Source: Halieaceae bacterium (GTDB taxonomy: Bacteria > Pseudomonadota > Gammaproteobacteria > Pseudomonadales > Halieaceae). From it: DNA of 64,000 nucleotides. The stretch lies in NCBI GenBank assembly GCA_965237855.1, contig CBDEGK010000004.1, forward strand, positions 179,305 to 243,304. The letters run 5' to 3'. The notes beneath the pieces were generated by a model. That model searched no databases. It was given only the letters and a program-made list of their open reading frames with translations, and had not been told where the DNA came from. Of the stretch, positions 1 through 64,000 are shown piece after piece (positions within the stretch are counted from its first letter, which is position 1; each line of letters opens with the position of its first letter). Made by a program: the position numbers and the translations under genes.

Positions 1-244
1 TGACTTGGGCGCCAGGTAATAGCCGCTGGTCCTCCAGCAGGGAACTACCGACACCCTGTTCATAGAGTATTTCTGCGGTTTGAGTGGTGCGCAACTTGGG
101 GCTGTGAATCAACACAGAAATCGACTCGTCCATCAGCGATCGCGCCCTGCGCAGAGCCTGCTGGCGGCCATTATCTGTCAGCGCCTTTTCGGCGCCAGGG
201 CGGGGCGCACTGGCTTCTCCGTGACGGATAACAAACAGCTTCAC
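1..244 (-). CDS. sixA: phosphohistidine phosphatase SixA-like, N-terminal part (gene runs off the window start)
   Basis: The minus-strand frame reads (GTG)[33 protein letters not shown]..., with the RHG histidine-phosphatase motif. The GTG at 244 overlaps the gpsA stop (GTGA). It is absent from the ORF track because it has no stop in the window. Confidence 0.5.
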
Positions 245-1296
245 TGGGGCAGCCTGTCTACAACGCTGAATTCCACGTCATCGGCCTGGTCTGACAGCAT
301 CAGGTCGCCGATAACATCCCCCAGGGTTTTGCGCTCATAGAGAATGGCGTAGAGACCGCTGACCAGGGGCATGTAAATGCCGCGGCTATCTGCTTCCGCT
401 TTGAGAATTCGCAGCGTATTAACCCCTTCCGCAACCTGGTCCAGCTCGTCCAGTATATCGTCCAGCGCCTGTCCCTTGCCCAGAGCGAAGCCGACTCGAT
501 AGTTCCGACTTAATGGTGAAGAACAGGTAGCAATGAGATCACCCACGCCTGCCAATCCAAGGAATGTCAGAGGATCCGCACCCATGCTAACAGCGAATCT
601 GGACATCTCTGCCAGGCTCCGGGTTAACAGCATACCGACAGTATTTTCGCCCAGCTCAAGAGCACCACCGATGCCCGCCATAATGGCGTAAACATTTTTC
701 AGAGCACCGCCTAACTCAACCCCGTACATATCGCGGCTGGCGTAGACCCGAAAATTGCCGCTGCGCAGCAATCCCTGAACCGTCTCGATCAGCTCGTTGT
801 TTGCACTGGCGATAACCGAACCGGTAATCTGACCCGAGGCGATTTCCTTGGCAAAATTGGGGCCACTCAACACACCGATCTGGTGACCCGGCAATTCCTC
901 ATCCACCACCTGGCTCATTAACTTAAATCCGCTGGGCTCGATACCCTTGGTGGTACTGATCAGCAGCGCCCGGGGGTTAATCTGGCCCGCCACCTCCCGC
1001 AGCACCTCACGGCAGGACTTACTGGGCACGGCCACGAACACAATATCCGCGCCTGCTACCGCTGCGTTCAGGTCAGTGCTGGCCTGAAGATCCTCGTGCA
1101 GGACGTAGCCAGGCAGGTAAGTCGGGTTTTCCCTCGTTTCATTGACGATGTCGGCACGCTCACCGTTGCGCATCCACAGGGTAACGTCATGGTGGTTAGC
1201 AGCGATGATGTTGGCGATGACAGTACCGAAACTGCCGCCGCCCAGCACCGATACCCGGTGCCGTGCATGCGTTGATGCTGCCGGCTGATCTGTCAC
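241..1296 (-). CDS. gpsA: NAD(P)H-dependent glycerol-3-phosphate dehydrogenase
   Basis: 351-aa ORF with an N-terminal VLGGGSFGT Rossmann motif and a full-length GpsA-like sequence ([12 protein letters not shown]). GTG start. Confidence 0.9.
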
Positions 1297-1358
1297 TAGT
1301 GGTCGCCCTTCTATTCAGAGCGACCTAGTGTAGCAGTTTCGACCCAGTTGCCCAGTTG

Positions 1359-3299
1359 TCAGCTGCTCAGTTCCAGCAACAACTTGTTCAGGCGCGAGAC
1401 ATAGGCGGCCGGATCATTCAGTTGACCGCCCTCTGCCAACAGGGCCTGGTCGAAAATGACACTGGCCAGATCGGCAAAGCGATCTTCATCACTTTCCCCA
1501 TCCAGCTTTTCCAGCAATGGATGAGCCGGGTTCACTTCGAGAATAGGCTTGGAATCCGGTACGTCCTGACCCGCGGCCTCCATGATACGCCGCATCTGTG
1601 CACCCATGTCGTGATTACCGACCACCAGGCAGGCCGGCGACTCGGTCAATCGGGAGGTCGCACGCACTTCCTGCACCTGTTCAGCCAGCGCCGTTTGCAA
1701 ACGCTCGACCAGCCCTTCACTGGCTTTGGCCAGCTCTTCCTGCGCCTTCTTGTCATCCTCAGACAACTCTCCCAGGTCCAGTTCGCCACGGGCGACATCC
1801 TGGAACTGCTTACCATCAAATTCCTGCAGATGATTCATCAACCAGTCGTCGACCCGGTCTGACAGTAATAGCACCTCGATGCCTTTCTTACGGAATACCT
1901 CCAGGTGGGGGCTGTTGCGCGCGGTATTGAAGTTTTCCGCCACCACGTAGAAGATTTTGTCCTGACCCTCCTGTAAACGAGAGACATAGCCCTCCAGGGA
2001 TTGATCCTGCACCTCCAGATCCGTCCGGGTGGTGGAGAAGCGCAGCAGTTTGGAAATTTTCTCCTTGTTGGAGAAATCCTCGGCGGGGCCCTCTTTTAAC
2101 ACCTGGCCGAATTCCTTCCAGAAGTCGGCGTAGTCGTCACCGTTCTCTGCCTTGGCCATTTTGCCCAGCATGTCCAACACCCGCTTGGTCAGGGCCGAGC
2201 GCATGGATTCAACCGCCGGATCCTGTTGCAGAATTTCCCGCGAAACATTGAGTGACAAGTCATTGGAATCGACTACGCCCTTCACAAAACGCAGGTACGA
2301 GGGCAGGAACTGCTCCGCCTCGTCCATGATGAAGGTACGCTGTACATAGAGCTTGAGGCCCCGGGACATCTCCCGATTCCACATATCGAAGGGCGCGCGT
2401 TTGGGGATATATATCAGGCTGGTGTACTCAAGTTTGCCCTCAACCCGGTTGTGACTCCAGCGCTGGGGTGCCTCGAAATCGTGGGAGATATGCTTGTAGA
2501 ACTCCTGGTACTCCTCGTCGGACACCTCACTGCGACTGCGTGTCCACAGTGCCGTGGCCTCGTTTACCGCCTCAAACTCGGGTGCCACATCCGCCGCCGG
2601 CGCTTCTTCGTCCTCGGCCAGGGGCTCTTCACTTTGTGCTGCTGGCGCCGCGGGCTTCTCCATCATTACGGGTACGGAGATATGATCCGAGTATTTCTTG
2701 ATGACACTGCGTACGCGCCAGTCATCTGCAAATTCACTGCAACCATCTTTCAAGTGCAGCACAATGCGGGTTCCGCGATCGTGTTTTTCGACGCTCTCAA
2801 CGCTGAAATCCGCCTCACCGGCAGACTCCCAGTGCACCGCTTCTTCAGCGCTGTCACCGGCCCGCCGGCTGAACACCTCGACCCGTTCGGCGACGATAAA
2901 TGACGAGTAAAAGCCGACCCCAAACTGACCGATTAATTGCGAGTCTTTTTGCTGGTCACCGGTCAGCGCCTCGAGGAACTGGGCTGTGCCCGATTTGGCG
3001 ATCGTGCCGAGGTTCTCGATAACCTCATCCCGGCTCATGCCGATGCCGTTGTCACTGAGGGTGATGGTGCCGGCCTCTTTATCCACCTCAACCTGAATGG
3101 CGAGGTCGGTGTCCCCTTCCAGCAAGGCGCTGTCTGAGAGGCTTTCAAAGCGCAGTTTGTCGATGGCATCCGAGGCGTTTGAGATCAATTCGCGCAGGAA
3201 AATTTCCCGGTTGCTGTAGAGGGAGTGAATCATCAACTGCAGCAGTTGTTTGGCTTCGGTCTGAAATCCCAGGGTTTCCTTGCTGGCATCAGCGGTCAT
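1359..3299 (-). CDS. htpG: molecular chaperone HtpG (Hsp90)
   Basis: 646 aa. The N-terminus [38 protein letters not shown] is the Hsp90 ATPase signature. A sigma-32 promoter lies upstream. Confidence 0.95.
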
Positions 3300-3333
3300 C
3301 GGGGTATTCTCCTATAATTAACAGATAGCCCGT

Positions 3334-3361
3334 ATATGGGGGCTACTCGACAGGTTTCAAG
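3334..3361 (-). promoter_or_regulatory. sigma-32 (heat-shock) promoter of htpG
   Basis: The minus strand reads CTTGAAA-N13-CCCCATAT, about 35 nt upstream of the htpG ATG. This matches the RpoH consensus CTTGAAA-N13-14-CCCCATnT. Confidence 0.6.
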
Positions 3362-3397
3362 GCCATAAATGCGGCCCCAGCCAGGAGGAATGCCAGT

Positions 3398-4801
3398 ATG
3401 CAACAATTATCCGGTATGGATGCCATGTTCGTGCACCAGGAAACTGCTCGAACGCCCATGCACATCACCGCCGTGATGATCTACGACCCCTCGACGGCGC
3501 CGGACAAGCCGGTTCGATTCAAGCAGATTCTGCAGACTTTCGGCTATAATTTACACAAATCACCGCTTTTTCGTCGCAAGTTGGCAACCGTTCCCTGGAA
3601 CCTGGACAATCCCTATTGGCTCGAAGACGGTAAATTCGACCTCGAATACCACGTCCGCCACGTGTCCCTGCCGAAACCGGGCGATTGGCGCCAGTTCTGT
3701 ATTCTCATGGCACGCCTACATGCCCACGGCCTGGATATGAAGCGACCGCTGTGGGAGGCCTACGTGATAGGGGGGCTGAGTAATGTTAAAGATCTGCCCG
3801 ACGACGCCTTCGCCGTTCTGCTCAAGATACATCACTCCGCCATTGACGGGGTTTCAGCCGCGGAAACCATTAACGCCATCCATACCCTGGAACCGGTGTT
3901 GGCCAGGCCGCCGCGCGCTGATGACTGGGCCGGCGAAGCGGAACCCAATGCCACCAGCCTTGCTGCGCGCGGCTATTTTCGCAATATGACCAAACCGGTG
4001 AAGCTGATAGGACAGGTCAGCAAACTGGTGGGGCAATTGAGCCAACAGGTTGACAAGGACAAAGCCGCGCGCACCGACAGTCGCACGCGAACACGTTTCA
4101 ATGCGCGTATTTCGCCGCATCGGGTCTGTGATGGCGTGCGCCTGGATCTGGCCGAGGTCAAGGCGATCAAGAACGCCGTGCCCAATGTCACCGTCAATGA
4201 CGTGGTTATCGCCATCGTCGGTGGTGCCATGCGCCAATATCTGCAGGCCAAGGATGAACTGCCCTTTGACTCACTGGGCGCAGCGGCGCCGATCAGCGTA
4301 CGCTCGGAAGACGAGATGGGCTCTGGCGGCAACCAGATCAGCGCCATGACCCTGAGCATGCGCACCGATATAGAAAATCCCCTGGAGCGGCTTGAGGCCA
4401 TTCACGAACACGCCATGGAGTCGAAGGCTTACGCCAATGCCATGGGCGCCCACACCCTCAGCAGCATCGCCGACAACATTTCAGCGCGTATGGGCAGTCT
4501 CGGCGTCCGCGCTATCACCGCGGCAACACTATTGCAGGAGATGCCACTACCGGCGCACACCGTGGTATCCAATGTGCCCGGACCGCAACAACCCCTGTAT
4601 ATGAGTGGTGCACGCCTGCACAGCGTCATCGGCCTGGGGCCGCTGCTGGACAATATGGGCCTGTTTCACGGCGTCATGAGCATCGCCGGGCTACTCACCA
4701 TCACTTTCTGTGCCTGTCGCGAGATGATGCCCGATCCCGAATTCTATACCCAGTGCCTGCAGGATTCCTTCGACGAGTTGAAGGTCCTTACCATCCAGTA
4801 A
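3398..4801 (+). CDS. wax ester synthase/diacylglycerol acyltransferase (WS/DGAT) family protein
   Basis: 467 aa with the HHSAIDG (HHxxxDG) catalytic motif. AGGAGG lies about 8 nt upstream of the ATG. Confidence 0.85.
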
Positions 4802-5660
4802 TTTCAGCTAAGCCGCTGCCGATATCTGCCAGGGAGCGTACAGTTTTTACACCGGCGTCTTCGAGGGCGGCAAATTTCTCGTCAGCGGTGCCTTTGCCAC
4901 CGGAGATAATCGCACCGGCGTGACCCATGCGCTTACCCTTGGGCGCGGTTACGCCGGCAATATAGGAAACCACTGGCTTGCTGACATTGGCCTTGATGTA
5001 AGCCGCTGCCTCTTCCTCGGCGGTACCACCGATTTCGCCGATCATGACGATGGCCTCGGTGGCGGGATCATTTTCGAACATCTCCAGCACATCGATAAAG
5101 TTGGAACCCGGGATAGGATCTCCGCCAATACCGACACAGGTCGACTGTCCATAGCCGGCATCCGTGGTTTGCTTGACCGCTTCATAGGTCAGGGTGCCGG
5201 AACGCGAGACGATACCGACTTTGCCCGGCAGGTGGATGCTGCCCGGCATAATGCCAATTTTACTCTCCCCTGGGGTGATGACGCCGGGGCAGTTGGGGCC
5301 AATCAGGCGGACATTCAATTCGTCACACTTGACCTTGGCTTCCAGCATATCGAGGGTGGGAATACCCTCGGTGATGCAGACAATCAACTTGATGCCGCCA
5401 TTGGCGGCTTCCAGGATTGAATCTTTGCAAAAGGGAGCCGGTACGTAGATTACAGAAGCATCGGCGCCAGTGGCGGCAACCGCTTCGACAACCGTGTTAA
5501 AAACCGGCAGGCCCAGGTGTTCCTGGCCGCCTTTGCCCGGGGTGACACCGCCAACCATCTGGGTGCCGTACTCGATGGCCTGTTCAGAGTGGAAGGTTCC
5601 CTGGGAACCGGTGAAACCCTGGCAGATTACCTTGGTGTTCTTGTCGATCAGAATACTCAT
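4788..5660 (-). CDS. sucD: succinyl-CoA synthetase subunit alpha
   Basis: 290 aa. The sequence [33 protein letters not shown]... and the phosphohistidine loop [12 protein letters not shown] are present. Confidence 0.95.
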
Positions 5661-6826
5661 GAGTTGCCCTCCGCAGCTTTAACTGACTGCTGCGCAGCGT
5701 CGGTCAGACTTTCTGCAGCAATGATGTTCAAGCCACTGTCGGCCAGCAGCTTGCGGCCCAGTTCGGCGCTATTGCCTTCCAGGCGCACGACTACCGGCAC
5801 TTCGACGCCAACTTCTTCAACCGCACCGATTATGCCCTCGGCGATCAGGTCGCAGCGAACAATGCCGCCGAAGATGTTGACCAGCACGGCTTTAACATTG
5901 TCGTCGGAGAGAATGATCTTGAATGCCTCTGTGACCCGTTCCTTGGTGGCACCACCGCCGACATCGAGGAAGTTGGCCGGGAAGCCACCGTGCAGGGCGA
6001 CGATATCCATCGTACCCATGGCCAGGCCAGCACCGTTGACCATACAACCAATGCTGCCATCCAGGGCCACGTAGTTCAGCTCCCACTGGGCAGCATGAGC
6101 TTCTCGCTCATCTTCCTGGCTGGGATCGTGCATGGCGCGCACGTCAGCCTGGCGATAAAGCGCATTACCATCAATTCCGAGTTTGGCGTCGAGGCAGTGC
6201 AGATTCCCCTCTTCGGTGATGACCAGTGGGTTGATCTCAATTAACGCCAGGTCTTTGTCCTGGAACATCTGCGCCAGGCCCATGAATATTTTCACGAACT
6301 GCTTGATTTGCTCACCTTCCAGGCCCAGCTGGAAAGCCAGCTCGCGGCCCTGGTAGGGCTGGGGTCCACTGAGGGGATCGATGACAGCCCGCAGTATTTT
6401 TTCAGGGGTTTCTTCGGCCACCTTCTCGATCTCCACACCACCCTCGGTGGAGGCCATGAAAACGATGCGACGGCTGCTGCGATCCACCACGGCGCCAAGA
6501 TAGAGTTCTTCGGCGATGTCGGTGCAGGTCTCAACCAGGATTTTGCTGACTAGCTGGCCACTTGCATCAGTCTGGTAGGTGACCATGTTCTTGCCCAACC
6601 ATTGCTGAGCGAACTCCCGGATTTCCTCCTTGGTTTTAACCAACTTGACGCCGCCGGCCTTACCGCGACCACCGGCGTACACCTGGGCTTTTACCACCCA
6701 CGTATCTCCGCCGATACGATCCGCCGCTTCCGCGGCCTCTTGCGGTGTGTCCACTGCATACCCCTGTGAAACCGGCAATCCATACTCAGCAAAGAGCTGC
6801 TTGCCCTGATATTCATGAAGATTCAT
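5657..6826 (-). CDS. sucC: succinyl-CoA synthetase subunit beta
   Basis: 389 aa starting [19 protein letters not shown]. There is a 4-nt overlap with sucD. Confidence 0.95.
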
Positions 6827-6960
6827 GCTTCTCTATCCGTCAACTGTGTTTTTGTACTGAACTGGCGTGGGTTGGAACTGATCCCCGCCCCCAATATTAT
6901 TATGCTGGGATGCTGAAAAAGCGGCGCCCATTTTCTATGAAAAGGCACCTTATCGCAACT

Positions 6961-8406
<1,446 letters not shown>

Positions 8407-8410
8407 TCAA

Positions 8411-9664
8411 TTAAAGTTGCAGCAGGATACGGGCGGGATCTTCAATCAGATCCTTGACTGCAACCAGGAATTGCACCGCGTCCTTGCCATCGATCAAGCG
8501 ATGATCATAGGACAGGGCCAGGTACATCATGGGAAGAATAACCACCTCGCCATTTACCGCCATGGGGCGGTCCTGAATTTTGTGCATGCCCAGAATGCCC
8601 GCCTGCGGAGGATTGAGGATGGGGGTCGACATCAGCGAACCAAAGACGCCGCCATTGGTCAGCGTAAAAGTGCCGCCTGTCATTTCCTCGATACTGAGTT
8701 TGCCATCGCGAGCGCGCAGGCCCAGGTCGCGAATTTTCGCCTCCACATCGGCCATACTCATAAAGTCAGCATCGCGCAATATCGGCACTACCAGCCCATT
8801 GGTGGTGGACACCGCCACGCCGATATCCTGGTAACCGTGATAGACGATATCGTCACCATCCACCGAAGCATTCACCGCCGGAAAGCGCTTTAGGGCCTCG
8901 CAACTGGCTTTGACGAAAAAGCCCATAAAACCCAGGCGCGTGCCGTTGTGAGTCTTCTCAAACTGCTCTTTGTACTTGTTGCGGAGGGCCATTACTGGCG
9001 CCATATTGACCTCGTTGAACGTGGTCAGCATGGCCGTGTCCTGGGACACACTGAGTAGTCTCTCGGCAATGCGCTTGCGCATACGGGTCATGGCCACCCG
9101 CTTTTCCACGCGTTCGCTGGAGTGCCCTTCTGGCGACGCTGATGCGGCTGCCGGCGCCGGTGCAGCTGGCGGCTGCTGTTCTGGGGCCGGTTCTGGCGCT
9201 GCCTTCTGTTCCTGCCGCAAATGTTTCAGCAAGTCGTCCTTGGTGATCCTGCCGTCCTTACCCGTGCCGGTCACTTTGGAGATATCAATATTCTCCTCTT
9301 CGGCAAGGCGTCGTGCGGCGGGACCCAGCTGCTGATCGGTCTCAGCTGGCTCTGGTTCTGTTTGTGGCTGAGGCTCCGGCTTCGGGGCACTCGTTGCCGC
9401 CGCAGCAGGGCTCGCAGCAGCGGCCGCTCCCTCCTCAATCGTTGCGATCAACTCTTCGCTGAGAATGGTGTCGCCGACGTTCTTGACGATAGCCGTGAGC
9501 ACACCGTCAACCGGTGAAACCACTTCCATTACCACCTTGTCAGTTTCAATCTCGACCAGTAGCTCGTCCCGGCTCACGGCATCTCCCGCGACCTTGTGCC
9601 ACTCGGCGATTTCTCCATCTGCAATCGACTCCGGAAAAGCCGGCGCCTTAATTTCGATAGCCAT
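8411..9664 (-). CDS. sucB: 2-oxoglutarate dehydrogenase E2, dihydrolipoyllysine succinyltransferase
   Basis: 417 aa with a lipoyl domain ([11 protein letters not shown]), an Ala/Pro linker and the catalytic DHRLIDG motif. Confidence 0.93.
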
Positions 9665-9671
9665 GATGTTC

Positions 9672-12509
9672 TTACTCCGTCGTCAGGGCCTGGTTGATGA
9701 ATTGCTGTTGTTGTTTCAAGTGCAGGGCCATGTACCCTGCCGCTGGAGCCGCGGAAGCTTCTCTGCCCACGAAACTCAGGTATATATCTTCGCCGTGACG
9801 GTGAATGACCCGACGCATATGGTGCTGGCTTGAATACCAGGCGCCCTGGTTCATGGGTTCTTCCTGACACCAGACTGCATCGGTCACATTTGGATAATTA
9901 TGCAAGATGTTGGACAGCTCCTGCTCCGGAAACGGGTACAGCTGCTCCAGCCGTATGATGGCGATGTGTTCGATTTCTCGCTCTCGCCGGGTGTCCCTCA
10001 GATCGTAGTACACCTTGCCGGAGCAGAGTACGACACGGGTCACCTTGCTCGCGTCCAGATCATCGGTTTCGCCGATCACATTTTGAAAGGCGCCACCGGC
10101 AAGTTCATCCAGGGTCGACACTGCCTGTTTGTGTCTCAGCAGGCTCTTCGGTGACATCACGATCAACGGCCGGCGCAGGGGTCGTATCGCCTGGCGCCGC
10201 AACATGTGATAAACCTGTGCCGGGGTGGTAGGCATGCAGACCTGTACATTGTGCTCTGCACACAGTTGCAGATAGCGTTCGAGGCGCGCCGAGGAATGCT
10301 CGGGCCCTTGGCCTTCGTAACCATGGGGCAACAACAGCGTCAAGCCGCAGACCCGACTCCACTTGTGTTCGCCGCTGGTAATAAACTGGTCGATAACCAC
10401 CTGGGCACCATTGGCGAAATCGCCGAACTGGGCCTCCCAGATTACCAGGCCAGCGGGCGCAGTGGTGGCATATCCATACTCGAAAGCCAGTACCGCCTCT
10501 TCTGATAACAGGGAATCAAAGAGCTCAAAATCTGGCTGCTCCGGGTGAATCTTCTGCAGCGGGATATAGATGCTGCCGTCTTTCTGATTGTGTAAAACCG
10601 CGTGTCGATGCGAAAAGGTACCGCGTCCCACATCCTGCCCCGTCAGGCGAATTGGATAGCCCTCGTGCAACAGGGTGGCGTAGGCCATGGTCTCGGCAAA
10701 GCCCCAGTTAATCTCAAGAGCGCCGGCGGCCATACTGCGCCGGTCTTCCAGGATGCGGTTCACCTGGCGCTGCAGGGGTACGCTCTCGGGTGCCTCGTTG
10801 ACATGGCGGCCCAGGCGTTGCAATTCCGCCAACTGAATTGTGGTGTCGCAGGCCAGGTCCCAGTCGTGGCCCAGGTAGGGTGACCAGTCGACAAACATTT
10901 CTTTATTCGGCTCTGAGACCAGGCTGCTGACCAGGGGCTCATCCCGATCCATGGAATCCCTGAAGCCCGCAACCAGGAAGGCGTCTTCTTCCCTGGATAC
11001 CAGCCCTTCCGCGATCAGCTTCTGTGCATACAGATCGCGTGTGGTGGGATGGTTCTTGATCTTCTGGTACATCAGCGGTTGGGTCACCGAGGGCTCATCC
11101 GCCTCGTTGTGTCCGCGACGGCGATAACACACCAGGTCAATGACCACATCCTTGGCGAACTCATTGCGGTAGTCCACCGTCAACTGCGCGACAAACAACA
11201 CCGCCTCGGGATCGTCGGCATTGACATGAAAGATGGGCGCCTGCACCATTTTCGCGATATCCGTGCAGTATTCGGTGGAGCGGGCATCAGCGCGCCGGCT
11301 GGTAGTAAAGCCGACCTGGTTGTTGAGCACGATATGTACGGTGCCACCGGTGCGGTAACCCCGGGTCTGGGACATCTGGAAGGTTTCCATGACAACGCCC
11401 TGGCCGGCAAAGGCGGCATCACCGTGTACCACAATGGGAACCACCGTGTTCCCCTGGGTGTCCAGGCGTCGGTCTTGCCGGGCACGTACTGAACCCTCCA
11501 CCACGGGTGACACAATCTCCAGGTGAGAGGGGTTGAAGGCCAGGGCCAGGTGACACTCACCGCCAGGGGTCATCACATTCGATGAAAAACCCTGGTGGTA
11601 CTTCACATCACCAGAACTTTCATGGGTGACCTTGCCCTCGAACTCGTCAAACAGTTCGGAAGGTCTTTTGCCAAATACGTTGACCAGTACGTTGAGTCGG
11701 CCGCGGTGGGCCATACCAATCACAATTTCCTTGGCACCGTAACCACCGAAACGTTGCACCATTTCATAGAGCATGGGAATCATGGACTCACCACCCTCCA
11801 GACCGAAACGCTTGGTGCCGGGATACTTGGAGCCGAGGGATTTCTCCAGTCCCTCTGCCTTGATCGTTCGTCGCAAGAGTGTTTTACGAATATCATCGCC
11901 AAACTCAGGAGCCGAACGCACACTCTCCAGGCGCTGCATAATCCAGTGCCGTTCTTCAGTGTCGGTAATATGCATAAATTCCGAACCGACGGTGTTGCAA
12001 TAAGTACGCTCGAGGGCATCGAATATTTCACCGAGACTGGCATCGGCCTTGCCGATATGCAGACTGCCGGTCTGGAACACGGTTTCAAAATCTGCGGTGG
12101 AAAGCTCGTGGAAGTTAAGTTCCAGGTCAGGGACGAACTGGCGCTCGGCCAAGCCAAGAGGGTCAAGCTTGGCTTTCTGATGTCCGCGTTGGCGATAGGC
12201 TGAAATAAGTTGTAGCACGCGCACCTGTTTGCGTTCGTACTCAGTGGCATGCGAATCCGCCTGCACCGTGGCTTCGGTGCGCACACGCATTTTGCTAATT
12301 TGGGCAAAGCGCTCCCGCACCGTGGAATGAGGGACATCCTGCAGTGTGCTACCACCGACTCGCGGCAAGGTGTCGAAGTAACCGCGCCACTCTTCCAGCA
12401 CGGCATTCGGGTCCATCAGGTAAGCCTCGTAGAGGTCTTCGACATAAGTGGCATTGCCGCCCGAAATATGGGAGCTCCGCCACAGGAGCTCCATGCTACT
12501 CTCTTGCAT
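9672..12509 (-). CDS. sucA: 2-oxoglutarate dehydrogenase E1 component
   Basis: 945 aa with full-length SucA-like sequence, positioned upstream of sucB. Confidence 0.95.
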
Positions 12510-12568
12510 TTCCCGCCCGTTTTCGCTTAGCTAAAGATCGTTAGAAGTACCACCAGTGTGGCACAAAA

Positions 12569-13273
12569 TCAGGTAGCCCGCGTTAGCAGCATGTTGCGGA
12601 TATGCCCGATAGCCTTGGTGGGATTGAGGCCCTTGGGGCACACCGACACACAATTCTGGATACCGTGACAGCGAAATACACTGAAAGGGTCATCCAATTT
12701 GGCCAGGCGCGCCTCAGTCGCCGTGTCCCTACTGTCGGCCAGGAAGCGGTAAGACTGTAATAATCCAGCGGGACCAATGAAACGATCGGGGTTCCACCAG
12801 AAGGACGGACAGCTGCTCGAGCAGCAGGCGCATAAGATGCACTCATACAAACCATCCAGCTTGGCACGCTCTTCCGGCGTTTGCAGACGCTCAATGGCGG
12901 GTGCTGGCGTATTGTTCTGCAGGTAGGGTTCGATCTTCTCGTACTGCTCATAGAACAGGGTCATGTCCACGACCAGGTCACGCACTACCGGCAGCCCTGG
13001 CAAAGGGCGCACGATCAGCTTGTTGTTCTTGACCGTCGCCGACAGCGGCGTGACACAGGCCAGGCCATTCTTGCCATTCATGTTGAGGCCATCTGAACCA
13101 CATACGCCCTCGCGACAGGAGCGACGAAAGGTGACCGTAGGATCCTGGGCCTTGATCAGCTCCAGTACATCCAGCACCATCAGGTCCTTGCCGCCGGTAT
13201 CGACTTCCAGGTCCTGCATAAAGGGTTCGCTGTCCGTCTCCGGGTTGTAGCGATAAATACTTACTTGCAACAT
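12569..13273 (-). CDS. sdhB: succinate dehydrogenase iron-sulfur subunit
   Basis: 234 aa with three Cys clusters (CREGVCGSDG, CILCACCSSSCP, CHGIQNCVSVCP). Confidence 0.95.
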   Translation of the reverse strand: MLQVSIYRYNPETDSEPFMQDLEVDTGGKDLMVLDVLELIKAQDPTVTFRRSCREGVCGSDGLNMNGKNGLACVTPLSATVKNNKLIVRPLPGLPVVRDLVVDMTLFYEQYEKIEPYLQNNTPAPAIERLQTPEERAKLDGLYECILCACCSSSCPSFWWNPDRFIGPAGLLQSYRFLADSRDTATEARLAKLDDPFSVFRCHGIQNCVSVCPKGLNPTKAIGHIRNMLLTRAT

Positions 13274-13287
13274 TTCAACAGCTCCCC

Positions 13288-15060
13288 TTAGTAGGTACGA
13301 ATCTTGGGTTGGAAGGTATCAACAGTTTTCGGTTCAAAATTCACAGCGCGCTTGCCCACGCTTTTATCGGCGGGGAAAAACAGGGAGTGACACAGCCAAT
13401 TTTCATCATCGCGCTCGGTGAAATCTTCTCGGGCATGGGCGCCACGACTCTCCTTGCGCGCTTCTGCGGCGATAGCGGTTGCCTCCGCCACTTCCAACAG
13501 GTTGTGTAATTCCAGTGCTTCCAGTCGGGCCGTGTTGTAGGCGTTGCTCTTGTCCTGCAGATGAATATTGTCAATACGCACACGCAGGTCCGCGAGTTTC
13601 TTGATGCCCTCTTGCATAAACTCGCCTTTACGGAATACACCGAAATGGTTCTGCATCACGTTCTGTAATTCTGTACGCAGTTCCGCCACACCCTCACCGG
13701 AGCTGGACTGGTTGAGCTTATTCAGGCGGGCCATGGATTTTTCGATGTCTGAGTCGCTGGAGTCGCGCAACTCGATACCGTCGCGCAGGGCATTCTCGAT
13801 AAACAGGCCCGAGGCACGGCCGAACACCACCAGGTCCAACAGTGAGTTGCCGCCAAGGCGGTTGGCACCGTGCACGGAGACACAGGCGACTTCACCACAG
13901 GCAAACAGGCCCGGTATGATCTTGTCGTTACCATTTTCATCCACGGTCAGCGCCTGGCCGTTCACATTAGTGGGAATGCCACCCATCATGTAGTGGCAGG
14001 TCGGCACCACGGGCACAGGTTCCCTGACCGGATCGGCGTGAGCGAATGTGCGAGAAAGTTCTACGATACCCGGCAGGCGGCTTTGCAGCACCTCCTCACC
14101 GAGGTGGTCCAGTTTCAGGAGCACGTGGTCACCTTCAGGGCCACAACCGCGGCCCTCAAGAATTTCCAGCACTATCGAGCGCGCTACCACATCGCGACCC
14201 GCCAGATCCTTGGCATTGGGCGCATAGCGCTCCATAAAGCGCTCGCCGTCCTTGTTGATCAGGTAACCGCCTTCACCGCGACAACCCTCAGTGACCAGCA
14301 CCCCGGCGCCAGCAATGCCGGTGGGGTGAAACTGCCACATCTCGATATCCTGCACGGGCACGTCAGCGCGCAGCGCCATGCCGATGCCATCGCCGGTATT
14401 GATGTGCGCATTGGTGGTGGAGGCATATATACGCCCGGCACCGCCGGTGGCAAATACTGTGGCCTTCGACTTCACATACACCGTCTCGCCGGTTTCCATG
14501 CAAATGGCAATCACGCCGGTGACAGCACCATCCTGGTTTTTGACCAGGTCGACCGCGAACCACTCGTTAAAGAACACCGTATTAGCTTTCAAATTACCCT
14601 GGTAGAGGGTGTGCAACAGGGCGTGACCGGTACGATCTGCCGCCGCACAGGTGCGCGCTGCCTGGCCACCTTCGCCGAAATTCTTGGACTGGCCACCGAA
14701 GGGGCGCTGGTAAATTCGGCCTTCCTCAGTTCGGGAAAACGGCAAACCCATGTGCTCGAGCTCATAGACCGCCTCCGGGCCTACCGAACACATATACTCT
14801 ATCGCGTCCTGGTCGCCGATGTAGTCAGAACCCTTGACCGTATCGTACATATGCCAGCGCCAATCATCATTGGGGTCGTCACTGGCAATTGCACAGGTGA
14901 TACCACCCTGGGCCGACACTGTGTGCGAGCGTGTCGGAAAAACCTTGGTGATAACCGCCGTTTTATAACCGGACTGAGCCAGCTGCAGGGCCGCGCGCAT
15001 ACCCGCGCCGCCACCGCCTACAATCACACCGTCAAAAGAAATAGTTCGAATTCCAGCCAT
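13288..15060 (-). CDS. sdhA: succinate dehydrogenase flavoprotein subunit
   Basis: 590 aa with the FAD motif [14 protein letters not shown] and an SdhA-type body. Confidence 0.95.
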
Positions 15061-15063
15061 GAT

Positions 15064-15432
15064 TCAACTTCCCCAGATAATGTTGATGCCCCACACCACG
15101 TAGGTGAACAGGGTGGCAATACAGATAAGGACCAGCGCCCCACGCAGCTCGTTGGCGCGGCTGCCCATGGTGCGGGTAGTCACATAATCAGTCAGCGTAC
15201 TCCAGAGGCCTACCCAGGCATGTGCCGCCAGCGACAGTAGTGCCGCAACACTGAATATGCGCACCCAGGTCGCCGCAAAGACGGCTTTCCACTCGCTGTA
15301 GCTAATATCCGGGTTGCCCAGGATCAGTACGCCCAGAAAAATGAAATAGGCCAACAGGATAACCCCGCCAACCCGCTGTACCACCCAATCAGAGAGACCT
15401 GAACGGCCAAAATTGGTGACTGCAGTTACCAT
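15064..15432 (-). CDS. sdhD: succinate dehydrogenase membrane anchor subunit
   Basis: I placed the start at the internal ATG (MVTAVTNFGRSGLSDWVVQR...). This gives about 122 aa with 3 TM helices. The longer track ORF is an N-terminal over-extension. Confidence 0.8.
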   Translation of the reverse strand: MVTAVTNFGRSGLSDWVVQRVGGVILLAYFIFLGVLILGNPDISYSEWKAVFAATWVRIFSVAALLSLAAHAWVGLWSTLTDYVTTRTMGSRANELRGALVLICIATLFTYVVWGINIIWGS

Positions 15433-15800
15433 ATCCAAATCCCCGCCATAATAATAAGTACTATTGCTACTGCGACAGTAATTTTCGCGCCGAGAATACC
15501 GCCTTCCAGAGATTCGCCATAACCCGCGTCTGCGACCAGGTGCTTGATGCCAGCGGCCACGTGGTAGGCCAGCAGACTCAGTGTGCCCCACACCAAAAAC
15601 TTGACCAGCGGGCTCGCCAAGGTTTGTTTGAGTTCATTGAAACTTGCTTCACTGGCCAGGCTGGCGTCGAGTAGGTATAGAAAGATGGCCATGCCGATAA
15701 ACAGGCCAATACCGGACACGCGGGTCAGGATGGAAACTATCGCTGGCAAAGGGAAGTGGATAGTTCCGATATCGAGATTTACAGGTCGATTGTCTTTCAC
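15426..15800 (-). CDS. sdhC: succinate dehydrogenase cytochrome b556 subunit
   Basis: The GTG at 15800 gives VKDNRPVNLDIGTIHFPLPAIVSILTRVSG..., the conserved SdhC N-terminus, at about 124 aa. The exact start is uncertain. Confidence 0.7.
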   Translation of the reverse strand: MKDNRPVNLDIGTIHFPLPAIVSILTRVSGIGLFIGMAIFLYLLDASLASEASFNELKQTLASPLVKFLVWGTLSLLAYHVAAGIKHLVADAGYGESLEGGILGAKITVAVAIVLIIMAGIWIW

Positions 15801-15975
15801 AGTAGTAACACCACTAGAGGTATGAAAAAGATGAGGCCAAGGGCGCCTGCCGACTGCGGCTGCAGCCCCTTGAGACCGGCCGAAATTATAGGCAGTTCGC
15901 GGGCTAAATACAATTGACAAAGGCGGCTGAAACTCTATAGTTGAGCACCCCAATGTGTACAACGCAGGACCCTCT

Positions 15976-17265
15976 ATGAGCGACAAGAAAGCATCCCTTA
16001 GCATCGATGGACTGGATGAGGCCATTGAGCTGCCAATTTACAGTGGCAGTATCGGCCCAGACGTCATTGATGTCGGCAGCCTGACTGGCAAGGGCATGTT
16101 TACTTATGATCCGGGTTTTGTCTCTACCGCCGCGTGCGAATCGCAAATTACTTACATCGATGGCGGCAAGGGCGTGCTGTTACACCGCGGCTATCCCATC
16201 GAACAACTGGCCGAGCATTCCGATTATCTTGAGACCTGTTACCTGTTGTTGTACGGCGAGCTGCCCAACGCTGAGCAGAAGGCCGAGTTCGAAAATACCG
16301 TGCGCTACCACACCATGGTGCACGACCAACTGACCTCCTTTTTCCACGGTTTCCGTCGCGACGCCCACCCCATGGCCATCCTCTGTGGCGTCGTCGGTGC
16401 CCTCTCCGCCTTCTATCATGACTCACTGGACATTTCCGATGAGCGCCACCGCCAGATAGCCGCATTCCGACTGATCGCCAAGATGCCAACCCTGGCCGCC
16501 ATGAGCTACAAGTTCTCCATTGGCCAGCCCTTTATGTACCCGGATAACAGCCTCGATTACGCCGAGAATTTCCTGCACATGATGTTTGGCACGCCCTGTG
16601 AAGAGAGCAACATCAGTCCGGTACTGGCCAAGGCCATGGATCGTATCTTCCTGCTTCACGCAGACCATGAACAAAATGCCTCCACCTCAACCGTACGCCT
16701 GACCGGCTCCTCCGGCGCCAATCCCTTTGCCTGTATAGCAGCTGGCATTGCCGCATTGTGGGGCCCCTCCCACGGTGGTGCTAACGAGGCGGTGCTGAAT
16801 ATGTTGGAGGAGATCGGTGATATCAGCCGCATCGATGAGTTTGTGGCCCGGGCCAAAGACAAGGAAGACCCCTTCCGGCTGATGGGCTTTGGTCATCGCG
16901 TCTACAAGAATTTTGACCCCCGTGCCAAGGTCATGAAAGAAGCCGCTGATGAAGTACTGGCGGAGCTGGGCCTGGAAAATGACCCACTGCTCGCCATTGC
17001 CAAACGCCTGGAGGAAATCGCTCTCGAGGACGAATACTTCATCGAGAAGAAGCTGTATCCCAATGTGGACTTTTACTCAGGCATTATTCTCAAGGCTATC
17101 GGCATTCCCACCAGCATGTTCACGGTCATTTTTGCCGTCGGCCGCACCGTGGGCTGGATCGCCCATTGGAACGAGATGATCAGCGGCAGCTACCGTATCG
17201 GTCGCCCGCGCCAGCTCTACACCGGTCACACGCAACGCGACTACGCACCCGTCGACGAACGCTGA
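15976..17265 (+). CDS. gltA: citrate synthase (type II)
   Basis: Starts [12 protein letters not shown]... and carries the [13 protein letters not shown] motif. It is divergent from sdhC as in most gammaproteobacteria. I trimmed the start to the second ATG. Confidence 0.93.
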
Positions 17266-17269
17266 AAGC

Positions 17270-18391
17270 ATGACTGATATAGTCATCAGCGGAACCGGAC
17301 TGTTCACGCCGGAACAGTCCATCAGCAACACCGAGCTGGTAGAGTCCTTCAACAGCTGGGCTGACCAGTTCAATGCTGAACACGCCGATGCCATCGCCGC
17401 GGGCGAAGTGGCGGCGCAGACACACTCCTCGGTGGAGTTCATCGAGAAAGCCTCTGGCATCAAGAGTCGGTATGTGATCGACAAGTCGGGTGTCCTCGAC
17501 CCGGCGCGAATGGTCCCGAGCATTGCTGAACGCAGCAATGAGGAAGCCTCGCTGCAATGTGAAATAGGCGTTCTCGCCGCGCGCCAGGCCATGGATATGG
17601 CCGGCAAGGAACCGCAAGACATCGATGCGGTGCTGGTAGCCTGCTCCAACCTGCAACGCGCCTACCCCGCCATGGCGGTGGAGTTACAGGCGGCGCTGGG
17701 TATCAAAGGCTGGGGTTACGACATGAACGTGGCCTGCTCTTCCGCCACCTTTGGCATACAAGCCGCCCGCGATGCCATCGCCAATGGCAGTGCACGCGCG
17801 GTGCTGGTGGTAAATCCTGAAATATGCAGTGGCCACCTCAATTTCAGGGATCGCGACGCCCACTTTATCTTTGGTGACGTGTGTACCGCTGTCCTGCTGG
17901 AAAGCGCCGATACAGCCAGCTCACCGGAGCAGTACAAGATACTCGGCAGCCGGCTGCAAACGACCTTCTCCAATAACATTCGCAATAACTTTGGCTTCCT
18001 CAATCGCGCGGATGAAAGCGGCATTGGCGAAACAGACAAACTGTTTGTCCAAAATGGACGCAAAGTATTCAAGGAAGTTTGCCCGATGGTGGCCGAACAG
18101 ATAGTCGACCACCTGGGTAGTCTCGATTTGACCGGTCAGGACATCAAACGCATGTGGCTGCACCAGGCGAACCTCAGCATGAATCAATTTATTGGCAAGC
18201 GGGTATTGGGACGCGAGGCTACTGACGACGAGGCCCCGACGATTCTCGATGAATACGCCAATACCAGTTCAGCGGGCTCGGTCATTGCCTTTCACAAGCA
18301 CAGGAGTGATTTCAAGGCCGGCGACATCGGCGTTCTCTGCTCCTTTGGCGCCGGTTACAGTATCGGCTCGGTCATACTCGAACGTCTTTAG
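17270..18391 (+). CDS. beta-ketoacyl-ACP synthase III family (FabH-like) condensing enzyme
   Basis: 373 aa with Cys-His-Asn triad contexts NVACSSA, WLHQAN and YANTSSAG. It starts 4 nt after the gltA stop. Confidence 0.8.
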   Translation: MTDIVISGTGLFTPEQSISNTELVESFNSWADQFNAEHADAIAAGEVAAQTHSSVEFIEKASGIKSRYVIDKSGVLDPARMVPSIAERSNEEASLQCEIGVLAARQAMDMAGKEPQDIDAVLVACSNLQRAYPAMAVELQAALGIKGWGYDMNVACSSATFGIQAARDAIANGSARAVLVVNPEICSGHLNFRDRDAHFIFGDVCTAVLLESADTASSPEQYKILGSRLQTTFSNNIRNNFGFLNRADESGIGETDKLFVQNGRKVFKEVCPMVAEQIVDHLGSLDLTGQDIKRMWLHQANLSMNQFIGKRVLGREATDDEAPTILDEYANTSSAGSVIAFHKHRSDFKAGDIGVLCSFGAGYSIGSVILERL

Positions 18392-18408
18392 CCTGTTCGG
18401 GCAGAGAG

Positions 18409-19473
18409 TCAGGCGGCGCCGACAATCCCTTCCAGGGCCGCCAACAACAGCTCACATTGTTCCTGGGTACCCACGGTAATTCGCAGGTAGTCGCGGGTTC
18501 TCTCGGCACTGAAGTAACGCACCAGAATATGTTGCTCGCGCAGGGCCAGGAAAACAGCCTCTGCGTTATTCTGCGGCGGTCGCGCCAACACAAAGTTGGC
18601 ACTGGATGGCAGCACCTGGAAGCCTAGTACTGTCAGCCCGGCAGACAGGTTTTCACGATTGCCAATCAGGCGCTGACAGCTCTCTTCAAACCACTGCCGA
18701 TCCTCCAGCCCAGCTACCGCGGCAGCTTCTGCCAGCCGGTCTAGCGGGTAGGAATTAAAGCTGTTTTTTACCCGCTGCAAACCTTCGATCAATCCAACAT
18801 CACCGAACGCCGCGCCCACTCGCAAGCCGGCCAGCCCCCGCGACTTGGAGAGCGTCTGCACCACCAGCAGGTTGTCATAGCGGTCGATGAGCGACACGGC
18901 GGACTCGCAGCCGAAGTCGACATAGGCCTCGTCGACCACCAGCACCGAGTCGGTATTGTCTTGCAACAGGCCTTCGATTGCCGCCAGCTCCAGGGCGATA
19001 CCCGTGGGGGCATTGGGATTGGCAATGATGATGCCGCCGTTGTGGCGGTGATACGCCTGCGGATCAATAGTAAATTGCTCATCGAGTGGCACAGTCTGAT
19101 ACGTCAGCCGATACAGGGCACAGTGGACCGGGTAAAAGCTGTAGGTCACGTCCGGAAATAACACCGGCAAGCTGGGATTGAACAGGGCCTGGAAAGTATG
19201 GGCCAGCACCTCGTCGGAACCGTTACCGATAAAGACCTGTTCTGGTTGCAGCGCCAGGTCTGTCGCCCAGGCCTGGCGCAGCCGTGTATTTTCCGGGTCC
19301 GGGTACAAACGCAGGCTATCATCACCAGCGCTGTGAATCGCCTCTAACACTTTCGGTGACGGCGGCCAGGGCAGCTCATTGGTATTGAGCTTTACCAGCT
19401 TGTCCTGCTGTGGTTGTTCGCCGGGAACATAGGGCGACAACTCGCTGACCAGGGGGCTCCAGAAACGGGACAT
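18409..19473 (-). CDS. hisC: histidinol-phosphate aminotransferase family (class II PLP aminotransferase)
   Basis: The start at the ATG 19473 (MSRFWSPLVSELSPYVPGEQP) is preceded by AAGGAGA. The PLP-lysine context is QTLSKSRGLAGLRVG. The upstream 47 codons of the track ORF are rejected. Confidence 0.8.
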   Translation of the reverse strand: MSRFWSPLVSELSPYVPGEQPQQDKLVKLNTNELPWPPSPKVLEAIHSAGDDSLRLYPDPENTRLRQAWATDLALQPEQVFIGNGSDEVLAHTFQALFNPSLPVLFPDVTYSFYPVHCALYRLTYQTVPLDEQFTIDPQAYHRHNGGIIIANPNAPTGIALELAAIEGLLQDNTDSVLVVDEAYVDFGCESAVSLIDRYDNLLVVQTLSKSRGLAGLRVGAAFGDVGLIEGLQRVKNSFNSYPLDRLAEAAAVAGLEDRQWFEESCQRLIGNRENLSAGLTVLGFQVLPSSANFVLARPPQNNAEAVFLALREQHILVRYFSAERTRDYLRITVGTQEQCELLLAALEGIVGAA

Positions 19474-19575
19474 CAACAACTCTCCTTTTTCAAGCGCGAA
19501 ATTATAACAACCACCACGCTTTCTATCGCCCTGTGCACTCCATATACTGTGGTAAAAGTTGTCTGGATCGAAGTA

Positions 19576-20256
19576 ATGGCTATACAAAACCCCTTTAGTA
19601 ACCTGTTCGCTCAATCTCCGATGGGGCCGTTACAGGATCACATGTCAAAAGTTCACGCCACCGCCGAGGCACTGCTACCCTTCCTGAAGGCCGCACAAAA
19701 GGGCAATTGGGATAAGGCGAAAGAGCTACAAAAAGACATCGTCAAGCATGAAGAGGCCGCTGATAAGCAGAAGCGCTCGCTGCGCAAGCATTTGCCAAAG
19801 AGCCTGTTTATGCCTGTATCCCGCGGTGATCTACTGGAACTGGTAGCCATGCAGGACCAGATCGCCAACCGCGCCAAAGACATTGCAGGTCTGATGCTGG
19901 GTCGCAAGATGGCCTTCCCGGAAAAGCTGGACGAGCAGATTATCGAGTACGCCGAGGCCTCTATCAGCACCTCCGGCAGTGCACTGGAGGCGATCAAGCG
20001 TATCGACGATGTCATTGAGGCGGGTTTTGGCAGTCGCCAGGTCAAGACCGTCGAGGACAATATATCTGAAATCGAAAAACTCGAACATCGCTCCGACAAA
20101 CTCCAGGTCAAGCTGAGAGCGAAGCTGTTCAAGCTGGAGAAAGACATTGATCCGGTAGAGGCGATGTTCCTGTACCGGCTCCTCGACTGGATTGGTGATA
20201 TTGCCGACTATGCCGAAAAAGTGGGCAACCGCCTGCAGATATTAATCAGCGTCTAA
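19576..20256 (+). CDS. DUF47 / TIGR00153 PhoU-like protein (Pit accessory-type)
   Basis: About 226 aa from MAIQNPFSNLFAQSPMGPLQDHM...; a helical PhoU-like repeat protein. No Pit transporter gene follows. Confidence 0.7.
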   Translation: MAIQNPFSNLFAQSPMGPLQDHMSKVHATAEALLPFLKAAQKGNWDKAKELQKDIVKHEEAADKQKRSLRKHLPKSLFMPVSRGDLLELVAMQDQIANRAKDIAGLMLGRKMAFPEKLDEQIIEYAEASISTSGSALEAIKRIDDVIEAGFGSRQVKTVEDNISEIEKLEHRSDKLQVKLRAKLFKLEKDIDPVEAMFLYRLLDWIGDIADYAEKVGNRLQILISV

Positions 20257-21534
20257 TTAATACTTGAACTTGGTGTCGAACATAATGCGATCGTAGTCGC
20301 GGGCATCGCCGCTGTTGCCACCGATTTCGTTGCGGAAATAGGTCACACCCAGGCTCCACTTCTTGTTGATACCGAAGCCGCCTTTAAACACATGGCCCTT
20401 GGCATCGGTGCCGCTACCGCCGAAATCAGAATCGCTTAACAATCCCAGGGTGGCATCCGCTTCCAGGTCCTGCCAGATATAGGCCAGGTCCCAACTGCCG
20501 CGGCCACTGGTTTTACCGAGTTTGACGCCCACCGCGTAACCGGTTTCGTTCTCGTCAGCGTCGGTGTTGTATACATAGTCTGCAAAGATGGCGAGCGGCA
20601 TGTCGCCTACATTCAGGCCCATGTCAAAGAAACCCTGCACGGTCTTGTAGTCATACAGGTATTCACAAGCAATCAGTTCGCTGGGGTTCGTACAGCTAAA
20701 GCTGTTGCCGAAGAAATCATCCGCGGCACCAAAAAACGGTGTCTTGCCGGCAGTCTCGATGCTTTGATAGCCAACACCGGCTACCAGCCTGGCGCTACCC
20801 AGTTGGCCGTTGAAACCCGCCTGGCCGCCGTAGGTGAACGAGGTGTTATCTTTCTTCTGGTCACTTTCCAGCCAGGTGCCGCCGGCACTGAGAAAAAACG
20901 AACCCGGCGTCCAGGTCATAGCAATCCCTTCCGGATTGTAGTCACCATCCCAGATCAGACCGTGCTTTTGGGGCCGGTAGTAAATATTCTTGAATTTACC
21001 GCCGATAAGATTCAGATCATCCGTGGCCCCCCAGTTGAAATACGCAAGGTCGAGGCGCAGGTCCTTGGTGGAACCGCCACCACCCAGGGTCTGGTTGGTG
21101 GAGACCGGATCGTCGCCACCGCTGGCGAAACCCAAGCCCACTTCGACATCGTCGTCCAGCTTGGCAATGATGGCCGCACGGGCACGAATACGGTTTCGGT
21201 CGCGAGTGGATATATTCTCTTCGTCGATGCCCTCGTAGCGATAGCGGAAATCGCCCTTGATGCGAATCGTTTCAGTCCAGGATGCCGCGCCGGCACTTTT
21301 ATTGACCGGCGCCACCTGGGCCTTGCTGAATTCCACCTCCTTAACAGTCTGCGCATTGATCTCGCGCAACCTTTCATTTTCCGCTTCCAGCGCAGATAGG
21401 CGCTCTGAAAACTGGGCAAACTGCACCTGCATATCGGCAAATTCCTGGTCACTGATGGCTGCACTCGCGAGCGGTGACTGAAGCAGCACTTGCACCAGCA
21501 AAATCGTTGCCAGTAGTGAATAACCATTTTTCAT
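20257..21534 (-). CDS. outer-membrane porin with N-terminal coiled-coil segment
   Basis: A signal peptide (MKNGYSLLATILLVQVLLQSPLASA) is followed by a heptad-like segment, then alternating beta-strand sequence ending in the aromatic terminus ...DTKFKY. Confidence 0.65.
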   Translation of the reverse strand: MKNGYSLLATILLVQVLLQSPLASAAISDQEFADMQVQFAQFSERLSALEAENERLREINAQTVKEVEFSKAQVAPVNKSAGAASWTETIRIKGDFRYRYEGIDEENISTRDRNRIRARAAIIAKLDDDVEVGLGFASGGDDPVSTNQTLGGGGSTKDLRLDLAYFNWGATDDLNLIGGKFKNIYYRPQKHGLIWDGDYNPEGIAMTWTPGSFFLSAGGTWLESDQKKDNTSFTYGGQAGFNGQLGSARLVAGVGYQSIETAGKTPFFGAADDFFGNSFSCTNPSELIACEYLYDYKTVQGFFDMGLNVGDMPLAIFADYVYNTDADENETGYAVGVKLGKTSGRGSWDLAYIWQDLEADATLGLLSDSDFGGSGTDAKGHVFKGGFGINKKWSLGVTYFRNEIGGNSGDARDYDRIMFDTKFKY

Positions 21535-21576
21535 GTTGTAGCTCTCCTAGTTACCGATTACACACAGCGATATTTT

Positions 21577-21597
21577 GCGCCTCACTGTTGGAGGCGC
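21577..21597. other. perfect 7-bp stem hairpin GCGCCTC-N7-GAGGCGC between the porin and korB genes
   Basis: Read directly from the sequence. It is flanked by TTTT on the 5' side and AAAA on the 3' side, so there is no U-tract after the stem in either orientation. Confidence 0.4.
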
Positions 21598-21630
21598 AAA
21601 ATAAGACAAAACAATGAAAAACGGAAGCTT

Positions 21631-22683
21631 TTAACGCAGTGAGGCGTTGATATTTTGCAGAACTTTACTGCCCGGGCACAGCTCTTCAGGGCCCAGTTCA
21701 TTCAGAGGCCTGGACACGGTATCCAGGGCTTCGTGCAAGTCGCGCGAGTCCTTGTTCATGTATATCAGGCCGGTGAGAATCTCGCCGTCGCCACGATGTT
21801 GTTCCATCACCGTCATTGCCGAGCCCCGATTAAAGGGATCGAGCCCCTCAGCCAGCTTGTGCAGGTGGATAACCGAACCATCGTGCATGGTGACCTCGTT
21901 GGAGGTGCCGGGCTGGTAGTGGGCGGTGATTTCCTGACGCATGGGCACGAAGTCCAGGGTGCCGGTGGCCTGGGAGTGCTCACGTACAAATTCGTAAGCC
22001 TTGGTAGAGGCCTCATTGTTGTTAAAGGTGACACAGGGCGACAACACATCAATCAGGGCGAAGCCCTGGTGGGTAATAGCCGCTTTGATCAGTGGCACCA
22101 GTTGCTCCTTGTCCCCGGAGAAACTGCGAGCAACAAAGGTTGCCCCCAGGGTCAGCGCGGTGGCACAGAGATCTATCGCGCCAAAGAGATTGGGGTCGCC
22201 TTTCTTGCTGGCTGAACCCTCATCGGCGGTGGCCGAATCCTGCCCCTTGGTGAGACCGTAGCAGCCATTGTTCATGACGATATACACCATGTTCAGGTTG
22301 CGCCGGATGGCGTGGGTAAATTGCCCCATACCAATCGATGCCGTATCGCCGTCACCAGACACCGCCAGGTAGATCAGGTCGCGGTTGGCCATGGAAGCAC
22401 CCGTGGCCACCGAGGGCATACGCCCGTGCACCGAGTTGAAGCCATGGGATTTACCGAGGAAATAGGTCGGCGTCTTGGAGGAACAACCAATACCGGATAT
22501 CTTGGCGATTTTGTGTGGCTCGATCGACAGTTCGTGTACCGCTTTAACAATCGCGCCGCTAATAGAGTCGTGGCCACAGCCGGCGCAGAGGGTGGAAATG
22601 GAACCCTCGTAGTCTGCCTTGGTATAGCCGAGCTCATTGACGGGCAGCTCGGGGTGGCGAAATGTCGGGTTGATATAACTCAT
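21631..22683 (-). CDS. korB: 2-oxoacid:ferredoxin oxidoreductase beta subunit (TPP-binding)
   Basis: 350 aa with the TPP motif LAVSGDGDTASIGMGQ and a Cys-rich N-terminal region. There is a 4-nt overlap with korA. Confidence 0.85.
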   Translation of the reverse strand: MSYINPTFRHPELPVNELGYTKADYEGSISTLCAGCGHDSISGAIVKAVHELSIEPHKIAKISGIGCSSKTPTYFLGKSHGFNSVHGRMPSVATGASMANRDLIYLAVSGDGDTASIGMGQFTHAIRRNLNMVYIVMNNGCYGLTKGQDSATADEGSASKKGDPNLFGAIDLCATALTLGATFVARSFSGDKEQLVPLIKAAITHQGFALIDVLSPCVTFNNNEASTKAYEFVREHSQATGTLDFVPMRQEITAHYQPGTSNEVTMHDGSVIHLHKLAEGLDPFNRGSAMTVMEQHRGDGEILTGLIYMNKDSRDLHEALDTVSRPLNELGPEELCPGSKVLQNINASLR

Positions 22684-24542
22684 GAGACTTCTCCTGAGCT
22701 CAGCTGCGCAGTTTCTCTGTGCAGCGGCGTTACGTTAGTTCCGGGAATCTGTTGCAAAATCTGTTTGCGAATATTGCGGGCACTGATGGGCGTGCCGTCA
22801 AAACACAATACTGATTTCAACTTGTCCGGGCCAAATTCGAATTCTGCCATCAGCAGGGTGCGCAACTGGGCATCGCGATTCTGCTCAATCACGAAAGTGC
22901 GCTCATGGTTGTCAATGAAATCTTCCACCTCGTCATTGAAAGGGAATGCCCGCACCCTAATGGCGTCGATATGCACACCCTCGTCCGCCAGGTAATCCAG
23001 CGCCTCGAGGCTGGAGGCCTCACTGGTGCCGTAGAAAAGAACACCGATGTCGGTTTCCTGCCGCGCCGGCGTCTGAACGGGAGTCGGTACAAAGGACTTG
23101 GCGGTCTCCCACTTGGCCATCAGCCGGTGCATATTTTGCTCGTAGATTTCGCCGCTCTCGGTATACACCGCGTACTCATCACGGCTGGTGCCGCGGGTAA
23201 AAAATGCCCCCTTGGTGGGGTGGGTACCCGGATAGGTGCGATAGCACAATGCATCGAGATCAACATCCAGGTAACGACCAAATTCTTCCATGTTGTCCAG
23301 GTCTTCCGCCGACAGGACCTTGCCGCGATCATACTCGCGCTCATCGTCCCAGGTAAACGGTGCCGACATATTGTCATTCATACCCAGATCCAGGTCGGAC
23401 ATGAGGATAATCGGTGTCTGCAGACGTTCGGCCAGGTCGAAAGAGTCCGCCGTCATATTGAAACACTCCAGCGGTGAAGACGGGAACAGCAACACCTGCT
23501 TGGTGTCACCATGGGAAGCATAGGCTGTAGACAACACATCAGACTGCTGGGTACGGGTGGGCATGCCGGTGGAGGGACCTGCCCGCTGCACGTCGATCAG
23601 CACCGTCGGAATTTCTGCGAAGTAGGCCAGTCCGAGGAATTCTGACATCAGTGAGATGCCGGGGCCACTGGTGGCGGTAAAAGCACGCGCGCCATTCCAG
23701 CTCGCCCCAATCACCATGCCGATGGCTGCCAATTCATCTTCCGCCTGCACAATCGCGTAGTTCTTCTGGCCGCTGCCGGGATCGATGCGCATGCGCTTGC
23801 AGTACTTTTCGAAGGCCTCGATCACCGAGGTAGACGGCGTAATCGGGTACCAGGCAGCCATGGTAGCGCCACCGTAGATGGCGCCAAGACCCACGGCGCT
23901 GTTGCCGTCAATCAGAATGGCGTCGCCGACCAGGTCCCGGGCTTCGACACGAATAGAGAGGGGACAGTCAAAATTCTCCTTGGCGTACTGGTGTCCTAAT
24001 TCCAGGGCGTGGATATTGGGCGCCACTAATTTATCCTTGCCCTTGAACTGGTCAGCAACCAGGCGGGTGATAACGCCCATATCGATGTCCAGCAATGCGG
24101 CCAGGGCACCGACGTAGATAACGTTTTTGAAGAGCTGGCGCTGACGGGGATCGGTGTATTCCCGGGCGCAGATCTTGGTCAGCGGCAGACCGAGGATCTG
24201 CACGTCGTTTCGAATCAGGCGCAGGTCCAGGGGCTTGGTATTGTCGTAGATAAAAAATCCGCCGCTCTCCACTTCCTGGATGTCCTGGGGCATGCTCTGC
24301 GGGTTGACGCTGAGCATGATGTCCACCCCGCCACGACGGCCAAGATAGCCCTTCTCACTCACGCGTACTTCATACCAGGTTGGTAAACCCTGGATGTTGG
24401 AGGGGAAAATATTTTTCGGACAAACCGGCAGGCCCATCCGGAACAGAGCCTTGGCAAACAAATGATTGGCGCTGGCCGAACCTGTGCCGTTAACGTTGGC
24501 AAACTTGATGACAAAGTCGTTTACCGCTTGAATAGTTTTCAT
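22680..24542 (-). CDS. korA: 2-oxoacid:ferredoxin oxidoreductase alpha subunit
   Basis: 620 aa starting FANVNGTGSASAN..., a fused gamma/alpha-type KorA architecture. Confidence 0.85.
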   Translation of the reverse strand: MKTIQAVNDFVIKFANVNGTGSASANHLFAKALFRMGLPVCPKNIFPSNIQGLPTWYEVRVSEKGYLGRRGGVDIMLSVNPQSMPQDIQEVESGGFFIYDNTKPLDLRLIRNDVQILGLPLTKICAREYTDPRQRQLFKNVIYVGALAALLDIDMGVITRLVADQFKGKDKLVAPNIHALELGHQYAKENFDCPLSIRVEARDLVGDAILIDGNSAVGLGAIYGGATMAAWYPITPSTSVIEAFEKYCKRMRIDPGSGQKNYAIVQAEDELAAIGMVIGASWNGARAFTATSGPGISLMSEFLGLAYFAEIPTVLIDVQRAGPSTGMPTRTQQSDVLSTAYASHGDTKQVLLFPSSPLECFNMTADSFDLAERLQTPIILMSDLDLGMNDNMSAPFTWDDEREYDRGKVLSAEDLDNMEEFGRYLDVDLDALCYRTYPGTHPTKGAFFTRGTSRDEYAVYTESGEIYEQNMHRLMAKWETAKSFVPTPVQTPARQETDIGVLFYGTSEASSLEALDYLADEGVHIDAIRVRAFPFNDEVEDFIDNHERTFVIEQNRDAQLRTLLMAEFEFGPDKLKSVLCFDGTPISARNIRKQILQQIPGTNVTPLHRETAQLSSGEVS

Positions 24543-24545
24543 CGT

Positions 24546-26372
24546 TTACTGTCCCGCCTGGCTGACGTTGTAGAGGAACCGCTGCATATCCCAGGCGGTG
24601 GTGGGACAGCGCTCGGCACAGAGCCCGCAGTGCAGGCACACATTTTCGTCTTTCACCATGACTCGCGCCGTCGGCAATTTTTCCGAGACATACAGGTCCT
24701 GGGTCAGGTTACTTGCCGGCGCCTCCAGGCGCGTGCGCAATTCAACCTCGTCACCATTGTTGGTAAAGCTGATGCAGTCGGTGGGGCAGATATCCACGCA
24801 GGCATCACACTCAATACAGCGCGTTTCCTGGAACACCGTCTGCACATCACAGTTCAGACAGCGCTGGGCCTCCTTGAAGCCAGTGCTGGCGTCAAAGCCC
24901 AGCTCTACTTCCACCTTGCGGTCTTTCAAAGTTTTATCTTTGTCGGCCTGAGGCACGATGTAGCGCAGGTCTGCCTCTATTGCGTTGTCGTAGCTCCACT
25001 CGTGAATGCCCATCTTGGTGCTGACCAGGTTCACCCCCGGCGCCAGCCGGTCCTTTACACTTTCGCCGCGACAGTAGAGGTCTATGGAGACCGCCGCCTG
25101 GTGCGCATGGGCAACCGCGGTGATGATATTTTCGGGGCCGAAGGCGGCATCGCCGCCAAAAAACACGTTGGGCAGACTGGTCTGGAAAGTAACCTCGTCC
25201 ACCACCGGCATATCCCACTTGCCAAACTGAAGCCCGATATCGCGCTCTATCCAGGGAAAGGTATTCTCTTGACCGATGGCCATGAGAACGGCATCCGCCT
25301 CCATCAGCACCAGGTCTTCACCCGTGGGCACCAGCTCGCGGTTGCCCTCATCGTCGTAAACCGCCTCGACTTTCTCGAACTGCACACCTATAAACTGGCC
25401 ATCTTCCACCACGAACGCCTTGGGTACATGGTTGTCGTAGATGGGGATGTCCTCGTGCATGGCATCCTCTTTTTCCCAGGGGGATGCCTTCATATTGGCA
25501 AAGGGGCTACGCACCACAACGCGCACATCTTCCCCACCGAGGCGACGGGCGGTGCGACAACAATCCATGGCGGTATTGCCACCGCCGAGTACCAGCACTT
25601 TTTTACCAATACTCTCGACGTGTTCAAAGGCCACACTCGACAACCAATCGATGCCGACGTGAATACTGGCGTCGGCCTCCTCCCGCCCCGGCAGGTTGGG
25701 CAGGTCCTTGCCGCGCGGCGCACCGGTGCCAACGAAGATGGCGTCATAACCCTGGCTGAGTACCGCCTTGAGGCTGTCCACGTAATGGCTGAAGGTGGTG
25801 ACCGCGCCCATATCGAGGATGTAGTTCACTTCCTGGCGCAGCACCTCGATAGGCAGGCGGAAGGCGGGGATCTGGCTCAACATCATGCCACCGCCCTCAA
25901 GCTGTTCGTCAAAGATATCCACCTGGTAACCCAACGGCATTAAATCGCGGGCCACTGTTAGCGAGGCCGGGCCAGCCCCAATCAGTGCAATGCGCTTACC
26001 GTTCTTGCGGGTTGGAATTTCCGGCATGCGCGCGGCAATAGCCTCTTCATTCTTGTTGTCAGCCGCCACCCTTTTCAGTCGACAGATAGCAACCGGTTCC
26101 TCTTCAATACGACCCCGACGGCAGGCGGGTTCGCAGGGGCGATCACAGGTGCGCCCGAGCACGCCCGGGAACACATTCGACTCCCAATTGATCATATAGG
26201 CATCGTCGTAGCGCTCGAAGGCGATCATGCGGATATACTGCGGCACCGGTGTATGTGCGGGACATGCATACTGGCAGTCCACCACCTTGTGGAAGTACTC
26301 GGGGTCTTTGATATCGGTTGCTTTCACAGTTACAGCCCTGTTTTTTTCGGCCCTATAGGGGCCCACTGACAA
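24546..26372 (-). CDS. FAD/NAD(P)-dependent oxidoreductase (GltD-like) fused to a 4Fe-4S dicluster ferredoxin domain
   Basis: 608 aa with the GAGPAS Rossmann motif and C-terminal CIECDACVDICP and CLHCGLCAERCP motifs. It lies immediately upstream of korA (3-nt gap). Confidence 0.75.
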   Translation of the reverse strand: MSVGPYRAEKNRAVTVKATDIKDPEYFHKVVDCQYACPAHTPVPQYIRMIAFERYDDAYMINWESNVFPGVLGRTCDRPCEPACRRGRIEEEPVAICRLKRVAADNKNEEAIAARMPEIPTRKNGKRIALIGAGPASLTVARDLMPLGYQVDIFDEQLEGGGMMLSQIPAFRLPIEVLRQEVNYILDMGAVTTFSHYVDSLKAVLSQGYDAIFVGTGAPRGKDLPNLPGREEADASIHVGIDWLSSVAFEHVESIGKKVLVLGGGNTAMDCCRTARRLGGEDVRVVVRSPFANMKASPWEKEDAMHEDIPIYDNHVPKAFVVEDGQFIGVQFEKVEAVYDDEGNRELVPTGEDLVLMEADAVLMAIGQENTFPWIERDIGLQFGKWDMPVVDEVTFQTSLPNVFFGGDAAFGPENIITAVAHAHQAAVSIDLYCRGESVKDRLAPGVNLVSTKMGIHEWSYDNAIEADLRYIVPQADKDKTLKDRKVEVELGFDASTGFKEAQRCLNCDVQTVFQETRCIECDACVDICPTDCISFTNNGDEVELRTRLEAPASNLTQDLYVSEKLPTARVMVKDENVCLHCGLCAERCPTTAWDMQRFLYNVSQAGQ

Positions 26373-26537
26373 ATCCGGTCAATTATTTCACAAATACCTG
26401 CTTTTTACACCGACTATGGCGGCGAAAAACCCTGCTATTCCGCGGGCTTGCAACCATTTTTGCAGTTCACGGGGAGTGGTCGAGCAATCTAAACCGCGGC
26501 GGCTAAGTGACTGCGCGCCCGCGGCTAGGCGCCCCCC

Positions 26538-27142
26538 CTAAAACAGTCCGAAAAAGCCGCCGCTCTTCTGGAAATCCTTCTCACAGCCATTCAGCTGCTT
26601 GGTGTAGCGCGCGGAATTCTTTGAGACCTTCCTGGACACATCCTTCAGCCATTGCTTGTTTTTGAAGCTGCGCTTGTTAAATCCTCCCCAGCCCTCGTGG
26701 TAGGCGAGATAGAGGTGATAGGGATCGTCTTTCTTGATACCGCTGCGCTTGTAGGACTGGTGGTTGTACCAGCCAATGAAGTCGATGGAATCACCAAAAT
26801 CGTCACGATCGGCGCCGTAGTTCCCGCCATCGCGAATATAGGATTCCCAGGTTGCCGTCAGGGCCTGGGTATAGCCGTAAGACGAGGATGGTCTCGGTCC
26901 CGGAATGACCCATAGAATCTTTTTGCGCGGCGGCTTGGCCTTGGCCTTGAAGCGGGACTCCTGGTGCATGATGGCCATCATCACCGGAATCGGGCTGCCC
27001 CAGCGATCACTGGCCTTGTCGGCATCCTTGTACCAGCCCTTCTTCTCCTCGAACATGCTGCATATATTGCTCACATCGGTGGGCGGCGATGTGGTACACC
27101 CTGAAATCATAAAAGCTATAAATATCAATAGTATACGAATCA

Positions 27143-27143
<1 letters not shown>
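26538..27143 (-). CDS. lipoprotein with SLT-like lytic transglycosylase motif
   Basis: The lipobox is IAFMISGC. HQESRFKAKA supplies the catalytic E-S motif. The start ATG overlaps the ligA stop (TAATG). Confidence 0.55.
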
Positions 27144-29194
<2,051 letters not shown>

Positions 29195-29980
29195 CTAGCG
29201 GATACCGTGGGTCAGCAGGCGCCGTTCCAGGTCCCTGATCTGCTGACGGATATGTTCCTGGGTCTGACGCGTCGCCACACTGCGCGACTCGTCGAGAAGA
29301 TCGCCATTGAGATTGCTGGCCACACATTCGGCTGTCTCCAGCATGGATTCGAAGGCGGCCATCATATCCTTCGGGCCCGGCAGGGTTAGAAAGAAAATCA
29401 ATCCCTGGGTGGTAAACCCGGTCATGCCATCAATATCAAAGACACCTGGTTGCATCATATTGGCGACACTGAACTGAATCTGACCTCGCCCCGCCTTTTG
29501 CTCGTGGCGATGGAAGAAATTCATGTCGCCGAATCGCAAATCACAGGCCAGCAGAATATGCAGAATCTCTTCGCCGGCAAAACCGGCTTCATCGCGGGCG
29601 ATTACATGCATCATGACCACTTCCTGCTCAATACCCTCGGGAAGCTCTGCTGCTGCCGGCTGTTCCCGGCTGGATAAGCCCAACACCATATCCGGGTGCT
29701 CTGGCCCGTCTTCAGCCAGTCCTGAAAAACCAGTGTCTGACTCGGCATCCTCTTCCGGAAGGTCTTCTTCGTCACTGCGTTCGATCACCCGGGCACCACC
29801 ACCGGGTAATTCACTGGATCTGTGCAGGTCGCTGTCACCCTCGGGGCCCTCGGGCACTTTGGACAGGGACATCCTGACCCGGGATGGGTCCGAGCGCATA
29901 CGCCGATAGCCGTCCAGTAATACCGCCAGTATCAGCAAAATGCCGATAATGATCATCCAATCGCGAATGTTGATATCCAT
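29195..29980 (-). CDS. zipA: cell division protein ZipA
   Basis: The start at ATG 29980 (MDINIRDWMIIIGILLILAVLLDGYRR) overlaps the smc stop (TGATG). It has an N-terminal TM helix, an acidic/Pro linker and a C-terminal FtsZ-binding domain. Confidence 0.85.
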   Translation of the reverse strand: MDINIRDWMIIIGILLILAVLLDGYRRMRSDPSRVRMSLSKVPEGPEGDSDLHRSSELPGGGARVIERSDEEDLPEEDAESDTGFSGLAEDGPEHPDMVLGLSSREQPAAAELPEGIEQEVVMMHVIARDEAGFAGEEILHILLACDLRFGDMNFFHRHEQKAGRGQIQFSVANMMQPGVFDIDGMTGFTTQGLIFFLTLPGPKDMMAAFESMLETAECVASNLNGDLLDESRSVATRQTQEHIRQQIRDLERRLLTHGIR

Positions 29981-32900
29981 CAGCTCGCCGCCAGTTCTGC
30001 CGCCTCTTCTACGTCCACAGTCACCAGGCGCGATACGCCGGGCTCCTGCATGGTTACGCCCATCAGTTGATCCGCCATTTCCATGGTGATCTTGTTGTGG
30101 GTGATGAAAATAAACTGCACGTGCTCCGACATCTCTTTCACCATGCGCGCATAACGGGCGGTGTTGGCGTCGTCCAGGGGCGCATCCACTTCGTCCAGCA
30201 TGCAAAAGGGTGCCGGGTTCAGCTGGAATATTGAGAAGACCAAGGCAATCGCAACCAGCGCTTTCTCGCCACCCGAAAGCAGGTGAATGGTGCTGTTCTT
30301 CTTGCCCGGGGGCCGTGCCATGATGGTAATGCCGGTGTCCAACAGATCCTCGCCGGTCATTTCCAGGTAAGCAGAGCCACCGCCGAATACCCGCGGGAAA
30401 AGGTCCTTGAGGGTGTTGTTAACCTGATCGAAAGTCTCACGGAAACGATTGCGGGTTTCCCGGTCAATCTTGCGAATGGCCGACGCCAATGTCTCCAGCG
30501 CTGTCACCAGGTCTTCATTCTGTGCGTCGAGGTAGTTCTTCCGCTCGGACTGCTGGGTGTATTCGTCAATGGCCGCGAGGTTGATTGGGCCGAGCCGCGA
30601 AATGCGATTGCCGACCTGTTCCAGCGAACGCTGCCACTCACCCTCGTTGGCATGCTCCGGCATATCCCGCAGCACGTCTTCTACCTTGTGGCCCGACTCC
30701 TGCAGTTGATCCTGTACGGTCTGCCGTTGCACCTGCAAGGTTTGATTGTTGAGCTTCTGCTGCTCCAGTTCAGAGCGAACTGCTTGCGAGCGCTGCTCGA
30801 TGCCGGCGCGGCGACTCTCTGCTTCACGCATCAGGTTATCCAGTTCGGCCACTCGCTGACGGGCCTCCGCCAACTCGCCCTCGACTTCCAGACGCTGCTG
30901 CAGTTGTTCCTCGAGCTGTTGCTGCATGCCTTGCAGTGGCGAATCGTTTTGCTCCAGGCTGTCGCTGAGCGAGGCCTTACGCGTTACCAGTTGTTCCACC
31001 TGGGCGCCGGTGCGCTCTATCGATTGCCCCATACTGTCCAGCTGCGCCTCCAGGGACTGATTGCGCATGGCACTTTGATGGGCCGCGTCTTTGTCGTGGC
31101 GAGCTTGCTGACGCGCGTTATCCAATTCTGTGCGGGTCTGGTCTCGCGCGGCCAGTAACGCTTCTCGAGCCTTGGAATCTGCCTCCATAGATTCTATAGC
31201 GGCGGCCAACAAGCGACGCGCCTCGGCCATGGACTGCTGTTCACTTTGAAACTGGCTCCGGGATTCGTCAATCTCCCGGTTGATACCTTCACGGCGTTTG
31301 CTGATCTGTTCAATCTTGGCCTGCTCGGCGCTGAGTTCTGCACTCATATTCGCCAGTTGGCGTGTCTCTGTCTGCAATTGGGCCTGGGCATCGTGGCGTT
31401 GCCCCTCCAACTGCTTCAGCGATTCCAGTGTCTGCGCCAGGCTGTCTTCAATTTGCTGACACGCCTGCTCAGTGGACTGCATATCCCCCAGCAATTGTTC
31501 CAGCTCTTGCTGGCGCTGAATGACACCGACCTCGTCATCATCAACCCGCGCCACCCGCAACCAATTACTGCCCAACCAGATCCCCTCGCGGGTGATGATC
31601 GACTGATGTGCCTGCAGGCTGGCACGCCGCTGCAAGGCCCCTGACAAACTCTCCGCTACCAGCACAGAACCCAGCAGAGCCGAGCAATCCTGGCCGCCGC
31701 TGACCTTCGCTGCCAGACTTTCTGCCGCGGCACCATTGCCGCACTGGCCGCCATCGAGCAGTAACAGCGAACCTTTGGGAGGATCTGCCAGGGGCGCCTG
31801 CAAATCGTCGATACGATCGACGCAGACGGCCTGCAGGTAATCTCCCAGCACGGTTTCCACCGCCAATTGCCAGTCCGGTTCAACCTGCAGCTGGTCCAAC
31901 AGACGCGGGCGCTCTGTCAGTTGCTGTTGCTGCAACCAGTTCTGAACGCCACTGCCCTGGTCCGTCGCCGCCTGCTGCAAGGCTTCCAGGGAGGCGTGCC
32001 GGCCGCGCATGGTCTGCAACTCACCACGGGCCTGGTCCAACTGCCGGGACAGTTCGGTGCGCTGCTCACGGGACTGGTTGACTTGCTCCAGCAGCTGCTC
32101 GGCTAATTGTTCCTGCTCACCAATCTTTAATTCCTGGGTCGCAATGTGCTCCCCAAGTTGATCGCAAATTTCATCCGCCGGGCCCGCACTCAGACTCTGC
32201 TTTTCTTCCTCCAGGCTGGTAATGCGCTGCTGAACCCGCTGCAGAGCCTGTTCCAGGTGCTGGATACGAGACTGCTGCACCTCCGCCTGCTGGCGTGGCT
32301 CCGCCGCGCGCTGGTTAAATTCATCCCATTCCTGTTGCCACGTCTGCATGGTCTCTTCTGCCGTCTGCAGGCTTGCCGCGGAGATTTGTTCAGTGCCTTG
32401 CAGGGACTCGAGTTCGGGGCCGACTTGGGCAATCTCGGTCTGCCACTGCTGCTGTTGCTCGCGATCACTTTCGAGATGTTGTTGCGCCTCAGCAAAACTG
32501 CTCTCGGTCTGACTCAGGTCTTCAGCCAGTTGCCGCGCGCGCTCCTGCTGATGTTTGATACTCTGCTCAATACGGGCAACCTCAGCACCGAGACTGTAGT
32601 AGCGCGCCTGTACCTCGTTGAAGTCGTCGGTGGCCTCGGTATGCGCGAGGCGGTGTTGTTCCAGCTCCGTATCCACCTGTCGGTGTTCGGCAATCACGCC
32701 CTCCAACTTGACTTCCAGTTCACCCATCTGGTGTTTGCACTCGCCAATCTGGCCGTCCAGGCTCTGCCACTGCAGGGCGTACAGCTGTGCCTTCAGAGTG
32801 CGCTCCTCGGCTTTGAAATCACTGTACTTTTCGGCGGCCTGGGCCTGTCGCTGCAAATGCTGCAGCTGCCGTTCCAGCTCATCGCGCAGGTCCGTGAGGC

Positions 32901-33477
32901 GCTCCAGGTTCTCCATTGTGCGCCGCATGCGGCTTTCAGTCTCTTTACGCCGCTCCTTGTACTTGGAGATGCCAGCAGCTTCTTCGATAAACACCCGCAA
33001 CTCTTCCGGCCTGGAATCGACCAGGCGCGAGATCATGCCCTGTTCAATAATGGCGTAGCTGCGTGGGCCCAGCCCGGTGCCGAGGAATATATCGGTGATG
33101 TCCCGGCGTCGGCACTTGCCACCGTTGAGAAAATACTCGGACTGACCCTCGCGCATTACCTGTCGTTTGATGGAAATTTCCGCGTAGCTGGCGTACTCGC
33201 CACCGATGCTACCGTCCTGGTTGTCGAACACCAGCTCAATGGAGGCCTGCCCCACTGGCTGGCGGTTGATCGAACCATTGAAAATGACATCGCTCATGGA
33301 TTCGCCACGCAGATTCTTGGCGGAACTCTCGCCCATTACCCAGCGCACGGCGTCGATAATATTGGACTTACCACAGCCATTAGGGCCAACCACAGCACAC
33401 ATATTGCTGGGGAAATTGACACTAGTGGGGTCGACGAAGGTCTTAAAACCCGCCAGCTGAATGCTCTTTAATCTCAT
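29980..33477 (-). CDS. smc: chromosome segregation protein SMC
   Basis: 1165 aa with Walker A GPNGCGKSN, long coiled coils, the LSGGEKAL signature and the Walker B sequence FCMLDEVDAPLD. Confidence 0.95.
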   Translation of the reverse strand: MRLKSIQLAGFKTFVDPTSVNFPSNMCAVVGPNGCGKSNIIDAVRWVMGESSAKNLRGESMSDVIFNGSINRQPVGQASIELVFDNQDGSIGGEYASYAEISIKRQVMREGQSEYFLNGGKCRRRDITDIFLGTGLGPRSYAIIEQGMISRLVDSRPEELRVFIEEAAGISKYKERRKETESRMRRTMENLERLTDLRDELERQLQHLQRQAQAAEKYSDFKAEERTLKAQLYALQWQSLDGQIGECKHQMGELEVKLEGVIAEHRQVDTELEQHRLAHTEATDDFNEVQARYYSLGAEVARIEQSIKHQQERARQLAEDLSQTESSFAEAQQHLESDREQQQQWQTEIAQVGPELESLQGTEQISAASLQTAEETMQTWQQEWDEFNQRAAEPRQQAEVQQSRIQHLEQALQRVQQRITSLEEEKQSLSAGPADEICDQLGEHIATQELKIGEQEQLAEQLLEQVNQSREQRTELSRQLDQARGELQTMRGRHASLEALQQAATDQGSGVQNWLQQQQLTERPRLLDQLQVEPDWQLAVETVLGDYLQAVCVDRIDDLQAPLADPPKGSLLLLDGGQCGNGAAAESLAAKVSGGQDCSALLGSVLVAESLSGALQRRASLQAHQSIITREGIWLGSNWLRVARVDDDEVGVIQRQQELEQLLGDMQSTEQACQQIEDSLAQTLESLKQLEGQRHDAQAQLQTETRQLANMSAELSAEQAKIEQISKRREGINREIDESRSQFQSEQQSMAEARRLLAAAIESMEADSKAREALLAARDQTRTELDNARQQARHDKDAAHQSAMRNQSLEAQLDSMGQSIERTGAQVEQLVTRKASLSDSLEQNDSPLQGMQQQLEEQLQQRLEVEGELAEARQRVAELDNLMREAESRRAGIEQRSQAVRSELEQQKLNNQTLQVQRQTVQDQLQESGHKVEDVLRDMPEHANEGEWQRSLEQVGNRISRLGPINLAAIDEYTQQSERKNYLDAQNEDLVTALETLASAIRKIDRETRNRFRETFDQVNNTLKDLFPRVFGGGSAYLEMTGEDLLDTGITIMARPPGKKNSTIHLLSGGEKALVAIALVFSIFQLNPAPFCMLDEVDAPLDDANTARYARMVKEMSEHVQFIFITHNKITMEMADQLMGVTMQEPGVSRLVTVDVEEAAELAAS

Positions 33478-33623
33478 AAGGTCTTAAATATGTCTTATAA
33501 GTGTGTGAATTTATTATGTTTATACCGGCTTCCCCCTGTGAAAACCAATATCTTCAACCACAATATATAGTGGGATAGTTTACCTCGACTACACTAGGCT
33601 TGGGAGTGCAAACAGGCTTTTTT

Positions 33624-34823
33624 TTAGATTTTTTTGGGCCGCAGCAACAGCTCGCGAATGGGACCTTCAGCGCTGGGCGCAACCGGGCCCAGTTGTCCCT
33701 GCCAGCTGGCATGCTCTTCGCCCGGTTGTCCATTGCGACTAACGCGGGCGACGATTAGAACCCGCTCCAGCGCCGACAGCTTCTGCCCGGCCATGGCGGC
33801 GGCATCATCGAGGCGCACCTCCAGGGGCAACTGCCCAACACTGAAACGTCTGACTGCCACCGGCATACGCGACTCGCTGTCGGCATTGCGGGCGAACACA
33901 AAGACCACGTCTGTGGGCGCAAGTTCGGCCGCATCGGGCAGGCTTACCCGCACGGTAATATGGCGGCCTACGTGTTCCGACTCAACGGATGCAGATCCTG
34001 CAGCCTGCCCCTGATCGGCAACCGCCTGCTCGGCCCGCGTAATAACACCTGCGATAAGCTCTGCCCCCTGGGAACCGGGTTCTTCCACCGTCAACAAACG
34101 TTGCCAGTAGCCAATGGCAGCCCGGTATTGTTGTCGTTCAAACGCCACCATGCCCAGTAAACCCAGCGCCGAGCGTTCATGGGGATTCTGGTTGAGGGCC
34201 CGCTCCGCCAGCATTTGCGCCTCTTGATCCAAGACTCGACCGCTGGCGAGGAAACTGGCCTGGGCTGCCAGCGCCAGCACCGAGGGGTCGGTGGGATTCG
34301 CCTCGACCAGGCGGAGGTAAATAGTGCGGGCCCGCTGATAATCTTCACCACTCATGTAGTAGCGACCCAGCATGGCCTGGTAATGGAGATTATCCGGACG
34401 TTGTGCAGCCCTGGCGGCAACCGCCGCCATCAGCTCATGCACTTGTGCCTCGCCGGTTTCCGGATCGAACGCTTGGATCGCCTGTCCTAGTCTGACATCT
34501 TCCGCGGCCCCCAGTTGCAGGTATATCAGCGCCGCCAGGGCAGCGACGGGCAGCAGCAGCCAGCCCAGGCGGGCTTCGCCTGCTCTTTCATTCTCCTCGT
34601 GAAGATGATCGACCTCGTCTTCCAACAACCGCAGGCCGGCATCCTCCAGTAATGCCGGCTCCGCCTGCTCCGCCGCCAGTTCTCGCTGGCGGAGCTGAAA
34701 CCAGGCCAGGTTGTCCTGCTTCAGGCTGACCCGCTGTTCGCCGCGGATAAACCAGCGCGGGAACAAGACAAACAATCCGGCCAGTAACAATAACAGCCCG
34801 GCACCCAGCCAAAATTCAGTCAT
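33624..34823 (-). CDS. ccmI: c-type cytochrome biogenesis protein CcmI (TPR)
   Basis: 399 aa with N-terminal TM helices and TPR repeats, positioned after ccmH. Confidence 0.8.
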   Translation of the reverse strand: MTEFWLGAGLLLLLAGLFVLFPRWFIRGEQRVSLKQDNLAWFQLRQRELAAEQAEPALLEDAGLRLLEDEVDHLHEENERAGEARLGWLLLPVAALAALIYLQLGAAEDVRLGQAIQAFDPETGEAQVHELMAAVAARAAQRPDNLHYQAMLGRYYMSGEDYQRARTIYLRLVEANPTDPSVLALAAQASFLASGRVLDQEAQMLAERALNQNPHERSALGLLGMVAFERQQYRAAIGYWQRLLTVEEPGSQGAELIAGVITRAEQAVADQGQAAGSASVESEHVGRHITVRVSLPDAAELAPTDVVFVFARNADSESRMPVAVRRFSVGQLPLEVRLDDAAAMAGQKLSALERVLIVARVSRNGQPGEEHASWQGQLGPVAPSAEGPIRELLLRPKKI

Positions 34824-35310
34824 CCCGCGTCAACCTTTCAGATTCGTTCAACAGGGCCCGCAATCGCTCCGCATCATCAGCTGATTCGGTATCAGCACCC
34901 GGCCGCGACGGCGATTTTCGCAACACGCCGACCAGCACCAGCAGCGCGCCGAGGAGCAGCAAGATGGGCGCCAACCACAGCACCGCGGTCTGCGCATTCC
35001 AGCGCGGTCGATAGAGAACGAATTCGCCATAGCGCGACACCATGTATTCCGCAATCTCATCGTCGCTCTTGCCGGCGTGCAACTGCTGGTGTAATTGGCG
35101 GCGAAGATCGGCGGCAATCGGCGCATTGGAATCGGCGATATTCTGGTTCTGGCACTTGGGGCAACGCAATTCCGCGCTCAGGTCAAAGTAACGTTGCTGC
35201 AATTCGAGGTTGTCGAATTCATAGGTCTCAATCACCGCCCCTGCCGGCAGGGCCAACCAGAGCAGGCAGATCAACAGGCGCTTCATCAAGCTCTCTACTA
35301 CTATCTGCAT
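34816..35310 (-). CDS. ccmH: cytochrome c-type biogenesis protein CcmH
   Basis: Carries the LRCPKCQNQ motif. The alternative start at 35286 (MKRLLICLLWLALPAGA) gives a cleaner signal peptide. Confidence 0.85.
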   Translation of the reverse strand: MQIVVESLMKRLLICLLWLALPAGAVIETYEFDNLELQQRYFDLSAELRCPKCQNQNIADSNAPIAADLRRQLHQQLHAGKSDDEIAEYMVSRYGEFVLYRPRWNAQTAVLWLAPILLLLGALLVLVGVLRKSPSRPGADTESADDAERLRALLNESERLTRDD

Positions 35311-35831
35311 CAGCGCAACTCCCGAAAAAGTGGTTCGAGAATATCGCGCCAGACCCGATCATCGATCACACCCACATGCCGATAGCGAATGATGCCCTCA
35401 CTATCCACCAGGTAGGTCTCCGGCGCGCCATACACCCCCAGGTCGAGACCGAGACTGCCCTCGGCGTCGACTATATTGACTCGATAGGGATTGCCGAGCT
35501 GCGCCAGCCACTCGATGGCCGCCGCATCTTCGTCTTTATAATTGATACCAAAGATCGGCACGCCCTGGTCCGAGAGCTTTTGCAACCAGGGATGCTCCAC
35601 CCGGCAGGAGATGCACCAGGTTGCCCAGACATTGAACAGGCTGGGCTCACCAATCACCGAGTTGCGCTGCAGCACCACCTCGTCACCGAGGGCTGGCAAC
35701 AGAAACTCCGGCAGTGGGTCGTCAATCAGCGCTGACGGCAGGGCCTTGGGATCCAGCTGCAAGCCGCGGGCCAGCAGCAACGCCAGCACCACAAACACCA
35801 GTAGCGGTGCAAACAGCTTAAGCCGCGCCAT
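35310..35831 (-). CDS. ccmG: thiol:disulfide oxidoreductase DsbE/CcmG
   Basis: Carries the WATWCISC thioredoxin CXXC motif. The ATG at 35831 is preferred over the TTG at 35837. Confidence 0.9.
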   Translation of the reverse strand: MARLKLFAPLLVFVVLALLLARGLQLDPKALPSALIDDPLPEFLLPALGDEVVLQRNSVIGEPSLFNVWATWCISCRVEHPWLQKLSDQGVPIFGINYKDEDAAAIEWLAQLGNPYRVNIVDAEGSLGLDLGVYGAPETYLVDSEGIIRYRHVGVIDDRVWRDILEPLFRELR

Positions 35832-37797
35832 GTTCAACCCCTGCTGCAGCCTCGCTGACGCGACTGGTCTGACGGCGGTAACGCTTGTCCGCCACGGTTA
35901 ACAGACCACCCAGCCCCATCAAAATTGCGCCGCCCCAGATCCAGCGCACAAACGGTTTGTAATGCAGGCGAATCGCCCAACCGTTGTCACCCACCGGGTC
36001 GCCCATGGCAATGAAAATATCCCGGAACAGGCCCGCATCGATCGCCGCTTCCGTCATGGTCTGACCCGATGCTAGGTAGCGACGTTTCTGGGGGGCCATG
36101 CGGGCGATTAAGTCGTCGCCCTGGTAGACCGTGAAACGGCCTTCTTCAGCCATGAAGTTAGGGCCCCGCACCACTACCAGTTCATTGAATTCGAAACGGT
36201 AGCCGGCGACTTCTTCAGACTGTCCGGGCACCATCTTCAGATCTTTCTCCACGGCATACTGCGTGGTTAGCACCAGTCCCAACGCGCACACGCCAATACC
36301 CAGGTGCGCTAATAGCATGCCGCAGTAGCTCGGCGTCAGGCGCGTCACGCCAGCGCCAAAGGACCTGGCATTACGCGTGCGTCCCCACACATCGCGGGCC
36401 AGGCCCAGCATCAGCCAACTGGCCAGGATGACCACCAGCATGACCGCCAGGTTGAAGTCGTCACCGTAAACCCAGGGGAACAGTAGCCCGATCACCAGCG
36501 CCGCCACCGCCGGCAGCAGTAACTCCGCGCGCCAGCGCTGCAGTTTGTCCTGCTTCCAGCGCGATACCGGACCCAGGCCCATAAAAGGCATCAGTACCGC
36601 CATCAACGGCACAAACACCGCGTTGAAGTACGGCGGGCCGACCGAGTATTTTCCCTGGCCCAGCGCATCCATCAGCAGCGGGAACAGGGTGCCGAACAGC
36701 ACCGTCAGGGTGGCCACCAGGAACACCACGTTGTTCACCAGTATCAGGCACTCGCGGGACACCCAGGCGAAACTGATGCGGCTCTGCACCGCCGGTGCCC
36801 GCAGCGCATAGAGTGTCAGTGAACCGCCGATCACGATGGCCAGGAACACCAGAATGAAGAGACCCCGGGCCGGATCTGTGGCAAACGCATGCACCGAGGT
36901 CAAGACACCGGAGCGCACCAGGAACGTGCCCAACAAACTCAGGGAGAAAGCAAATATCGCCAACAACACCGTCCAGCTTTTGAAGACGCCGCGCTTTTCA
37001 GTGACCGCCAGGCTATGCACCAGTGCGGTAGCCGCCAGCCAGGGCATGAAGGAGGCGTTTTCCACCGGGTCCCAGAACCACCAGCCGCCCCAACCCAGCT
37101 CGTAATAGGCCCACCAACTACCCAACATGATGCCCACACTGAGAAAGGCCCAGGCGGTGTTGGTCCAGGGCCGCGACCAGCGCGCCCACGACGCATCGAG
37201 CCGACCCGCCAACAACGCCGCGATGGCGAAAGCAAAGGCGACGGAAAGACCCACATAACCCATGTACAGAATCGGCGGATGGATGACCAGGCCAATATCC
37301 TGCAGTAAGGGATTGAGGTCACTACCATCGGCGGGTATACCCGGCAGGGTGCGTGCAAACGGATTTGAGGTCAGCAGGGAAAACAACAGGAAGCCCACCG
37401 CCACAAAACCCATGACCGAGAGCACCCGTGCCAATACGGTCAGTGGCAACTGGCGGCTGAACAGCGCCACCGCCGCCGTCCACAACGACAGCGTTAACAC
37501 CCACAGCAACAGCGAGCCTTCATGATTGCCCCACAAGGCCGAAAACTTGAAGGCGGGCGGCAGCAGGCTATTGGAGTGAGAGGCTACCAGTGCCACCGAA
37601 AAATCATCGGTGACAAAGGCGTGGGCCAGCATTGCGAAACTGATAGCAGTGAACACACACAGGCCAATCGCCAGCGAGGGCGCCAGCAACATGGCACCGC
37701 GATGGTTGGCGAAGCTACCCCACATAGGCACAATCGCCAGGCACAGGGCCAGGCACAGGGACAGGATCAGGGCAAAATGACCGAGTTCGGGTATCAA
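35818..37797 (-). CDS. ccmF: cytochrome c heme lyase subunit CcmF
   Basis: 659 aa polytopic membrane protein starting (TTG)[11 protein letters not shown]. The TTG overlaps the ccmE stop. Confidence 0.9.
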
Positions 37798-38342
37798 GAG
37801 CCAGCACCCCCGCCCATCTTAGCCTCGGATTTTGCCATTCCATTCGCCATTCCATTCGCCATTCCATTCGCCATTCCATTCGCCATTCCATTCGCCATTC
37901 CATTCGCCATTCCATTCACCTTTCCATTCGACAGGGCCTCCGCCACTTCCGGCGGCATGTAGTTTTCGTCGTGCTTGGCCAGCACCTCCGTGGCCTGGAA
38001 CACACCATTCTCATCCAGCACACCGGCGGCGACCACGCCCTCACCTTCGGCGAACAGGTCTGGCAAGATGCCCTCGTACTCCGCCGTAATCGTGGCCTGG
38101 TAGTCGGTGACATCGAAACGGATATGCAGACTGTCGTTGCTGCGCACCACGCTGCCCTCTACCACCATGCCACCCATACGAATCGACTGACCTATCGGCG
38201 CTTTGCCGGCGGCGATTTCCGCAGGCGGGAAGAACAGGTTGATATTGCCGCGCAGGCCATAGGCCACCAGGCCAATTGCCAGGCTGGAGAACGCCACGAT
38301 AAATACCACCACCAATAAACGCTGTTTACGCACCGGGTGCAT
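37794..38342 (-). CDS. ccmE: heme chaperone CcmE with an unusual C-terminal (NGMA)7 repeat tail
   Basis: Start at ATG 38342 ([14 protein letters not shown]...). The heme-binding region is [13 protein letters not shown]. About 40 extra C-terminal residues include NGKV(NGMA)7. Confidence 0.9.
37834..37929. repeat. 12-bp tandem repeat GCCATTCCATTC x7 perfect plus 1 degenerate copy, in frame inside the 3' end of ccmE
   Basis: Read directly. The perfect copies span 37834-37917 and the degenerate copy ACCTTTCCATTC spans 37918-37929. Confidence 0.95.
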
Positions 38343-38532
38343 GATCACCTCCCTGTGCCGCAGCGTCTCGACGCCGGATGACGCCAAGTTGTTCGCGAGC
38401 GATACGCCCGTGCCTCACGACCGGGATCACCAACAGGGCCACGGCAACAAAAGCGGCGGCGGCAAATACAAACCACACATAAGCACCGTGCCCATCCATG
38501 GCCAACGCTGCGGCAACCGATTCAAACTGCAC
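38326..38532 (-). CDS. ccmD: heme exporter protein CcmD
   Basis: The GTG at 38532 gives [38 protein letters not shown]..., typical of CcmD. It overlaps the ccmC end and the ccmE start. The start is uncertain, and the ATG at 38499 is an alternative. Confidence 0.65.
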
Positions 38533-39274
38533 GGTCAACCTCCGCCCGTAACAGCTTGCGCACCCAGCCCGTATTGCCTTCGCGGCGCAGCAGTTCACCG
38601 CGCATATGCAAGAGCATGCTGCAGGCAAACAAACAGTAGAAAGCCACGATCATCAATAGTAGTGGCTGCAACATATCACTGTGCATGGAGGACTCTTCGG
38701 TGAACTTGATGGTGGCCGGCTGGTGCAGGCTGTACCACCAGTCCACCGATTTGTAGATGATAGGAATATTGATTGTCCCCACCAGGCTCAGTACCGCAGC
38801 GGCCTTGGCACCCAGGGCCTCGTCGTCCCAGGCTTCATAGAGGGCGATGACCCCCACGTAGAGAAAGAACAACACCAGCATGGACGTCACCCGGGCATCC
38901 CATACCCACCAGGTACCCCAGGTGGGCTTGCCCCAGACCGCGCCCGACAACAGGCCGAGGAAGGTAAATGCCGCGCCAATGGGCGCACAGGCTTTCAGGG
39001 CCACATCGGCCATTTTCATTTTCCAGATCAAGCTGACAGCGCCGGCACTGGCCATCACGTAATACCCCGCCAGTGCCACCACCGAGGCCGGCACATGCAC
39101 GTAGATGATGCGGAAACTGTTGCCCTGGCGGAAATCCGCCGGCGCATACAACAAACCCCAGATAGCACCCCAGGCCAACAACAGTAGGGTGATAGGCAGC
39201 AGCCACTGCAGGATGCGCCCGGCGATGGTGTACATCCAGGGGGGAGAACCGAGTTTATGGAAGAAGGACCACAT
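38522..39274 (-). CDS. ccmC: heme exporter protein CcmC
   Basis: 250 aa with the WWD motif WGTWWVWDARVTS. Confidence 0.92.
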   Translation of the reverse strand: MWSFFHKLGSPPWMYTIAGRILQWLLPITLLLLAWGAIWGLLYAPADFRQGNSFRIIYVHVPASVVALAGYYVMASAGAVSLIWKMKMADVALKACAPIGAAFTFLGLLSGAVWGKPTWGTWWVWDARVTSMLVLFFLYVGVIALYEAWDDEALGAKAAAVLSLVGTINIPIIYKSVDWWYSLHQPATIKFTEESSMHSDMLQPLLLMIVAFYCLFACSMLLHMRGELLRREGNTGWVRKLLRAEVDRAV

Positions 39275-39330
39275 GGCGATTAACGTTGACTCACAGGGGT
39301 GGAATTATACAGAGGAAGACGACGCAAAAC

Positions 39331-40008
39331 CTAGCCCGCATCAACCGAGATACGCAATCCGGCGGCACAGGCCAGCGGTGCCAAGGCCACCGCCAATGCC
39401 AGCATACCCGCCAAAATAGACAGCTGGGGCACAGCAGAATTCCCCTGGACGGCGAATTGCACCGCGCCGCTGCCAAAAATAAGCACCGGCACGTACAGAG
39501 GCAGGATCAACAATGACAAGAGAATGCCGCCGCGCCGCAGACCGACCGTGAGCGCGGCACCAATGCTACCCACCAGGCTCAACACCCCGGTTCCTAACAC
39601 CAGGCTCAATAACAACACGCCCATGGCGGCAGCGGGTAATTGCAACATGACTGCGAACAGGGGTGCCATGAGGACCAGTGGCAAGCCGGTGATCAGCCAG
39701 TGGGCCGCGGCATACACCAGGCAACTAAAAAACAGGGGCTGGGGCATCAGCACCAGTTGCTCCAGCGAGCCATCTTCGAAATCGCTGCGAAACATACTCT
39801 CGGCTGCCATCAGGGTCGACAGCAGGGCCACGATCCAGAAAATACCCGGCGCAAAGCGGGCCAGCTGGCTGGGATCGGGACCGATACCAAGGGGGAACAA
39901 CATCATCACCATGGCGAAAAACAACAGGGGATTGGCCATTTCCGCCGGCCGCCGCAGCGCCAGCGTTAACTGCCGGCGCAACAGGCCGGAGGCGAACCCA
40001 GCACTCAC
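39331..40008 (-). CDS. ccmB: heme exporter permease CcmB
   Basis: 225 aa, 6 TM helices. The GTG start overlaps the ccmA stop (GTGA). Confidence 0.9.
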   Translation of the reverse strand: MSAGFASGLLRRQLTLALRRPAEMANPLLFFAMVMMLFPLGIGPDPSQLARFAPGIFWIVALLSTLMAAESMFRSDFEDGSLEQLVLMPQPLFFSCLVYAAAHWLITGLPLVLMAPLFAVMLQLPAAAMGVLLLSLVLGTGVLSLVGSIGAALTVGLRRGGILLSLLILPLYVPVLIFGSGAVQFAVQGNSAVPQLSILAGMLALAVALAPLACAAGLRISVDAG

Positions 40009-40613
40009 GTGCTCACTCCCAGTTGTGCTCCCAATTTCACTCTGCGCAAAGGATATTGCACCGGCAGCGCCTGGTGCGAGGTCACAACAATCGCCGCGCC
40101 CTCGCTCGCCCGCTGCTCCAGCAGTGCCGCCAGTTTGATCACGCCGTCGGCATCAATGGAGGTAAACGGTTCATCCAGCAGCCACAGCTTGGCATCACTC
40201 AGGTACAGACGCGCCAGCCCCACCCGCCGCTGCTGGCCGGCGGACAAGTTCTGGCAGTGAACATCTTCGTATCCAAATAAACCGACCTGTTGCAGGGCAT
40301 CATCGATACCCCGTGTGTCCCAACCGTGGCCGCGGCAATACCAGTCAAGATTTTCCCGCGGCGTTAACAGGGGTTTGATAGCGGCCTTGTGGCCGAGGTA
40401 CAACTGACTGCAATTGGTCCGCTGAATATTGCGCTCGTTGCCAAAACTGGACAGCCCCGCCAGGTAGCGCAGCAGCGACGTCTTCCCCGTGCCATTGCCG
40501 CCCTCGACCTGGATCAACTCGCCGGCCGCTACCTGTAAATTAAAATTCTGCAGCAATACCCGGCCGCCGCGTTCCAGCGTCAGGCCCTCGACCGTGAGCA
40601 GGCTGCCTGGCAT
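40005..40613 (-). CDS. ccmA: cytochrome c biogenesis ATP-binding export protein CcmA
   Basis: 202 aa with Walker A GGNGTGKTS, ABC signature LSAGQQRRV and Walker B sequence LWLLDEP. Confidence 0.92.
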   Translation of the reverse strand: MPGSLLTVEGLTLERGGRVLLQNFNLQVAAGELIQVEGGNGTGKTSLLRYLAGLSSFGNERNIQRTNCSQLYLGHKAAIKPLLTPRENLDWYCRGHGWDTRGIDDALQQVGLFGYEDVHCQNLSAGQQRRVGLARLYLSDAKLWLLDEPFTSIDADGVIKLAALLEQRASEGAAIVVTSHQALPVQYPLRRVKLGAQLGVST

Positions 40614-40614
40614 T

Positions 40615-41457
40615 TCAGAGACTGACTACATTGATGGCGGGCAGGTGAATGTCCTCATCGATTTCGATCTTCAGGGAGGTGAAATCAAACAGCCCGAGAT
40701 CACCCAACTGTGATGGGGCCACGTTGCAGATACTTCGGAAGATGGTTTCCGTGCGACCGGGATACTGCCGCTCCCAGTCCTGCAACATCTTCTTGATCTG
40801 CACCCGCTGCAAATTGTCCTGGGAGCCACACAGGTTGCAGGGAATGATGGGGAAGGCTTTGTACTCGGCAAAGGCTACCAGGTCACTCTCTTTGCAGTAG
40901 GCCATGGGGCGAATCACCACGTTGTTGCCGTCATCACTGAGCAGCTTGGGCGGCATCGCCTTGAGGCTGCCCTGGAAAAACATATTCAGGAACAAGGTTT
41001 CCACGATATCGTCGCGGTGATGGCCCAGCGCAATGCGGGTGGCACCGATATCCTGGGCGAAGCCATACAGGCTACCCCGGCGCAGACGCGAACACAGGCC
41101 ACAGGTGGTGTTGCCCTCGGGCACCACTTCTTTGACGATGCTGTAGGTGTCTTTTTCCAGGATGTAATAAGGCACGCCTACCCGGTCCAGGTACTCTGGC
41201 AGCACCTGTTCGGGAAAGCCCGGTTGTTTCTGGTCGAGGTTGACCGCCACCAGCTCGAAATTCACCGGCGCACTGCGCTGCAGATTCAGCAGGATGTCGA
41301 GCATGGAGTAGGAGTCTTTGCCACCGGAGAGGCAGACCATCACGCGGTCCCCTTCCTCGATCATCTGGTAGTCCGCGATCGCATTGCCGACATTGCGACG
41401 CAGCCGCTTCTGCAGTTTGTTGAACTGGGTTTTCTCTTTTTTCGACAAATCTCGCAT
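40615..41457 (-). CDS. ttcA: tRNA 2-thiocytidine(32) synthetase TtcA
   Basis: Start at ATG 41457 ([21 protein letters not shown]). It has the PP-loop CLSGGKDS and CxxC pairs (CGLC, CNLC). The 228 upstream codons of the track ORF are antisense to mdh and are rejected. Confidence 0.88.
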
Positions 41458-41580
41458 GGGCGCGGATTTTACGCGTTTTGGCGGCAAATCCCAATGCAAG
41501 TGGCAATTGTGCGGCGAGATGTCTAAAATGGCCGCCCCTGAATCAACACCCCTTTCACTCTCTGTAAGGAAACTAATCCC

Positions 41581-42561
<981 letters not shown>

Positions 42562-42589
42562 AGGCCCTTGTCAGGCGAAATAGTGCTAG

Positions 42590-43201
42590 ATGGATCAGGC
42601 ATCGACCAAGAGTTACCACCACGGTAACCTGCGCAACGAATTGCTCGACACCGCTGAGGCCCAACTGGCCGAAGGTGTTGAGGAACTCAGCCTGCGTGCC
42701 CTGGCCCGAGCCGTCGGTGTTTCACAAACCGCCCCCTATCGCCACTTCAGTGACAAGAACGAACTGTTAGTCGCCCTCGCCACCCGGGGCTACCAACAAC
42801 TGCTTATTGAGTTGAAACAAGCTGGCCTGCAAGCCAGTGGGCCCGAGCAACAACTGGGGGCCTTTGCTCACACCTATATCAACTACGCCGTACGTCACCC
42901 GGATTTGTTTCGCTTGATGTTTGGCCCCATGGACCGACCCCAGGAAGATTACCCGGAACTGCGCCAGGCCATGCGCGACACTTATGACCTGGTGCGCAAC
43001 ATTATGCGCGAGGGGATGGTACAGGGCATTTTCAAACAGCACGACGTTGAGTACCTGGCGAATGCCGGTTGGTCAGCCATTCACGGCCTGGCCACACTCA
43101 AAATTGACACCCCCCACGTATTTGAACGCCATATCGACCTGCAGCGACAGATTGAACTGGGCGTACAGATTTTCCTCGAGGGTGTTCGCCGCGGGGATTG
43201 A
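42590..43201 (+). CDS. TetR/AcrR family transcriptional regulator
   Basis: 203 aa with the N-terminal HTH sequence LSLRALARAVGVSQTAPYRHF. Confidence 0.85.
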   Translation: MDQASTKSYHHGNLRNELLDTAEAQLAEGVEELSLRALARAVGVSQTAPYRHFSDKNELLVALATRGYQQLLIELKQAGLQASGPEQQLGAFAHTYINYAVRHPDLFRLMFGPMDRPQEDYPELRQAMRDTYDLVRNIMREGMVQGIFKQHDVEYLANAGWSAIHGLATLKIDTPHVFERHIDLQRQIELGVQIFLEGVRRGD

Positions 43202-43239
43202 AAATCCTCGTGTCGGTGCCGGCGCGGACACAATCTCCT

Positions 43240-45462
43240 TCACTCCAAATAAACTGCATCAGGTCTGGGTTTCAACGGCGGCGGCGAGCGATGCCCCCAC
43301 ACCTCGGCATCGGACAAGAGATGCCCCCATCCGGTAGCCTCGTATTGGTAAGTCGTAGTCTCCTCGATCGCGCCATCACCGTTCTCGTCCCGATCATACC
43401 GCGTTAGATTGCCATCGAGATCGTATTGCCAGGTCTCAAGGTGCTCTGGCCTGCCATTGTCATCGCTGTCCTCTTCCGCGCGCGTCAGCTTGCCATTTTC
43501 ATTGTACTGCCAACTGATTATCTCGCCGTCGCCAGGCTCGCCGGTCGCAAAGCGGGTCAAATTGCCATTGGCATCATAGTGGTAGCTACGGTTGCCGCCG
43601 GATTGGTAGAAATTGCCGCGAATCCAAAAATGCTCAGTGGCTGTGATTTCGTGCAGCATCACGGTGCCATTGGCGTGGTATTGCCACAACTCGAGGCGGT
43701 AGTTGGGTAGCACTCCCTCGCAGATGTCGGCACACTCATAGGGTGCCATGTTCTCATAGCGTGTCACGTTGCTGTTGGCGTCATATTGCCAGATCTCTAC
43801 TTCCGCCAGCTCGCCAGCGACGGCGTCGACTCGATCTGTGCGGGTCACTTGGCCGTTGGCGTCATACTGATAATGCCAGGTCTCGATTTCATCCGCCACG
43901 CCGTCGGCGTCATTTTCATATCGTGTCGGTTTGCCCTCTGCATCGTAGTGCCAACTCTCGGCACGCTCTGGTGAGCCGTCGGCATCACGATCCAATTCCT
44001 GCCGGGTCACATTGTCATCGCGGTCATACTGCCAACTTTCAATTTGATGGCGCGTGCTGCCAGAAATTTGCTCGGCGTGTGACTCAAACCGGGTAATGTT
44101 ACCGCTGGCGTCGTACTGCTCGCTCTCGAATCCCTCTCTGCCGTCGGCTTCATGCCACGCTTGCCGATACTGCGTCAAGCTGCCGTCAACGTCGTATTGC
44201 CAAGTCTCGAATCCCCCACTTGGCGCATCATCCAAGTCGTCGTCAACCTGAACGTGCGTCGGATTGCCGTCCGCGTTGTACTGGTAACGGATAATTCGTT
44301 CCGGCGTGCCGTTGGCATCTCCATCAAATTCATGCCGGGTTTCATTGCCGTTGGCGTCGTAATGCCGGGTCTGGACTTCGTCATACATGTTAAACAGCAA
44401 AGCGTCACGCTCATACCGGGTCACATTGCCGTCGGCGTCGTACTGCCAACTTTCGAAGCCTAGCGTCTCACTCTCATGGCGGGTCACGTTACCGTTGGCA
44501 TCGTATTGCCAGTGCTCGGTGAATGCCGAATCGTCAGCCCCGTCTCCGTTCGTCCGCACGGTTACCCCAACCGTTTGGGGATCAATTGCCAACGCCGCGT
44601 AGAGGTGTTCAAGCGCGACTGCAGGCTTGACGATCCCATGTGCCTCATTGAATCGCTGCTCCCTGTTCGCTTGCCCCAGCGCGTGGCGCAGCCTTGGCTC
44701 CATCTGAAATGACCGCCAATGTTGGCTCAGATTGAGGCTCACCCCCCGGAAAAGAGCGGCTACGTCGGGGCTGATCTGTATGCCGTTGTCTGGATCGGCG
44801 TCGTGGTCCAGGCTGTGCAACAAAACCGCCAGGTTAATAACGGCGCGGAATGGGTCATCCTCGCCCTCGAGCGCCCAGGTGATATCTATTCCGGTAACCA
44901 CTGCCGAGCCAGCCAGGTCAAACGGCGTCACCTCTGCTCGACCCACAACCTCACCGAGCACGGTATCGCCAATCAGAAAACGAACCGTTTCACCTTGTGC
45001 GTACTCAAAGCTGCCATCGAGATTCGTAAACCCCTGATAGCTTGGACTCTCGTAAGCCACGCCCGCCGCCGGACCACCTCCCAGATAGCCGACTACTCCG
45101 GTAATGGGCTCAAACACCGCTGTGCTCGGGGGAATCTCATAATCTGGATAGGTCTCATCCATCCAGGAAACCCAATCTTCTTCTGCGTCAATGCGGCAGT
45201 ACTGAAAATCGGACTGTTGCGAGCACGGCCCTTCCCAGCGGACGAAGCGCCAGCCGGGCCTGGGTTCCGCTTTGTAGTTGACGAAGTAGTTGCCGCTGAC
45301 CTCATTCTCGCTGCAAGCGGTGTCCTGCGTGAGAAATTGTTCGAGAGTACAGCCATGGCCGGAGTTGTTGGCGTCGACAATATCACCCTCTCCCACTACT
45401 GCCAGGGGGTGTTTACAGGCTTGGAGTATGAGGATGACTGCCAGAGTCGTGAAAATCCTCAT
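43240..45462 (-). CDS. YD/RHS-repeat lipoprotein without a recognisable toxin or Rhs-core domain
   Basis: 740 aa. The lipobox is AVILILQAC. At least 12 repeats of the type (E)xWQYDANGNVTRxE fill the C-terminal 430 aa. Confidence 0.75.
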   Translation of the reverse strand: MRIFTTLAVILILQACKHPLAVVGEGDIVDANNSGHGCTLEQFLTQDTACSENEVSGNYFVNYKAEPRPGWRFVRWEGPCSQQSDFQYCRIDAEEDWVSWMDETYPDYEIPPSTAVFEPITGVVGYLGGGPAAGVAYESPSYQGFTNLDGSFEYAQGETVRFLIGDTVLGEVVGRAEVTPFDLAGSAVVTGIDITWALEGEDDPFRAVINLAVLLHSLDHDADPDNGIQISPDVAALFRGVSLNLSQHWRSFQMEPRLRHALGQANREQRFNEAHGIVKPAVALEHLYAALAIDPQTVGVTVRTNGDGADDSAFTEHWQYDANGNVTRHESETLGFESWQYDADGNVTRYERDALLFNMYDEVQTRHYDANGNETRHEFDGDANGTPERIIRYQYNADGNPTHVQVDDDLDDAPSGGFETWQYDVDGSLTQYRQAWHEADGREGFESEQYDASGNITRFESHAEQISGSTRHQIESWQYDRDDNVTRQELDRDADGSPERAESWHYDAEGKPTRYENDADGVADEIETWHYQYDANGQVTRTDRVDAVAGELAEVEIWQYDANSNVTRYENMAPYECADICEGVLPNYRLELWQYHANGTVMLHEITATEHFWIRGNFYQSGGNRSYHYDANGNLTRFATGEPGDGEIISWQYNENGKLTRAEEDSDDNGRPEHLETWQYDLDGNLTRYDRDENGDGAIEETTTYQYEATGWGHLLSDAEVWGHRSPPPLKPRPDAVYLE

Positions 45463-45674
45463 TTCTCTGCCTCCTGACGCTGGAAGGCGACCCAGCCTAG
45501 CGCGTTGGCGAAAAATGGTAGTAGTAATATTATAGTCCAGATTGGCTGGATGAGCCGCGCAAGCTGGTCTTCTGCTACCCAGCGAATGGCAGGCCGACCG
45601 TCAGTTTTTCGGTCACAGCGGACCCCGTTCAATCCCGGTTTACCCAGATTCAACTCCGGAACGATGCAAGTCCC

Positions 45675-45707
45675 CTATACTCCGAAAGCGGACATTCGCG
45701 GTCTGCT
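45675..45707 (+). repeat. bipartite array repeat, copy 1 (3' half only; leftmost element of the array)
   Basis: CTATACTCCGAAAGCGGACATTCGCGGTCTGCT matches the 3'-half consensus. No 5' half was seen upstream. Confidence 0.8.
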
Positions 45708-45804
45708 GTACTAAGAGAAATTTTCGATTCAAAATTACCGACGGAGTATGCGTCCATGAGACGTGATATAACATGTCGCTTAGACTTTGAATAGGCTGTT
45801 AGGC
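45708..45804 (+). repeat. conserved ~97-bp leader module, copy M1, ending in the core site GTTAGGC
   Basis: Alignable with the copies at 51093, 54177 and 57446. It contains the palindrome GACGTGATATAACATGTC (45760-45777) and ends GGCTG|TTAGGC. Confidence 0.8.
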
Positions 45805-45823
45805 ATCTCATGAGGAACATATT

Positions 45824-46330
45824 ATGGAGATGAATTGGGAAGCGACAGGAGCAATCGCGGAGCTCCTTGCTGCTCTGGGGGTTATAGCAACACTGGTATA
45901 TTTGGCGGTCCAGATTAAGCAACAAGGTACCTCACAGATTGAGAGTAGCCACAAAGAAGCAAGGGGCCAGTCCTACCAGAGCCTGCTGATGGGCTTACAG
46001 AATCACTTCGGTGCGGTCGCGTTAGACGAAACACTTTCGGATATATTTCGAAGGGGTCTGGCTAGCTACGAATCTCTAAATTCTCTAGAACAATTTCGAT
46101 TTAATTGGGTGCTAGGCGGCTATCTGGTAACCAATGAGAACGCTTTCTACCAGAAGAAAGATGGCATATTGTCCGAAGACCGCTGGGACCATCTGTTCAG
46201 AGCATTGAAGTGGTATTATTTATCCCCTGGTGTCAGAGAGTGGTGGCTGAGCTACCCAAAAGATACCCTCCATCCGGAGTTTGCTGCCCTAATTGAAGAG
46301 TATATTCGAACCATCGAAGAAGCCGCCTAA
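45824..46330 (+). CDS. cassette ORF, family A (N-terminal TM anchor, ~150-170 aa), paralogue 1
   Basis: 168 aa. MEMNWEATGAIAELLAALGVIATLVYLAVQIKQ aligns with the N-termini of the ORFs at 47916 and 57561. The stop codon lies inside the attC R'' box. Confidence 0.75.
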   Translation: MEMNWEATGAIAELLAALGVIATLVYLAVQIKQQGTSQIESSHKEARGQSYQSLLMGLQNHFGAVALDETLSDIFRRGLASYESLNSLEQFRFNWVLGGYLVTNENAFYQKKDGILSEDRWDHLFRALKWYYLSPGVREWWLSYPKDTLHPEFAALIEEYIRTIEEAA

Positions 46331-46414
46331 CAAGTCAGTCAAATTCGCGCCTATCGGCGCCGGACAGCCTAATCGCGGCTTCGCCGCAGGCTACCGTTTA
46401 CTGAGGCGTTACGT
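46325..46414 (+). other. attC recombination site (X1)
   Basis: The site reads GCCTAAC-aag-TCAGTCAAA...TTTACTGA-ggc-GTTACGT. L''/L' pair with one extrahelical C. R'' is the exact complement of the cassette start GTTAGGC at 45798. Confidence 0.75.
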
Positions 46415-46426
46415 CCGCTTCTAGGT

Positions 46427-47653
46427 GTGGATTCAACCGGTCGACGCAACACACGCGTTAAATCGATCAGCTGGTGTTTCGTAGTCTAGCGTTTTTCTCG
46501 GTCTTTCGTTCAGCCGTCTTGCGACGCGATTTAGCTCTGCCTGTGAGTGGACAGACAAATCAGTACCCTTCGGGAAGTACTGCCTCAGTAGTCGGTTGGT
46601 GTTCTCGTTTGAGCCTCGTTGCCAAGGACTCCTCGGATCGCAGAAGTACACTTGAATATCTGTCGCCAGCGTAAATTTCTTGTGGTCACATAACTCCGAA
46701 CCACGATCCCAAGTGAGCGACTTATAGAGTTCGTTGGGCAACTTGCGGGCTTGCTTGATCAAAGCCCGGATCACCGTTTCTGTATTCTTGTTCTCAACCT
46801 TGGCCAGCATCACATACCGGGTCTGGCGTTCCACTAGGGTGGCAATGTACGTATAGTTTGGGCCGGCGATGAGATCCCCCTCCCAGTGACCGGGAACTGC
46901 CCGGTCCTCCACCGAGGCTGGTCGCTCACTGATCGGCACTGCATCCACAATCTTCCCCAATCCCTGCCCTTTCAAGCTGGCATGCTTTGAACGACGCATC
47001 ACACGCTGGGTTCTCAGGCACGCCAAGAGTTCCTTCTTCAGAACGCCGCGGGCCTGTATATACAGACTCTTGTAGATAGTTTCGTGTGACACGTGGTAGC
47101 ACTCATTTGTCTGGTATTGCCGCTTTAACCAGCCTGCAATTTGTTGAGGTGACCACTCAGTTTGTAACTTCTTAGTGATCACCCGCACCAGGCGAGGCTG
47201 GCCTGCCAACTTGCAAACCTTGGGTCGCAAGGCTCGCCGCCAAGCCGCTTCCTCGGCCGAGCTGGCTCGATAGGAAGCATACCCTCCATTGCGCCGAATT
47301 TCCCGGCTCACCGTAGACGGAGATCGGCCAAGTTCAGATGCAATGGCACGCATGGATTGCTGCTTCGCCAGACCCCTGGAGATGATCTCTCGTTCCGCGA
47401 GGGTCAGCGCCAGGGCGGAGCGCGTTCTATCAATGGGGCGGATGCCACCAGTCCTCGAAATAATTCCCTGAACCGAACTGTGGCTTCGGTCAAAAAGGCG
47501 AGCTATTGCATGGAGAGAATCGCCTTTTTCCCAGCGATCCCACATCAGGGCCTTCTGCGTATTTGAGTAATATATCCGAGGCTTTCGTTTCATCAGCAAC
47601 ACTCCTTCTCTCTGCTAAGAGATTAAAGTGTTGCGTCGACCGGTTGAATCCAC
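46427..47653 (-). mobile_element. IS30-family insertion sequence (1227 bp)
   Basis: Perfect 26-bp terminal inverted repeats GTGGATTCAACCGGTCGACGCAACAC lie at 46427-46452 and 47628-47653. AGGT flanks both ends. There is a single transposase ORF. Confidence 0.9.
46433..47596 (-). CDS. IS30 family transposase
   Basis: About 387 aa from MKRKPRIYYSNTQKALMWDRWEKG, with an HTH N-terminus and a DDE region carrying HWEGDLI. Confidence 0.9.
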   Translation of the reverse strand: MMKRKPRIYYSNTQKALMWDRWEKGDSLHAIARLFDRSHSSVQGIISRTGGIRPIDRTRSALALTLAEREIISRGLAKQQSMRAIASELGRSPSTVSREIRRNGGYASYRASSAEEAAWRRALRPKVCKLAGQPRLVRVITKKLQTEWSPQQIAGWLKRQYQTNECYHVSHETIYKSLYIQARGVLKKELLACLRTQRVMRRSKHASLKGQGLGKIVDAVPISERPASVEDRAVPGHWEGDLIAGPNYTYIATLVERQTRYVMLAKVENKNTETVIRALIKQARKLPNELYKSLTWDRGSELCDHKKFTLATDIQVYFCDPRSPWQRGSNENTNRLLRQYFPKGTDLSVHSQAELNRVARRLNERPRKTLDYETPADRFNACVASTG

Positions 47654-47915
47654 AGGTCATAGCAGACGTAGCACCCTCCTGGTTGGATCTGGTTCTCCTT
47701 GCGAACGAGTAAGGTCCGCTATACTCCGAAAGCGGACGTTCCCCCGCCCGATTATCTACCTTGCCTAGGTATAGAGTGCCCCAAACATCCGCAAACAACT
47801 CAAAGCGGAACTAAGGGCAGATGGTGCAACTAGGGCTGCATTGCTAGGATAGCGGAACAGGGGAGCTAAGGAGCTCCGAGCCTTTTTATTGTTTTGCAAC
47901 TAGTAAGGAATTCAT

Positions 47916-48377
47916 ATGAATGCGCTTGATCTGTCAGGCTGGGCTGCGTTAGCCGAGATAATTGCCTCCGTCGGCGTTGTTTTCTCTCTCCTCCTTGTCG
48001 CGTATAGCATCAAGCGAAATACCAGTGAAATGGAAACATCCAATTCCAATTTCTTGTATCAGCTTGATGCAGAAATTGGTGGTGACCTATCTCGAGACAT
48101 TGGATTGGCGACACTGACTCTCAAAGTGAGACAAAACGATGCTCTGTCGGACGTAGAGAAAATTCAATACTTGGCGTTCCAGGCCCGCTATCTGGGTATA
48201 TTGGAGATTGCCTGGACCCAGTACAAAAGTGGAGCTTTGGCCTCCATTGATTGGCGAGACTGGGATAAGTACCTGTCTGATTATGTGAAGGAAGGTCTCC
48301 CCAAGGAATGGTGGATTGAGATTAGGCCATTATATAAACCTGAGTTTGCCGAACACGTAGACAGTAAATTTGAGTAG
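47916..48377 (+). CDS. cassette ORF, family A, paralogue 2
   Basis: 153 aa. The TM anchor is WAALAEIIASVGVVFSLLLVAYSIKRN. The C-terminal W/P pattern is shared with paralogues 1 and 3. Confidence 0.7.
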   Translation: MNALDLSGWAALAEIIASVGVVFSLLLVAYSIKRNTSEMETSNSNFLYQLDAEIGGDLSRDIGLATLTLKVRQNDALSDVEKIQYLAFQARYLGILEIAWTQYKSGALASIDWRDWDKYLSDYVKEGLPKEWWIEIRPLYKPEFAEHVDSKFE

Positions 48378-48472
48378 GATTTCGATGTTTTTCAAGCGAA
48401 TCAGGTTATCGATCATTCTTCGTCTGTATAGATGGAGTCAGCGCCCAGCAATGACCGCCAACAACTCACAGC

Positions 48473-48560
48473 GAACGTCCGCTCCTAGGTCAAAGCAGAC
48501 CTAAAGCCTCGTAGCGGAGCTAGGGCTGCTACACTCCGAAAGCGGACATTCCGAGGCAGT
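48473..48560 (+). repeat. bipartite array repeat, copy 3
   Basis: GAACGTCCGCTCCTAGGTCAAAGCAGACC, a 23-nt spacer, then GCTGCTACACTCCGAAAGCGGACATTCCGAGGCAGT. Confidence 0.85.
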
Positions 48561-48826
48561 TACTCGGAGATGCAGCTATCACCTCCATGTGGACTCTGGC
48601 GCTCGAAGTCGTAGGGCCTGCTTTTGGCACATAGCGTGCACTGAGTTTGAGCTAGGATTCTCAAAGAGCATGCATTTAGTGGAGTACTTTGTAGTCGTTA
48701 GTGTTTGTGTATACTCAAGGCATGTTGCTATGCACCCACCTATCAACGTTATTGAGTCGTAAACCAAAAGCCTTACCGATGGTGTACAAGTTATATATCA
48801 CCGAGACATCCAATAAGCTGTTATAA
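48561..48826 (+). repeat. diverged, longer leader-module-like sequence ending in the core GTTATAA
   Basis: The 3' part, TTATTGAGTCGTAAACC...GAGACATCCAATAAGCTG|TTATAA, is alignable with the ends of the other leader modules. Confidence 0.45.
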
Positions 48827-48850
48827 AGCATTAGCAATCCAAACTTATAT

Positions 48851-48926
<76 letters not shown>

Positions 48927-48988
48927 TTACTAACCAGTCCAACTAGATATTGTCAGTTTGCAATTTACAAAGCTAAGCACTTCACAAT

Positions 48989-49351
48989 ATGGGCAACACA
49001 AATTGTGCTGGCAAAAGGAAAAAACGCTTTAAACAGGCTAGGAGTAATTGCACATGCCATATAACAAGTTCGGGCACAAACGCGCTTCGCGCTGGACTCG
49101 TGGCTTCGCCACTTGCCTTCTTTGTGACGGGGGCGCAATGGTTCACAGCGATCGTTCTCAGTAATCAGCTGATACAAGGTGCCTCGCCCTTCCACTGGTT
49201 GGAGATAATTCTGTACGTAACGATTGGTGTTTTTTTAGTAGGGATTGCGACGGACAATGCGCGAGTGCATGCTGTGTTGGCTATTTGGCCGCCACTGTTC
49301 TTTGTGTTGCTCATAGTTCAGATGTCGCAGCCAGAGCAGCTCTTTCGGTAG
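48989..49351 (+). CDS. hypothetical small membrane protein (start uncertain)
   Basis: 120-aa ORF whose distal 80 aa are hydrophobic (2-3 TM helices). It lies between the tRNA and an attC. No similarity was recognised. Confidence 0.3.
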   Translation: MGNTNCAGKRKKRFKQARSNCTCHITSSGTNALRAGLVASPLAFFVTGAQWFTAIVLSNQLIQGASPFHWLEIILYVTIGVFLVGIATDNARVHAVLAIWPPLFFVLLIVQMSQPEQLFR

Positions 49352-49402
49352 CTGGTGCCGACATAGGGTTTTCAGGAACGAAAGGAGCGAACACATGGAA
49401 AC

Positions 49403-49462
49403 TCATAACAAGCGCAAGCAAGCAGACTTGCGTGCTGCCAGCTGCTGTTTCGGACGTTATGT
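49403..49462 (+). other. attC recombination site (X4)
   Basis: The site reads TCATAAC-aag-CGCAAGCAAGCAG...CTGCTGTTTCG-gac-GTTATGT. The L arms pair with two extrahelical bases. R'' is complementary in 6 of 7 positions to the core GTTATAA at 48820. Confidence 0.6.
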
Positions 49463-49557
49463 CCGCTCCTAGGTCAAAGCGGGCATAGCGTCCCCCAGGT
49501 TAGAAGCGTTCATCTCGCAGGCGAACAAGGTCAGCTCTACTCCGAGAGCAGACTTTC
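49457..49557 (+). repeat. bipartite array repeat, copy 4
   Basis: TTATGTCCGCTCCTAGGTCAAAGCGGGCA, a 48-nt spacer, then GCTCTACTCCGAGAGCAGACTTTC. The 5' half begins at the X4 recombination point. Confidence 0.75.
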
Positions 49558-49702
49558 CCTCATTGTATTTTTGGTGTCTGAAGCGACATACGGGAATCGC
49601 TCGTGAAATTCTGCAATCCGTTCGTCAACAAACAGGTCGGTAGAAATATACCGTAGTGGTCTGTCCCCAGTTATCCCACAAATTGTCTGAATTATCGAAT
49701 TA

Positions 49703-50968
49703 ATGTATGGTGAGAATGCATCTAAATCTTGGTTTCCAATGACCAATTTTCATCAGCCGCGTGTACTGCTTGGGAATGCCGCCGTCGCTCTAATTGCGAT
49801 TGCGTGGCTCTTATCATTTCTAATGCAAATTGATGACATGGTCTCAGATCGGCACATGTCGATGGGGTTCTACGTTTCCCTGTCTCAAGATGGCACCCTC
49901 TTCGTGGATAAATTCCGGTCCGAAAACGACAGCGTCGAGGGGCTACAGCAAAACGACATTATCGTTGGCATTGGTGCTAACAAGTTCGAAGATACGGGAG
50001 GCATCCCGCGATCTCAGAGTGCGTTTCGCTCAGCCTTCCTGAATGCCCACGGCCAGGTCCTCATCGAGAGAGGTGGCCAGATAATACCCATCGCCGCACA
50101 AGTGAAACCTAAGCCGCTCGGCTGGCTGTCTCTGGCACTGAATTGTGTTCTTTGCGCACTCGGTCTTCTCGTCGCATTTTTTGGCAAACCGAACCACGGC
50201 ACACGTAGACCAGCGATGATTCTGCTGATCCTTGCAATCGTAGGGATTGATCCCGTAAACGGCCCCACCGGCGATACCGTCATGCTAAGTTTTATTATCT
50301 ATAGTGTCGCCTGTGGCCTGTACTGGCCTATTTCCATCAACTGGCTGCAACACCTGGCTAAACCTGACGTTGAGTATCGTCGACTGCTGCTGCCGTGGCT
50401 GTTTTCAGTCTTCGGCATCGTTGTTTTCTCATTGCACTGGGGTGCCCCAATACCACCCCCGTTCGCCGACCATGCGTTTACTATCTTGTACTGGGCGGGC
50501 ATGGTGTGTTGGTTCGGAACTGTGTTTCTCATTCACTCACGGCTAGAAACAGCGACGCGTCAACAACTTAACTGGGTGTTAGCCGGAGCTGCGTTCTCAG
50601 TTACAGGCGGATTCGCGGCCTTCGCTGCTGGTTGGATCTTGACAAACGATGACCTCAAGTTCCTTGGTTTATTCACTAAAGGATTTTTTGCTACTGGATT
50701 TGCAATGGCAATCCTGAAATCCGATTTCGGACACATTGACCGTGTTGTAAGCGTCTCATTGACCTATGCAATCCTCGTCGCGCTGTTCGCCCTATCTCTT
50801 GAGTTTTTTGTCGAGCCGTTGGCGGTCTTCTCAGCGACCTACATCGGCTTGCCAGAAGAAACAGGTAAAACGATACTCATTGTCATTGTCGCTTTAGGTA
50901 CGCCGGGACTAAAGAAAATGATTCAACCCGGGATCAAAAATTACTTCCTCGGTGTTTCATCCGCATAG
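49703..50968 (+). CDS. polytopic membrane protein with an N-terminal PDZ-like domain
   Basis: 421 aa. It has one TM helix, a PDZ-like segment (GLQQNDIIVGIGANKF...IERGGQIIPI), then about 7 TM helices. The ATG at 49739 is an alternative start. Confidence 0.6.
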   Translation: MYGENASKSWFPMTNFHQPRVLLGNAAVALIAIAWLLSFLMQIDDMVSDRHMSMGFYVSLSQDGTLFVDKFRSENDSVEGLQQNDIIVGIGANKFEDTGGIPRSQSAFRSAFLNAHGQVLIERGGQIIPIAAQVKPKPLGWLSLALNCVLCALGLLVAFFGKPNHGTRRPAMILLILAIVGIDPVNGPTGDTVMLSFIIYSVACGLYWPISINWLQHLAKPDVEYRRLLLPWLFSVFGIVVFSLHWGAPIPPPFADHAFTILYWAGMVCWFGTVFLIHSRLETATRQQLNWVLAGAAFSVTGGFAAFAAGWILTNDDLKFLGLFTKGFFATGFAMAILKSDFGHIDRVVSVSLTYAILVALFALSLEFFVEPLAVFSATYIGLPEETGKTILIVIVALGTPGLKKMIQPGIKNYFLGVSSA

Positions 50969-51007
50969 TAAAGATAATTGGAGACAGACCCCAGTTTTAG
51001 ATATTTT

Positions 51008-51092
51008 GAGTGACTGCTTTTAGGTCCTACCGACAAACCTCTCAACTGAATAAGGTCGGCTATACTCCGAAAGCAGACGTTCGATGTCTACT
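51008..51092 (+). repeat. bipartite array repeat, copy 5 (5' half degenerate)
   Basis: GAGTGACTGCTTTTAGGTCCTACCGAC, a spacer, then GCTATACTCCGAAAGCAGACGTTCGATGTCTACT. Confidence 0.7.
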
Positions 51093-51190
51093 ATGCTGAG
51101 AGAAATTATTGACTCAAAACCACTGCCGGAGAAATGTGTCCAGGAGACGTGATATAACACGTCACTTGGACAATGAATAAGCTGTTAGGA
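51093..51190 (+). repeat. conserved leader module, copy M5, ending in the core GTTAGGA
   Basis: Nearly identical to the copy at 54177. The palindrome GACGTGATATAACACGTC lies at 51146-51163. Confidence 0.85.
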
Positions 51191-51198
51191 GGCACGAC

Positions 51199-51684
51199 AT
51201 CGAAGAAGCCGAGACATTTTCGCTACTGGCAGAGGTAGCCGTCGCGCTCGCTGGGTTCACTGGTGTTGCAGCTGCGTTCGGCGGTCGGTCTCGTGAGTAT
51301 TCCGCAGCCGACCGAGTCCGTCTTGCAGCAATTTTTCTTTCCAGCGCGTGTGTCCTCGCAATTAGCCTTTGCGTGCTTACGCTCAAAAGCATCCTATTGG
51401 ATGCTGAAACGGTTTACGCCTACAGTGGTCTCTTGGGAGCTTTCTTTTTGGTTTGGTTCCTCTATCCACTTACACCTAGAACTTACGCGCTGGCCAGGGA
51501 TGCTGATACCTCCACCTCTCTGTCAATCGTCACACTGGGAACGCTTCAGAACGTTATAAGCCTGGTCTTATTACTTGCTAACTTTATTGTTTGGAGATCG
51601 GCCGGGCCGTTACTTGCAGCGGCGTCGATCCAGATTATGTGGTCGCTGTTGCTTTTCGCTCGTCTTTTAGTCCGACCCAACTAG
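51199..51684 (+). CDS. cassette ORF, family B (polytopic membrane), paralogue 1, with no canonical start codon (ATC aligned to the paralogue's ATG)
   Basis: The frame is open from 51181. (I)EEAETFSLLAEVAVALAGFTGVAAAF aligns with METTDLLLVGAEVSVAFAGFAGIIATF of the 51959 ORF. AGGAGG lies 6 nt upstream of the ATC. The first canonical start (GTG 51373) would delete the conserved N-terminus. Confidence 0.45.
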   Translation: MEEAETFSLLAEVAVALAGFTGVAAAFGGRSREYSAADRVRLAAIFLSSACVLAISLCVLTLKSILLDAETVYAYSGLLGAFFLVWFLYPLTPRTYALARDADTSTSLSIVTLGTLQNVISLVLLLANFIVWRSAGPLLAAASIQIMWSLLLFARLLVRPN

Positions 51685-51695
51685 GCTATGCGCTC

Positions 51696-51770
51696 TCCTA
51701 ATAAGTCAATCAACTACGCGCCTCTGGCGCCGGACTGGCTTACAGCCAGCCGGTTATTGAGGCGTTACTG
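51696..51770 (+). other. attC recombination site (X2)
   Basis: The site reads TCCTAAT-aag-TCAATCAA...TTATTGA-ggc-GTTACTG. It has the same architecture and extrahelical C as X1. R'' is complementary in 6 of 7 positions to the cassette start GTTAGGA at 51184. Confidence 0.7.
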
Positions 51771-51857
51771 AACGACCGCTCCTAGGTCAAAGCAGACGTA
51801 GAGAGCCAGTTGGCAGGATGGCCGCTATACTCCGTGAGCAGCCATTCGCCGTCTGTT
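51770..51857 (+). repeat. bipartite array repeat, copy 6
   Basis: GAACGACCGCTCCTAGGTCAAAGCAGACG, a 25-nt spacer, then GCTATACTCCGTGAGCAGCCATTCGCCGTCTGTT. Confidence 0.8.
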
Positions 51858-51958
51858 ATGCATAATGGCAGTAAACTACTCTGAAGGGTCATTCGCCTGA
51901 CTGTCCCACCCTCTCCATTTCGGTCTATCCTTGTATCAATCTAATATCTAGGAGATCG

Positions 51959-52504
51959 ATGATGGAGACGACTGACTTACTATTAGTTGGGGCTGAAGTG
52001 AGTGTGGCGTTTGCCGGGTTTGCAGGCATTATCGCAACATTTCAATTTAGGGATGATAGAGAAATCAAACGTGGTGACGTAGTAGGACTGACAATGATTG
52101 TCCAAATTTCCTTAGGGTGTGCGTTGCTCACTGTTATCCCTATAGTTCTCTCAATCATTGGAATCGACGAGGGGACATTGTGGGCCGCTTGCAGCGCCTT
52201 TGGAGCCAGTTGGGGCACTTACAACATGTACGTTGTAAATAGAAATATGAGGGGAGCCGGCAGGAAAACTTCTCAGCGAATACTATTCGGGAGTTTTCAA
52301 GGAGCGTTTGGCCTCCTCGTTATCTCATTGATTCTCAATGCAGTAGATATTTACTTTCATAGAGAGCCTGGCCCATATCTAGTGGGGCTTGTTCTATGTT
52401 TTAGCTTGGTTAGTTACATGTTCGCGCGTCTACTTCTTCACCCTTTGTGGCGAGCCGTTCAGAGCCAGGAAGCCGCAAATATCAGCGGAGCCACGCCAAG
52501 TTGA
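51959..52504 (+). CDS. cassette ORF, family B (polytopic membrane), paralogue 2
   Basis: 181 aa, about 5 TM helices. The GGAG motif lies upstream of the ATG. Confidence 0.7.
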   Translation: MMETTDLLLVGAEVSVAFAGFAGIIATFQFRDDREIKRGDVVGLTMIVQISLGCALLTVIPIVLSIIGIDEGTLWAACSAFGASWGTYNMYVVNRNMRGAGRKTSQRILFGSFQGAFGLLVISLILNAVDIYFHREPGPYLVGLVLCFSLVSYMFARLLLHPLWRAVQSQEAANISGATPS

Positions 52505-52531
52505 GCGTCCGCTTTTAGATCATAGCGGACC
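52505..52531 (+). repeat. bipartite array repeat, copy 7 (5' half only; perfect hairpin)
   Basis: GCGTCCGCTTTTAGATCATAGCGGACC forms the stem GTCCGCT/AGCGGAC. It starts directly after the family B stop codon. Confidence 0.7.
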
Positions 52532-52607
52532 TCTAATTTACAGGGGATGGAATTGTTCTATAGTTAGTCTTATTGGAATCCAACATTGAAACTGGAGCGT
52601 TGTAATT

Positions 52608-53921
52608 GTGATGATACTTAAGAAAACTCTAACTATTGCCGCTGTTGTTGTCACTGGTGCCACCCTATATATGTGGGGTCATACAGACGCGCGCTATGGT
52701 AGAACTGTGTTTAAGTCTGCAGAAGCTGCAAGCACGCCAATGATTTCTGCAGTCAAGGCGCGGTCGCGCGATGTTTATTCTCCGAATAGTGAGGACCTTG
52801 CATCGGATGAGATGCGTGTTATCGCATGTGGTACCGGTATGCCGACCACCCGCGCCGCGCAAGCTGCTGCCTGCTTTCTCGTCGAGCTTGGAAATGGCGA
52901 CAAGTTCATCTTCGATGTTGGATCCGGTTCGGCCGAACGAATTTCGTCCTTGCAGATCCCTTACGACTTCCTCGACAAGATCTTCATTGGACACCTGCAC
53001 GCCGATCATTTCGGTTCACTGGGAGAGATATTCATCGGGGGCGCACTCATGGGGCGGCAGAAACCGCTACAAGTCTGGGGCCCGAACGGCCCCTCCCCCG
53101 AGCTAGGTACCGCATATGCCGTTCAGAAAATGAAGGAAATGTACACATGGGACCTCGCCGGGCGCGTCGGTATTGTCGACTTTCGGGGTTACACGATTGA
53201 GGTCAACGAATTCGATTACAAAGCTGAAAACGCTGTAATCTATGAGAAGAACGGGGTGACAATCCGCTCGTTTCCCGCGATCCATTCACTCGACGGACCC
53301 GTTAGCTTCAGTCTGGAATGGAACGAGCTGAAATTCGTCTTCGGCTCGGACTCTTATCCCAACAAATGGTTCGTGAAATATGCCAAAGACGCGGATCTTG
53401 CTGTACACGAGTGTTTCGTCGCTGTTCCCGATCTGATCAAGAAGATGAGGTTCACGCCGGAGCAGGCCTTGCTCGTTGGTACCCAGATACACACCGCCCC
53501 GGAGGCTTTTGGCAAGCTAATGGCGGAAATCCAGCCGCGTATGGCCGTGGCGTATCATTTCTTCAAGGATTTTGACACAACTGCGCAAGTGAACGACCGC
53601 ATCCGCACTACTTATGACGGGCCACTGAGCCTTGCTGAAGATTTCATGGTCTGGAACATCACCAAGGATGACATAACTGTCAGGATGGCAGTTGTGGAAG
53701 AACACACGTGGGCGCCGCCTCTGACAGGTGCCCCGCAGCCTCCTGGGGGAGATAAAGACAGAGAGCAATTCAGTAAGGATGCGGGTATTCCCATTGGTGC
53801 GCTATCCTACTCAGATTTTGTCATCGAAGGTCGGTGGAGCGAAGTCGACGAGGCGCTCCGGGGAGTCTACAGGGAGGCGAGCGAGGCGGTTGGCAGGACG
53901 TTTGAATATCCAACGAAGTAG
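52608..53921 (+). CDS. MBL-fold metallo-hydrolase (RNase Z/beta-lactamase superfamily) with an N-terminal signal/anchor
   Basis: 437 aa with the HLHADH motif and a hydrophobic N-terminus LTIAAVVVTGATLYMW. The start is GTG 52608 or ATG 52611. Confidence 0.75.
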   Translation: MMILKKTLTIAAVVVTGATLYMWGHTDARYGRTVFKSAEAASTPMISAVKARSRDVYSPNSEDLASDEMRVIACGTGMPTTRAAQAAACFLVELGNGDKFIFDVGSGSAERISSLQIPYDFLDKIFIGHLHADHFGSLGEIFIGGALMGRQKPLQVWGPNGPSPELGTAYAVQKMKEMYTWDLAGRVGIVDFRGYTIEVNEFDYKAENAVIYEKNGVTIRSFPAIHSLDGPVSFSLEWNELKFVFGSDSYPNKWFVKYAKDADLAVHECFVAVPDLIKKMRFTPEQALLVGTQIHTAPEAFGKLMAEIQPRMAVAYHFFKDFDTTAQVNDRIRTTYDGPLSLAEDFMVWNITKDDITVRMAVVEEHTWAPPLTGAPQPPGGDKDREQFSKDAGIPIGALSYSDFVIEGRWSEVDEALRGVYREASEAVGRTFEYPTK

Positions 53922-54008
53922 AGTAATCGCACTCTGATAAGCCGTGTCAGCTGGGCGCCATGCCACGGCCTCACCACGCGGCAGGTGCCAGTACAATCAA
54001 GCGTTGCT

Positions 54009-54176
54009 GAGGGTCCGCTTTTGGCACAAAAGGGCCCGATTCAGCCCTGAATTTTCCACTCCGCCAACGGCCGGAATTAGGTCATAGCAGACATAACGCA
54101 CTCTAGGCTCCAACCGATGATTCTCGCAGCGGAGCAAAGACCGCTATGCTCCGAAAGCGGATGTTCACGGTCTGCT
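54009..54176 (+). repeat. bipartite array repeat, copy 8, with a ~54-bp insertion in the 5'-half loop
   Basis: GAGGGTCCGCTTTT [54023-54076 insert] TTAGGTCATAGCAGAC, a spacer, then GCTATGCTCCGAAAGCGGATGTTCACGGTCTGCT (54143-54176). Confidence 0.75.
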
Positions 54177-54274
54177 ATGTTGAGAGAAACTCTTGACTCA
54201 AAACCACTGCCGGAGAAATGTGTCCATGAGACGTGATATAACACGTCACTTAGACATTGAATAGGCTGTTATGT
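54177..54274 (+). repeat. conserved leader module, copy M8, ending in the core GTTATGT
   Basis: The palindrome GACGTGATATAACACGTC lies at 54230-54247. The module ends GGCTG|TTATGT. Confidence 0.85.
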
Positions 54275-54334
54275 GTTTCAGGAACGGTCGTTCGACCCTA
54301 AGCGCTCGTATATTTATCTCACAAGGACTCGTTG

Positions 54335-55114
54335 ATGGCGCTTCCAAACACCATCGATTCATTGTGTCGGGACTTATCTGACATAGGACTCGGGTCCGGA
54401 ACGACAGTAATGGTTCATTCCTCGCTGGGTAAAGTTGGCTGGACGGTTGGTGGACCGGTATCAGTGATTCGTGCTCTTCTAGAAGTCGTCGGACCAGAGG
54501 GAACATTGGTCATGCCGGCGGCGTCTCCGAACGTATCTGACCCAAGCGGATGGAATGACAAACGGGTGAAGGCTGACTGGCATGGAACGATACGAGAGCA
54601 CCTTCCCGTGTTCGATCCGCTAACAACACCAACGACGATGGGCGTGATTCCAGAGGCATTTAGGGCGCTTCCCGGAACACTAAGGAGTAACCACCCAATG
54701 GTGTCGGTTTGCGCCAACGGCCCACTTGCAAGGCAAATCACGAAAGAACATTCGATGGAATTTTGCGAGGGTAAGGGGACGCCATTTGAGAAACTCTACC
54801 AGCTAGACGCGCATACGCTATTGCTAGGTGTAGGCTTCAACCGATGCACGTCTTTGCACTATGCAGAGTCGTTGGTGTCTACGCGACGAACGACAGTACA
54901 TAGATTCCCCCTGATGGAGAACGATGACCGAATCTGGGTGGAAGTCCCAGACATGGCAAGCGACGACGGTATTCATTTTCCAGTCGTTGGTGAACAGTTT
55001 GCTGCAACTGGTGCGGTTTGCGCTGGCCGTGTGGGGGAGGCAGATTCGATGCTATTTGCAACTCGACAGCTAGTCGATTTTGCCGAATTGTATTTCGCCC
55101 GAGTGCTCAGTTGA
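54335..55114 (+). CDS. aminoglycoside N(3)-acetyltransferase family protein, AAC(3)
   Basis: 259 aa. LGSGTTVMVHSSLGKVGWTVGGPVSVIRALLEVVGPEGTLVMPA and GFNRCTSLHYAES are typical of the AAC(3)/Antibiotic_NAT fold. Confidence 0.8.
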   Translation: MALPNTIDSLCRDLSDIGLGSGTTVMVHSSLGKVGWTVGGPVSVIRALLEVVGPEGTLVMPAASPNVSDPSGWNDKRVKADWHGTIREHLPVFDPLTTPTTMGVIPEAFRALPGTLRSNHPMVSVCANGPLARQITKEHSMEFCEGKGTPFEKLYQLDAHTLLLGVGFNRCTSLHYAESLVSTRRTTVHRFPLMENDDRIWVEVPDMASDDGIHFPVVGEQFAATGAVCAGRVGEADSMLFATRQLVDFAELYFARVLS

Positions 55115-55195
55115 CGGATGATATCTACAATCCGTAGCCGTATCTACTTGTGGCCGTATACAGAATTGGCATTTTTTTTCATGAACCTAATCAAC

Positions 55196-55285
55196 ACATA
55201 ACAAGGCAATGAATCGGACATCTTAAAGCATGCTTCCACTCCGCTACAGCAAGCATTGAAAATGCCGGTTATCGCGGCGTTATGC
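55196..55285 (+). other. attC recombination site (X3)
   Basis: The site reads ACATAAC-aag-GCAATGAATCGG...CCGGTTATCGC-ggc-GTTATGC. R'' is the exact complement of the cassette start GTTATGT at 54268. Confidence 0.65.
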
Positions 55286-55294
55286 GGTTGTGGC

Positions 55295-55869
55295 GAGCGT
55301 CCGCTCCTAGGTCATAGCTTCCCCGACGCTATCTAAAATAACATTTGTCTCGCGTAGGAAATCATTAGCACCAGCTGTACGCCAAACAATCCGCCACGCA
55401 GAATAACCATCGGCAACGCCGTAGATGTCATATGCACAACCGATTGACCCACCCTTGCGTACAACACAAACATCACCGTACCTTCCAGAATGGCCATTTG
55501 GTCAGACAGGCCTGCCGCTGCGACCAACGCCGTAAATACTGGCAGGGTTTCCAGACAATTGAGATGGGCTCGTGTAACGCGCCGGCCAAACCCAGGTAAA
55601 TCCTCACCATCAGGTGAGAACTGGTTGAGCGCAATTTTCGAACCTCCAAAAGAATTGGCGAATCTATTGACCACCATGATCAGGGTAACGACCAGTGTCC
55701 AAGCTGCAAAACCCGCTAATGCCGTAATTGCTTCGTTCATTATTGCTCTCCGCTTACTTTCAGCTATAGGGCAAGTATTGTTTACCTGATCTACTCCCAT
55801 GAAGCAACCAGCCACGGCAGATACATCATCTGGCGGCTATACTCCGGAAGCGGCCCTTCGGGGTCTGCT
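55295..55869 (+). repeat. bipartite array repeat, copy 9, whose two halves enclose the inverted MAPEG gene
   Basis: The 5' half GAGCGTCCGCTCCTAGGTCATAGCTTCC lies at 55295-55322. The 3' half GCTATACTCCGGAAGCGGCCCTTCGGGGTCTGCT lies at 55836-55869. Confidence 0.7.
55333..55740 (-). CDS. MAPEG family membrane protein
   Basis: 135 aa from ATG 55740 (MNEAITALAGFAAWTLVVTLIMVV...), 4 TM helices, with RAHLNCLETLPVF typical of MAPEG. It is the only minus-strand cassette ORF. Confidence 0.65.
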   Translation of the reverse strand: MNEAITALAGFAAWTLVVTLIMVVNRFANSFGGSKIALNQFSPDGEDLPGFGRRVTRAHLNCLETLPVFTALVAAAGLSDQMAILEGTVMFVLYARVGQSVVHMTSTALPMVILRGGLFGVQLVLMISYARQMLF

Positions 55870-55934
55870 TTGCTGAAGGGCAACTATTCACCTGCAGCAT
55901 GCGGCGAAGCGGCGCTGCTTAACGGGGTCACGTT

Positions 55935-56231
55935 ATGTTCAAGAAACGCAATCTGAGAAGACTCATCGACTCTTTCGGGACCGCGTTCTCTTCTGAACGC
56001 GTCGCTGATCTACAGTCGTATGTTAACCATGGTGAGTATGGATTGGCGATCGAGATATTGAGTGAAATGATCTATGAAGACGATATCGCAGTCGATGCAG
56101 AACAGGAGAAGGCTATTCTCAAGAGTTCTACCGACTTTGGCGTTGACCACGATTACCACGCGTTCATTGGCAGGAGACCGCCGTATCCAGACCTGAGAAC
56201 TCCTGAGCAGATTGCCGACGCTAGGAAATAG
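55935..56231 (+). CDS. small cytoplasmic protein, MafI-like immunity-protein pattern (tentative)
   Basis: 98 aa. YVNHGEYGLAIEILSEMIYEDDIAV resembles a polymorphic-toxin immunity family as I recall it. The ATG sits inside a GTTATGT core (55932-55938). Confidence 0.4.
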   Translation: MFKKRNLRRLIDSFGTAFSSERVADLQSYVNHGEYGLAIEILSEMIYEDDIAVDAEQEKAILKSSTDFGVDHDYHAFIGRRPPYPDLRTPEQIADARK

Positions 56232-56261
56232 CCTATTTTTTGGCAGGGAGAGTAGCCTTGG

Positions 56262-56361
56262 GAACGTCCGCTCCTAGGTCAAAGCAGACCTAGAGCCATA
56301 CACCAACCTCGCAGCCTGGCTAGGTCGGCTATACTCCGAAAGCGGACGTTCAAGGTCTGCT
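56262..56361 (+). repeat. bipartite array repeat, copy 10 (closest to consensus)
   Basis: GAACGTCCGCTCCTAGGTCAAAGCAGACC, a 37-nt spacer, then GCTATACTCCGAAAGCGGACGTTCAAGGTCTGCT. Confidence 0.9.
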
Positions 56362-56448
56362 ATGCTAAATGACAGACAGCGACTCGCTGGAAGCTTCAGC
56401 TCAGCTTACGGGTCATATTGGGTGGAATGACAGCATCGGGGTGGAAAT

Positions 56449-57195
56449 ATGGACGACGCACTATGTAGTACGGAAGATCACGATACATACGCTGTTGTGA
56501 GATTTCACCCTCGAAACAGTTTCTATACGGCAGATACCGAGGCGGTCTCTGAAATGTGGCAGTTATATGACGAGCTACAGATTGAGAGCAAGAAGGTCGT
56601 CCTGTTTAGGTCGCCGAGGGATTATTACGCTCCAAGGATGCTCGATGATTTCTGGAAAACCGCCAAGGCGGCGCCATCGATTCTGCAGTATGACGGACGC
56701 CGCATACCGCAGGTGGTTGCGTACGCCGATATTTCAATCAAGCGCTATCTCGCGTTCATGCATGCCATTCCTGCGATGACCATAAGCTCCATAGAAGGCG
56801 AAATGGATTTCGATTTGCTGGGTTTGTTTCTCACGGCGAGCTACAGGATATGTAGCAGTGATACGGTCTTTGTTAATCGAACCCTCCAGCGTCAACTTCC
56901 CCCAGGATGTGCCACTCCTTGGTTCCTGAGTAACTTACTGGGACCGGTCGTTGCGAAAAAACTGTATCTATCCAACGAGCGGCTAAACGCGGAAGAGGCC
57001 CTGGAGCTGGGTATCGTTGATCGCATAACGGAACCAGATGCATTGGAACGGGAGAGTCTTGAGGTCGTGCAGCAATTTTCCCAAGTTGAGGGAACTGCGC
57101 TCGCGTCACTTGTGCAAGCAATCACCTCATCCAATCACGATCTGGATACTTATCTATCTCAGGCGGGTGCGGGATTCGATCACCTGATTTCATAG
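56449..57195 (+). CDS. crotonase-fold (enoyl-CoA hydratase/isomerase-like) protein with degenerate oxyanion-hole motifs
   Basis: 248 aa. The overall pattern is ...SSIEGEMDFDLLGLFLTASYRICS...LSNERLNAEEALELGIVDRI..., and the usual Gly-rich loops are replaced. Confidence 0.5.
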   Translation: MDDALCSTEDHDTYAVVRFHPRNSFYTADTEAVSEMWQLYDELQIESKKVVLFRSPRDYYAPRMLDDFWKTAKAAPSILQYDGRRIPQVVAYADISIKRYLAFMHAIPAMTISSIEGEMDFDLLGLFLTASYRICSSDTVFVNRTLQRQLPPGCATPWFLSNLLGPVVAKKLYLSNERLNAEEALELGIVDRITEPDALERESLEVVQQFSQVEGTALASLVQAITSSNHDLDTYLSQAGAGFDHLIS

Positions 57196-57359
57196 TCGCC
57201 GGGGAGCCATAAAAATTGGAGCCCTAGTACTCGGGGCGGTTAATGCTCGTAAGGTTTTCTGATTGACAGGAGGTATCTCCCGGCGCTTCTCGCGCCAATT
57301 TTAAGGTGTCCATCAAACCGGAGCAAAACGACGAAGCTCCCATTCCTGATGTCCAATGC

Positions 57360-57445
57360 GAACGTCCGGTTCTAGGTCAAAGCAGACCCTGGGCTTGTGC
57401 TCGCAGTTGCAGCTATACTCCGAAAACGGACGTTCCCAGTCTGCT
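57360..57445 (+). repeat. bipartite array repeat, copy 11
   Basis: GAACGTCCGGTTCTAGGTCAAAGCAGACC, a 23-nt spacer, then GCTATACTCCGAAAACGGACGTTCCCAGTCTGCT. Confidence 0.85.
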
Positions 57446-57541
57446 ATGCTGAGGAAAATTATCGACTCATAACTACTGTCGGAGATATATCATTGTGCCG
57501 CGTTACAACACGGTGCTTTGCCACTGAATAAGTTGTTATGT
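57446..57541 (+). repeat. leader module, copy M11 (more diverged), ending in the core GTTATGT
   Basis: ATGCTGAGGAAAATTATCGACTCATAACTACTG...GCCACTGAATAAGTTG|TTATGT. The central palindrome is replaced by CCGCGTTACAACACGG. Confidence 0.7.
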
Positions 57542-57560
57542 GTCTAATTAGGAGTTCTGC

Positions 57561-58019
57561 ATGAACTGGGACGCAATAGGTGCTATTGGCGAGATATTAG
57601 GTGCTACCGCAGTCCTAATCACCTTGGTATATCTCGCAACTCAAGTGAGACGGTCCAATGAACTTGCCTATTTTAACGGGGCCAAGGAAATTATTAATCA
57701 GTTTAACGATCTCAATCGTCTAGTAGCTACAGATTCAACGCTCCGGCAGGTTTTGATGAAAACTGACGAGCTAACAGCCGAAGAGGTAGAGCAGATCTAC
57801 AACTTTGCAATGATGTTTTGTAATGTCTGGCTGTCAGCGCAGAGTGCCCATGACAATGGTCAGCTCGATACGAGTACATACCAAGCTTGTGCGCAGGATG
57901 TATCAATCGAACTTGCCCGATGGCCGAATTTTCGGCCCGCGCTGGAGCAATGGATTTCCAATTATCCACAACATGAAAGCCAGAAGATAATGCAACCTAT
58001 CGTGAGTGGAATGCATTGA
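57561..58019 (+). CDS. cassette ORF, family A, paralogue 3 (last ORF of the array)
   Basis: 152 aa starting MNWDAIGAIGEILGATAVLITLVYLATQVRR. AGGAG lies 8 nt upstream. Confidence 0.75.
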   Translation: MNWDAIGAIGEILGATAVLITLVYLATQVRRSNELAYFNGAKEIINQFNDLNRLVATDSTLRQVLMKTDELTAEEVEQIYNFAMMFCNVWLSAQSAHDNGQLDTSTYQACAQDVSIELARWPNFRPALEQWISNYPQHESQKIMQPIVSGMH

Positions 58020-58064
58020 AACCAGGCTCTCAGGATCAAATGCTAAAGACGCATACCTAGACAA

Positions 58065-58727
58065 CTAACGCCACTCGTCTTCAAAGGCCTCACCACAGCC
58101 CCGCAGTTCCCTGCCATCGAGGTTGAGTAGTACTCGATTGGAGAACACCTGACCCGACATGCTGTCCTGGCACCAGTCGGCATTGATCTCTATGCTGAGC
58201 TGGTGCTGTGCGTTCTGGGCCTGATAAATAGCAGTCTCAGCATCCAATGCGGGTTCCGGCGCATCAAACAGGTAGCGACTGCCGCCGTAATCGGCCACCA
58301 ATAGGATTTGCTGGCCAGCTTTGATTTCCAGGAACCAGCCGGGTTCCTGCCCCACTGCTCGAAACTGAACGCCGCGCCGGCGGGCGTCCTCCCAGGGTCC
58401 GCGCTGAACATTGAGCTGGCAGTTGCTATAGCTGCGATAGCCCAGGTCCAACACAGTTCCATCGTCCTTCAAATGAAGTACCGCGCCGCCGCCCTCATAC
58501 TTCGAACCGGATACAGATCGCACCTTTTCCATGACCAGACTATCCTCGGGCATATACAAGGTAATACCTTGCGAACTGTCGCGCGTAACAAATTCGAACT
58601 CGCCACACTCATAGACCCGGGTCGCGGCGATACTTTGCACCACTTTTTCTGCCGGCCGCGGCTGGTTAGAGCACGCAGACAACAGCAAAAGCGAGAGCCA
58701 GAACAGTCTGTTCATAATCCTATCCAT
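58065..58727 (-). CDS. lipoprotein, MliC-like N-terminal domain plus a second conserved domain
   Basis: The lipobox is LLLLSAC. The VYECGEFEFVT...GSKYEGGG pattern is MliC-like. 220 aa. Confidence 0.5.
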   Translation of the reverse strand: MDRIMNRLFWLSLLLLSACSNQPRPAEKVVQSIAATRVYECGEFEFVTRDSSQGITLYMPEDSLVMEKVRSVSGSKYEGGGAVLHLKDDGTVLDLGYRSYSNCQLNVQRGPWEDARRRGVQFRAVGQEPGWFLEIKAGQQILLVADYGGSRYLFDAPEPALDAETAIYQAQNAQHQLSIEINADWCQDSMSGQVFSNRVLLNLDGRELRGCGEAFEDEWR

Positions 58728-58735
58728 AGTCGAGT

Positions 58736-59851
58736 TCAGGCCAGGGGCGCCACGGAACTGAGTATCAGGCGCACCAGCAAACTCTGCCGGGTAACGCCGG
58801 TTTTGGAAAACAAGGCACGCAAATGCGTGCGGGTGGTATTACGGCTAACCGTCAACTCCGTCGACGCCTCATCCAGATTTAGTCCCTGGGCCAACATCAT
58901 CGCCAGCCTGGCCTCGGTTGGGGTAAAACCGAATAGACGGGTTATGACGTCCACGGGCGTTTCCGACACACGCTCGGGATCGCTGATAAACACCACCACG
59001 CTGGGCATTGCTTGCCCTTCCACCGCGCTGGTTTCCGGCACCTTGCGAATCACCAGGCCCAGGTCAGCCCGCTGGCTACTGCGAGGTACACGCAGTGCTT
59101 CAACCGCCACCGCGTCCCGGTCAATGGCTGGCCGCAAGGCTGCCTCAATCATAGTCTGCAATTCCCGGTTGGCTTCACGGCTGGTCAATTGCAACGATGG
59201 CCCTTGCATGCCAATGCCATCCGCTTCGGCCAACAATTCCTCCGCCCGCTTATTGCGAGACAGTACCCGGCCGCTCTCGTCCAGTATGATGGCAGCCACT
59301 GCCAGTTGATCGATGGCGCCGGCGTAGAGAGCCCGCTCTTTCTCGCTACGATGCAAGCGTGAATGCAGGCGAATAGCTCTCGCCAGGTGCGGCAACAAGG
59401 CCTGCACCAGGTTTTTTTCGCGCTTGCCAAATTTTTTTGCACCCTGGTAGCGGCCAACCCGAAAGCGCGCATCCATCTCACTGCCATCTCGTAGATCGGC
59501 GCCGAGAAAATCGTACCAACGCTGCGGCTCCATAACCACTTTATAGAAATCGCTGGCCAGCAGGGCCTCGGTAGTCATAAATTCGTGCAGACTGATGACT
59601 TCGCCGCTCTCGAGGTTCACGAAGGGATCCAGGGCGAACTGTTCCTCGTTATAACTCTCAATGGCCGTCAGCGAACCGCCGTCGCTCAACATCACGTTGT
59701 GACCTTCGCTGCGCGGTGGCCGCAGCAACAGGGTTACGGTATGGGCACCCAACTGCTCGCGGATTTCCGCCAGGAATGACTGCCAGGGTGACGCTTCCAG
59801 CGGTCCCTCATAGATCAACCCCAGCAGCTCACTGAAGCCGTCAGCCTTCAC
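58736..59851 (-). CDS. LuxR-family transcriptional regulator (C-terminal HTH, N-terminal sensory domain)
   Basis: The C-terminus is TPTEARLAMMLAQGLNLDEASTELTVSRNTTRTHLRALFSKTGV. GTG start. Confidence 0.8.
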   Translation of the reverse strand: MKADGFSELLGLIYEGPLEASPWQSFLAEIREQLGAHTVTLLLRPPRSEGHNVMLSDGGSLTAIESYNEEQFALDPFVNLESGEVISLHEFMTTEALLASDFYKVVMEPQRWYDFLGADLRDGSEMDARFRVGRYQGAKKFGKREKNLVQALLPHLARAIRLHSRLHRSEKERALYAGAIDQLAVAAIILDESGRVLSRNKRAEELLAEADGIGMQGPSLQLTSREANRELQTMIEAALRPAIDRDAVAVEALRVPRSSQRADLGLVIRKVPETSAVEGQAMPSVVVFISDPERVSETPVDVITRLFGFTPTEARLAMMLAQGLNLDEASTELTVSRNTTRTHLRALFSKTGVTRQSLLVRLILSSVAPLA

Positions 59852-60287
59852 GTTCGCTGTGTATCAATAAGTTGGGAATCCAGTTCACGGCCCGACGCTG
59901 CAAACGATCCCCTACTACTTCGCCCTCGTAATCCACGTCGCTGAAGTTCTGCAATTCCGAAAAACTCGCCAGCGCAGGAGCATAGACCAGGGCATAGTTA
60001 CCACCGTCGACTTCGGTCTTAACAAACACCTGCGCATTACACACAGCGCAGTGCATAAAGTCCGCGGTATTGGTACCAAAGCGGTGCGCGTACAGATAGC
60101 GACTGTCCTTTAGGTGTATGTGCAGCTCAGAATCCACCAGCGACAGGTAGGTGGCCCGGCGCGGCTTACAAAACTCACACTGGCAAGCTCGCGCGATTTG
60201 CTCGGGCAGGGCCAGTTGACAATGGTACTCAAAACGCACTGCACCACAGTCGCAGGCGCCTTCATGGACATGGGAATAGTCAGTCAT
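59841..60287 (-). CDS. GFA (glutathione-dependent formaldehyde-activating/CENP-V) family protein
   Basis: 148 aa with the Cys pattern CDCGAVRF...CQCEFC...CAVC. Confidence 0.65.
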   Translation of the reverse strand: MTDYSHVHEGACDCGAVRFEYHCQLALPEQIARACQCEFCKPRRATYLSLVDSELHIHLKDSRYLYAHRFGTNTADFMHCAVCNAQVFVKTEVDGGNYALVYAPALASFSELQNFSDVDYEGEVVGDRLQRRAVNWIPNLLIHSEREG

Positions 60288-61146
60288 TAGCTAAGGCTCT
60301 CACATTTCTCAGACGGCGCAAACTATCCGCTGCCACGATCCCCAGGCCCAGCCAGACCAGGGAGAAGCTGAACAACTGAACCGGGTTCATGGGTTCGCCA
60401 AAGATGCATATGGCGACAAACAACTGGCAACTAGGACCCAGGTAGAAAACCAGGCCCAGGGCGGACAAGGCCGTCAATCGAGAGGCCGCCACATAACAAA
60501 CAAGCGGCACTACCGAGACAATGCCAGCGCCCACCAGGAACAGGTCCACCTTTACCCCGAACTGACCTAAGCCGGCGCCCTGTTGCAGCCAGAACCAGGC
60601 CAGCGCAAACGGCAGCATCAACAGGACTTCGACGAACAAACCCTCAACTGCCTCGACCGATACTGCCTTGCGGATGGCCGCATAAAAGCCAAAGCTGATC
60701 GCAACACCCAGTGCCACCCAGGGCAGGCCCTTATTCTCGATAATCAAGATAGCCATGCCGACCGAGGCCAGGGCGATGGCAATGAGTTGGGCTTTGTCCA
60801 GCTTCTCACCGAATACACCCAGACCAATGGCCACATTGATCAGCGGCAGTAGAAAGTAGCCGAGGCTGGCCTGGGTCGCCTGCTCGTGCGTAACCGCCCA
60901 CAGAAAAATTCCCCAATTAGTCATCTGCATCAGCGCCGAACATAATAGTATGGCCACGGTGCGCGGGTTTTTGAACAGCGCCAGGGCGGCCTTCAGGTGA
61001 CCGAGAAAGAGCAGGCAGATGACCAGTACCGGGAATGACCAGACCACGCGATGTGCCACCAGGTCCTGGGCTGACACCGGTTTCGTCTCTACCCAGTACA
61101 GGGCCATAAAGCCCCAGATAAGATAGGCGATGGTGGCCAGCAACAT
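60280..61146 (-). CDS. rarD: EamA/RarD family transporter
   Basis: 288 aa from ATG 61146 (MLLATIAYLIWGFMALYW...), 10 TM helices. The upstream 185 codons of the track ORF overlap the TSUP gene and are rejected. Confidence 0.8.
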   Translation of the reverse strand: MLLATIAYLIWGFMALYWVETKPVSAQDLVAHRVVWSFPVLVICLLFLGHLKAALALFKNPRTVAILLCSALMQMTNWGIFLWAVTHEQATQASLGYFLLPLINVAIGLGVFGEKLDKAQLIAIALASVGMAILIIENKGLPWVALGVAISFGFYAAIRKAVSVEAVEGLFVEVLLMLPFALAWFWLQQGAGLGQFGVKVDLFLVGAGIVSVVPLVCYVAASRLTALSALGLVFYLGPSCQLFVAICIFGEPMNPVQLFSFSLVWLGLGIVAADSLRRLRNVRALAND

Positions 61147-61154
61147 ACCCCGGT

Positions 61155-61880
61155 TCACGCCATGCCTCCGAGCACCGTCATTACGATCATGCGCACGGCC
61201 AGCAGGCTTACCATCAGTTTGAACCAGAGTTGGAAGTTGCCCTCTGGGATATATTGGCGCAATTGTGTTCCCAGCCAGGAACCTGCGATAACACCCACGA
61301 TCATACCCAGTATTAGCCACAGGTAATCTACGAAGGCGAAACCCATGATGCCGAAAACCATGATTCTCAACAGGTGGTTGCAGCTCATGTAGGTTGCCGT
61401 ATTCACCACCAACCAATCTCGCTGTTGTTTGCGCTGCGCCAACACTGCCGCACCCAATGGACCGGTCGCGCCCATCAGCATACCGAGCCCGGTCTGGTAA
61501 AATCCCAGTAGAACCAGGGCCCAATTGCCTGCGCCATGCACACCGGGCAGGGGAACCCAGGTGATTGCCAGGATGAAGACTCCTATGAATGCCGGCAGCC
61601 AATCCAGCTGCAGGTTCTGATAGATCTGCCCTCCTAACAGGGCACCGAGCAGCGCGCCGGTGGCGAAGGGGAAGATCAGGCTCGCGTCGATATGGCGCCA
61701 ACCAAACACGGCCCGGGAACTATTGCTGGCCAACTGGGTTACCCCGTGAATGGGGATAATGGCGCCCACCGGCACCAGTCCGGGCATCAGCGTGATCAGG
61801 AGTACGCCACCGCCCATACCGAATACACCCGCCACGACCGAGGTGACAAGTGCAATCAATATAAGCCAGTATTCAGACAT
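61155..61880 (-). CDS. TSUP (TauE/SafE) family anion exporter
   Basis: 241 aa polytopic protein with the MGGGVLLITLM motif. Confidence 0.75.
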   Translation of the reverse strand: MSEYWLILIALVTSVVAGVFGMGGGVLLITLMPGLVPVGAIIPIHGVTQLASNSSRAVFGWRHIDASLIFPFATGALLGALLGGQIYQNLQLDWLPAFIGVFILAITWVPLPGVHGAGNWALVLLGFYQTGLGMLMGATGPLGAAVLAQRKQQRDWLVVNTATYMSCNHLLRIMVFGIMGFAFVDYLWLILGMIVGVIAGSWLGTQLRQYIPEGNFQLWFKLMVSLLAVRMIVMTVLGGMA

Positions 61881-61922
61881 AGGCGTGCATCATACGCTAT
61901 CAACCTGTACAAGGAGAGCAAC

Positions 61923-62810
61923 ATGGTCGTGGGGCAACTCGCTGAGATCTGGCAATACCCACTGAAGAGCGCTGGCGGCATGTTACTGGAGCAGGCCACG
62001 ATTACCCAGGCCGGTATTGCCGGTGACCGTTGCTGGGCCGTCCTCGACGCCGAACTCAATGAGATTCGCAGTGCCAAACGCTGGCCTGAACTGCTCAATC
62101 TCAGTGCCACCCTGTCGGCACAACCCGATGCAGGGGCGCCAATTTACGAAGATGCAGTGCCGAGCGCCACTGTGACCTTACCCAATGGCGACAGCTTCAG
62201 CACGCGTGACCCACAGGCTGATCAGCGTCTATCAGACTTCCTCGGCAAACCTGCTCGGCTGGCTCCGCTGGCCCCGCCTTCAAGGACGGCTCATTACAAG
62301 ATGGCGAAGGCGCGAACAGAGAAGGATTTTGTCGCAGAAATGGGCTTACTCGAAGGCGAGAGCTTCCCGGATTTCTCAGCTGCACCCGAAGAGCTGCTGG
62401 TGCAGCTGGCAGAGCACGTGACCCCGGTAGGCACCTATTTTGACGCCTTCCCACTGCACCTGGTAACCACCCAGTCTCTCGACTATCTCAGCGAGCGGGG
62501 CCAGGTGGATGCCGCATTCCCACGTTTCCGGGCAAACCTGCTGGTACAGGCAAGCGCGGGCAGCACGGAGTTACCGGAAAATAGCTGGGTCGGAAAACGC
62601 CTGCAGATTGGAAATGCCATTGTTGCCGTCAACAGCCGCACCGTGCGCTGCAGCATGCCTTCGCGCGAGCAATCTCCCCATGGCCTGGCGGCGATCAAAG
62701 GTATGGCCAGGGCAATGGTTGATCATGTCGATCGGCAGCTGGGAGTTAACCTGCTGATTGAACAAGCCGGCCAATGTAAGCCGGGCGATGACATTATTTT
62801 ATTAGACTGA
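61923..62810 (+). CDS. MOSC domain-containing protein (YcbX-like)
   Basis: Start at ATG 61923 (MVVGQLAEIWQYPLKSAGG). The conserved Cys context is RTVRCSMP. Confidence 0.75.
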   Translation: MVVGQLAEIWQYPLKSAGGMLLEQATITQAGIAGDRCWAVLDAELNEIRSAKRWPELLNLSATLSAQPDAGAPIYEDAVPSATVTLPNGDSFSTRDPQADQRLSDFLGKPARLAPLAPPSRTAHYKMAKARTEKDFVAEMGLLEGESFPDFSAAPEELLVQLAEHVTPVGTYFDAFPLHLVTTQSLDYLSERGQVDAAFPRFRANLLVQASAGSTELPENSWVGKRLQIGNAIVAVNSRTVRCSMPSREQSPHGLAAIKGMARAMVDHVDRQLGVNLLIEQAGQCKPGDDIILLD

Positions 62811-62820
62811 GGAGCACTAC

Positions 62821-63225
62821 ATGAGCATTGAACACATTAATCCCGATGGACTGTTTGAACTACCGGGCTTTTCCCAGATTGTAAAAAGCAACGGCGGCAG
62901 CAGGATCTACGTCGCCGGCCAGGGTGCTTTCGACAAAAACATGACGCTGATCGGTGCGGGGGATTATCGGGCCCAGGCCTGCCAGGCGTTCAACAACCTG
63001 GCGGTCGCCTTGGAGGCAGCCGGCGCCGCGGCAACCGATATTGTCAGCACGGTGATGTACGTGGTTGACCTGGATGCCGACGCCACCCAGGCATTTATTG
63101 CGGGCATGAACGAGGCACTGGATGGCCAGGGTTTTCCACCTCACGCCTCGAGCCTGATCGGTGTCAAAGGGTTGGCGATGGAGGGCATGCTGGTAGAAAT
63201 CAGCGGCGTAGCGGAAATCGACTAA
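62821..63225 (+). CDS. RidA/YjgF family protein
   Basis: 134 aa with the YVAGQGAF...VEISGVA pattern. Confidence 0.75.
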   Translation: MSIEHINPDGLFELPGFSQIVKSNGGSRIYVAGQGAFDKNMTLIGAGDYRAQACQAFNNLAVALEAAGAAATDIVSTVMYVVDLDADATQAFIAGMNEALDGQGFPPHASSLIGVKGLAMEGMLVEISGVAEID

Positions 63226-63240
63226 GGCGCCAGCCGCATA

Positions 63241-63621
63241 TCAGCCCGGCATCTGACTCATGAACTGATTCATATCGAAGTAATCGCGCCATTTGCATAT
63301 CTTGCCATCACGCAGTTCGAACACGCCCATGACCGGTAACTCCACCCACTTGTCGCCGATCAGGAAACGATCTGTTCGCTCGTTCATGACGGTGCCATCG
63401 GCATTCTCCGCCTGGTGATGTACGACGAAATGAATCTCAGTGGCAGCCGCGGTGAAACCCTCGATAGTCGCACGGATCATGTCCTTGCCCACATTGGGGG
63501 GATCGATGGGAATGTTCACATACTCCGCATCATCGGTGAAACAGTCAACGACCGTCTCCAAGTCCAGGTTTGCCTGCCACAGGGAACAAAAGTGGCTCAC
63601 GATCTCCAAGTTACTCGCCAT
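63241..63621 (-). CDS. SnoaL-like / NTF2-fold protein (limonene-epoxide-hydrolase-like)
   Basis: 126 aa starting MASNLEIVSHFCSLWQ...DDAEYVNIP... Confidence 0.6.
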   Translation of the reverse strand: MASNLEIVSHFCSLWQANLDLETVVDCFTDDAEYVNIPIDPPNVGKDMIRATIEGFTAAATEIHFVVHHQAENADGTVMNERTDRFLIGDKWVELPVMGVFELRDGKICKWRDYFDMNQFMSQMPG

Positions 63622-63633
63622 ACTACTTCTCCT

Positions 63634-64000
63634 TTATCCGGCCTCGTCGGCCTCTACAATTTCGGTTTCTTCCAGGGCGGCGGCTATCCACTCCTGCATG
63701 GCCGAATCCGCGCGCAGCGTATCGGACCAGGCCTGTGCCACTGGCGGCAACTCAATCCCATAGGTGGGGAGGCGCATGGCCACCGGTGCATACATCACGT
63801 CGGCAATTGAAAACTCGCCAAACAGCCAGGGGCCCTTATCCGCGTGCGCATCCCGGCACTCCTGCCAGATCGAAAACACCCGTCCAATGTCCCGTTCCAG
63901 GCCCGCGGTCATTTCCACCTGGCGACCCGCAGCGCGTATGTTCATGGGCATGTCGTTGCGCAGCGCATTAAAGCCGGAGTGCATTTCCGCACAGATGGCA
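63634..64000 (-). CDS. glutathione S-transferase, C-terminal part (gene continues past the window end)
   Basis: ...GPWLFGEFSIADVMYAPVAMRLPTYGIELP... is a GST C-terminal domain. The frame is open to position 64000. Confidence 0.65.
   Translation of the reverse strand, partial: AICAEMHSGFNALRNDMPMNIRAAGRQVEMTAGLERDIGRVFSIWQECRDAHADKGPWLFGEFSIADVMYAPVAMRLPTYGIELPPVAQAWSDTLRADSAMQEWIAAALEETEIVEADEAG

Follow-up and report, generated by a model that had tools for sequence, protein, structure and literature searches.

A 12.5-kb gene-cassette array without a nearby integrase gene carries two further conserved repeats

Gene content and boundaries of the block

A 12.5-kb block lies between ordinary chromosomal genes in the 64-kb stretch of DNA from a marine gammaproteobacterium that we analyzed (the window). 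Its features are listed in Table 1. Five of its 12 ORF units are classical cassettes (ORF1, tRNA-Gly plus ORF3, ORF5, the AAC(3)-like gene, and ORF12). All five start at a G|TT junction, four of them end with a classical attC, and the ORF begins 15 to 64 nt from the P-end junction, as in normal cassettes. Classical cassettes are never stacked. Each stands singly, with a copy of one repeat, P, on its upstream side and a copy of another, E, on its downstream side, and the remaining seven ORFs have only E elements between them. E or half an E is found at every junction in the block, and P is found in part or whole at five. The E family, the P family, the IS30-family insertion, and the tRNA gene do not figure in the original prediction for this locus. 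The IS30-family element is present in a single copy, with terminal inverted repeats of about 26 bp and a flanking duplication of 2 to 4 bp (GG or AGGT).

Table 1. Features of the block, by position in the window
Feature	Position	Strand	Remarks
E0	45595-45697	+	Left palindrome degenerate, right intact (45670-45693); ends ATTC
P1	45698-45804	+	Ends ...GAATAGGCTG|TTAGGC
Classical cassette 1, ORF1 (45824-46330, 168 aa)	45799-46408	+	Uncharacterized family, hydrophobic N terminus
X1	46325-46414	+	Classical attC; R'' GCCTAAC, bulged base in L'', R' GTTACGT; 20.2 bits, E 0.0073
E1	46411-47741	+	Split by IS inserted in left-palindrome loop
IS30-family insertion sequence	46427-47653	-	Transposase 46433-47602, 389 aa (HTH_38 + rve; NF033563, 289 bits)
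ORF2	47916-48377	+	ORF1 paralogue; no classical attC after it
E2	48473-48551	+	
P-end-like piece	48798-48826	+	...CCAATAAGCTG|TTATAA; marks start of next classical cassette
Classical cassette, tRNA-Gly(CCC) (48851-48926) and ORF3 (48989-49351)	48821-49456	+	
X2	49403-49462	+	Short classical attC; 12.5 bits, E about 1
E3	49457-49557	+	
ORF4	49703-50968	+	421 aa; no family match
E4 (51007-51082), then P2 (51083-51190)	51007-51190	+	P2 ends GCTG|TTAGGA
Classical cassette, ORF5 frame (51199-51684)	51185-51764	+	AGGAGG ribosome-binding site; ATC in place of start codon
X3	51696-51770	+	attC-like, mutated R'' core (TCCTAAT); bipartite motif; no class 1 model match
E5	51770-51847	+	
ORF6 (51959-52504)	51959-52531	+	Stop codon overlaps lone left palindrome (52503-52531)
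ORF7	52608-53921	+	MBL-fold hydrolase, GntH-like family; 480 bits
Extra left palindrome (54008-54037), E7 (54064-54166), P3 (54167-54274)	54008-54274	+	P3 ends GCTG|TTATGT
Classical cassette, ORF8 (54332-55114)	54269-55279	+	AAC(3)-family acetyltransferase; PF02522, 5e-76
X4	55196-55285	+	Classical attC; 23.1 bits, E 0.0012
Split E8, left (55295-55323) and right (55832-55859) palindromes	55295-55859	.	Flanks reverse-oriented ORF9
ORF9	55333-55815	-	MAPEG family; between halves of split E8
ORF10 (55935-56231), E9 (56262-56351), ORF11 (56449-57195)	55935-57195	+	ORF11 enoyl-CoA hydratase-like
E10 (57360-57435), then P4 (57436-57541)	57360-57541	+	P4 ends GTTG|TTATGT
Last cassette, ORF12 (57561-58019)	57536-58064	+	ORF1 paralogue; no attC or E before convergent MliC-like gene

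The block had been described as richer in AT than its flanks, with all cassette ORFs but one in the same orientation, and we found both to be the case: GC content is 0.46 to 0.55 inside and 0.56 to 0.60 in the flanks, and only ORF9 and the IS transposase lie on the minus strand. Pfam assignments likewise bore out that the genes on both flanks are noncassette genes. The array does end without an attC after its last ORF, the ORF12 cassette having neither attC nor E. The "orphan half-repeat" reported at 45675 was a misreading; it is the right half of E0, a repeat that is degenerate yet complete and is followed by P1. In the nearest retrievable relatives (65 to 68% amino acid identity for the LuxR-family flank protein), the gene order of the right flank is conserved up to the MliC-like gene, beyond which other genes and a cco/fix cluster are found and the array is absent. 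Thus, synteny breaks at the block, and these relatives did not yield an empty site.

Classical attC sites and cassette starts

The original prediction placed four full attC sites, X1 to X4, in the block. We searched both strands of the whole window with a covariance model whose only training sequences were six attC sites of class 1 integrons and found that its three best matches were X4, X1, and X2, at the positions predicted. X3 is also where it was placed, but it was missed by the model, and its R'' core is AAT instead of AAC. The bipartite motif TAAYAAG-N40-70-GRCGTTAY, which was defined post hoc after the X sites had been seen, occurs four times, always on the plus strand inside the block, versus 0.016 occurrences expected. 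Direct comparison with the attC sites of arr-3, VIM-2, and aadB revealed the same R''-spacer-L'' (bulged base)...L'-GGC-R' architecture. The stop codon of ORF1 lies within R'' (46328 to 46330), as had been proposed.

We found that each R'' box pairs with the start of its own cassette, completely for GCCTAAC/GTTAGGC and ACATAAC/GTTATGT (7/7 each) and at 6/7 positions for TCCTAAT/GTTAGGA and TCATAAC/GTTATAA, exactly as first counted. The total, 26 of 28, was equaled by 1 of 24 permutations. Across nine cassettes, five of them from other contigs, 60 of 63 positions pair (permutation P of about 2.5e-5). Pairing with the adjacent R' scores far more poorly. The earlier reading of this pattern as a footprint of circular-cassette insertion is upheld by the G|TT start of five cassettes and the classical attC end of four. 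We concluded that the complementarity is the scar of a circular cassette inserted by an integron integrase.

No such integrase is encoded nearby. As predicted, phmmer searches of all six frames of the window with IntI1 (a query 100% identical to real IntI1) and XerD gave no tyrosine recombinase (best E value, 0.9), and Pfam identified no recombinase among all other window genes. An integrase is therefore absent for 45 kb upstream and 6 kb downstream of the array. Because classical attC sites are confirmed and no tyrosine recombinase lies within the 64 kb, the block fits the definition of a CALIN (Cury et al. 2016, PMC4889954): it has a minimum of two and arguably four classical attC sites in the same orientation, the spacing between them is under 4 kb, and intI is missing from their vicinity. 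The label is right but incomplete, since only 5 of the 12 ORF units are classical cassettes. Like the CALINs of that study, the block is chromosomal, lacks intI or an intI pseudogene in its vicinity, contains an IS element, and carries cassettes mostly of unknown function. Unlike them, it has a classical attC in only 4 or 5 of 12 gene units, its classical cassettes never adjoin, and its junctions carry the extra E and P repeats. We concluded that the 12.5-kb stretch is a true gene-cassette array and that the two further conserved repeats around the classical cassettes are beyond the standard integron model.

The E and P repeats

E is a repeat of 80 to 105 nt that consists of two 7-10-7 palindromes with a variable center between them, usually bounded by AAC...GTT. 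The block contains 10 or 11 copies. Close matches to the two halves (at most 3 mismatches) number 9 and 5, all on the plus strand and all in the block, with about 0 expected. Copies of E are not classical attC sites: with the class 1 model, those in the window gave zero matches, and a single E on another contig, L014, matched weakly (10.3 bits, E value of 1.2). At the right end of E, only about half of the copies have a G in front of TTC, whereas GTT is near invariant in real attC sites, and past GAAC/GTTC we found no R''-to-own-start complementarity at the flanks of E. When 16 E copies were folded as one long hairpin, 79.7% of cells were paired, with compensated changes in two places, the central outer pair (CG 10, UA 2, UG 1) and an inner pair (AU 5, CG 3, UA 1, GU 1). 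The covariation score was equaled by 59 of 500 shuffles, which is weak support. Folding as two local hairpins leaves the central pairs unpaired in 11 or 12 of the 16.

P is a repeat of about 110 nt that ends in ...GCTG|TTA. Its final 17 nt or so look like the L'-spacer-R' half of an attC (...TGAATAAGCTG|TTA). P does not itself fold as an attC.

Some ten metagenome contigs show the same E/P/attC architecture, and the order of E, P, and X is identical in L006, L009, L011, L012, L013, L014, L016, L018, and L035. No integrase was found on the E-bearing contigs. Homology among related contigs breaks at the 3' edge of E palindromes: L009 and L014 are about 95% identical until ...GCGGAC-N-TTC and unrelated past that point, and the unit common to L009 and L011 starts in the loop of a left palindrome and stops where the next palindrome ends. 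The L034 array is purely classical, with a 64%-identical ORF1 homologue, X-like attC sites, and neither E nor P. Thus, such cassettes circulate in ordinary integrons.

A likeness to E is seen in the homogeneous attC repeats of sedentary chromosomal integrons such as the VCR/VXR arrays of Vibrio, which are also long arrays with one highly similar, lineage-specific repeat type of 80 to 105 nt, with conserved ends, a variable center, one orientation, and a copy after each ORF. Unlike those repeats, E has no R''/L'' or L'/R' box sequences and no obvious extrahelical bases, its AAC/GTT closes a 10-bp stem on the outer side instead of standing beside the unpaired spacer, the G of its GTT varies, classical attC sites share the same cassettes, and there is no integrase to link it to.

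Origin of the repeat lattice

Our preferred reading, to which we give a probability of roughly 55%, is that the block (45595 to 58064) is a chromosomal integron cassette array of a Halieaceae-type gammaproteobacterium, parted from or without its integrase, in which E would be the lineage's own intercassette site and P a reiterated attI-like docking point for classical cassettes. Single-stranded E could form one long imperfect hairpin that has AAC...GTT at its base, an unpaired spacer of 10 x 10, a 7-bp inner stem mismatched at its center, and a tip that varies between copies. In layout this is like an attC, but in sequence it is not. An integrase acting in trans, or once in cis, may have put cassettes from a common environmental pool at P. 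We found no precedent in the literature for repeated attI-like sites within an array. The presence of one classical cassette per P, never a tandem, counts against docking, as an active attI would not predict it.

It is possible, but in our view rather unlikely, that E is, alone or together with P, a small nonautonomous mobile element that colonized the junctions of an otherwise ordinary array, either as an ORF-less "selfish" cassette or as a MITE/REPIN/PATE-like hairpin moved in trans by a single-strand enzyme. Such an element would target the region just past the attC R' box, much as attC sites are targeted by the IS1111-attC group and by group IIC-attC introns. Like them (for group II introns in integrons, see PMC7923331), E and P have a fixed position relative to attC and one orientation and are repeated along the array. 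They differ in being 80 to 200 nt long without coding capacity, ribozyme, or transposase; E lies after R' and not within attC, and the IS in the block is of the IS30 family and targets E itself instead of attC. E also recalls REP/REPIN and IS200/IS605-derived palindromes in its paired short palindromes, variable linker, possible long-hairpin fold, and regional co-orientation. Unlike those, its two palindromes have different, individually conserved loops, and no RAYT/TnpA gene was seen.

Several observations fit a mobile E. Homologous classical cassettes without E or P exist in L034, so E would be an addition. E begins 4 to 19 nt past the G|TT of X1 to X4 and of the X sites of L016 and L018, and segments from an X-site R' to the next P end have G|TTA on either side. 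All copies are co-oriented, their centers fall into two subfamilies, lone halves occur (Table 1), and homology breakpoints coincide with palindrome edges. Against this, E is confined to the array, with no copy in the remaining 51 kb of the window, and no repeat family emerged from the species-representative genomes searched: in 185,579 of them, a 19-mer of the right half of E gave only single-copy matches, in a number near the chance prediction, and the matching genomes inspected had no further E or P motif. Neither a plasmid search with one E7-P3 query nor a search of viral contigs turned up E, and a candidate transposase or HUH enzyme is absent from the window and the E-bearing contigs. E also parts ORFs that have no recognizable classical attC. 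Conservation also extends over about 45 nt 3' of the right half in each of the 12 units aligned, and a discrete insertion ending in GTTC does not account for this.

That conservation continues into the leader, as would be expected if E and P were selected cis-acting expression modules spread by homologous recombination or gene conversion and not by site-specific recombination. E would then work between cassettes as an insulator, as something like a terminator, or as a hairpin for RNA processing, and P would be a promoter or 5' leader allowing expression of cassettes distant from any Pc, which integrase-less arrays lack (Cury et al. 2016, PMC4889954). P lies directly 5' of ribosome-binding sites, holds a 15-bp hairpin that is conserved and compensated at one pair, and contains the -35-like TTGACT/TCGACT. 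We nevertheless regard this explanation as improbable: a promoter scan found no sigma-70-type site in any P, E lacks a T-tract terminator, neither repeat matched an Rfam family, structure z-scores of P are weak, and the exact G|TT at the end of P and the complementarity of R'' to cassette starts are unaccounted for. A generic genomic island, for example a tRNA-targeted one with chance palindromes for attC sites, would suit the internal tRNA gene, the low GC, and the IS, but we give it almost no credence, as it is already contradicted by X4, X1, and X2 being the top three matches of an independent model in a 128-kb search space, by the complementarity statistics, by the motif count, by the absence of an integrase and of a direct repeat of the tRNA 3' end, and by small co-oriented ORFs of mixed function typical of cassettes.

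Returning to a cassette array that has lost or lacks its integrase, we infer that it is now largely frozen, because X3 is without its AAC core, an IS30-family element sits in E1, the start codon of ORF5 is gone, the last cassette is siteless, and no integrase lies within the flanking distances given above. Taken together, these data show a real CALIN, probably one in decay, in which a lineage-specific repeat lattice is present.

Integron origin and chromosomal setting of the block

The block had been read from the sequence as an integrase-less array of the CALIN type (a cluster of attC sites without an integron integrase) with four attC sites, X1 to X4. We built a covariance model from six class 1 attC sites (those of aac(6')-29a, blaVIM-2, arr-3, aac(6')-Ib, aadB, and aadA2, extracted from class 1 integrons on public plasmids), including the R-box and L-box pairs and the bulged L'' base, and searched the entire window on both strands with filters off. 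The three best hits were X4, X1, and X2, where the original prediction had placed them and on the same strand. X3, also at its predicted position and on that strand, was not found by this search because its R'' core is AAT. Judged from the model alignments and from comparison with the arr-3, VIM-2, and aadB sites, the predicted architecture (R''-L''...L'-R' with an imperfect L box, extrahelical base or bases, and AAC/GTT) is present in X1, X2, and X4 and is lacking, at the AAT, in X3. X1 and X4 are close to the arr-3 site (R''-AAR-L'' with a bulged base, then L'-GGC-GTTA). A bipartite motif common to all four sites, defined after the sites were seen, occurs four times versus 0.016 expected. 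We dropped a home-made attC pattern scanner, which recovered only X1 and matched shuffled sequence as often as the window, and a wider alignment with added environmental sites, in which the L' region aligned too poorly to model.

We found that R'' is complementary to the start of its own cassette at 26 of 28 positions in the window, with the site-by-site counts as first reported. Over nine cassettes, five of them from other contigs, R'' agrees with the seven bases that open its own cassette at 60 of 63 positions (permutation P, ~2.5e-5), and it fits the adjacent R' far less well. Insertion at G↓TT leaves such a footprint.

As predicted, we found no tyrosine recombinase: a six-frame phmmer search of the window with IntI1 (a query 100% identical to real IntI1) and XerD gave a best E value of 0.9, and Pfam searches of all called genes of the window found no recombinase. 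These searches reach 45.6 kb upstream and 5.9 kb downstream of the array. As seen in the window, the block is neither a complete nor a sedentary chromosomal integron, as there is no intI and the array's left end abuts the start of an RHS-repeat gene. Nor is it a tRNA-targeted genomic island, since there is no integrase and the 24-nt 3' end of the tRNA occurs only once in the window (up to 3 mismatches). The attC hits, the R'' complementarity, and the lack of a recombinase together confirm the earlier observation. We concluded that the block is integron derived, with classical cassettes inserted at G↓TT and no integrase within the window; chance or an origin outside integrons is effectively excluded. 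Cassette arrays that lack an integrase are frequent and well documented, which makes the CALIN assignment routine in itself. The published definition requires at least two attC sites on one strand less than 4 kb apart (PMC4889954); X1 to X4 are spaced by 3.1, 2.3, and 3.5 kb, and the label holds for the block.

The rest of the window is ordinary chromosome. The left flank carries gpsA, htpG, the sdh-suc-lpd and gltA tricarboxylic acid cluster, ligA, smc, the ccm cytochrome c maturation operon, a PP-loop ATPase gene (possibly tilS), mdh, a TetR regulator gene, and the RHS-repeat lipoprotein gene. The right flank carries genes for an MliC-like lipoprotein, a LuxR-family regulator whose homologues are named Halioglobus or Halieaceae, GFA, EamA, MOSC, RidA, and LEH. 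The block is AT-richer than its surroundings, as had been noted (GC, 0.46 to 0.55 between ~45.5 and 58 kb versus 0.56 to 0.60 outside).

We compared the right flank with three sets of relatives in which the LuxR-family protein is 65 to 68% identical. Contig L005 keeps the LEH-RidA-MOSC-EamA-GFA-LuxR-MliC order of window positions 58065 to 63621, and contig L039 has a 225-aa gene where the MliC-like gene would stand. Past this position, both carry a few variable genes and then a ccoGHIS/ccoNOQP (cco/fix) cluster, without the array, whereas the window has the array, then the RHS, tetR, and mdh genes and the ccm operon. Because L005 and L039 continue into the cco/fix cluster without the array, the array stands at a synteny break. 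The contigs found with P0003 stop within about 1 kb after the regulator and are uninformative beyond that point; no empty site was recovered among these contigs, L005, and L039.

Two noncoding elements at the cassette junctions

The main repeat of the block, which the original prediction missed, is not a classical attC site. It is E, an element of 80 to 105 nt with two palindromes. The left half reads (G)AAC GTCCGCT CCTAGGTCAA AGCAGAC, the center consists of 25 to 50 variable nucleotides and falls into two subfamilies, and the right half reads GTCSGCT ATACTCCGAA AGCGGAC NTTC. With up to 3 mismatches, we found nine left-half and five right-half matches, all on the plus strand between 45595 and 57435, where about none is expected. 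What had been taken for an orphan half-repeat at 45675 is instead the right half of E0, the first copy of the repeat, which is complete but degenerate.

E is not a classical attC site. The class 1 model, which has limited sensitivity since it rests on only six sequences, found no E in the window at an E value of ≤10 and matched a single copy on metagenome contig L014 (10.3 bits; E value, 1.2). At column 113 of the alignment, G is present in about half of the copies, so the GTT is not invariant. We compared two folds on 16 aligned copies. In one long hairpin, AAC and the left 5' arm pair with the right 3' arm and GTT, followed inward by a 10 × 10 internal loop, pairing of the left 3' arm with the right 5' arm, and a variable tip. 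This fold pairs 79.7% of cells, with covariation of 0.093 versus 0.078 in shuffled alignments (59 of 500 shuffles reach the observed value); its outer central pair is CG in 10 copies, UA in 2, and UG in 1, and one inner pair shows compensated changes (AU 5, CG 3, UA 1, GU 1). Two local hairpins pair 76.5% of cells, with covariation of 0.051 versus 0.053 shuffled, and the central pairs are unpaired in 11 to 12 of the 16 copies. We rejected two independent hairpins, which lack covariation and leave the central pairs mostly unpaired. The comparison weakly favors the long hairpin, in which E may have an attC-like layout (outer AAC/GTT stem, unpaired spacer, imperfect inner stem, and variable tip). 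In contrast, the sequence and exact geometry of classical attC sites are not shared by E. Searches for a known RNA family in Rfam gave no match for E, and R''-like complementarity at the flanks of E or of P-ended segments did not go beyond GAAC/GTTC.

The second element, P, is a repeat of ~110 nt. The ~45 nt after the right half of E (GTCTGCTATGCT..CGACTCA) are conserved in 12 of 12 aligned units, and in six copies (four in the window, two from metagenomes) this leader runs on into the full P, which passes through a 15-bp hairpin and ends in ...TGAATAAGCTG↓TTA. The closing G↓TT of P coincides exactly with the cassette start named in the original prediction. Over its last ~17 nt, P is similar to the L'-spacer-R' half of an attC site; it does not fold as an attC site, and it has no Rfam match.

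From left to right, the block reads E0-P1, ORF1-X1, E1 (split by an insertion sequence), ORF2, E2 followed by a P end, and tRNA-Gly with ORF3 and X2; E3, ORF4, E4-P2, ORF5-X3, E5, ORF6, and a left palindrome only; ORF7, a left palindrome with E7-P3, and an aac(3)-like gene with X4; a left palindrome, ORF9 (reversed), a right palindrome, ORF10, E9, and ORF11; and E10-P4, ORF12, and the end. An E or half-E thus stands at every junction. Each classical cassette stands alone, with a P end on one side and E on the other: it is preceded by P or a P-end piece, and each X site is followed by E. No two X sites bound adjacent cassettes, and nowhere in the array does an attC R' directly abut the next cassette.

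Features of the array and its left border, with class 1 attC model scores for X1, X2, and X4
Feature	Position	Strand	Remark
RHS-repeat lipoprotein gene	43240-45462	minus	gene start abuts the array's left end
ORF1-family gene	45824-46330		
X1	46325-46414		second hit, 20.2 bits, E 0.0073
IS30-family insertion sequence	46427-47653		HTH_38 and rve domains; single transposase
ORF1-family gene	47916-48377		
tRNA-Gly cassette	48821-49456		classical; starts at G↓TTATAA, attC X2; also holds a 120-aa ORF
tRNA-Gly(CCC)	48851-48926		69.5 bits
X2	49403-49462		third hit, 12.5 bits, E about 1
ORF5 with its ribosome-binding site	51187-51684		
X3	51696 (start)		
ORF7	52608-53921		
Possible decayed attC after ORF7	~53990-54015		
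AAC(3)-like gene	54332-55114		in a classical cassette
X4	55196-55285		top hit, 23.1 bits, E 0.0012
E split by MAPEG gene	55295-55859		left and right palindromes of one E
MAPEG-family gene	55333-55815	reverse	
Possible decayed attC after ORF11	~57205-57245		
ORF1-family gene	57561-58019		

Cassette cargo and signs of decay

One classical cassette carries a tRNA-Gly(CCC) gene that is 77 to 85% identical to many tRNA-Gly genes, phage ones included. Another encodes a PF02522-type AAC(3) acetyltransferase (5e-76). It scores 190 bits against NCBIfam cut-offs of 270, so the predicted product is a distant relative of known aminoglycoside resistance enzymes, here in an environmental chromosomal array. 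ORF7 passes NCBIfam's threshold for GntH (480 versus 333 bits), the MBL-fold hydrolase that takes part in guanitoxin biosynthesis, and is alone in a cassette-like unit with a lone left palindrome on one side and E7 on the other. Three genes of the array belong to the ORF1 family (~160 aa, hydrophobic N terminus, no match in Pfam or NCBIfam), which is also present on most related array contigs (L013, L014, L016, L018, L034, and L035). The single reverse-oriented cassette gene (the first reading had noted one such exception) belongs to the MAPEG family and is placed as if inserted into the variable center of one E.

Several parts of the block are decayed or disrupted: the AAT core of X3, the insertion sequence in E1, ATC in place of the start codon of ORF5, and the last cassette, which has no site. 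ORF5 has a perfect AGGAGG ribosome-binding site with the ATC 6 nt on, and its first in-frame ATG, GTG, or TTG is 174 nt downstream; its translation would begin at a rare start codon, unless the ORF is a recent pseudogene. The insertion sequence belongs to the IS30 family (NF033563, 289 bits versus a cut-off of 80; ~26-bp inverted repeats; 2- to 4-bp duplication) and lies in the loop (CCTAGG/TCA) of the left palindrome of E1, inserted at CCTAGG↓TCA. The same inverted-repeat end stands at the same position in another E, on the independent metagenome contig L013 (~300 to 345), which suggests that the element targets that palindrome. Possible decayed classical attC sites follow ORF11 (..CCATAAAAATTGG...GGCGGTTAATGC) and ORF7 (..AATCAAGCGTTGCTGAGG), hinting that classical sites were formerly present in some E-only units.

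Related contigs and the nature of E and P

A scan of one genome per GTDB species with a 19-mer from the right half of E gave four single-copy matches, about the chance number, none with another E or P motif. In metagenomes, the same 19-mer found L006, L009, L011 to L014, L016, and L018, which share the E/P/X grammar, as does L035, found through a protein homologue. The E-bearing metagenome contigs, all ≤4.2 kb, carry no integrase. R'' matches its own cassette start at 7 of 7 positions in L018 and 6 of 7 in L006. Contig L034 has a 64% identical ORF1 homologue, and its array is wholly classical: the attC sites are X-like, R'' fits the cassette start perfectly, and neither E nor P occurs. Such classical cassettes thus circulate in ordinary integrons, and the E/P lattice is a lineage-specific addition. 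ORF1-family homologues on the long contigs L019, L021/L022, and L024 are lone genes in non-array contexts. On L020, small co-oriented genes follow one another in a cassette-like series that lacks E, P, and clear attC sites. No E turned up in plasmids, for which one E7-P3 query was used, or in viral contigs.

The points at which homology ends can be read from two pairs of contigs. L009 and L014 are ~95% identical up to ...GCGGAC-N-TTC at the right half of E and unrelated afterwards, and the unit common to L009 and L011 runs from the left-palindrome loop to just past the next palindrome. Thus, palindrome edges behave as junctions. We favor, at a probability of roughly 0.55, the reading that E is the lineage's own inter-cassette site and P an attI-like docking point for classical cassettes. 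Classical cassettes would have been delivered to P by an integrase, either in trans or, at an earlier time, in cis.

The main alternative, which we consider less likely, is that E, with or without P, is a noncoding element that invades cassette junctions. We also compared E with palindromes of the REP/REPIN type, which are spread over intergenic regions of a whole genome in many copies and have an associated RAYT gene: in the window, there are 10 to 11 copies of E inside the array versus none in the 51 kb outside it, and there is no RAYT gene. That E and P are expression modules is improbable; P has no sigma-70 consensus match. A small leader peptide in P was rejected since neither start codon nor reading frame is conserved.

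More tentatively, the lattice may form a second, undescribed integron tier. E would then be a family of noncanonical, attC-like folded recombination sites bounding the lineage's own cassettes, and P a reiterated attI-like docking point that would allow capture of classical cassettes at many internal positions of an array and not only beside the integrase. Or else E-P modules may be mobile elements, which would be a new noncoding kind specialized for integron cassette junctions. In the part of the literature that we covered, we found no lattice of the E/P type, tRNA-bearing cassette, or Halieaceae integron.

What is not routine here is a reproducible architecture, present in this block and on about ten environmental contigs, in which classical cassettes are docked singly between two conserved noncoding elements and a nonclassical palindromic repeat stands at every junction. 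Two smaller points of interest are the tRNA-carrying classical cassette and the AAC(3)-family gene, the latter bearing on the cargo that cassettes can move. Should E and P prove to be parasites of cassette junctions, the few known kinds of integron-targeting elements would gain a new class. If E or P is a recombination substrate, the range of sites used by integron-type systems would be wider, and tools based on attC models would undercount the cassettes of this lineage (3 to 4 of ~12 here).

Follow-up and report, generated by a model that had tools for sequence, protein, structure and literature searches.

In integrons, attC sites (59-base elements) stand at the cassette junction, end in G/TTRRRY with crossover at the G (a slash within a sequence marks the crossover here), have AAC...GTT as an inverted core and form an imperfect central hairpin, their ends being conserved and their centre variable. 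The attI site is a conserved recipient upstream of G/TT with cassettes behind it, possibly with an upstream expression signal. Sedentary chromosomal integrons have species-specific attC repeats (e.g. VCR) that are homogeneous, ~100 nt long and set between unrelated, mostly uncharacterised genes in a low-GC island, and the gene-less promoter cassettes of Vibrionaceae superintegrons and oral Treponema arrays are recurrent non-coding stretches far from any Pc. REP, BIME and REPIN elements are short imperfect palindromes, clustered and dispersed through extragenic space.

A cassette array of a Halieaceae bacterium, analysed within a window of 64,000 nucleotides (GCA_965237855.1, CBDEGK010000004.1:179305-243304), has likenesses to each of these. 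It contains a recurrent ~97-bp module and a bipartite repeat (BR). The module resembles attC in all the features listed for it. However, no L''/L' boxes, unpaired spacer or extrahelical bases can be assigned in it, its R'' box reads TCAWAAC where attC has RYYYAAC, an end-to-end fold is missing from most copies, and the copies are unusually alike in sequence and always fused to a hairpin-repeat block. It is placed as attI is, but occurs five times in one array, lacks an adjacent intI, and shows neither direct repeats nor an L box that can be recognised. It shares recurrence, lack of coding and distance from any Pc with the promoter cassettes, but does not by itself make up a cassette, and no promoter consensus was found. 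The array has the general layout of VCR-type repeats, but the BR core triplet is AGC or GCT and there is no circular-permutation complementarity at BR boundaries. BR, like REP elements, consists of imperfect palindromes; they are 24 nt long and mismatched at the centre, their order is fixed and their orientation mixed, and they are similar to a very abundant hairpin family from the environment. However, BR is confined to the array, its hairpins A and B are not mutually complementary as they are in REPINs, and no RAYT was seen.

The module and its copies

The module is real. Four copies, M1 (45708-45804), M5 (51093-51190), M8 (54177-54274) and M11 (57446-57541), are at the sites that the earlier note gave, with pairwise identity of 66-91%, and each abuts the 3′ half of a BR as had been claimed. 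The same note suspected a diverged form at 48561-48826; a diverged module (Mdiv) does exist there, at 48715-48820, ~150 nt past its BR, and the intervening sequence has a relic hairpin loop TTTGGCACAT (48618-48640). The shared terminus, TGAATARGYTG/TTA, is found at each copy. The 3′ block TGAATARGYTGTTA occurs four times without a mismatch, and once with 2 mismatches in Mdiv at 48810-48823 (chance expectation 0.6), this 14-nt core being constant between modules otherwise only 66-80% identical. All modules and BRs are on the plus strand, and a scan of the window found the repeats restricted to the cassette array. The 3′ half of BR and the module have been duplicated jointly (163 nt, 83% identity, repeat family D8).

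Taken to its terminal crossover G, M1 covers 45708-45798, with a central hairpin at ~45752-45785 and an AAT box, TTCAAAAT, near 45728-45735. M5 (51093-51184) and M8 (54177-54268), whose terminal Gs are at 51184 and 54268, have the R''-like box CTCAAAAC at 51113-51120 and 54197-54204 and central hairpins at 51137-51172 and 54221-54256. M11 (57446-57535) has the box CTCATAAC at 57466-57473 and a hairpin with compensatory changes. In Mdiv the hairpin is degraded; this copy also has a GTAAAC box and, resembling x2, GTTGCTATGC, and its end is CCAATAAGCTG/TTA. The perfect palindrome GACGTGATATAACACGTC that had been described is present exactly at 51146-51163 and 54230-54247, with a G-T variant at 45760-45777, and so is TTGACT, at 51109 and 54193, 38 nt ahead of TATAAC.

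Crossover and recombination-site anatomy

Modules and classical cassettes alternate strictly, with a cassette behind five of five modules, all on the plus strand. C1 (45799-46408) has a family A gene (45824-46330) and attC X1, whose R'' is at 46324-46331; C3 (48821-49456) has a tRNA-Gly(CCC) at 48851-48926, a 120-aa ORF and the short attC d; C5 (51185-51764) has a family B gene without a canonical start codon and attC X2; and C7 (54269-55279) has an AAC(3) gene (54332-55114) and attC h. The last, C9 (57536-58019), contains a family A'' gene (57561-58019) at the array end, behind which no attC was recognised. There is no integrase gene among the window ORFs tested.

The R'' boxes of the attC-bearing cassettes complement the cassettes' own first bases, after the module G, at 7 of 8 positions in C1, 6 in C3, 7 in C5 and all 8 in C7, versus 5, 6, 3 and 7 of 8 for the base run now 3′ of their attC. 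Circularised with these first bases, attCs X1, X2 and h fold end to end, and more stably; the short attC d does not. The last G of the module is a true integron crossover point, as this complementarity of R'' to the cassettes' own first bases shows. The proposal of a recurrent non-coding unit, exactly on cassette boundaries and ahead of unrelated genes, is supported.

The further proposal, that BR and module between two G/TT bounds make an ORF-less cassette, was not borne out. The G/TT-bounded units with a terminal module (46409-48820, 49457-51184, 51765-54268 and 55280-57535) are 1.7-2.5 kb long and have one to three genes. Credible genes in them are those for family A' and B' proteins, for a protein of 421 aa and for MBL-fold and ECH-like proteins, besides an ORF of 98 aa and a MAPEG gene in reverse orientation, and one unit also carries an IS30-family element. 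The genes upstream of modules are unrelated. Composite units as cassettes, with the module as their own attC, were rejected since the module R'' matches the first bases of its own unit (3, 5, 3 and 7 of 8) no better than those of the neighbouring cassette (4, 6, 6 and 7).

The earlier note advised a search for a matching R'' box, and TCAWAAC is present, with the GTT core following ~70 nt downstream; the box has AAC in M5, M8, M11 and Mdiv, and AAT instead in M1. The span from R'' to R' is 75-77 nt, within the 57-141 nt of attC, and CTG/TTA ends five of five copies, with the crossover at the G of the 3′ GTTRRRY core as in attC. The box, which departs from the attC R'' consensus, complements R' at 3-7 of 8 positions. 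No L''/L' pair, extrahelical bases or unpaired spacer, all expected of attC, can be assigned in the module, whose 3′ side is without a complement to CCGGAGAAA, and the folds show a large internal loop. Only in M11 do R'' and R' close in an end-to-end fold of the bottom strand, CATAAC with GTTATG. In M1, M5 and M8 nothing but the central hairpin forms, with -8 to -11 kcal/mol; for three classical attCs out of four the range is -14 to -25. In this imperfect hairpin 82.9% of cells pair in the tested structure versus 25-45% with slid partners, and there are two compensatory pairs, among four sequences only. The G-T wobbles show no bias towards the bottom strand. The ends of the module are invariant or conserved and the centre varies yet still pairs, a pattern that, with the G/TT crossover at the 3′ end, fits the anatomy of a recombination site.

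The favoured reading, to which we would give an even chance, makes the module a docking site, attC/attI-like but non-canonical, that is joined to the REP-like repeats of an array lacking an integrase. It would be a resident recombination site, attC-like but used as an attI or docking site, at the 3′ end of the BR hairpin block. The TGAATARGYTG/TTA core and the TCAWAAC box ~70 nt upstream, with the imperfect hairpin between them, would be offered to an integron integrase encoded elsewhere, and one classical cassette would be inserted at the terminal G/TT of each module. Such insertion behind the module would explain why the genes 3′ of modules are unrelated, as they are behind any recombination site. 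The repeat, the position of the crossover, the AAC and GTT boxes and the hairpin with its two compensatory pairs are there to be seen in the DNA; integrase binding and cleavage, and the order of events, we infer, and the palindrome would be merely the hairpin apex. Counting against this reading are the incomplete folds of M1, M5 and M8, the unassigned L boxes, the atypical R'' (AAT in M1), the unselective R'' matches of the units with a terminal module, the unbiased wobbles, the lack of an integrase gene among the ORFs tested and the lack, in the searches described below, of empty modules and of copies elsewhere.

Expression, palindromic repeats and decay

Alternatively, BR and module might be a mobile expression module that equips promoterless cassettes, in an array without Pc, with a promoter or operator or with an RNA leader at the 5′ end; it would amount to a mini-platform that unites promoter and insertion site. 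This is unlikely. It draws on hairpin B of BR and x2, which sit 90-320 nt before every array gene, TATACT being conserved in the loop, on the presence of TGATATAAC, the palindrome centre, in three module copies, and on the hairpin B loop CTCCG, which has the invariant complement CGGAG in four of four modules. Gene-less cassettes with promoter activity, known from other integrons (PMC6557892; bioRxiv 10.1101/2023.11.21.568050), also count for it. However, a sigma-70 scan made no call in module or BR (its overall total was not above that of shuffles), and neither has -35 and -10 elements spaced 16-18 nt apart. A sigma-70 promoter at the TATACT of BR or at TGATATAAC was rejected, the best -35 match of TATACT being at most 3 of 6. 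The likeness of the palindrome centre to an extended -10 element, drawn in the earlier note, did not stand up either, TATAAC having no T at -7 and being absent from M11 and Mdiv. Rfam covariance models, at gathering and relaxed thresholds, found tRNA only and nothing in module or BR, and the RNAalifold covariation term is unfavourable at +0.88, with few copies (n=4). No test supports the promoter/operator or structured-RNA role that had been suggested, the sigma-70 scan and Rfam having no match there and covariation being confined to two pairs, and the strongest conservation is that of the recombination core, not of the loop or junction. Small ORFs across the module are not conserved between copies, and a leader peptide from the x2 ATG was rejected, being missing in M1 and truncated in M11.

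BR is a doublet of REP-like hairpins, A and B, with the 7-bp stem GTCCGCT/AGCGGAC and a 10-nt loop (GTCCGCT-N10-AGCGGAC), and hairpin A follows every classical attC within 5-20 nt. Hairpin A has diverged in BR0 (45597-45707), at the array start, where hairpin B and x2 (GTCTGCT) are also present. BR1 (46409-47756) has the IS30-family element in the loop of hairpin A (transposase at 46433-47602, minus strand) and a perfect hairpin B at 47714-47737. BR2 (48473-48566), with hairpins A and B, is upstream of Mdiv, and BR3 (49457-49572) begins at the attC d crossover. Upstream of M5, BR4 (51025-51092) has a degenerate hairpin A, hairpin B and x2; in BR5 (51770-51860) x2 has GTT (GTCTGTTATGC). BR6 (54065-54176), upstream of M8, has a perfect 10-bp closing stem of CATAGCAGAC and GTCTGCTATG, BR7 (55295-55874) is interrupted by the reversed MAPEG gene (55333-55815, minus strand), BR8 (56262-56366) is a canonical copy without module, and BR9 (57360-57445) is upstream of M11. 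A solitary hairpin of the BR family, GTCCGCT-TTTAGATCAT-AGCGGAC, is at 52503-52533. That BR itself is an attC crossing over at GTTC was rejected; by eye, the circular-permutation complementarity stops at GAAC/GTTC. Simultaneous formation of the complementarities GAACGTCCGCT/AGCGGACGTTC and CATAGCAGAC/GTCTGCTATG was also rejected, this pseudoknot being sterically implausible because the linker is 3 nt.

As in REP/BIME, and in similar hairpin clusters from soil, the short imperfect palindromes of BR are clustered. The module might be a member of a REP/BIME-like cluster, spread by a hairpin-specific enzyme of RAYT or IS200/IS605-like type or by gene conversion, with the GTT end as a favoured secondary (attG-like) target and not a dedicated integron site, which we also consider doubtful. 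The common stem of hairpins A and B and the joint duplication of 3′ half and module are in its favour, and so are relatives elsewhere. The hairpin-A (5′-half) pattern matched more than 120 soil contigs in metagenomes, with clustered hairpins of identical stem, and BR has relatives both in an abundant family of soil repeats and among the intergenic units of Halieaceae arrays, with related units in the loci L011 and L142. The relic loop near Mdiv also counts here. The minus-strand reading of hairpin B, TTCGGAGTAT, is similar to the soil loop TTCGGGGGTAA, and x2 with the module's TTGACTCAA is similar to the soil hairpin GTCTGCT-TTTGACCCAA-AGCGGAC. However, the matched soil clusters are a different hairpin family, with no 3′ half, and the module has no counterpart in them or in L142. 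The genome-wide extragenic dispersal of REP/BIME was not seen, all BRs being within 45597-57450 and none in the other ~50 kb of the window, which flank the array, nor did the tested ORFs of the window include a Y1/HUH transposase. That insertion was at the same base in five of five cases argues for a dedicated site.

Copies were sought more widely. The 3′-half pattern had seven matches in GTDB genomes, none a true BR and five of them at the start of a single orthologous gene of Nannocystales. No copy came from three viral scans or from BLAST against plasmids. A covariance model (R1, from four modules) had no additional match, either within the window or among 16 related loci; it also did not recover Mdiv. 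No empty module, and no copy beyond this window, was found in the GTDB, metagenome, viral, plasmid and related-locus searches.

That the module is a decayed ordinary attC of a related cassette family, its copies alike through recent duplication and now functionless, is improbable, for though its weak folding and missing L boxes are as expected and Mdiv is proof of decay, the 14-nt core is invariant, the hairpin changes are compensatory and the upstream genes are unrelated.

Possible meaning for arrays and the origin of attC

If docking does work as favoured here, integrase-less cassette clusters could contain several internal insertion points beside lineage-specific hairpin repeats, which would change how attC-based finders parse arrays and how cassette order is read. 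Should the module be merely a decayed or odd attC, the finding is an ordinary one.

BR has the two boxes of the module with AGC and GCT replacing AAC and GTT (TCAWAGC...GCTATGC), a link that also counts for the docking reading. Att site variants with GCT still recombine with IntI1, but 6- to 30-fold less strongly (PMC2811028). It is conceivable, though a long shot, that BR, of the GCT/AGC class, fixes genes, that the module and classical attCs, of the GTT/AAC class, stay open to integrase, and that the junction of BR and module is a living REP-to-attC intermediate. The shared boxes are a concrete, testable lead on attC origin, and such an intermediate, if true, would be relevant to the emergence of attC sites and hence of cassettes.

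A recurrent module and its crossover point

The recurrent module described in the earlier note is real. A repeat finder recovered four copies (families D6 and D7), each directly preceded by the 3′ half of the bipartite repeat, BR, and over the intervals first proposed these are 96–98 nt long and 66–91% identical, with a mean column identity of 86%. The palindrome GACGTGATATAACACGTC was located as reported, at 51146–51163 and 54230–54247, as were its G-T variant at 45760–45777 and the 38 nt separating TTGACT from TATAAC. The 5′ end of the module continues the x2 segment of BR (GTCTGCTATGCTGAGAG), and its 3′ block, TGAATARGYTGTTA, has four exact matches and one with two mismatches at 48810–48823, which belongs to the diverged copy Mdiv (0.6 expected by chance). 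A TCAWAAC box stands 75–77 nt upstream of the GTT core, and the interval holds an imperfect hairpin of 36 nt, TGTCCA..GACGTG-ATATAA-CACGTC..TGGACA, in which 82.9% of cells are paired, compared with 25–45% when partners are slid; two of its pairs are altered on both sides in M11. The ends of the module are almost invariant and its centre diverges in M11 and Mdiv, a pattern that would be expected of an attC-type site. Searches of GTDB genomes, metagenomes and viral and plasmid sequences, and of 16 related loci, found no copies beyond the window, which limits every structural claim about the module.

Module copies have their terminal G at 45798, 48820, 51184, 54268 and 57535, and the classical attCs X1, d, X2 and h at 46408, 49456, 51764 and 55279. 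Four of the cassettes behind modules have a classical attC, and in these R″ matched the cassette’s own first bases, versus the bases now after the attC, at 7/8 versus 5/8 (C1), 6/8 versus 6/8 (C3), 7/8 versus 3/8 (C5) and 8/8 versus 7/8 (C7). Circularised with their own bases, X1, X2 and h fold end to end with greater stability; the short d does not. These matches and folds show that the last G of the module is a genuine integron crossover point. Since units ending in a module span 1.7–2.5 kb and contain one to three genes each, BR plus module is not the ORF-less cassette that had been proposed. Over nine positions the two kinds of unit, classical and module-ending, come in strict alternation; by our own count only one of 126 orderings would give this.

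Both BR halves are restricted to 45.6–57.5 kb, exclusively on the + strand, in an array of about 50% GC (flanks 57%) surrounded by core genes (sdh/suc, mdh, zipA). At its left border are a 740-aa RHS-repeat protein (43240–45462, minus strand) with 81-nt periodic DNA repeats and a possible entry point, GCGCG|TTGGCG, at about 45500. The classical cassette at 48821–49456 holds a tRNA-Gly(CCC) gene (48851–48926) and a 120-aa ORF; to our knowledge, integron cassettes with tRNA genes are unusual. The frame of the family B gene after M5 (51185–51684) is open from the module with no ATG, GTG or TTG before 51373, and alignment with its paralog suggests a start at ATC near 51200 or a lost one.

Promoter and RNA readings

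That the module serves expression, as a mobile promoter/operator, is unlikely. Every array gene does have hairpin B (the BR 3′ half) and x2 90–320 nt upstream, but a sigma-70 promoter scan called no site in BR or module, with totals not above shuffles; the module’s TATAAC is without the −7 T and is lost in M11, and for TATACT in the loop of hairpin B the best −35 match is at most 3/6. As to a structured RNA, Rfam searches at both thresholds matched the tRNA only, and the RNAalifold covariation term for the module is unfavourable. Small ORFs over the module are not conserved among copies. At the level of sequence, a promoter or RNA role is thus unsupported rather than refuted. The best sigma-70-like site of the array (TTTACA-16-TATAGT, 10/12, 52537–52564) is just 3′ of a solitary hairpin and 5′ of an MBL-fold gene (52608).

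The bipartite repeat and its relatives

The 3′ half of BR is a hairpin too, sharing its stem with the 5′ half (hairpin A); the units are G(T/G)C(C/G)GCT-ATACTCCGAA-AGCGGAC and GTCCGCT-CCTAGGTCAA-AGCAGAC, usually with a central mismatch. BR carries the module’s two boxes with AGC/GCT, TCAWAGC...GCTATGC, which in BR6 pair as a perfect 10-bp stem. Because att sites in their GCT variants recombine with IntI1 at a 6- to 30-fold lower efficiency (PMC2811028), the module may have an attenuated relative in BR. An IS30-family element (46427–47653; transposase 46433–47602, minus strand, HTH_38 and rve domains), with inverted ends of ~25 bp (GTGGATTCAACCGGTCGACGCAACAC) and AGGT at either flank, is inserted in the loop of one hairpin A. 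In another BR a reversed MAPEG-family gene (55333–55815, minus strand) separates hairpins A and B, the 3′ arm of A being cut off at AGC|TTCC.

The hairpin A pattern matched more than 120 soil contigs in a metagenome scan, in clustered hairpins of the form ATGTCCGCT-loop-AGCGGACAT. This very abundant family (loci L013–L132) occurs in clusters of 2–4 hairpins spaced by ~21 nt, and its loops recur in three types (TTTGGCACAA, TTCGGGGGTAA and TTTGACCCAA); four such loci gave no Rfam match. The minus-strand reading of hairpin B (TTCGGAGTAT) is similar to the second loop, x2 with the module’s TTGACTCAA to the third, and 48618–48640 holds a relic of the first. That the module is itself part of a REP-type mobile repeat, targeted by chance, we regard as improbable.

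True BR relatives are few. Loci L011 and L133 have the order family B gene, hairpin A, GGTCTGCTATGCTGA, family A gene. L142 was found through a family B homolog with the source name Haliea sp.; names of other family B homologs include Halieaceae bacterium and Halioglobus sp., which makes Halieaceae the probable host lineage. The units of L142 that stand 5′ of its genes, GCGGACGT-C-GGTCTATCCTTG|TTGGAG, are colinear. In this locus the 5′ regions of two TPR paralogs (4100–4169 and 6900–6972) carry CGACTCAAAAG...GTGATATAG, recalling the module’s TGACTCAAAAC and GTGATATAA at a different spacing, and within the array an extra L142-type x2-like motif (CGGTCTATCCTTGTATCAATCTAATATCTAGGAGATCG, 51898–51958) is directly 5′ of the family B′ gene, besides the x2 of BR5. 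In Nannocystales/Myxococcota MAG loci (L001–L004, L007) a 22-nt 3′-half pattern matches a conserved CCGTATGCTCCGAAAACGGATGTTCAAG lying across the ATG with which one orthologous gene begins, probably a coincidence.

The module as a proposed docking site

Modules fold weakly. The folds of M1, M5 and M8 contain the central hairpin only (−8 to −11 kcal/mol; three of four classical attCs, −14 to −25 on the same scale), no L″/L′ pairing could be assigned from module folds, and among modules CATAAC/GTTATG closure is confined to M11. The R″ of the module does not fit the start of its own unit any better than the start of the following cassette; a private attC of the upstream genes was rejected for this reason, and the module is read as a resident docking site. 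The ORFs scanned in the window included no integrase. That the module is simply a decayed attC is very unlikely. The best explanation, to which we give an even chance, is that in an integrase-less array the module is a docking site of non-canonical, attC/attI-like type to which REP-like hairpin repeats are fused.

Follow-up and report, generated by a model that had tools for sequence, protein, structure and literature searches.

The window analysed here, a 64-kb stretch of DNA from a marine Halieaceae gammaproteobacterium, contains between positions 45596 and 57535 an array of gene cassettes with attC sites and a bipartite repeat, present as ten 3' halves and at least 11 5' halves (Table 1). 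Every copy lies on the + strand, which is also the orientation of 11 of the 12 genes. No intI was found among the window ORFs, identifying the locus as an integrase-less array (CALIN). Profile searches of the window with nhmmer recovered the ten 3' halves with E values of 6e-10 to 9e-15 and ten intact 5' halves with E values of 2e-4 to 3e-8; to these come the 5' half of c1, split by an insertion sequence, and two degenerate 5' halves at 47783 and 54008. Both consensus halves are found where a preliminary description of this DNA had placed them, and its range of 46411-57445 indeed holds the repeat but misses one further full copy upstream (45596-45798). The same search returned nothing comparable in the remaining ~52 kb, core intergenic DNA included, meaning 10-12 copies in the 12 kb of array vs none in ~52 kb of core DNA, and the proposed confinement to the array was confirmed. 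The repeat is therefore real, and the element is previously undescribed.

Table 1. Features of the cassette array, in window coordinates (↓, crossover).
Feature	Position	Strand	Details
c0, long form	45596-45798	+	degenerate X 45596-45624; Y about 45668-45697; tail 45701-45712; extension to crossover G45798↓TTAGGC
attC i, canonical	46325-46408	+	R'' GCCTAAC (46325-46331); L box TCAGT(C)AAA/TTTACTGA, extrahelical C; crossover G46408↓TTAC
c1, left piece of X	46409-46426	+	TTACGTCCGCTTCTAGGT; begins at crossover
IS30-family insertion sequence	46427-47653	-	Pfam HTH_38 and rve; 26-bp inverted repeats, AGGT direct repeat; in X loop of c1
c1, remainder	47654-47741	+	rest of X, spacer, Y; no tail
c3	48473-48820	+	X 48473-48505; Y 48522-48551; no tail; diverged extension of ~270 nt with covarying hairpin 48774-48808; end G48820↓TTATAAAG
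attC ii, canonical	49402-49456	+	R'' CTCATAAC; crossover G49456↓TTAT
c4	49457-49557	+	X from crossover, spacer, Y; no tail
c5, long form	51008-51184	+	end G51184↓TTAGGAGG
attC iii, canonical	51695-51764	+	R'' CTCCTAAT (51695-51702); crossover G51764↓TTACTGAAC
c6	51770-51881	+	X, spacer, Y, tail 51851-51862, first ~20 nt of extension
c7, orphan X	52503-52535	+	perfect GTCCGCT/AGCGGAC stem; overlaps stop codon of ORF 51959-52504
attC v, degenerate	53933-54003	+	crossover G54003↓TTGCTGAGG
c7b, degenerate orphan X	54008-54037	+	few nt past crossover G54003
c8, long form	54065-54268	+	end G54268↓TTATGTG; with 54004-54064 forms a segment without ORF, crossover at either end
attC iv, canonical	55195-55279	+	R'' CACATAAC (55195-55202); crossover G55279↓TTATGCGG
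c9, hairpin X	55295-55319	+	cut off after TCATAGC
MAPEG-family gene	55333-55815	-	Pfam PF01124, E 8e-15; between c9 halves
c9, hairpin Y, tail, extension start	55831-55893	+	
c10	56262-56385	+	tail 56355-56366
c11, long form	57360-57535	+	end G57535↓TTATGTGTCTA

The unit is built from two hairpin modules that are inverted relative to each other across a short spacer, X (GAAC-GTCCGCT-CCTAGGTCAA-AGCAGAC) and Y (GTCnGCT-ATACTCCGAA-AGCGGAC-GTTC), with a third arm copy enclosed in the tail 3' of Y (GGTCTGCTATGCT). It consists of five copies of a heptamer, GTCYGCT, in alternating orientation. Full-length copies carry the tail TGCTATGCT plus an extension of ~110 nt, whose hairpin of 10 pairs shows compensatory changes in 2. 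The loops of X and Y are conserved, and the spacer, first taken for free sequence, retains in most copies a CTCGCAG block 16 nt upstream of TATACT. In c9 this spacer measures 512 nt and contains the reverse MAPEG gene.

REP/BIME/REPIN and TIR-bounded elements had been set aside initially on the ground that the two halves are not reverse complements of each other. This premise proved false: once reverse-complemented, the 5' half can be aligned gap-free with the first part of the 3' half, 14-20 of 29 bases being identical per copy (mean 57%), and the nhmmer profile of the 3' half also scores on the minus strand at the 5' halves. The halves are thus imperfect inverted repeats and, as in the REP/BIME/REPIN elements of Gammaproteobacteria, we find short imperfect palindromes flanked by a conserved tetranucleotide (GAAC...GTTC at the outer ends), paired in inverted orientation through a short linker, present as singlets (the orphan hairpins c7, c7b and that of metagenome contig L165) and clusters, extragenic and without target duplications. 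Three insertion sequences (IS30, IS5-like and IS6-like) lie within copies, and REP elements are often hit in this way.

One reading of these likenesses is a selfish palindrome of the REPIN/BIME or MITE/PATE kind, mobilised by a RAYT, an IS200/IS605-type or another transposase encoded elsewhere, which would have built up in this array, perhaps through a preference for sequence beside attC R' boxes. The variable inner spacer would agree with it, as would copies 80-100% alike beside unrelated genes, a uniform orientation comparable to that of single-strand HUH elements, and a symmetric version with a tail at either end in contig L215. Yet REP-type elements are dispersed, whereas the present one was seen solely in cassette arrays: a scan of 185,579 species' genomes gave a single real match, in a MAG of the Halieaceae where a small island of cassettes is the sole carrier of the repeat, and related elements came only from similar gene arrays, in this MAG and seven metagenome contigs (13 complete units in the sample). 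Moreover, no RAYT or Y1 transposase occurs among the scanned window ORFs, the two hairpins have different, individually conserved loops, which is unexpected if a symmetric hairpin copies itself, and transposition leaves unexplained why long forms end at exact integrase crossovers. We therefore regard a selfish origin as doubtful.

Another earlier reading made the repeat a structured ncRNA or ssDNA folded into four arms or a pseudoknot. The consensus does offer perfect, non-nested complementarity between A and A' (11 nt) and between B and B' (8 nt), and c10, the best-preserved unit, keeps 11 perfect pairs in the A:A' stem. Compared with shuffled sequences, the units fold more stably (z about -0.2 to -4.4), with like scores on the two strands. 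In the covariation check, the pseudoknot, local-hairpin and nested models gave 74-78% paired cells vs 72-77% in shuffles, the nested and local-hairpin models scoring the same as the pseudoknot, for which 73.7% paired cells compare with 72.2% in shuffles and the observed value was reached by 82 of 500 shuffles. None of these three pairings is supported by covariation above shuffles, and complementarity is confined to the consensus. The substitutions quoted from copies 3, 5, 6 and 7 do exist, and one both-sided change in c6 preserves a B:B' pair, but their frequency is not above chance, with 3 both-sided changes observed at pseudoknot pairs vs 4.2 expected, and their compensatory reading is unsupported. 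In addition, three of the ten window copies (c1, c3 and c4) lack B' (the tail) and several lack B, the fold requires 3 nt of linker to bridge a helix of 11 bp, and the repeat matched no Rfam family. The proposed pseudoknot is without statistical support, and a structured ncRNA or ssDNA of this fold is highly improbable. Conservation at the level of sequence, with loops kept and no covariation, fits a DNA site instead.

Long copies end exactly at a crossover, the last bases of the extension (...AAGCTG) standing directly before the TT of the integron crossover (GCTG↓TTA), and the first bases of the cassette that follows complement the R'' in that cassette's attC. This holds for K1 after c0 (start TTAGGC, R'' GCCTAAC), K5 after c5 (TTAGGAG, CTCCTAA), K8 after c8 (TTATGTG, CACATAAC) and a cassette in contig L184 (TTAGGTG, CACCTAAC), and the start of the last cassette, TTATGTGTCTA, was also found behind an ordinary attC in L209. 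Judged from sequence, the ends of the element coincide with integrase-type junctions. On the other side, motif A (GAAYGTCCGCT) begins at most about 25 nt past an attC crossover in c1, c4, c6, c7b, c9, L184, L165 and L034, and in L197 directly behind an attC-like stretch; L184 repeats the attC iv-type junction plus hairpin X seen at G55279. These results corroborate the tie to cassette boundaries noted in the preliminary description while modifying its details. Crossover and start of the 5' half coincide exactly at only two of the five attCs (G46408 and G49456), motif A following 4-15 nt on in the other three, and as this distance varies, X has no fixed register to the recombination point. The unit does stand at the 5' end of a following cassette, but it also closes gene-bearing segments, which run from a crossover through X, Y, an optional tail and the gene(s) to a second X, Y, tail and extension ending at a crossover. 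Directly behind an extension stand ordinary cassettes, each an ORF with a canonical attC, and a new X comes after them. Copies c6, c9 and c10 are internal and have no crossover.

Like integron attC sites (59-base elements), the element stands at cassette borders as an imperfect palindrome whose central part varies, and the G↓TTR at the end of the long form resembles an R' box. We considered whether X and Y together make a second type of folded recombination site, a hairpin resembling attC with GAAC...GTTC as R box, the arms as L box and the spacer as variable terminal structure, since the unit, read as nested pairs, shows an outer stem of 11 bp ending in AAC/GTT, then an internal loop, a further stem and a loop whose length varies. 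This is very unlikely, considering that the G of GTT is substituted (ATT, TTT, CTT) in 8 of 16 copies, that the R/L-box architecture with its unpaired central spacer and extrahelical bases is absent, that the flanks break the rule by which a cassette start complements its own attC R'', that conservation runs in most copies past GTTC into the tail, and that genes and insertion sequences occupy the supposed loop. Nor is the extension a canonical attC: it lacks an L box and extrahelical bases, holds one central hairpin and does not itself fold into an attC, and its R''-like box CTCAWAAC, ~62 nt upstream, is a good match to the own cassette start in only two of four cases; the whole element, moreover, measures ~250 nt. 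The original statement that the repeat is neither a canonical attC nor a CRISPR remains valid.

A copy precedes nearly every ORF of the array, and in 12 of 13 tails a co-oriented ORF starts 61-151 nt downstream. As the tail motif TGnTATGCT resembles an extended -10, and 9 of the 13 tails retain both TGn and a hexamer that has A at position 2 and T at position 6, the repeat could be a cis-acting expression module of the + strand, with X as 3' stabiliser or insulator of the upstream gene, TATACT and TGnTATGCT as promoters and the AGCGGAC/GTCTGCT hairpin as a 5' mRNA stem-loop of the downstream gene. The fixed distance between the CTCGCA block and TATACT would suit such a module, as would a G-T wobble in the M4:M5 stem, which pairs on the + strand only. 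However, a simple consensus promoter scan found no sigma-70 site in the repeat and poor -35 matches, the RNA helices have no covariation support, the units of L034 face the opposite way from the cassette genes, and three window copies have no tail. We consider this reading unlikely; the promoter idea has its sole basis in the extended -10 look-alike.

A further comparison is offered by the Pc-attI platform and by attI-derived unusual cassettes (PMC12901181), with a non-palindromic conserved left arm up to G↓TT with a cassette directly behind, an upstream promoter-like element pointing into the cassette, and several repeated motifs that are possible binding sites, all as in the present element. 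Unlike attI, found once beside intI, the present element occurs in at least five copies in an array with no integrase gene nearby, and it shows no sequence similarity to the described attI sites tested. Correia/ERIC-type MITE-like repeats are likewise imperfect palindromes of ~100-150 nt in transcribed intergenic DNA, which may bear promoter-like ends directed outward and are able to fold into hairpins as RNA. The present element differs from them by the absence of a TA or other target duplication, the variable inner spacer, the confinement to cassette arrays and, except in L215, an asymmetry with the tail on one side only.

Taken together, we tentatively favor, at somewhat less than even confidence, a palindromic REP/BIME-like element that acts at the DNA level, forms the non-coding framework of a cassette class of its own, and would also provide a recombination junction and perhaps a promoter. 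An IntI encoded elsewhere, an enzyme that we infer given the absence of intI from the window, would use the extension for recombination, as an atypical attC or as a landing pad of the attI kind. In that case, the element would spread together with the cassettes and through homologous recombination among its copies, without transposing itself. The X/Y palindromes may be accessory sites or hairpins recognised by their sequence, a role that would account for the conserved loops, and the tail may drive the gene always located behind it, while c6, c9 and c10 would need decayed or fused junctions. Two contigs illustrate the modular order: L216 presents, around an MBL gene, the element, the gene, a long form, AAAAGCTG↓TTAAG and the next ORF, and L165 has Y, tail and extension, then one cassette, then X, an arrangement suggestive of a single site interrupted by one insertion.

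The window derives from an OM60/NOR5-type gammaproteobacterium of the Halieaceae, whose SucC is 88-90% identical to that of Halioglobus, Seongchinamella and Haliea. Between core genes on the left (gpsA, sucCD, zipA, ccm, mdh, a TetR gene and an RHS gene) and LuxR-type, EamA and MOSC genes on the right lies a block of about 12.5 kb made of small, mostly unannotatable ORFs, with products including an AAC(3) acetyltransferase, an MBL-fold hydrolase, an enoyl-CoA hydratase-like protein and a MAPEG protein. The block holds five textbook or near-textbook integron attC sites; attC i, for example, has the R'' box GCCTAAC and the L box TCAGT(C)AAA/TTTACTGA with an extrahelical C. As Pfam scans of the array neighbours and of a selection of larger ORFs revealed no integrase gene in the 64-kb window, we consider the block a CALIN, an attC cluster without integrase. 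The place where intI would normally be expected is occupied by a divergent 740-aa RHS-repeat ORF, adjoining the left end of the array, with internal repeats 63-165 nt apart from start to start, several of them at 81. A tRNA-Gly(CCC) gene lies 30 nt past the crossover G48820|TT and is followed by an ORF and a canonical attC; therefore, judging from this arrangement, it appears to be the cargo of a cassette.

Coordinates of the array, its repeats and neighbouring features
Feature	Sequence	Position	Remarks
RHS-repeat ORF	window	43240-45462	- strand
Small-ORF block	window	45.5-58.0 kb
Repeat copies, overall range	window	45596-57535	all + strand
First full repeat copy	window	45596-45798
attC sites (3' ends)	window	G46408, G49456, G51764, G54003, G55279	G46408 ends attC i
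IS30-family element	window	46427-47653	interrupts c1
Degenerate 5' halves	window	47783; 54008
Sigma-54-like motif	window	48626-48641	extension behind c3
tRNA-Gly(CCC) gene	window	48851-48926
ORF following the tRNA gene	window	48989-49351
161-aa ORF	window	51199-51684
ORF with similar N-terminus	window	51959-52504
Sigma-70-like site	window	52537-52564
MBL-fold protein gene	window	52608-53921
ORF-less segment	window	54004-54268
AAC(3)-type aminoglycoside N-acetyltransferase	window	54332-55114	Pfam PF02522, E 5e-76; ordinary cassette of an environmental integrase-less array
Sigma-54-like motif	L034	about 4868-4883
IS5-like element	L154	226-1305
IS6-like element	L165	2237-2920
Inter-cassette repeats	L206	6150-6380; 8686-8866; 10614-10677

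Repeat finding, fuzzy pattern searches and nhmmer profiles recovered ten 3' halves and ten intact 5' halves of the repeat in the 64 kb, together with two degenerate 5' halves and an eleventh one (in copy c1) interrupted by an insertion sequence (IS). Since the profiles were built from these very copies, their matches to them are expected, and the informative outcome is that no other sequence in the 64 kb scores. The preliminary description was right about the repeat and about its absence from the flanking core DNA (0 copies in about 52 kb, where it had counted about 51 kb), but the range it gave, 46411-57445, is too short and misses a full copy upstream. Copies are 490-3080 nt apart with genes in between and 60-100% alike, which bears out its exclusion of CRISPR, where near-identical direct repeats at regular short spacing separate unique spacers.

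An ungapped alignment of 13 complete units (78 columns) showed that the unit is one heptamer, GTCYGCT/AGCRGAC, present five times (M1 to M5) in alternating orientation. Hairpin X, the 5' half, is M1-N10-M2 with the loop CCTAGGTCAA and contains a competing second hairpin, CTAGGTC-N6-GACCTAG; hairpin Y, the first part of the 3' half, is M3-N10-M4 with the loop ATACTCCGAA; M5 lies 7 nt past M4 inside the tail GGTCTGCTATGCT. The loops of X and Y are both more conserved than the stems, and the inner spacer differs between copies in both length and sequence. In some copies foreign DNA separates X from Y: in c9 this is a MAPEG gene in reverse orientation, in the metagenome contig L184 a nuclease-like ORF, also reversed, and in another contig, L154, an IS5-like element. 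We also noticed that three unrelated ISs (IS30-family, IS5-like and IS6-like) break or truncate 3 of the roughly 16 copies seen. The halves had been described as not being reverse complements of each other. This proved incorrect: when reverse-complemented, the 29-nt 5' half gives a gapless alignment to GGTCnGCTATACTCCGAAAGCGGACGTTC with 14-20 of 29 positions identical, and the 3'-half profile matches 5' halves on the minus strand. Therefore, the halves are imperfect inverted repeats, with outer ends GAAC...GTTC, and the non-nested complementarity reported between them is due to the extra arm M5.

We compared three pairing models of the unit with 500 shuffles. The pseudoknot proposed from the complementary segments A:A' and B:B' of the two halves had 73.7% of cells paired against 72.2% in shuffles, 82 of which reached the observed value; the corresponding figures were 77.5% against 77.0% (206 shuffles) for two local hairpins and 75.3% against 74.4% (153 shuffles) for a nested long hairpin, while slid controls had 27-49% of cells paired. 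Pair changes on both sides did not exceed the shuffled mean in the pseudoknot and local-hairpin models, with a marginal excess in the nested one (5 versus 4.5). No strand was favoured, as wobble counts were tied (8 G-T versus 8 C-A for A:A', 13 versus 10 for M4:M5) and folding z-scores were similar on both. The complementarity is genuine in the consensus, yet individual copies do not maintain it, and M5 is missing altogether in c1, c3 and c4 among the ten window copies. The pairing results speak against selection for an RNA or single-strand fold in every copy and are compatible either with a palindromic master whose copies decay or with binding sites in double-stranded DNA, the half-sites drifting independently of each other. 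With all three models equal to their shuffles, the substitutions once read as compensatory lose that meaning and the pseudoknot becomes highly improbable; what was most exciting in the original finding, a pseudoknot or ribozyme-like structure, is left without support. In Rfam, at gathering and permissive thresholds, the tRNA-Gly was the sole match and the repeat had none.

In the long-form copies c0, c5, c8 and c11, as well as in the metagenome contigs L165 and L184, the tail is followed by an extension of about 110 nt, a diverged version of which lies behind c3. It consists, in order, of GAGAGAAATTATTGACTCAAAAC, CGGAG, the hairpin GTCCAnGAGACGTG-ATATAA-CACGTCACTTnGAC (10 pairs, 2 compensatory) and AATAAGCTG, and its conservation ends precisely at G|TTA. 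By their sequence these ends are genuine integron junctions, because the bases just past each of them complement the R'' box of the attC closing the following cassette: TTAGGC and GCCTAAC in K1, the cassette after c0, TTAGGAG and CTCCTAA in K5 (after c5), TTATGTG and CACATAAC in K8 (after c8), and TTAGGTG and CACCTAAC in the cassette of L184, with 6-7 of 7 bases complementary, as at the 3' end of an attC. The last cassette, K10, starts with TTATGTGTCTA, identical to the start of its homologue after an ordinary attC in L209. Motif A of X (GAAYGTCCGCT) occurs up to about 25 nt past canonical attC crossovers in c1, c4, c6, c7b, c9, L184, L165 and the Halieaceae MAG L034, and directly behind an attC-like stretch in L197. 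A candidate R'' (CTCAWAAC) about 62 nt upstream in the extension fits the start of its own segment in c11 and c3, whereas c5 and c8 show no such fit. A search of the extension for R''/L'' complementarity found no L box, only the central hairpin, and attC folds of it, tried on both strands, yielded the same hairpin only. Small ORFs of 2-22 codons in tail and extension were judged non-coding because neither frame nor length is conserved. The diverged extension of c3 contains a sigma-54-like promoter motif, TGGCAC-N5-GTGCA, and a similar one, TGGCACATAGCGCGCC, is found in L034.

The array alternates between ordinary cassettes (ORF and attC) directly behind an extension and intervening segments that start with X-Y, carry zero to three genes with a unit before each, and end with X-Y-tail-extension. 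One such segment is ORF-less; L165 is the minimal case, with Y-tail-extension, one cassette and X, and in L216 the gene-bearing form is repeated around an MBL gene. About half of the array junctions use this conserved element of about 250 nt, which conforms to neither attI nor attC. An attI is a single site adjoining and divergent from intI, whereas the array has five copies and the scans found no integrase in the 64 kb. An attC keeps the ends R'' ...AAC and R' GTT... with the crossover G|TT, and is a nested hairpin with an R box, an unpaired central spacer and an L box with extrahelical bases. In contrast, the bipartite unit has ATT, TTT or CTT in place of GTT in 8 of 16 copies, lacks AAC in several, is conserved beyond GTTC into the tail, and in the nested model forms an 11-bp stem, a 10x10 loop and an 8-bp stem without bulged bases or covariation. 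The earlier view that it is no canonical attC is thus upheld, and a second type of attC seems very unlikely.

The main rival explanation is a selfish element of the REPIN or MITE kind, which would account for the way the palindromes are arranged, for the orphan hairpins and for the insertions of ISs. Indeed, the unit is an inverted doublet of short imperfect palindromes with outer GAAC and GTTC, arranged like a REP doublet or like terminal inverted repeats; the latter are perfect in c10 (GAACGTCCGCT...AGCGGACGTTC) and read AGCATAGCAGAG...GTCTGCTATCAT in L215. To this extent the earlier exclusion of REP, BIME and REPIN elements and of MITEs bounded by terminal inverted repeats does not hold. 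Other features differ: REP-type elements have tens to hundreds of extragenic copies genome-wide, against none in the flanks here, and the copies lack a target-site duplication (flanking direct repeats) and a conserved interior. Among the window ORFs scanned with Pfam (array neighbours and a selection of larger ORFs), none encoded a RAYT (Y1 transposase). Confinement to arrays and crossover-exact ends would stay unexplained; we regard a selfish origin as unlikely on the whole. PATEs derived from IS200/IS605 are marked by same-strand hairpins at either end, a fixed left-flank tetranucleotide and a genomic TnpA(Y1); the element here shows hairpins and a single orientation, with left flanks that vary (GAAC, TTAC, TTAT, GAGC, CAAC, GAAT).

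We also searched for the repeat in other genomes. A scan of the genomes of 185,579 species with a 19-nt core gave 93 matches, about 70 being expected by chance, nearly all in coding sequence (Tyr-Thr-Pro-Glu-Ala-Asp codons); on reading, L030 was discarded and L067 was judged probably unrelated, and the only real one was L034, with two diverged units either side of two cassette-type genes and copies only within a cassette island. Exact-pattern matches in genome and metagenome collections were each read and were mostly due to chance. Real relatives were found in the metagenome contigs L154, L165, L184 and L197, and more diverged versions, reached via MBL homologues, in L214-L216, where the same tail precedes the start codon by 64-133 nt. 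Wherever interpretable, the contexts of relatives were all cassette-like arrays. The viral collection gave 38 matches, in one phage gene family and none with the other motifs, the plasmid collection had no match to the long form, and homologues of a 152-aa cassette protein (L204-L213) were ordinary attC cassettes without the repeat. Full-text literature searches with four 15-16-mers of the element found none of them, and keyword searches no similar element. Intergenic palindromic repeats and non-canonical cassette junctions are known kinds of feature; their combination here is not known to us.

The sequence shows an element found in arrays only, pointing one way throughout the window and, in its long form, ending at integrase-type crossovers. 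We tentatively read it as a backbone for cassettes, a possibility that we put somewhat short of probable. The extension would be the recombination partner, as an atypical attC or an attI-like pad, X and Y may be accessory sites or hairpins, the tail could be a promoter, and the element would travel with cassettes and via recombination between its own copies. Against this reading, no intI was found in the window, the extension did not fold as an attC, the distance from X to the crossover is variable, and in L034 units and genes have opposite orientations. Concerning the tail, 9 of 13 read TGnTATGCT, an extended -10 look-alike, TATACT stands at a fixed 16 nt past CTCGCA, and 12 of 13 face an ORF start 61-151 nt downstream; a sigma-70 and terminator scan found nothing in the repeat above shuffles. 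We consider it rather unlikely that the element is purely an expression module, an assessment that overlaps in part with those for a cassette backbone and for a REPIN or MITE.

To our knowledge, integron arrays are built from two kinds of site only, attI and attC. In a bolder and doubtful form of the backbone reading, the long form would be a portable promoter and landing pad: a repeated, integrase-independent, attI-like site flanked by palindromic accessory modules, several per array, each capturing ordinary cassettes. If so, it would represent a new class of integron recombination site and a way for CALINs to remain recombinogenic and expressed. Should the extension be a working IntI partner, CALINs would be more dynamic than assumed, and cassette finders would overlook such cassettes because they rely on attC models. 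Most integron cassettes are regarded as silent, and a promoter in the tail would give a built-in answer to how distal cassettes are expressed. Even a mere REP-like array parasite would still be the first such cassette-array-specific element that we could find, and would offer homologous recombination a route for gene shuffling.

Among sigma-70-like sites of the region the best, TTTACA-16-TATAGT (10 of 12 matches), is placed just past the orphan hairpin X of c7 and upstream of the MBL gene. For the MBL-fold protein there are thousands of homologues of about 80% identity, and one source calls it GntH-like; its gene in L214-L216 lies behind a conserved leader, beginning CTGCTATGCT, and diverged element copies. 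By eye, the 161-aa ORF looks like the N-terminus of a neighbouring ORF; it lacks an ATG, GTG or TTG start, begins directly past AGGAGG at the cassette start, and could be a pseudogene or start at ATC. The marine cassette array L206 carries different inter-cassette repeats of its own, some with AGCRGAC-like motifs directly past crossovers, suggesting that array-specific non-attC repeats may be common.
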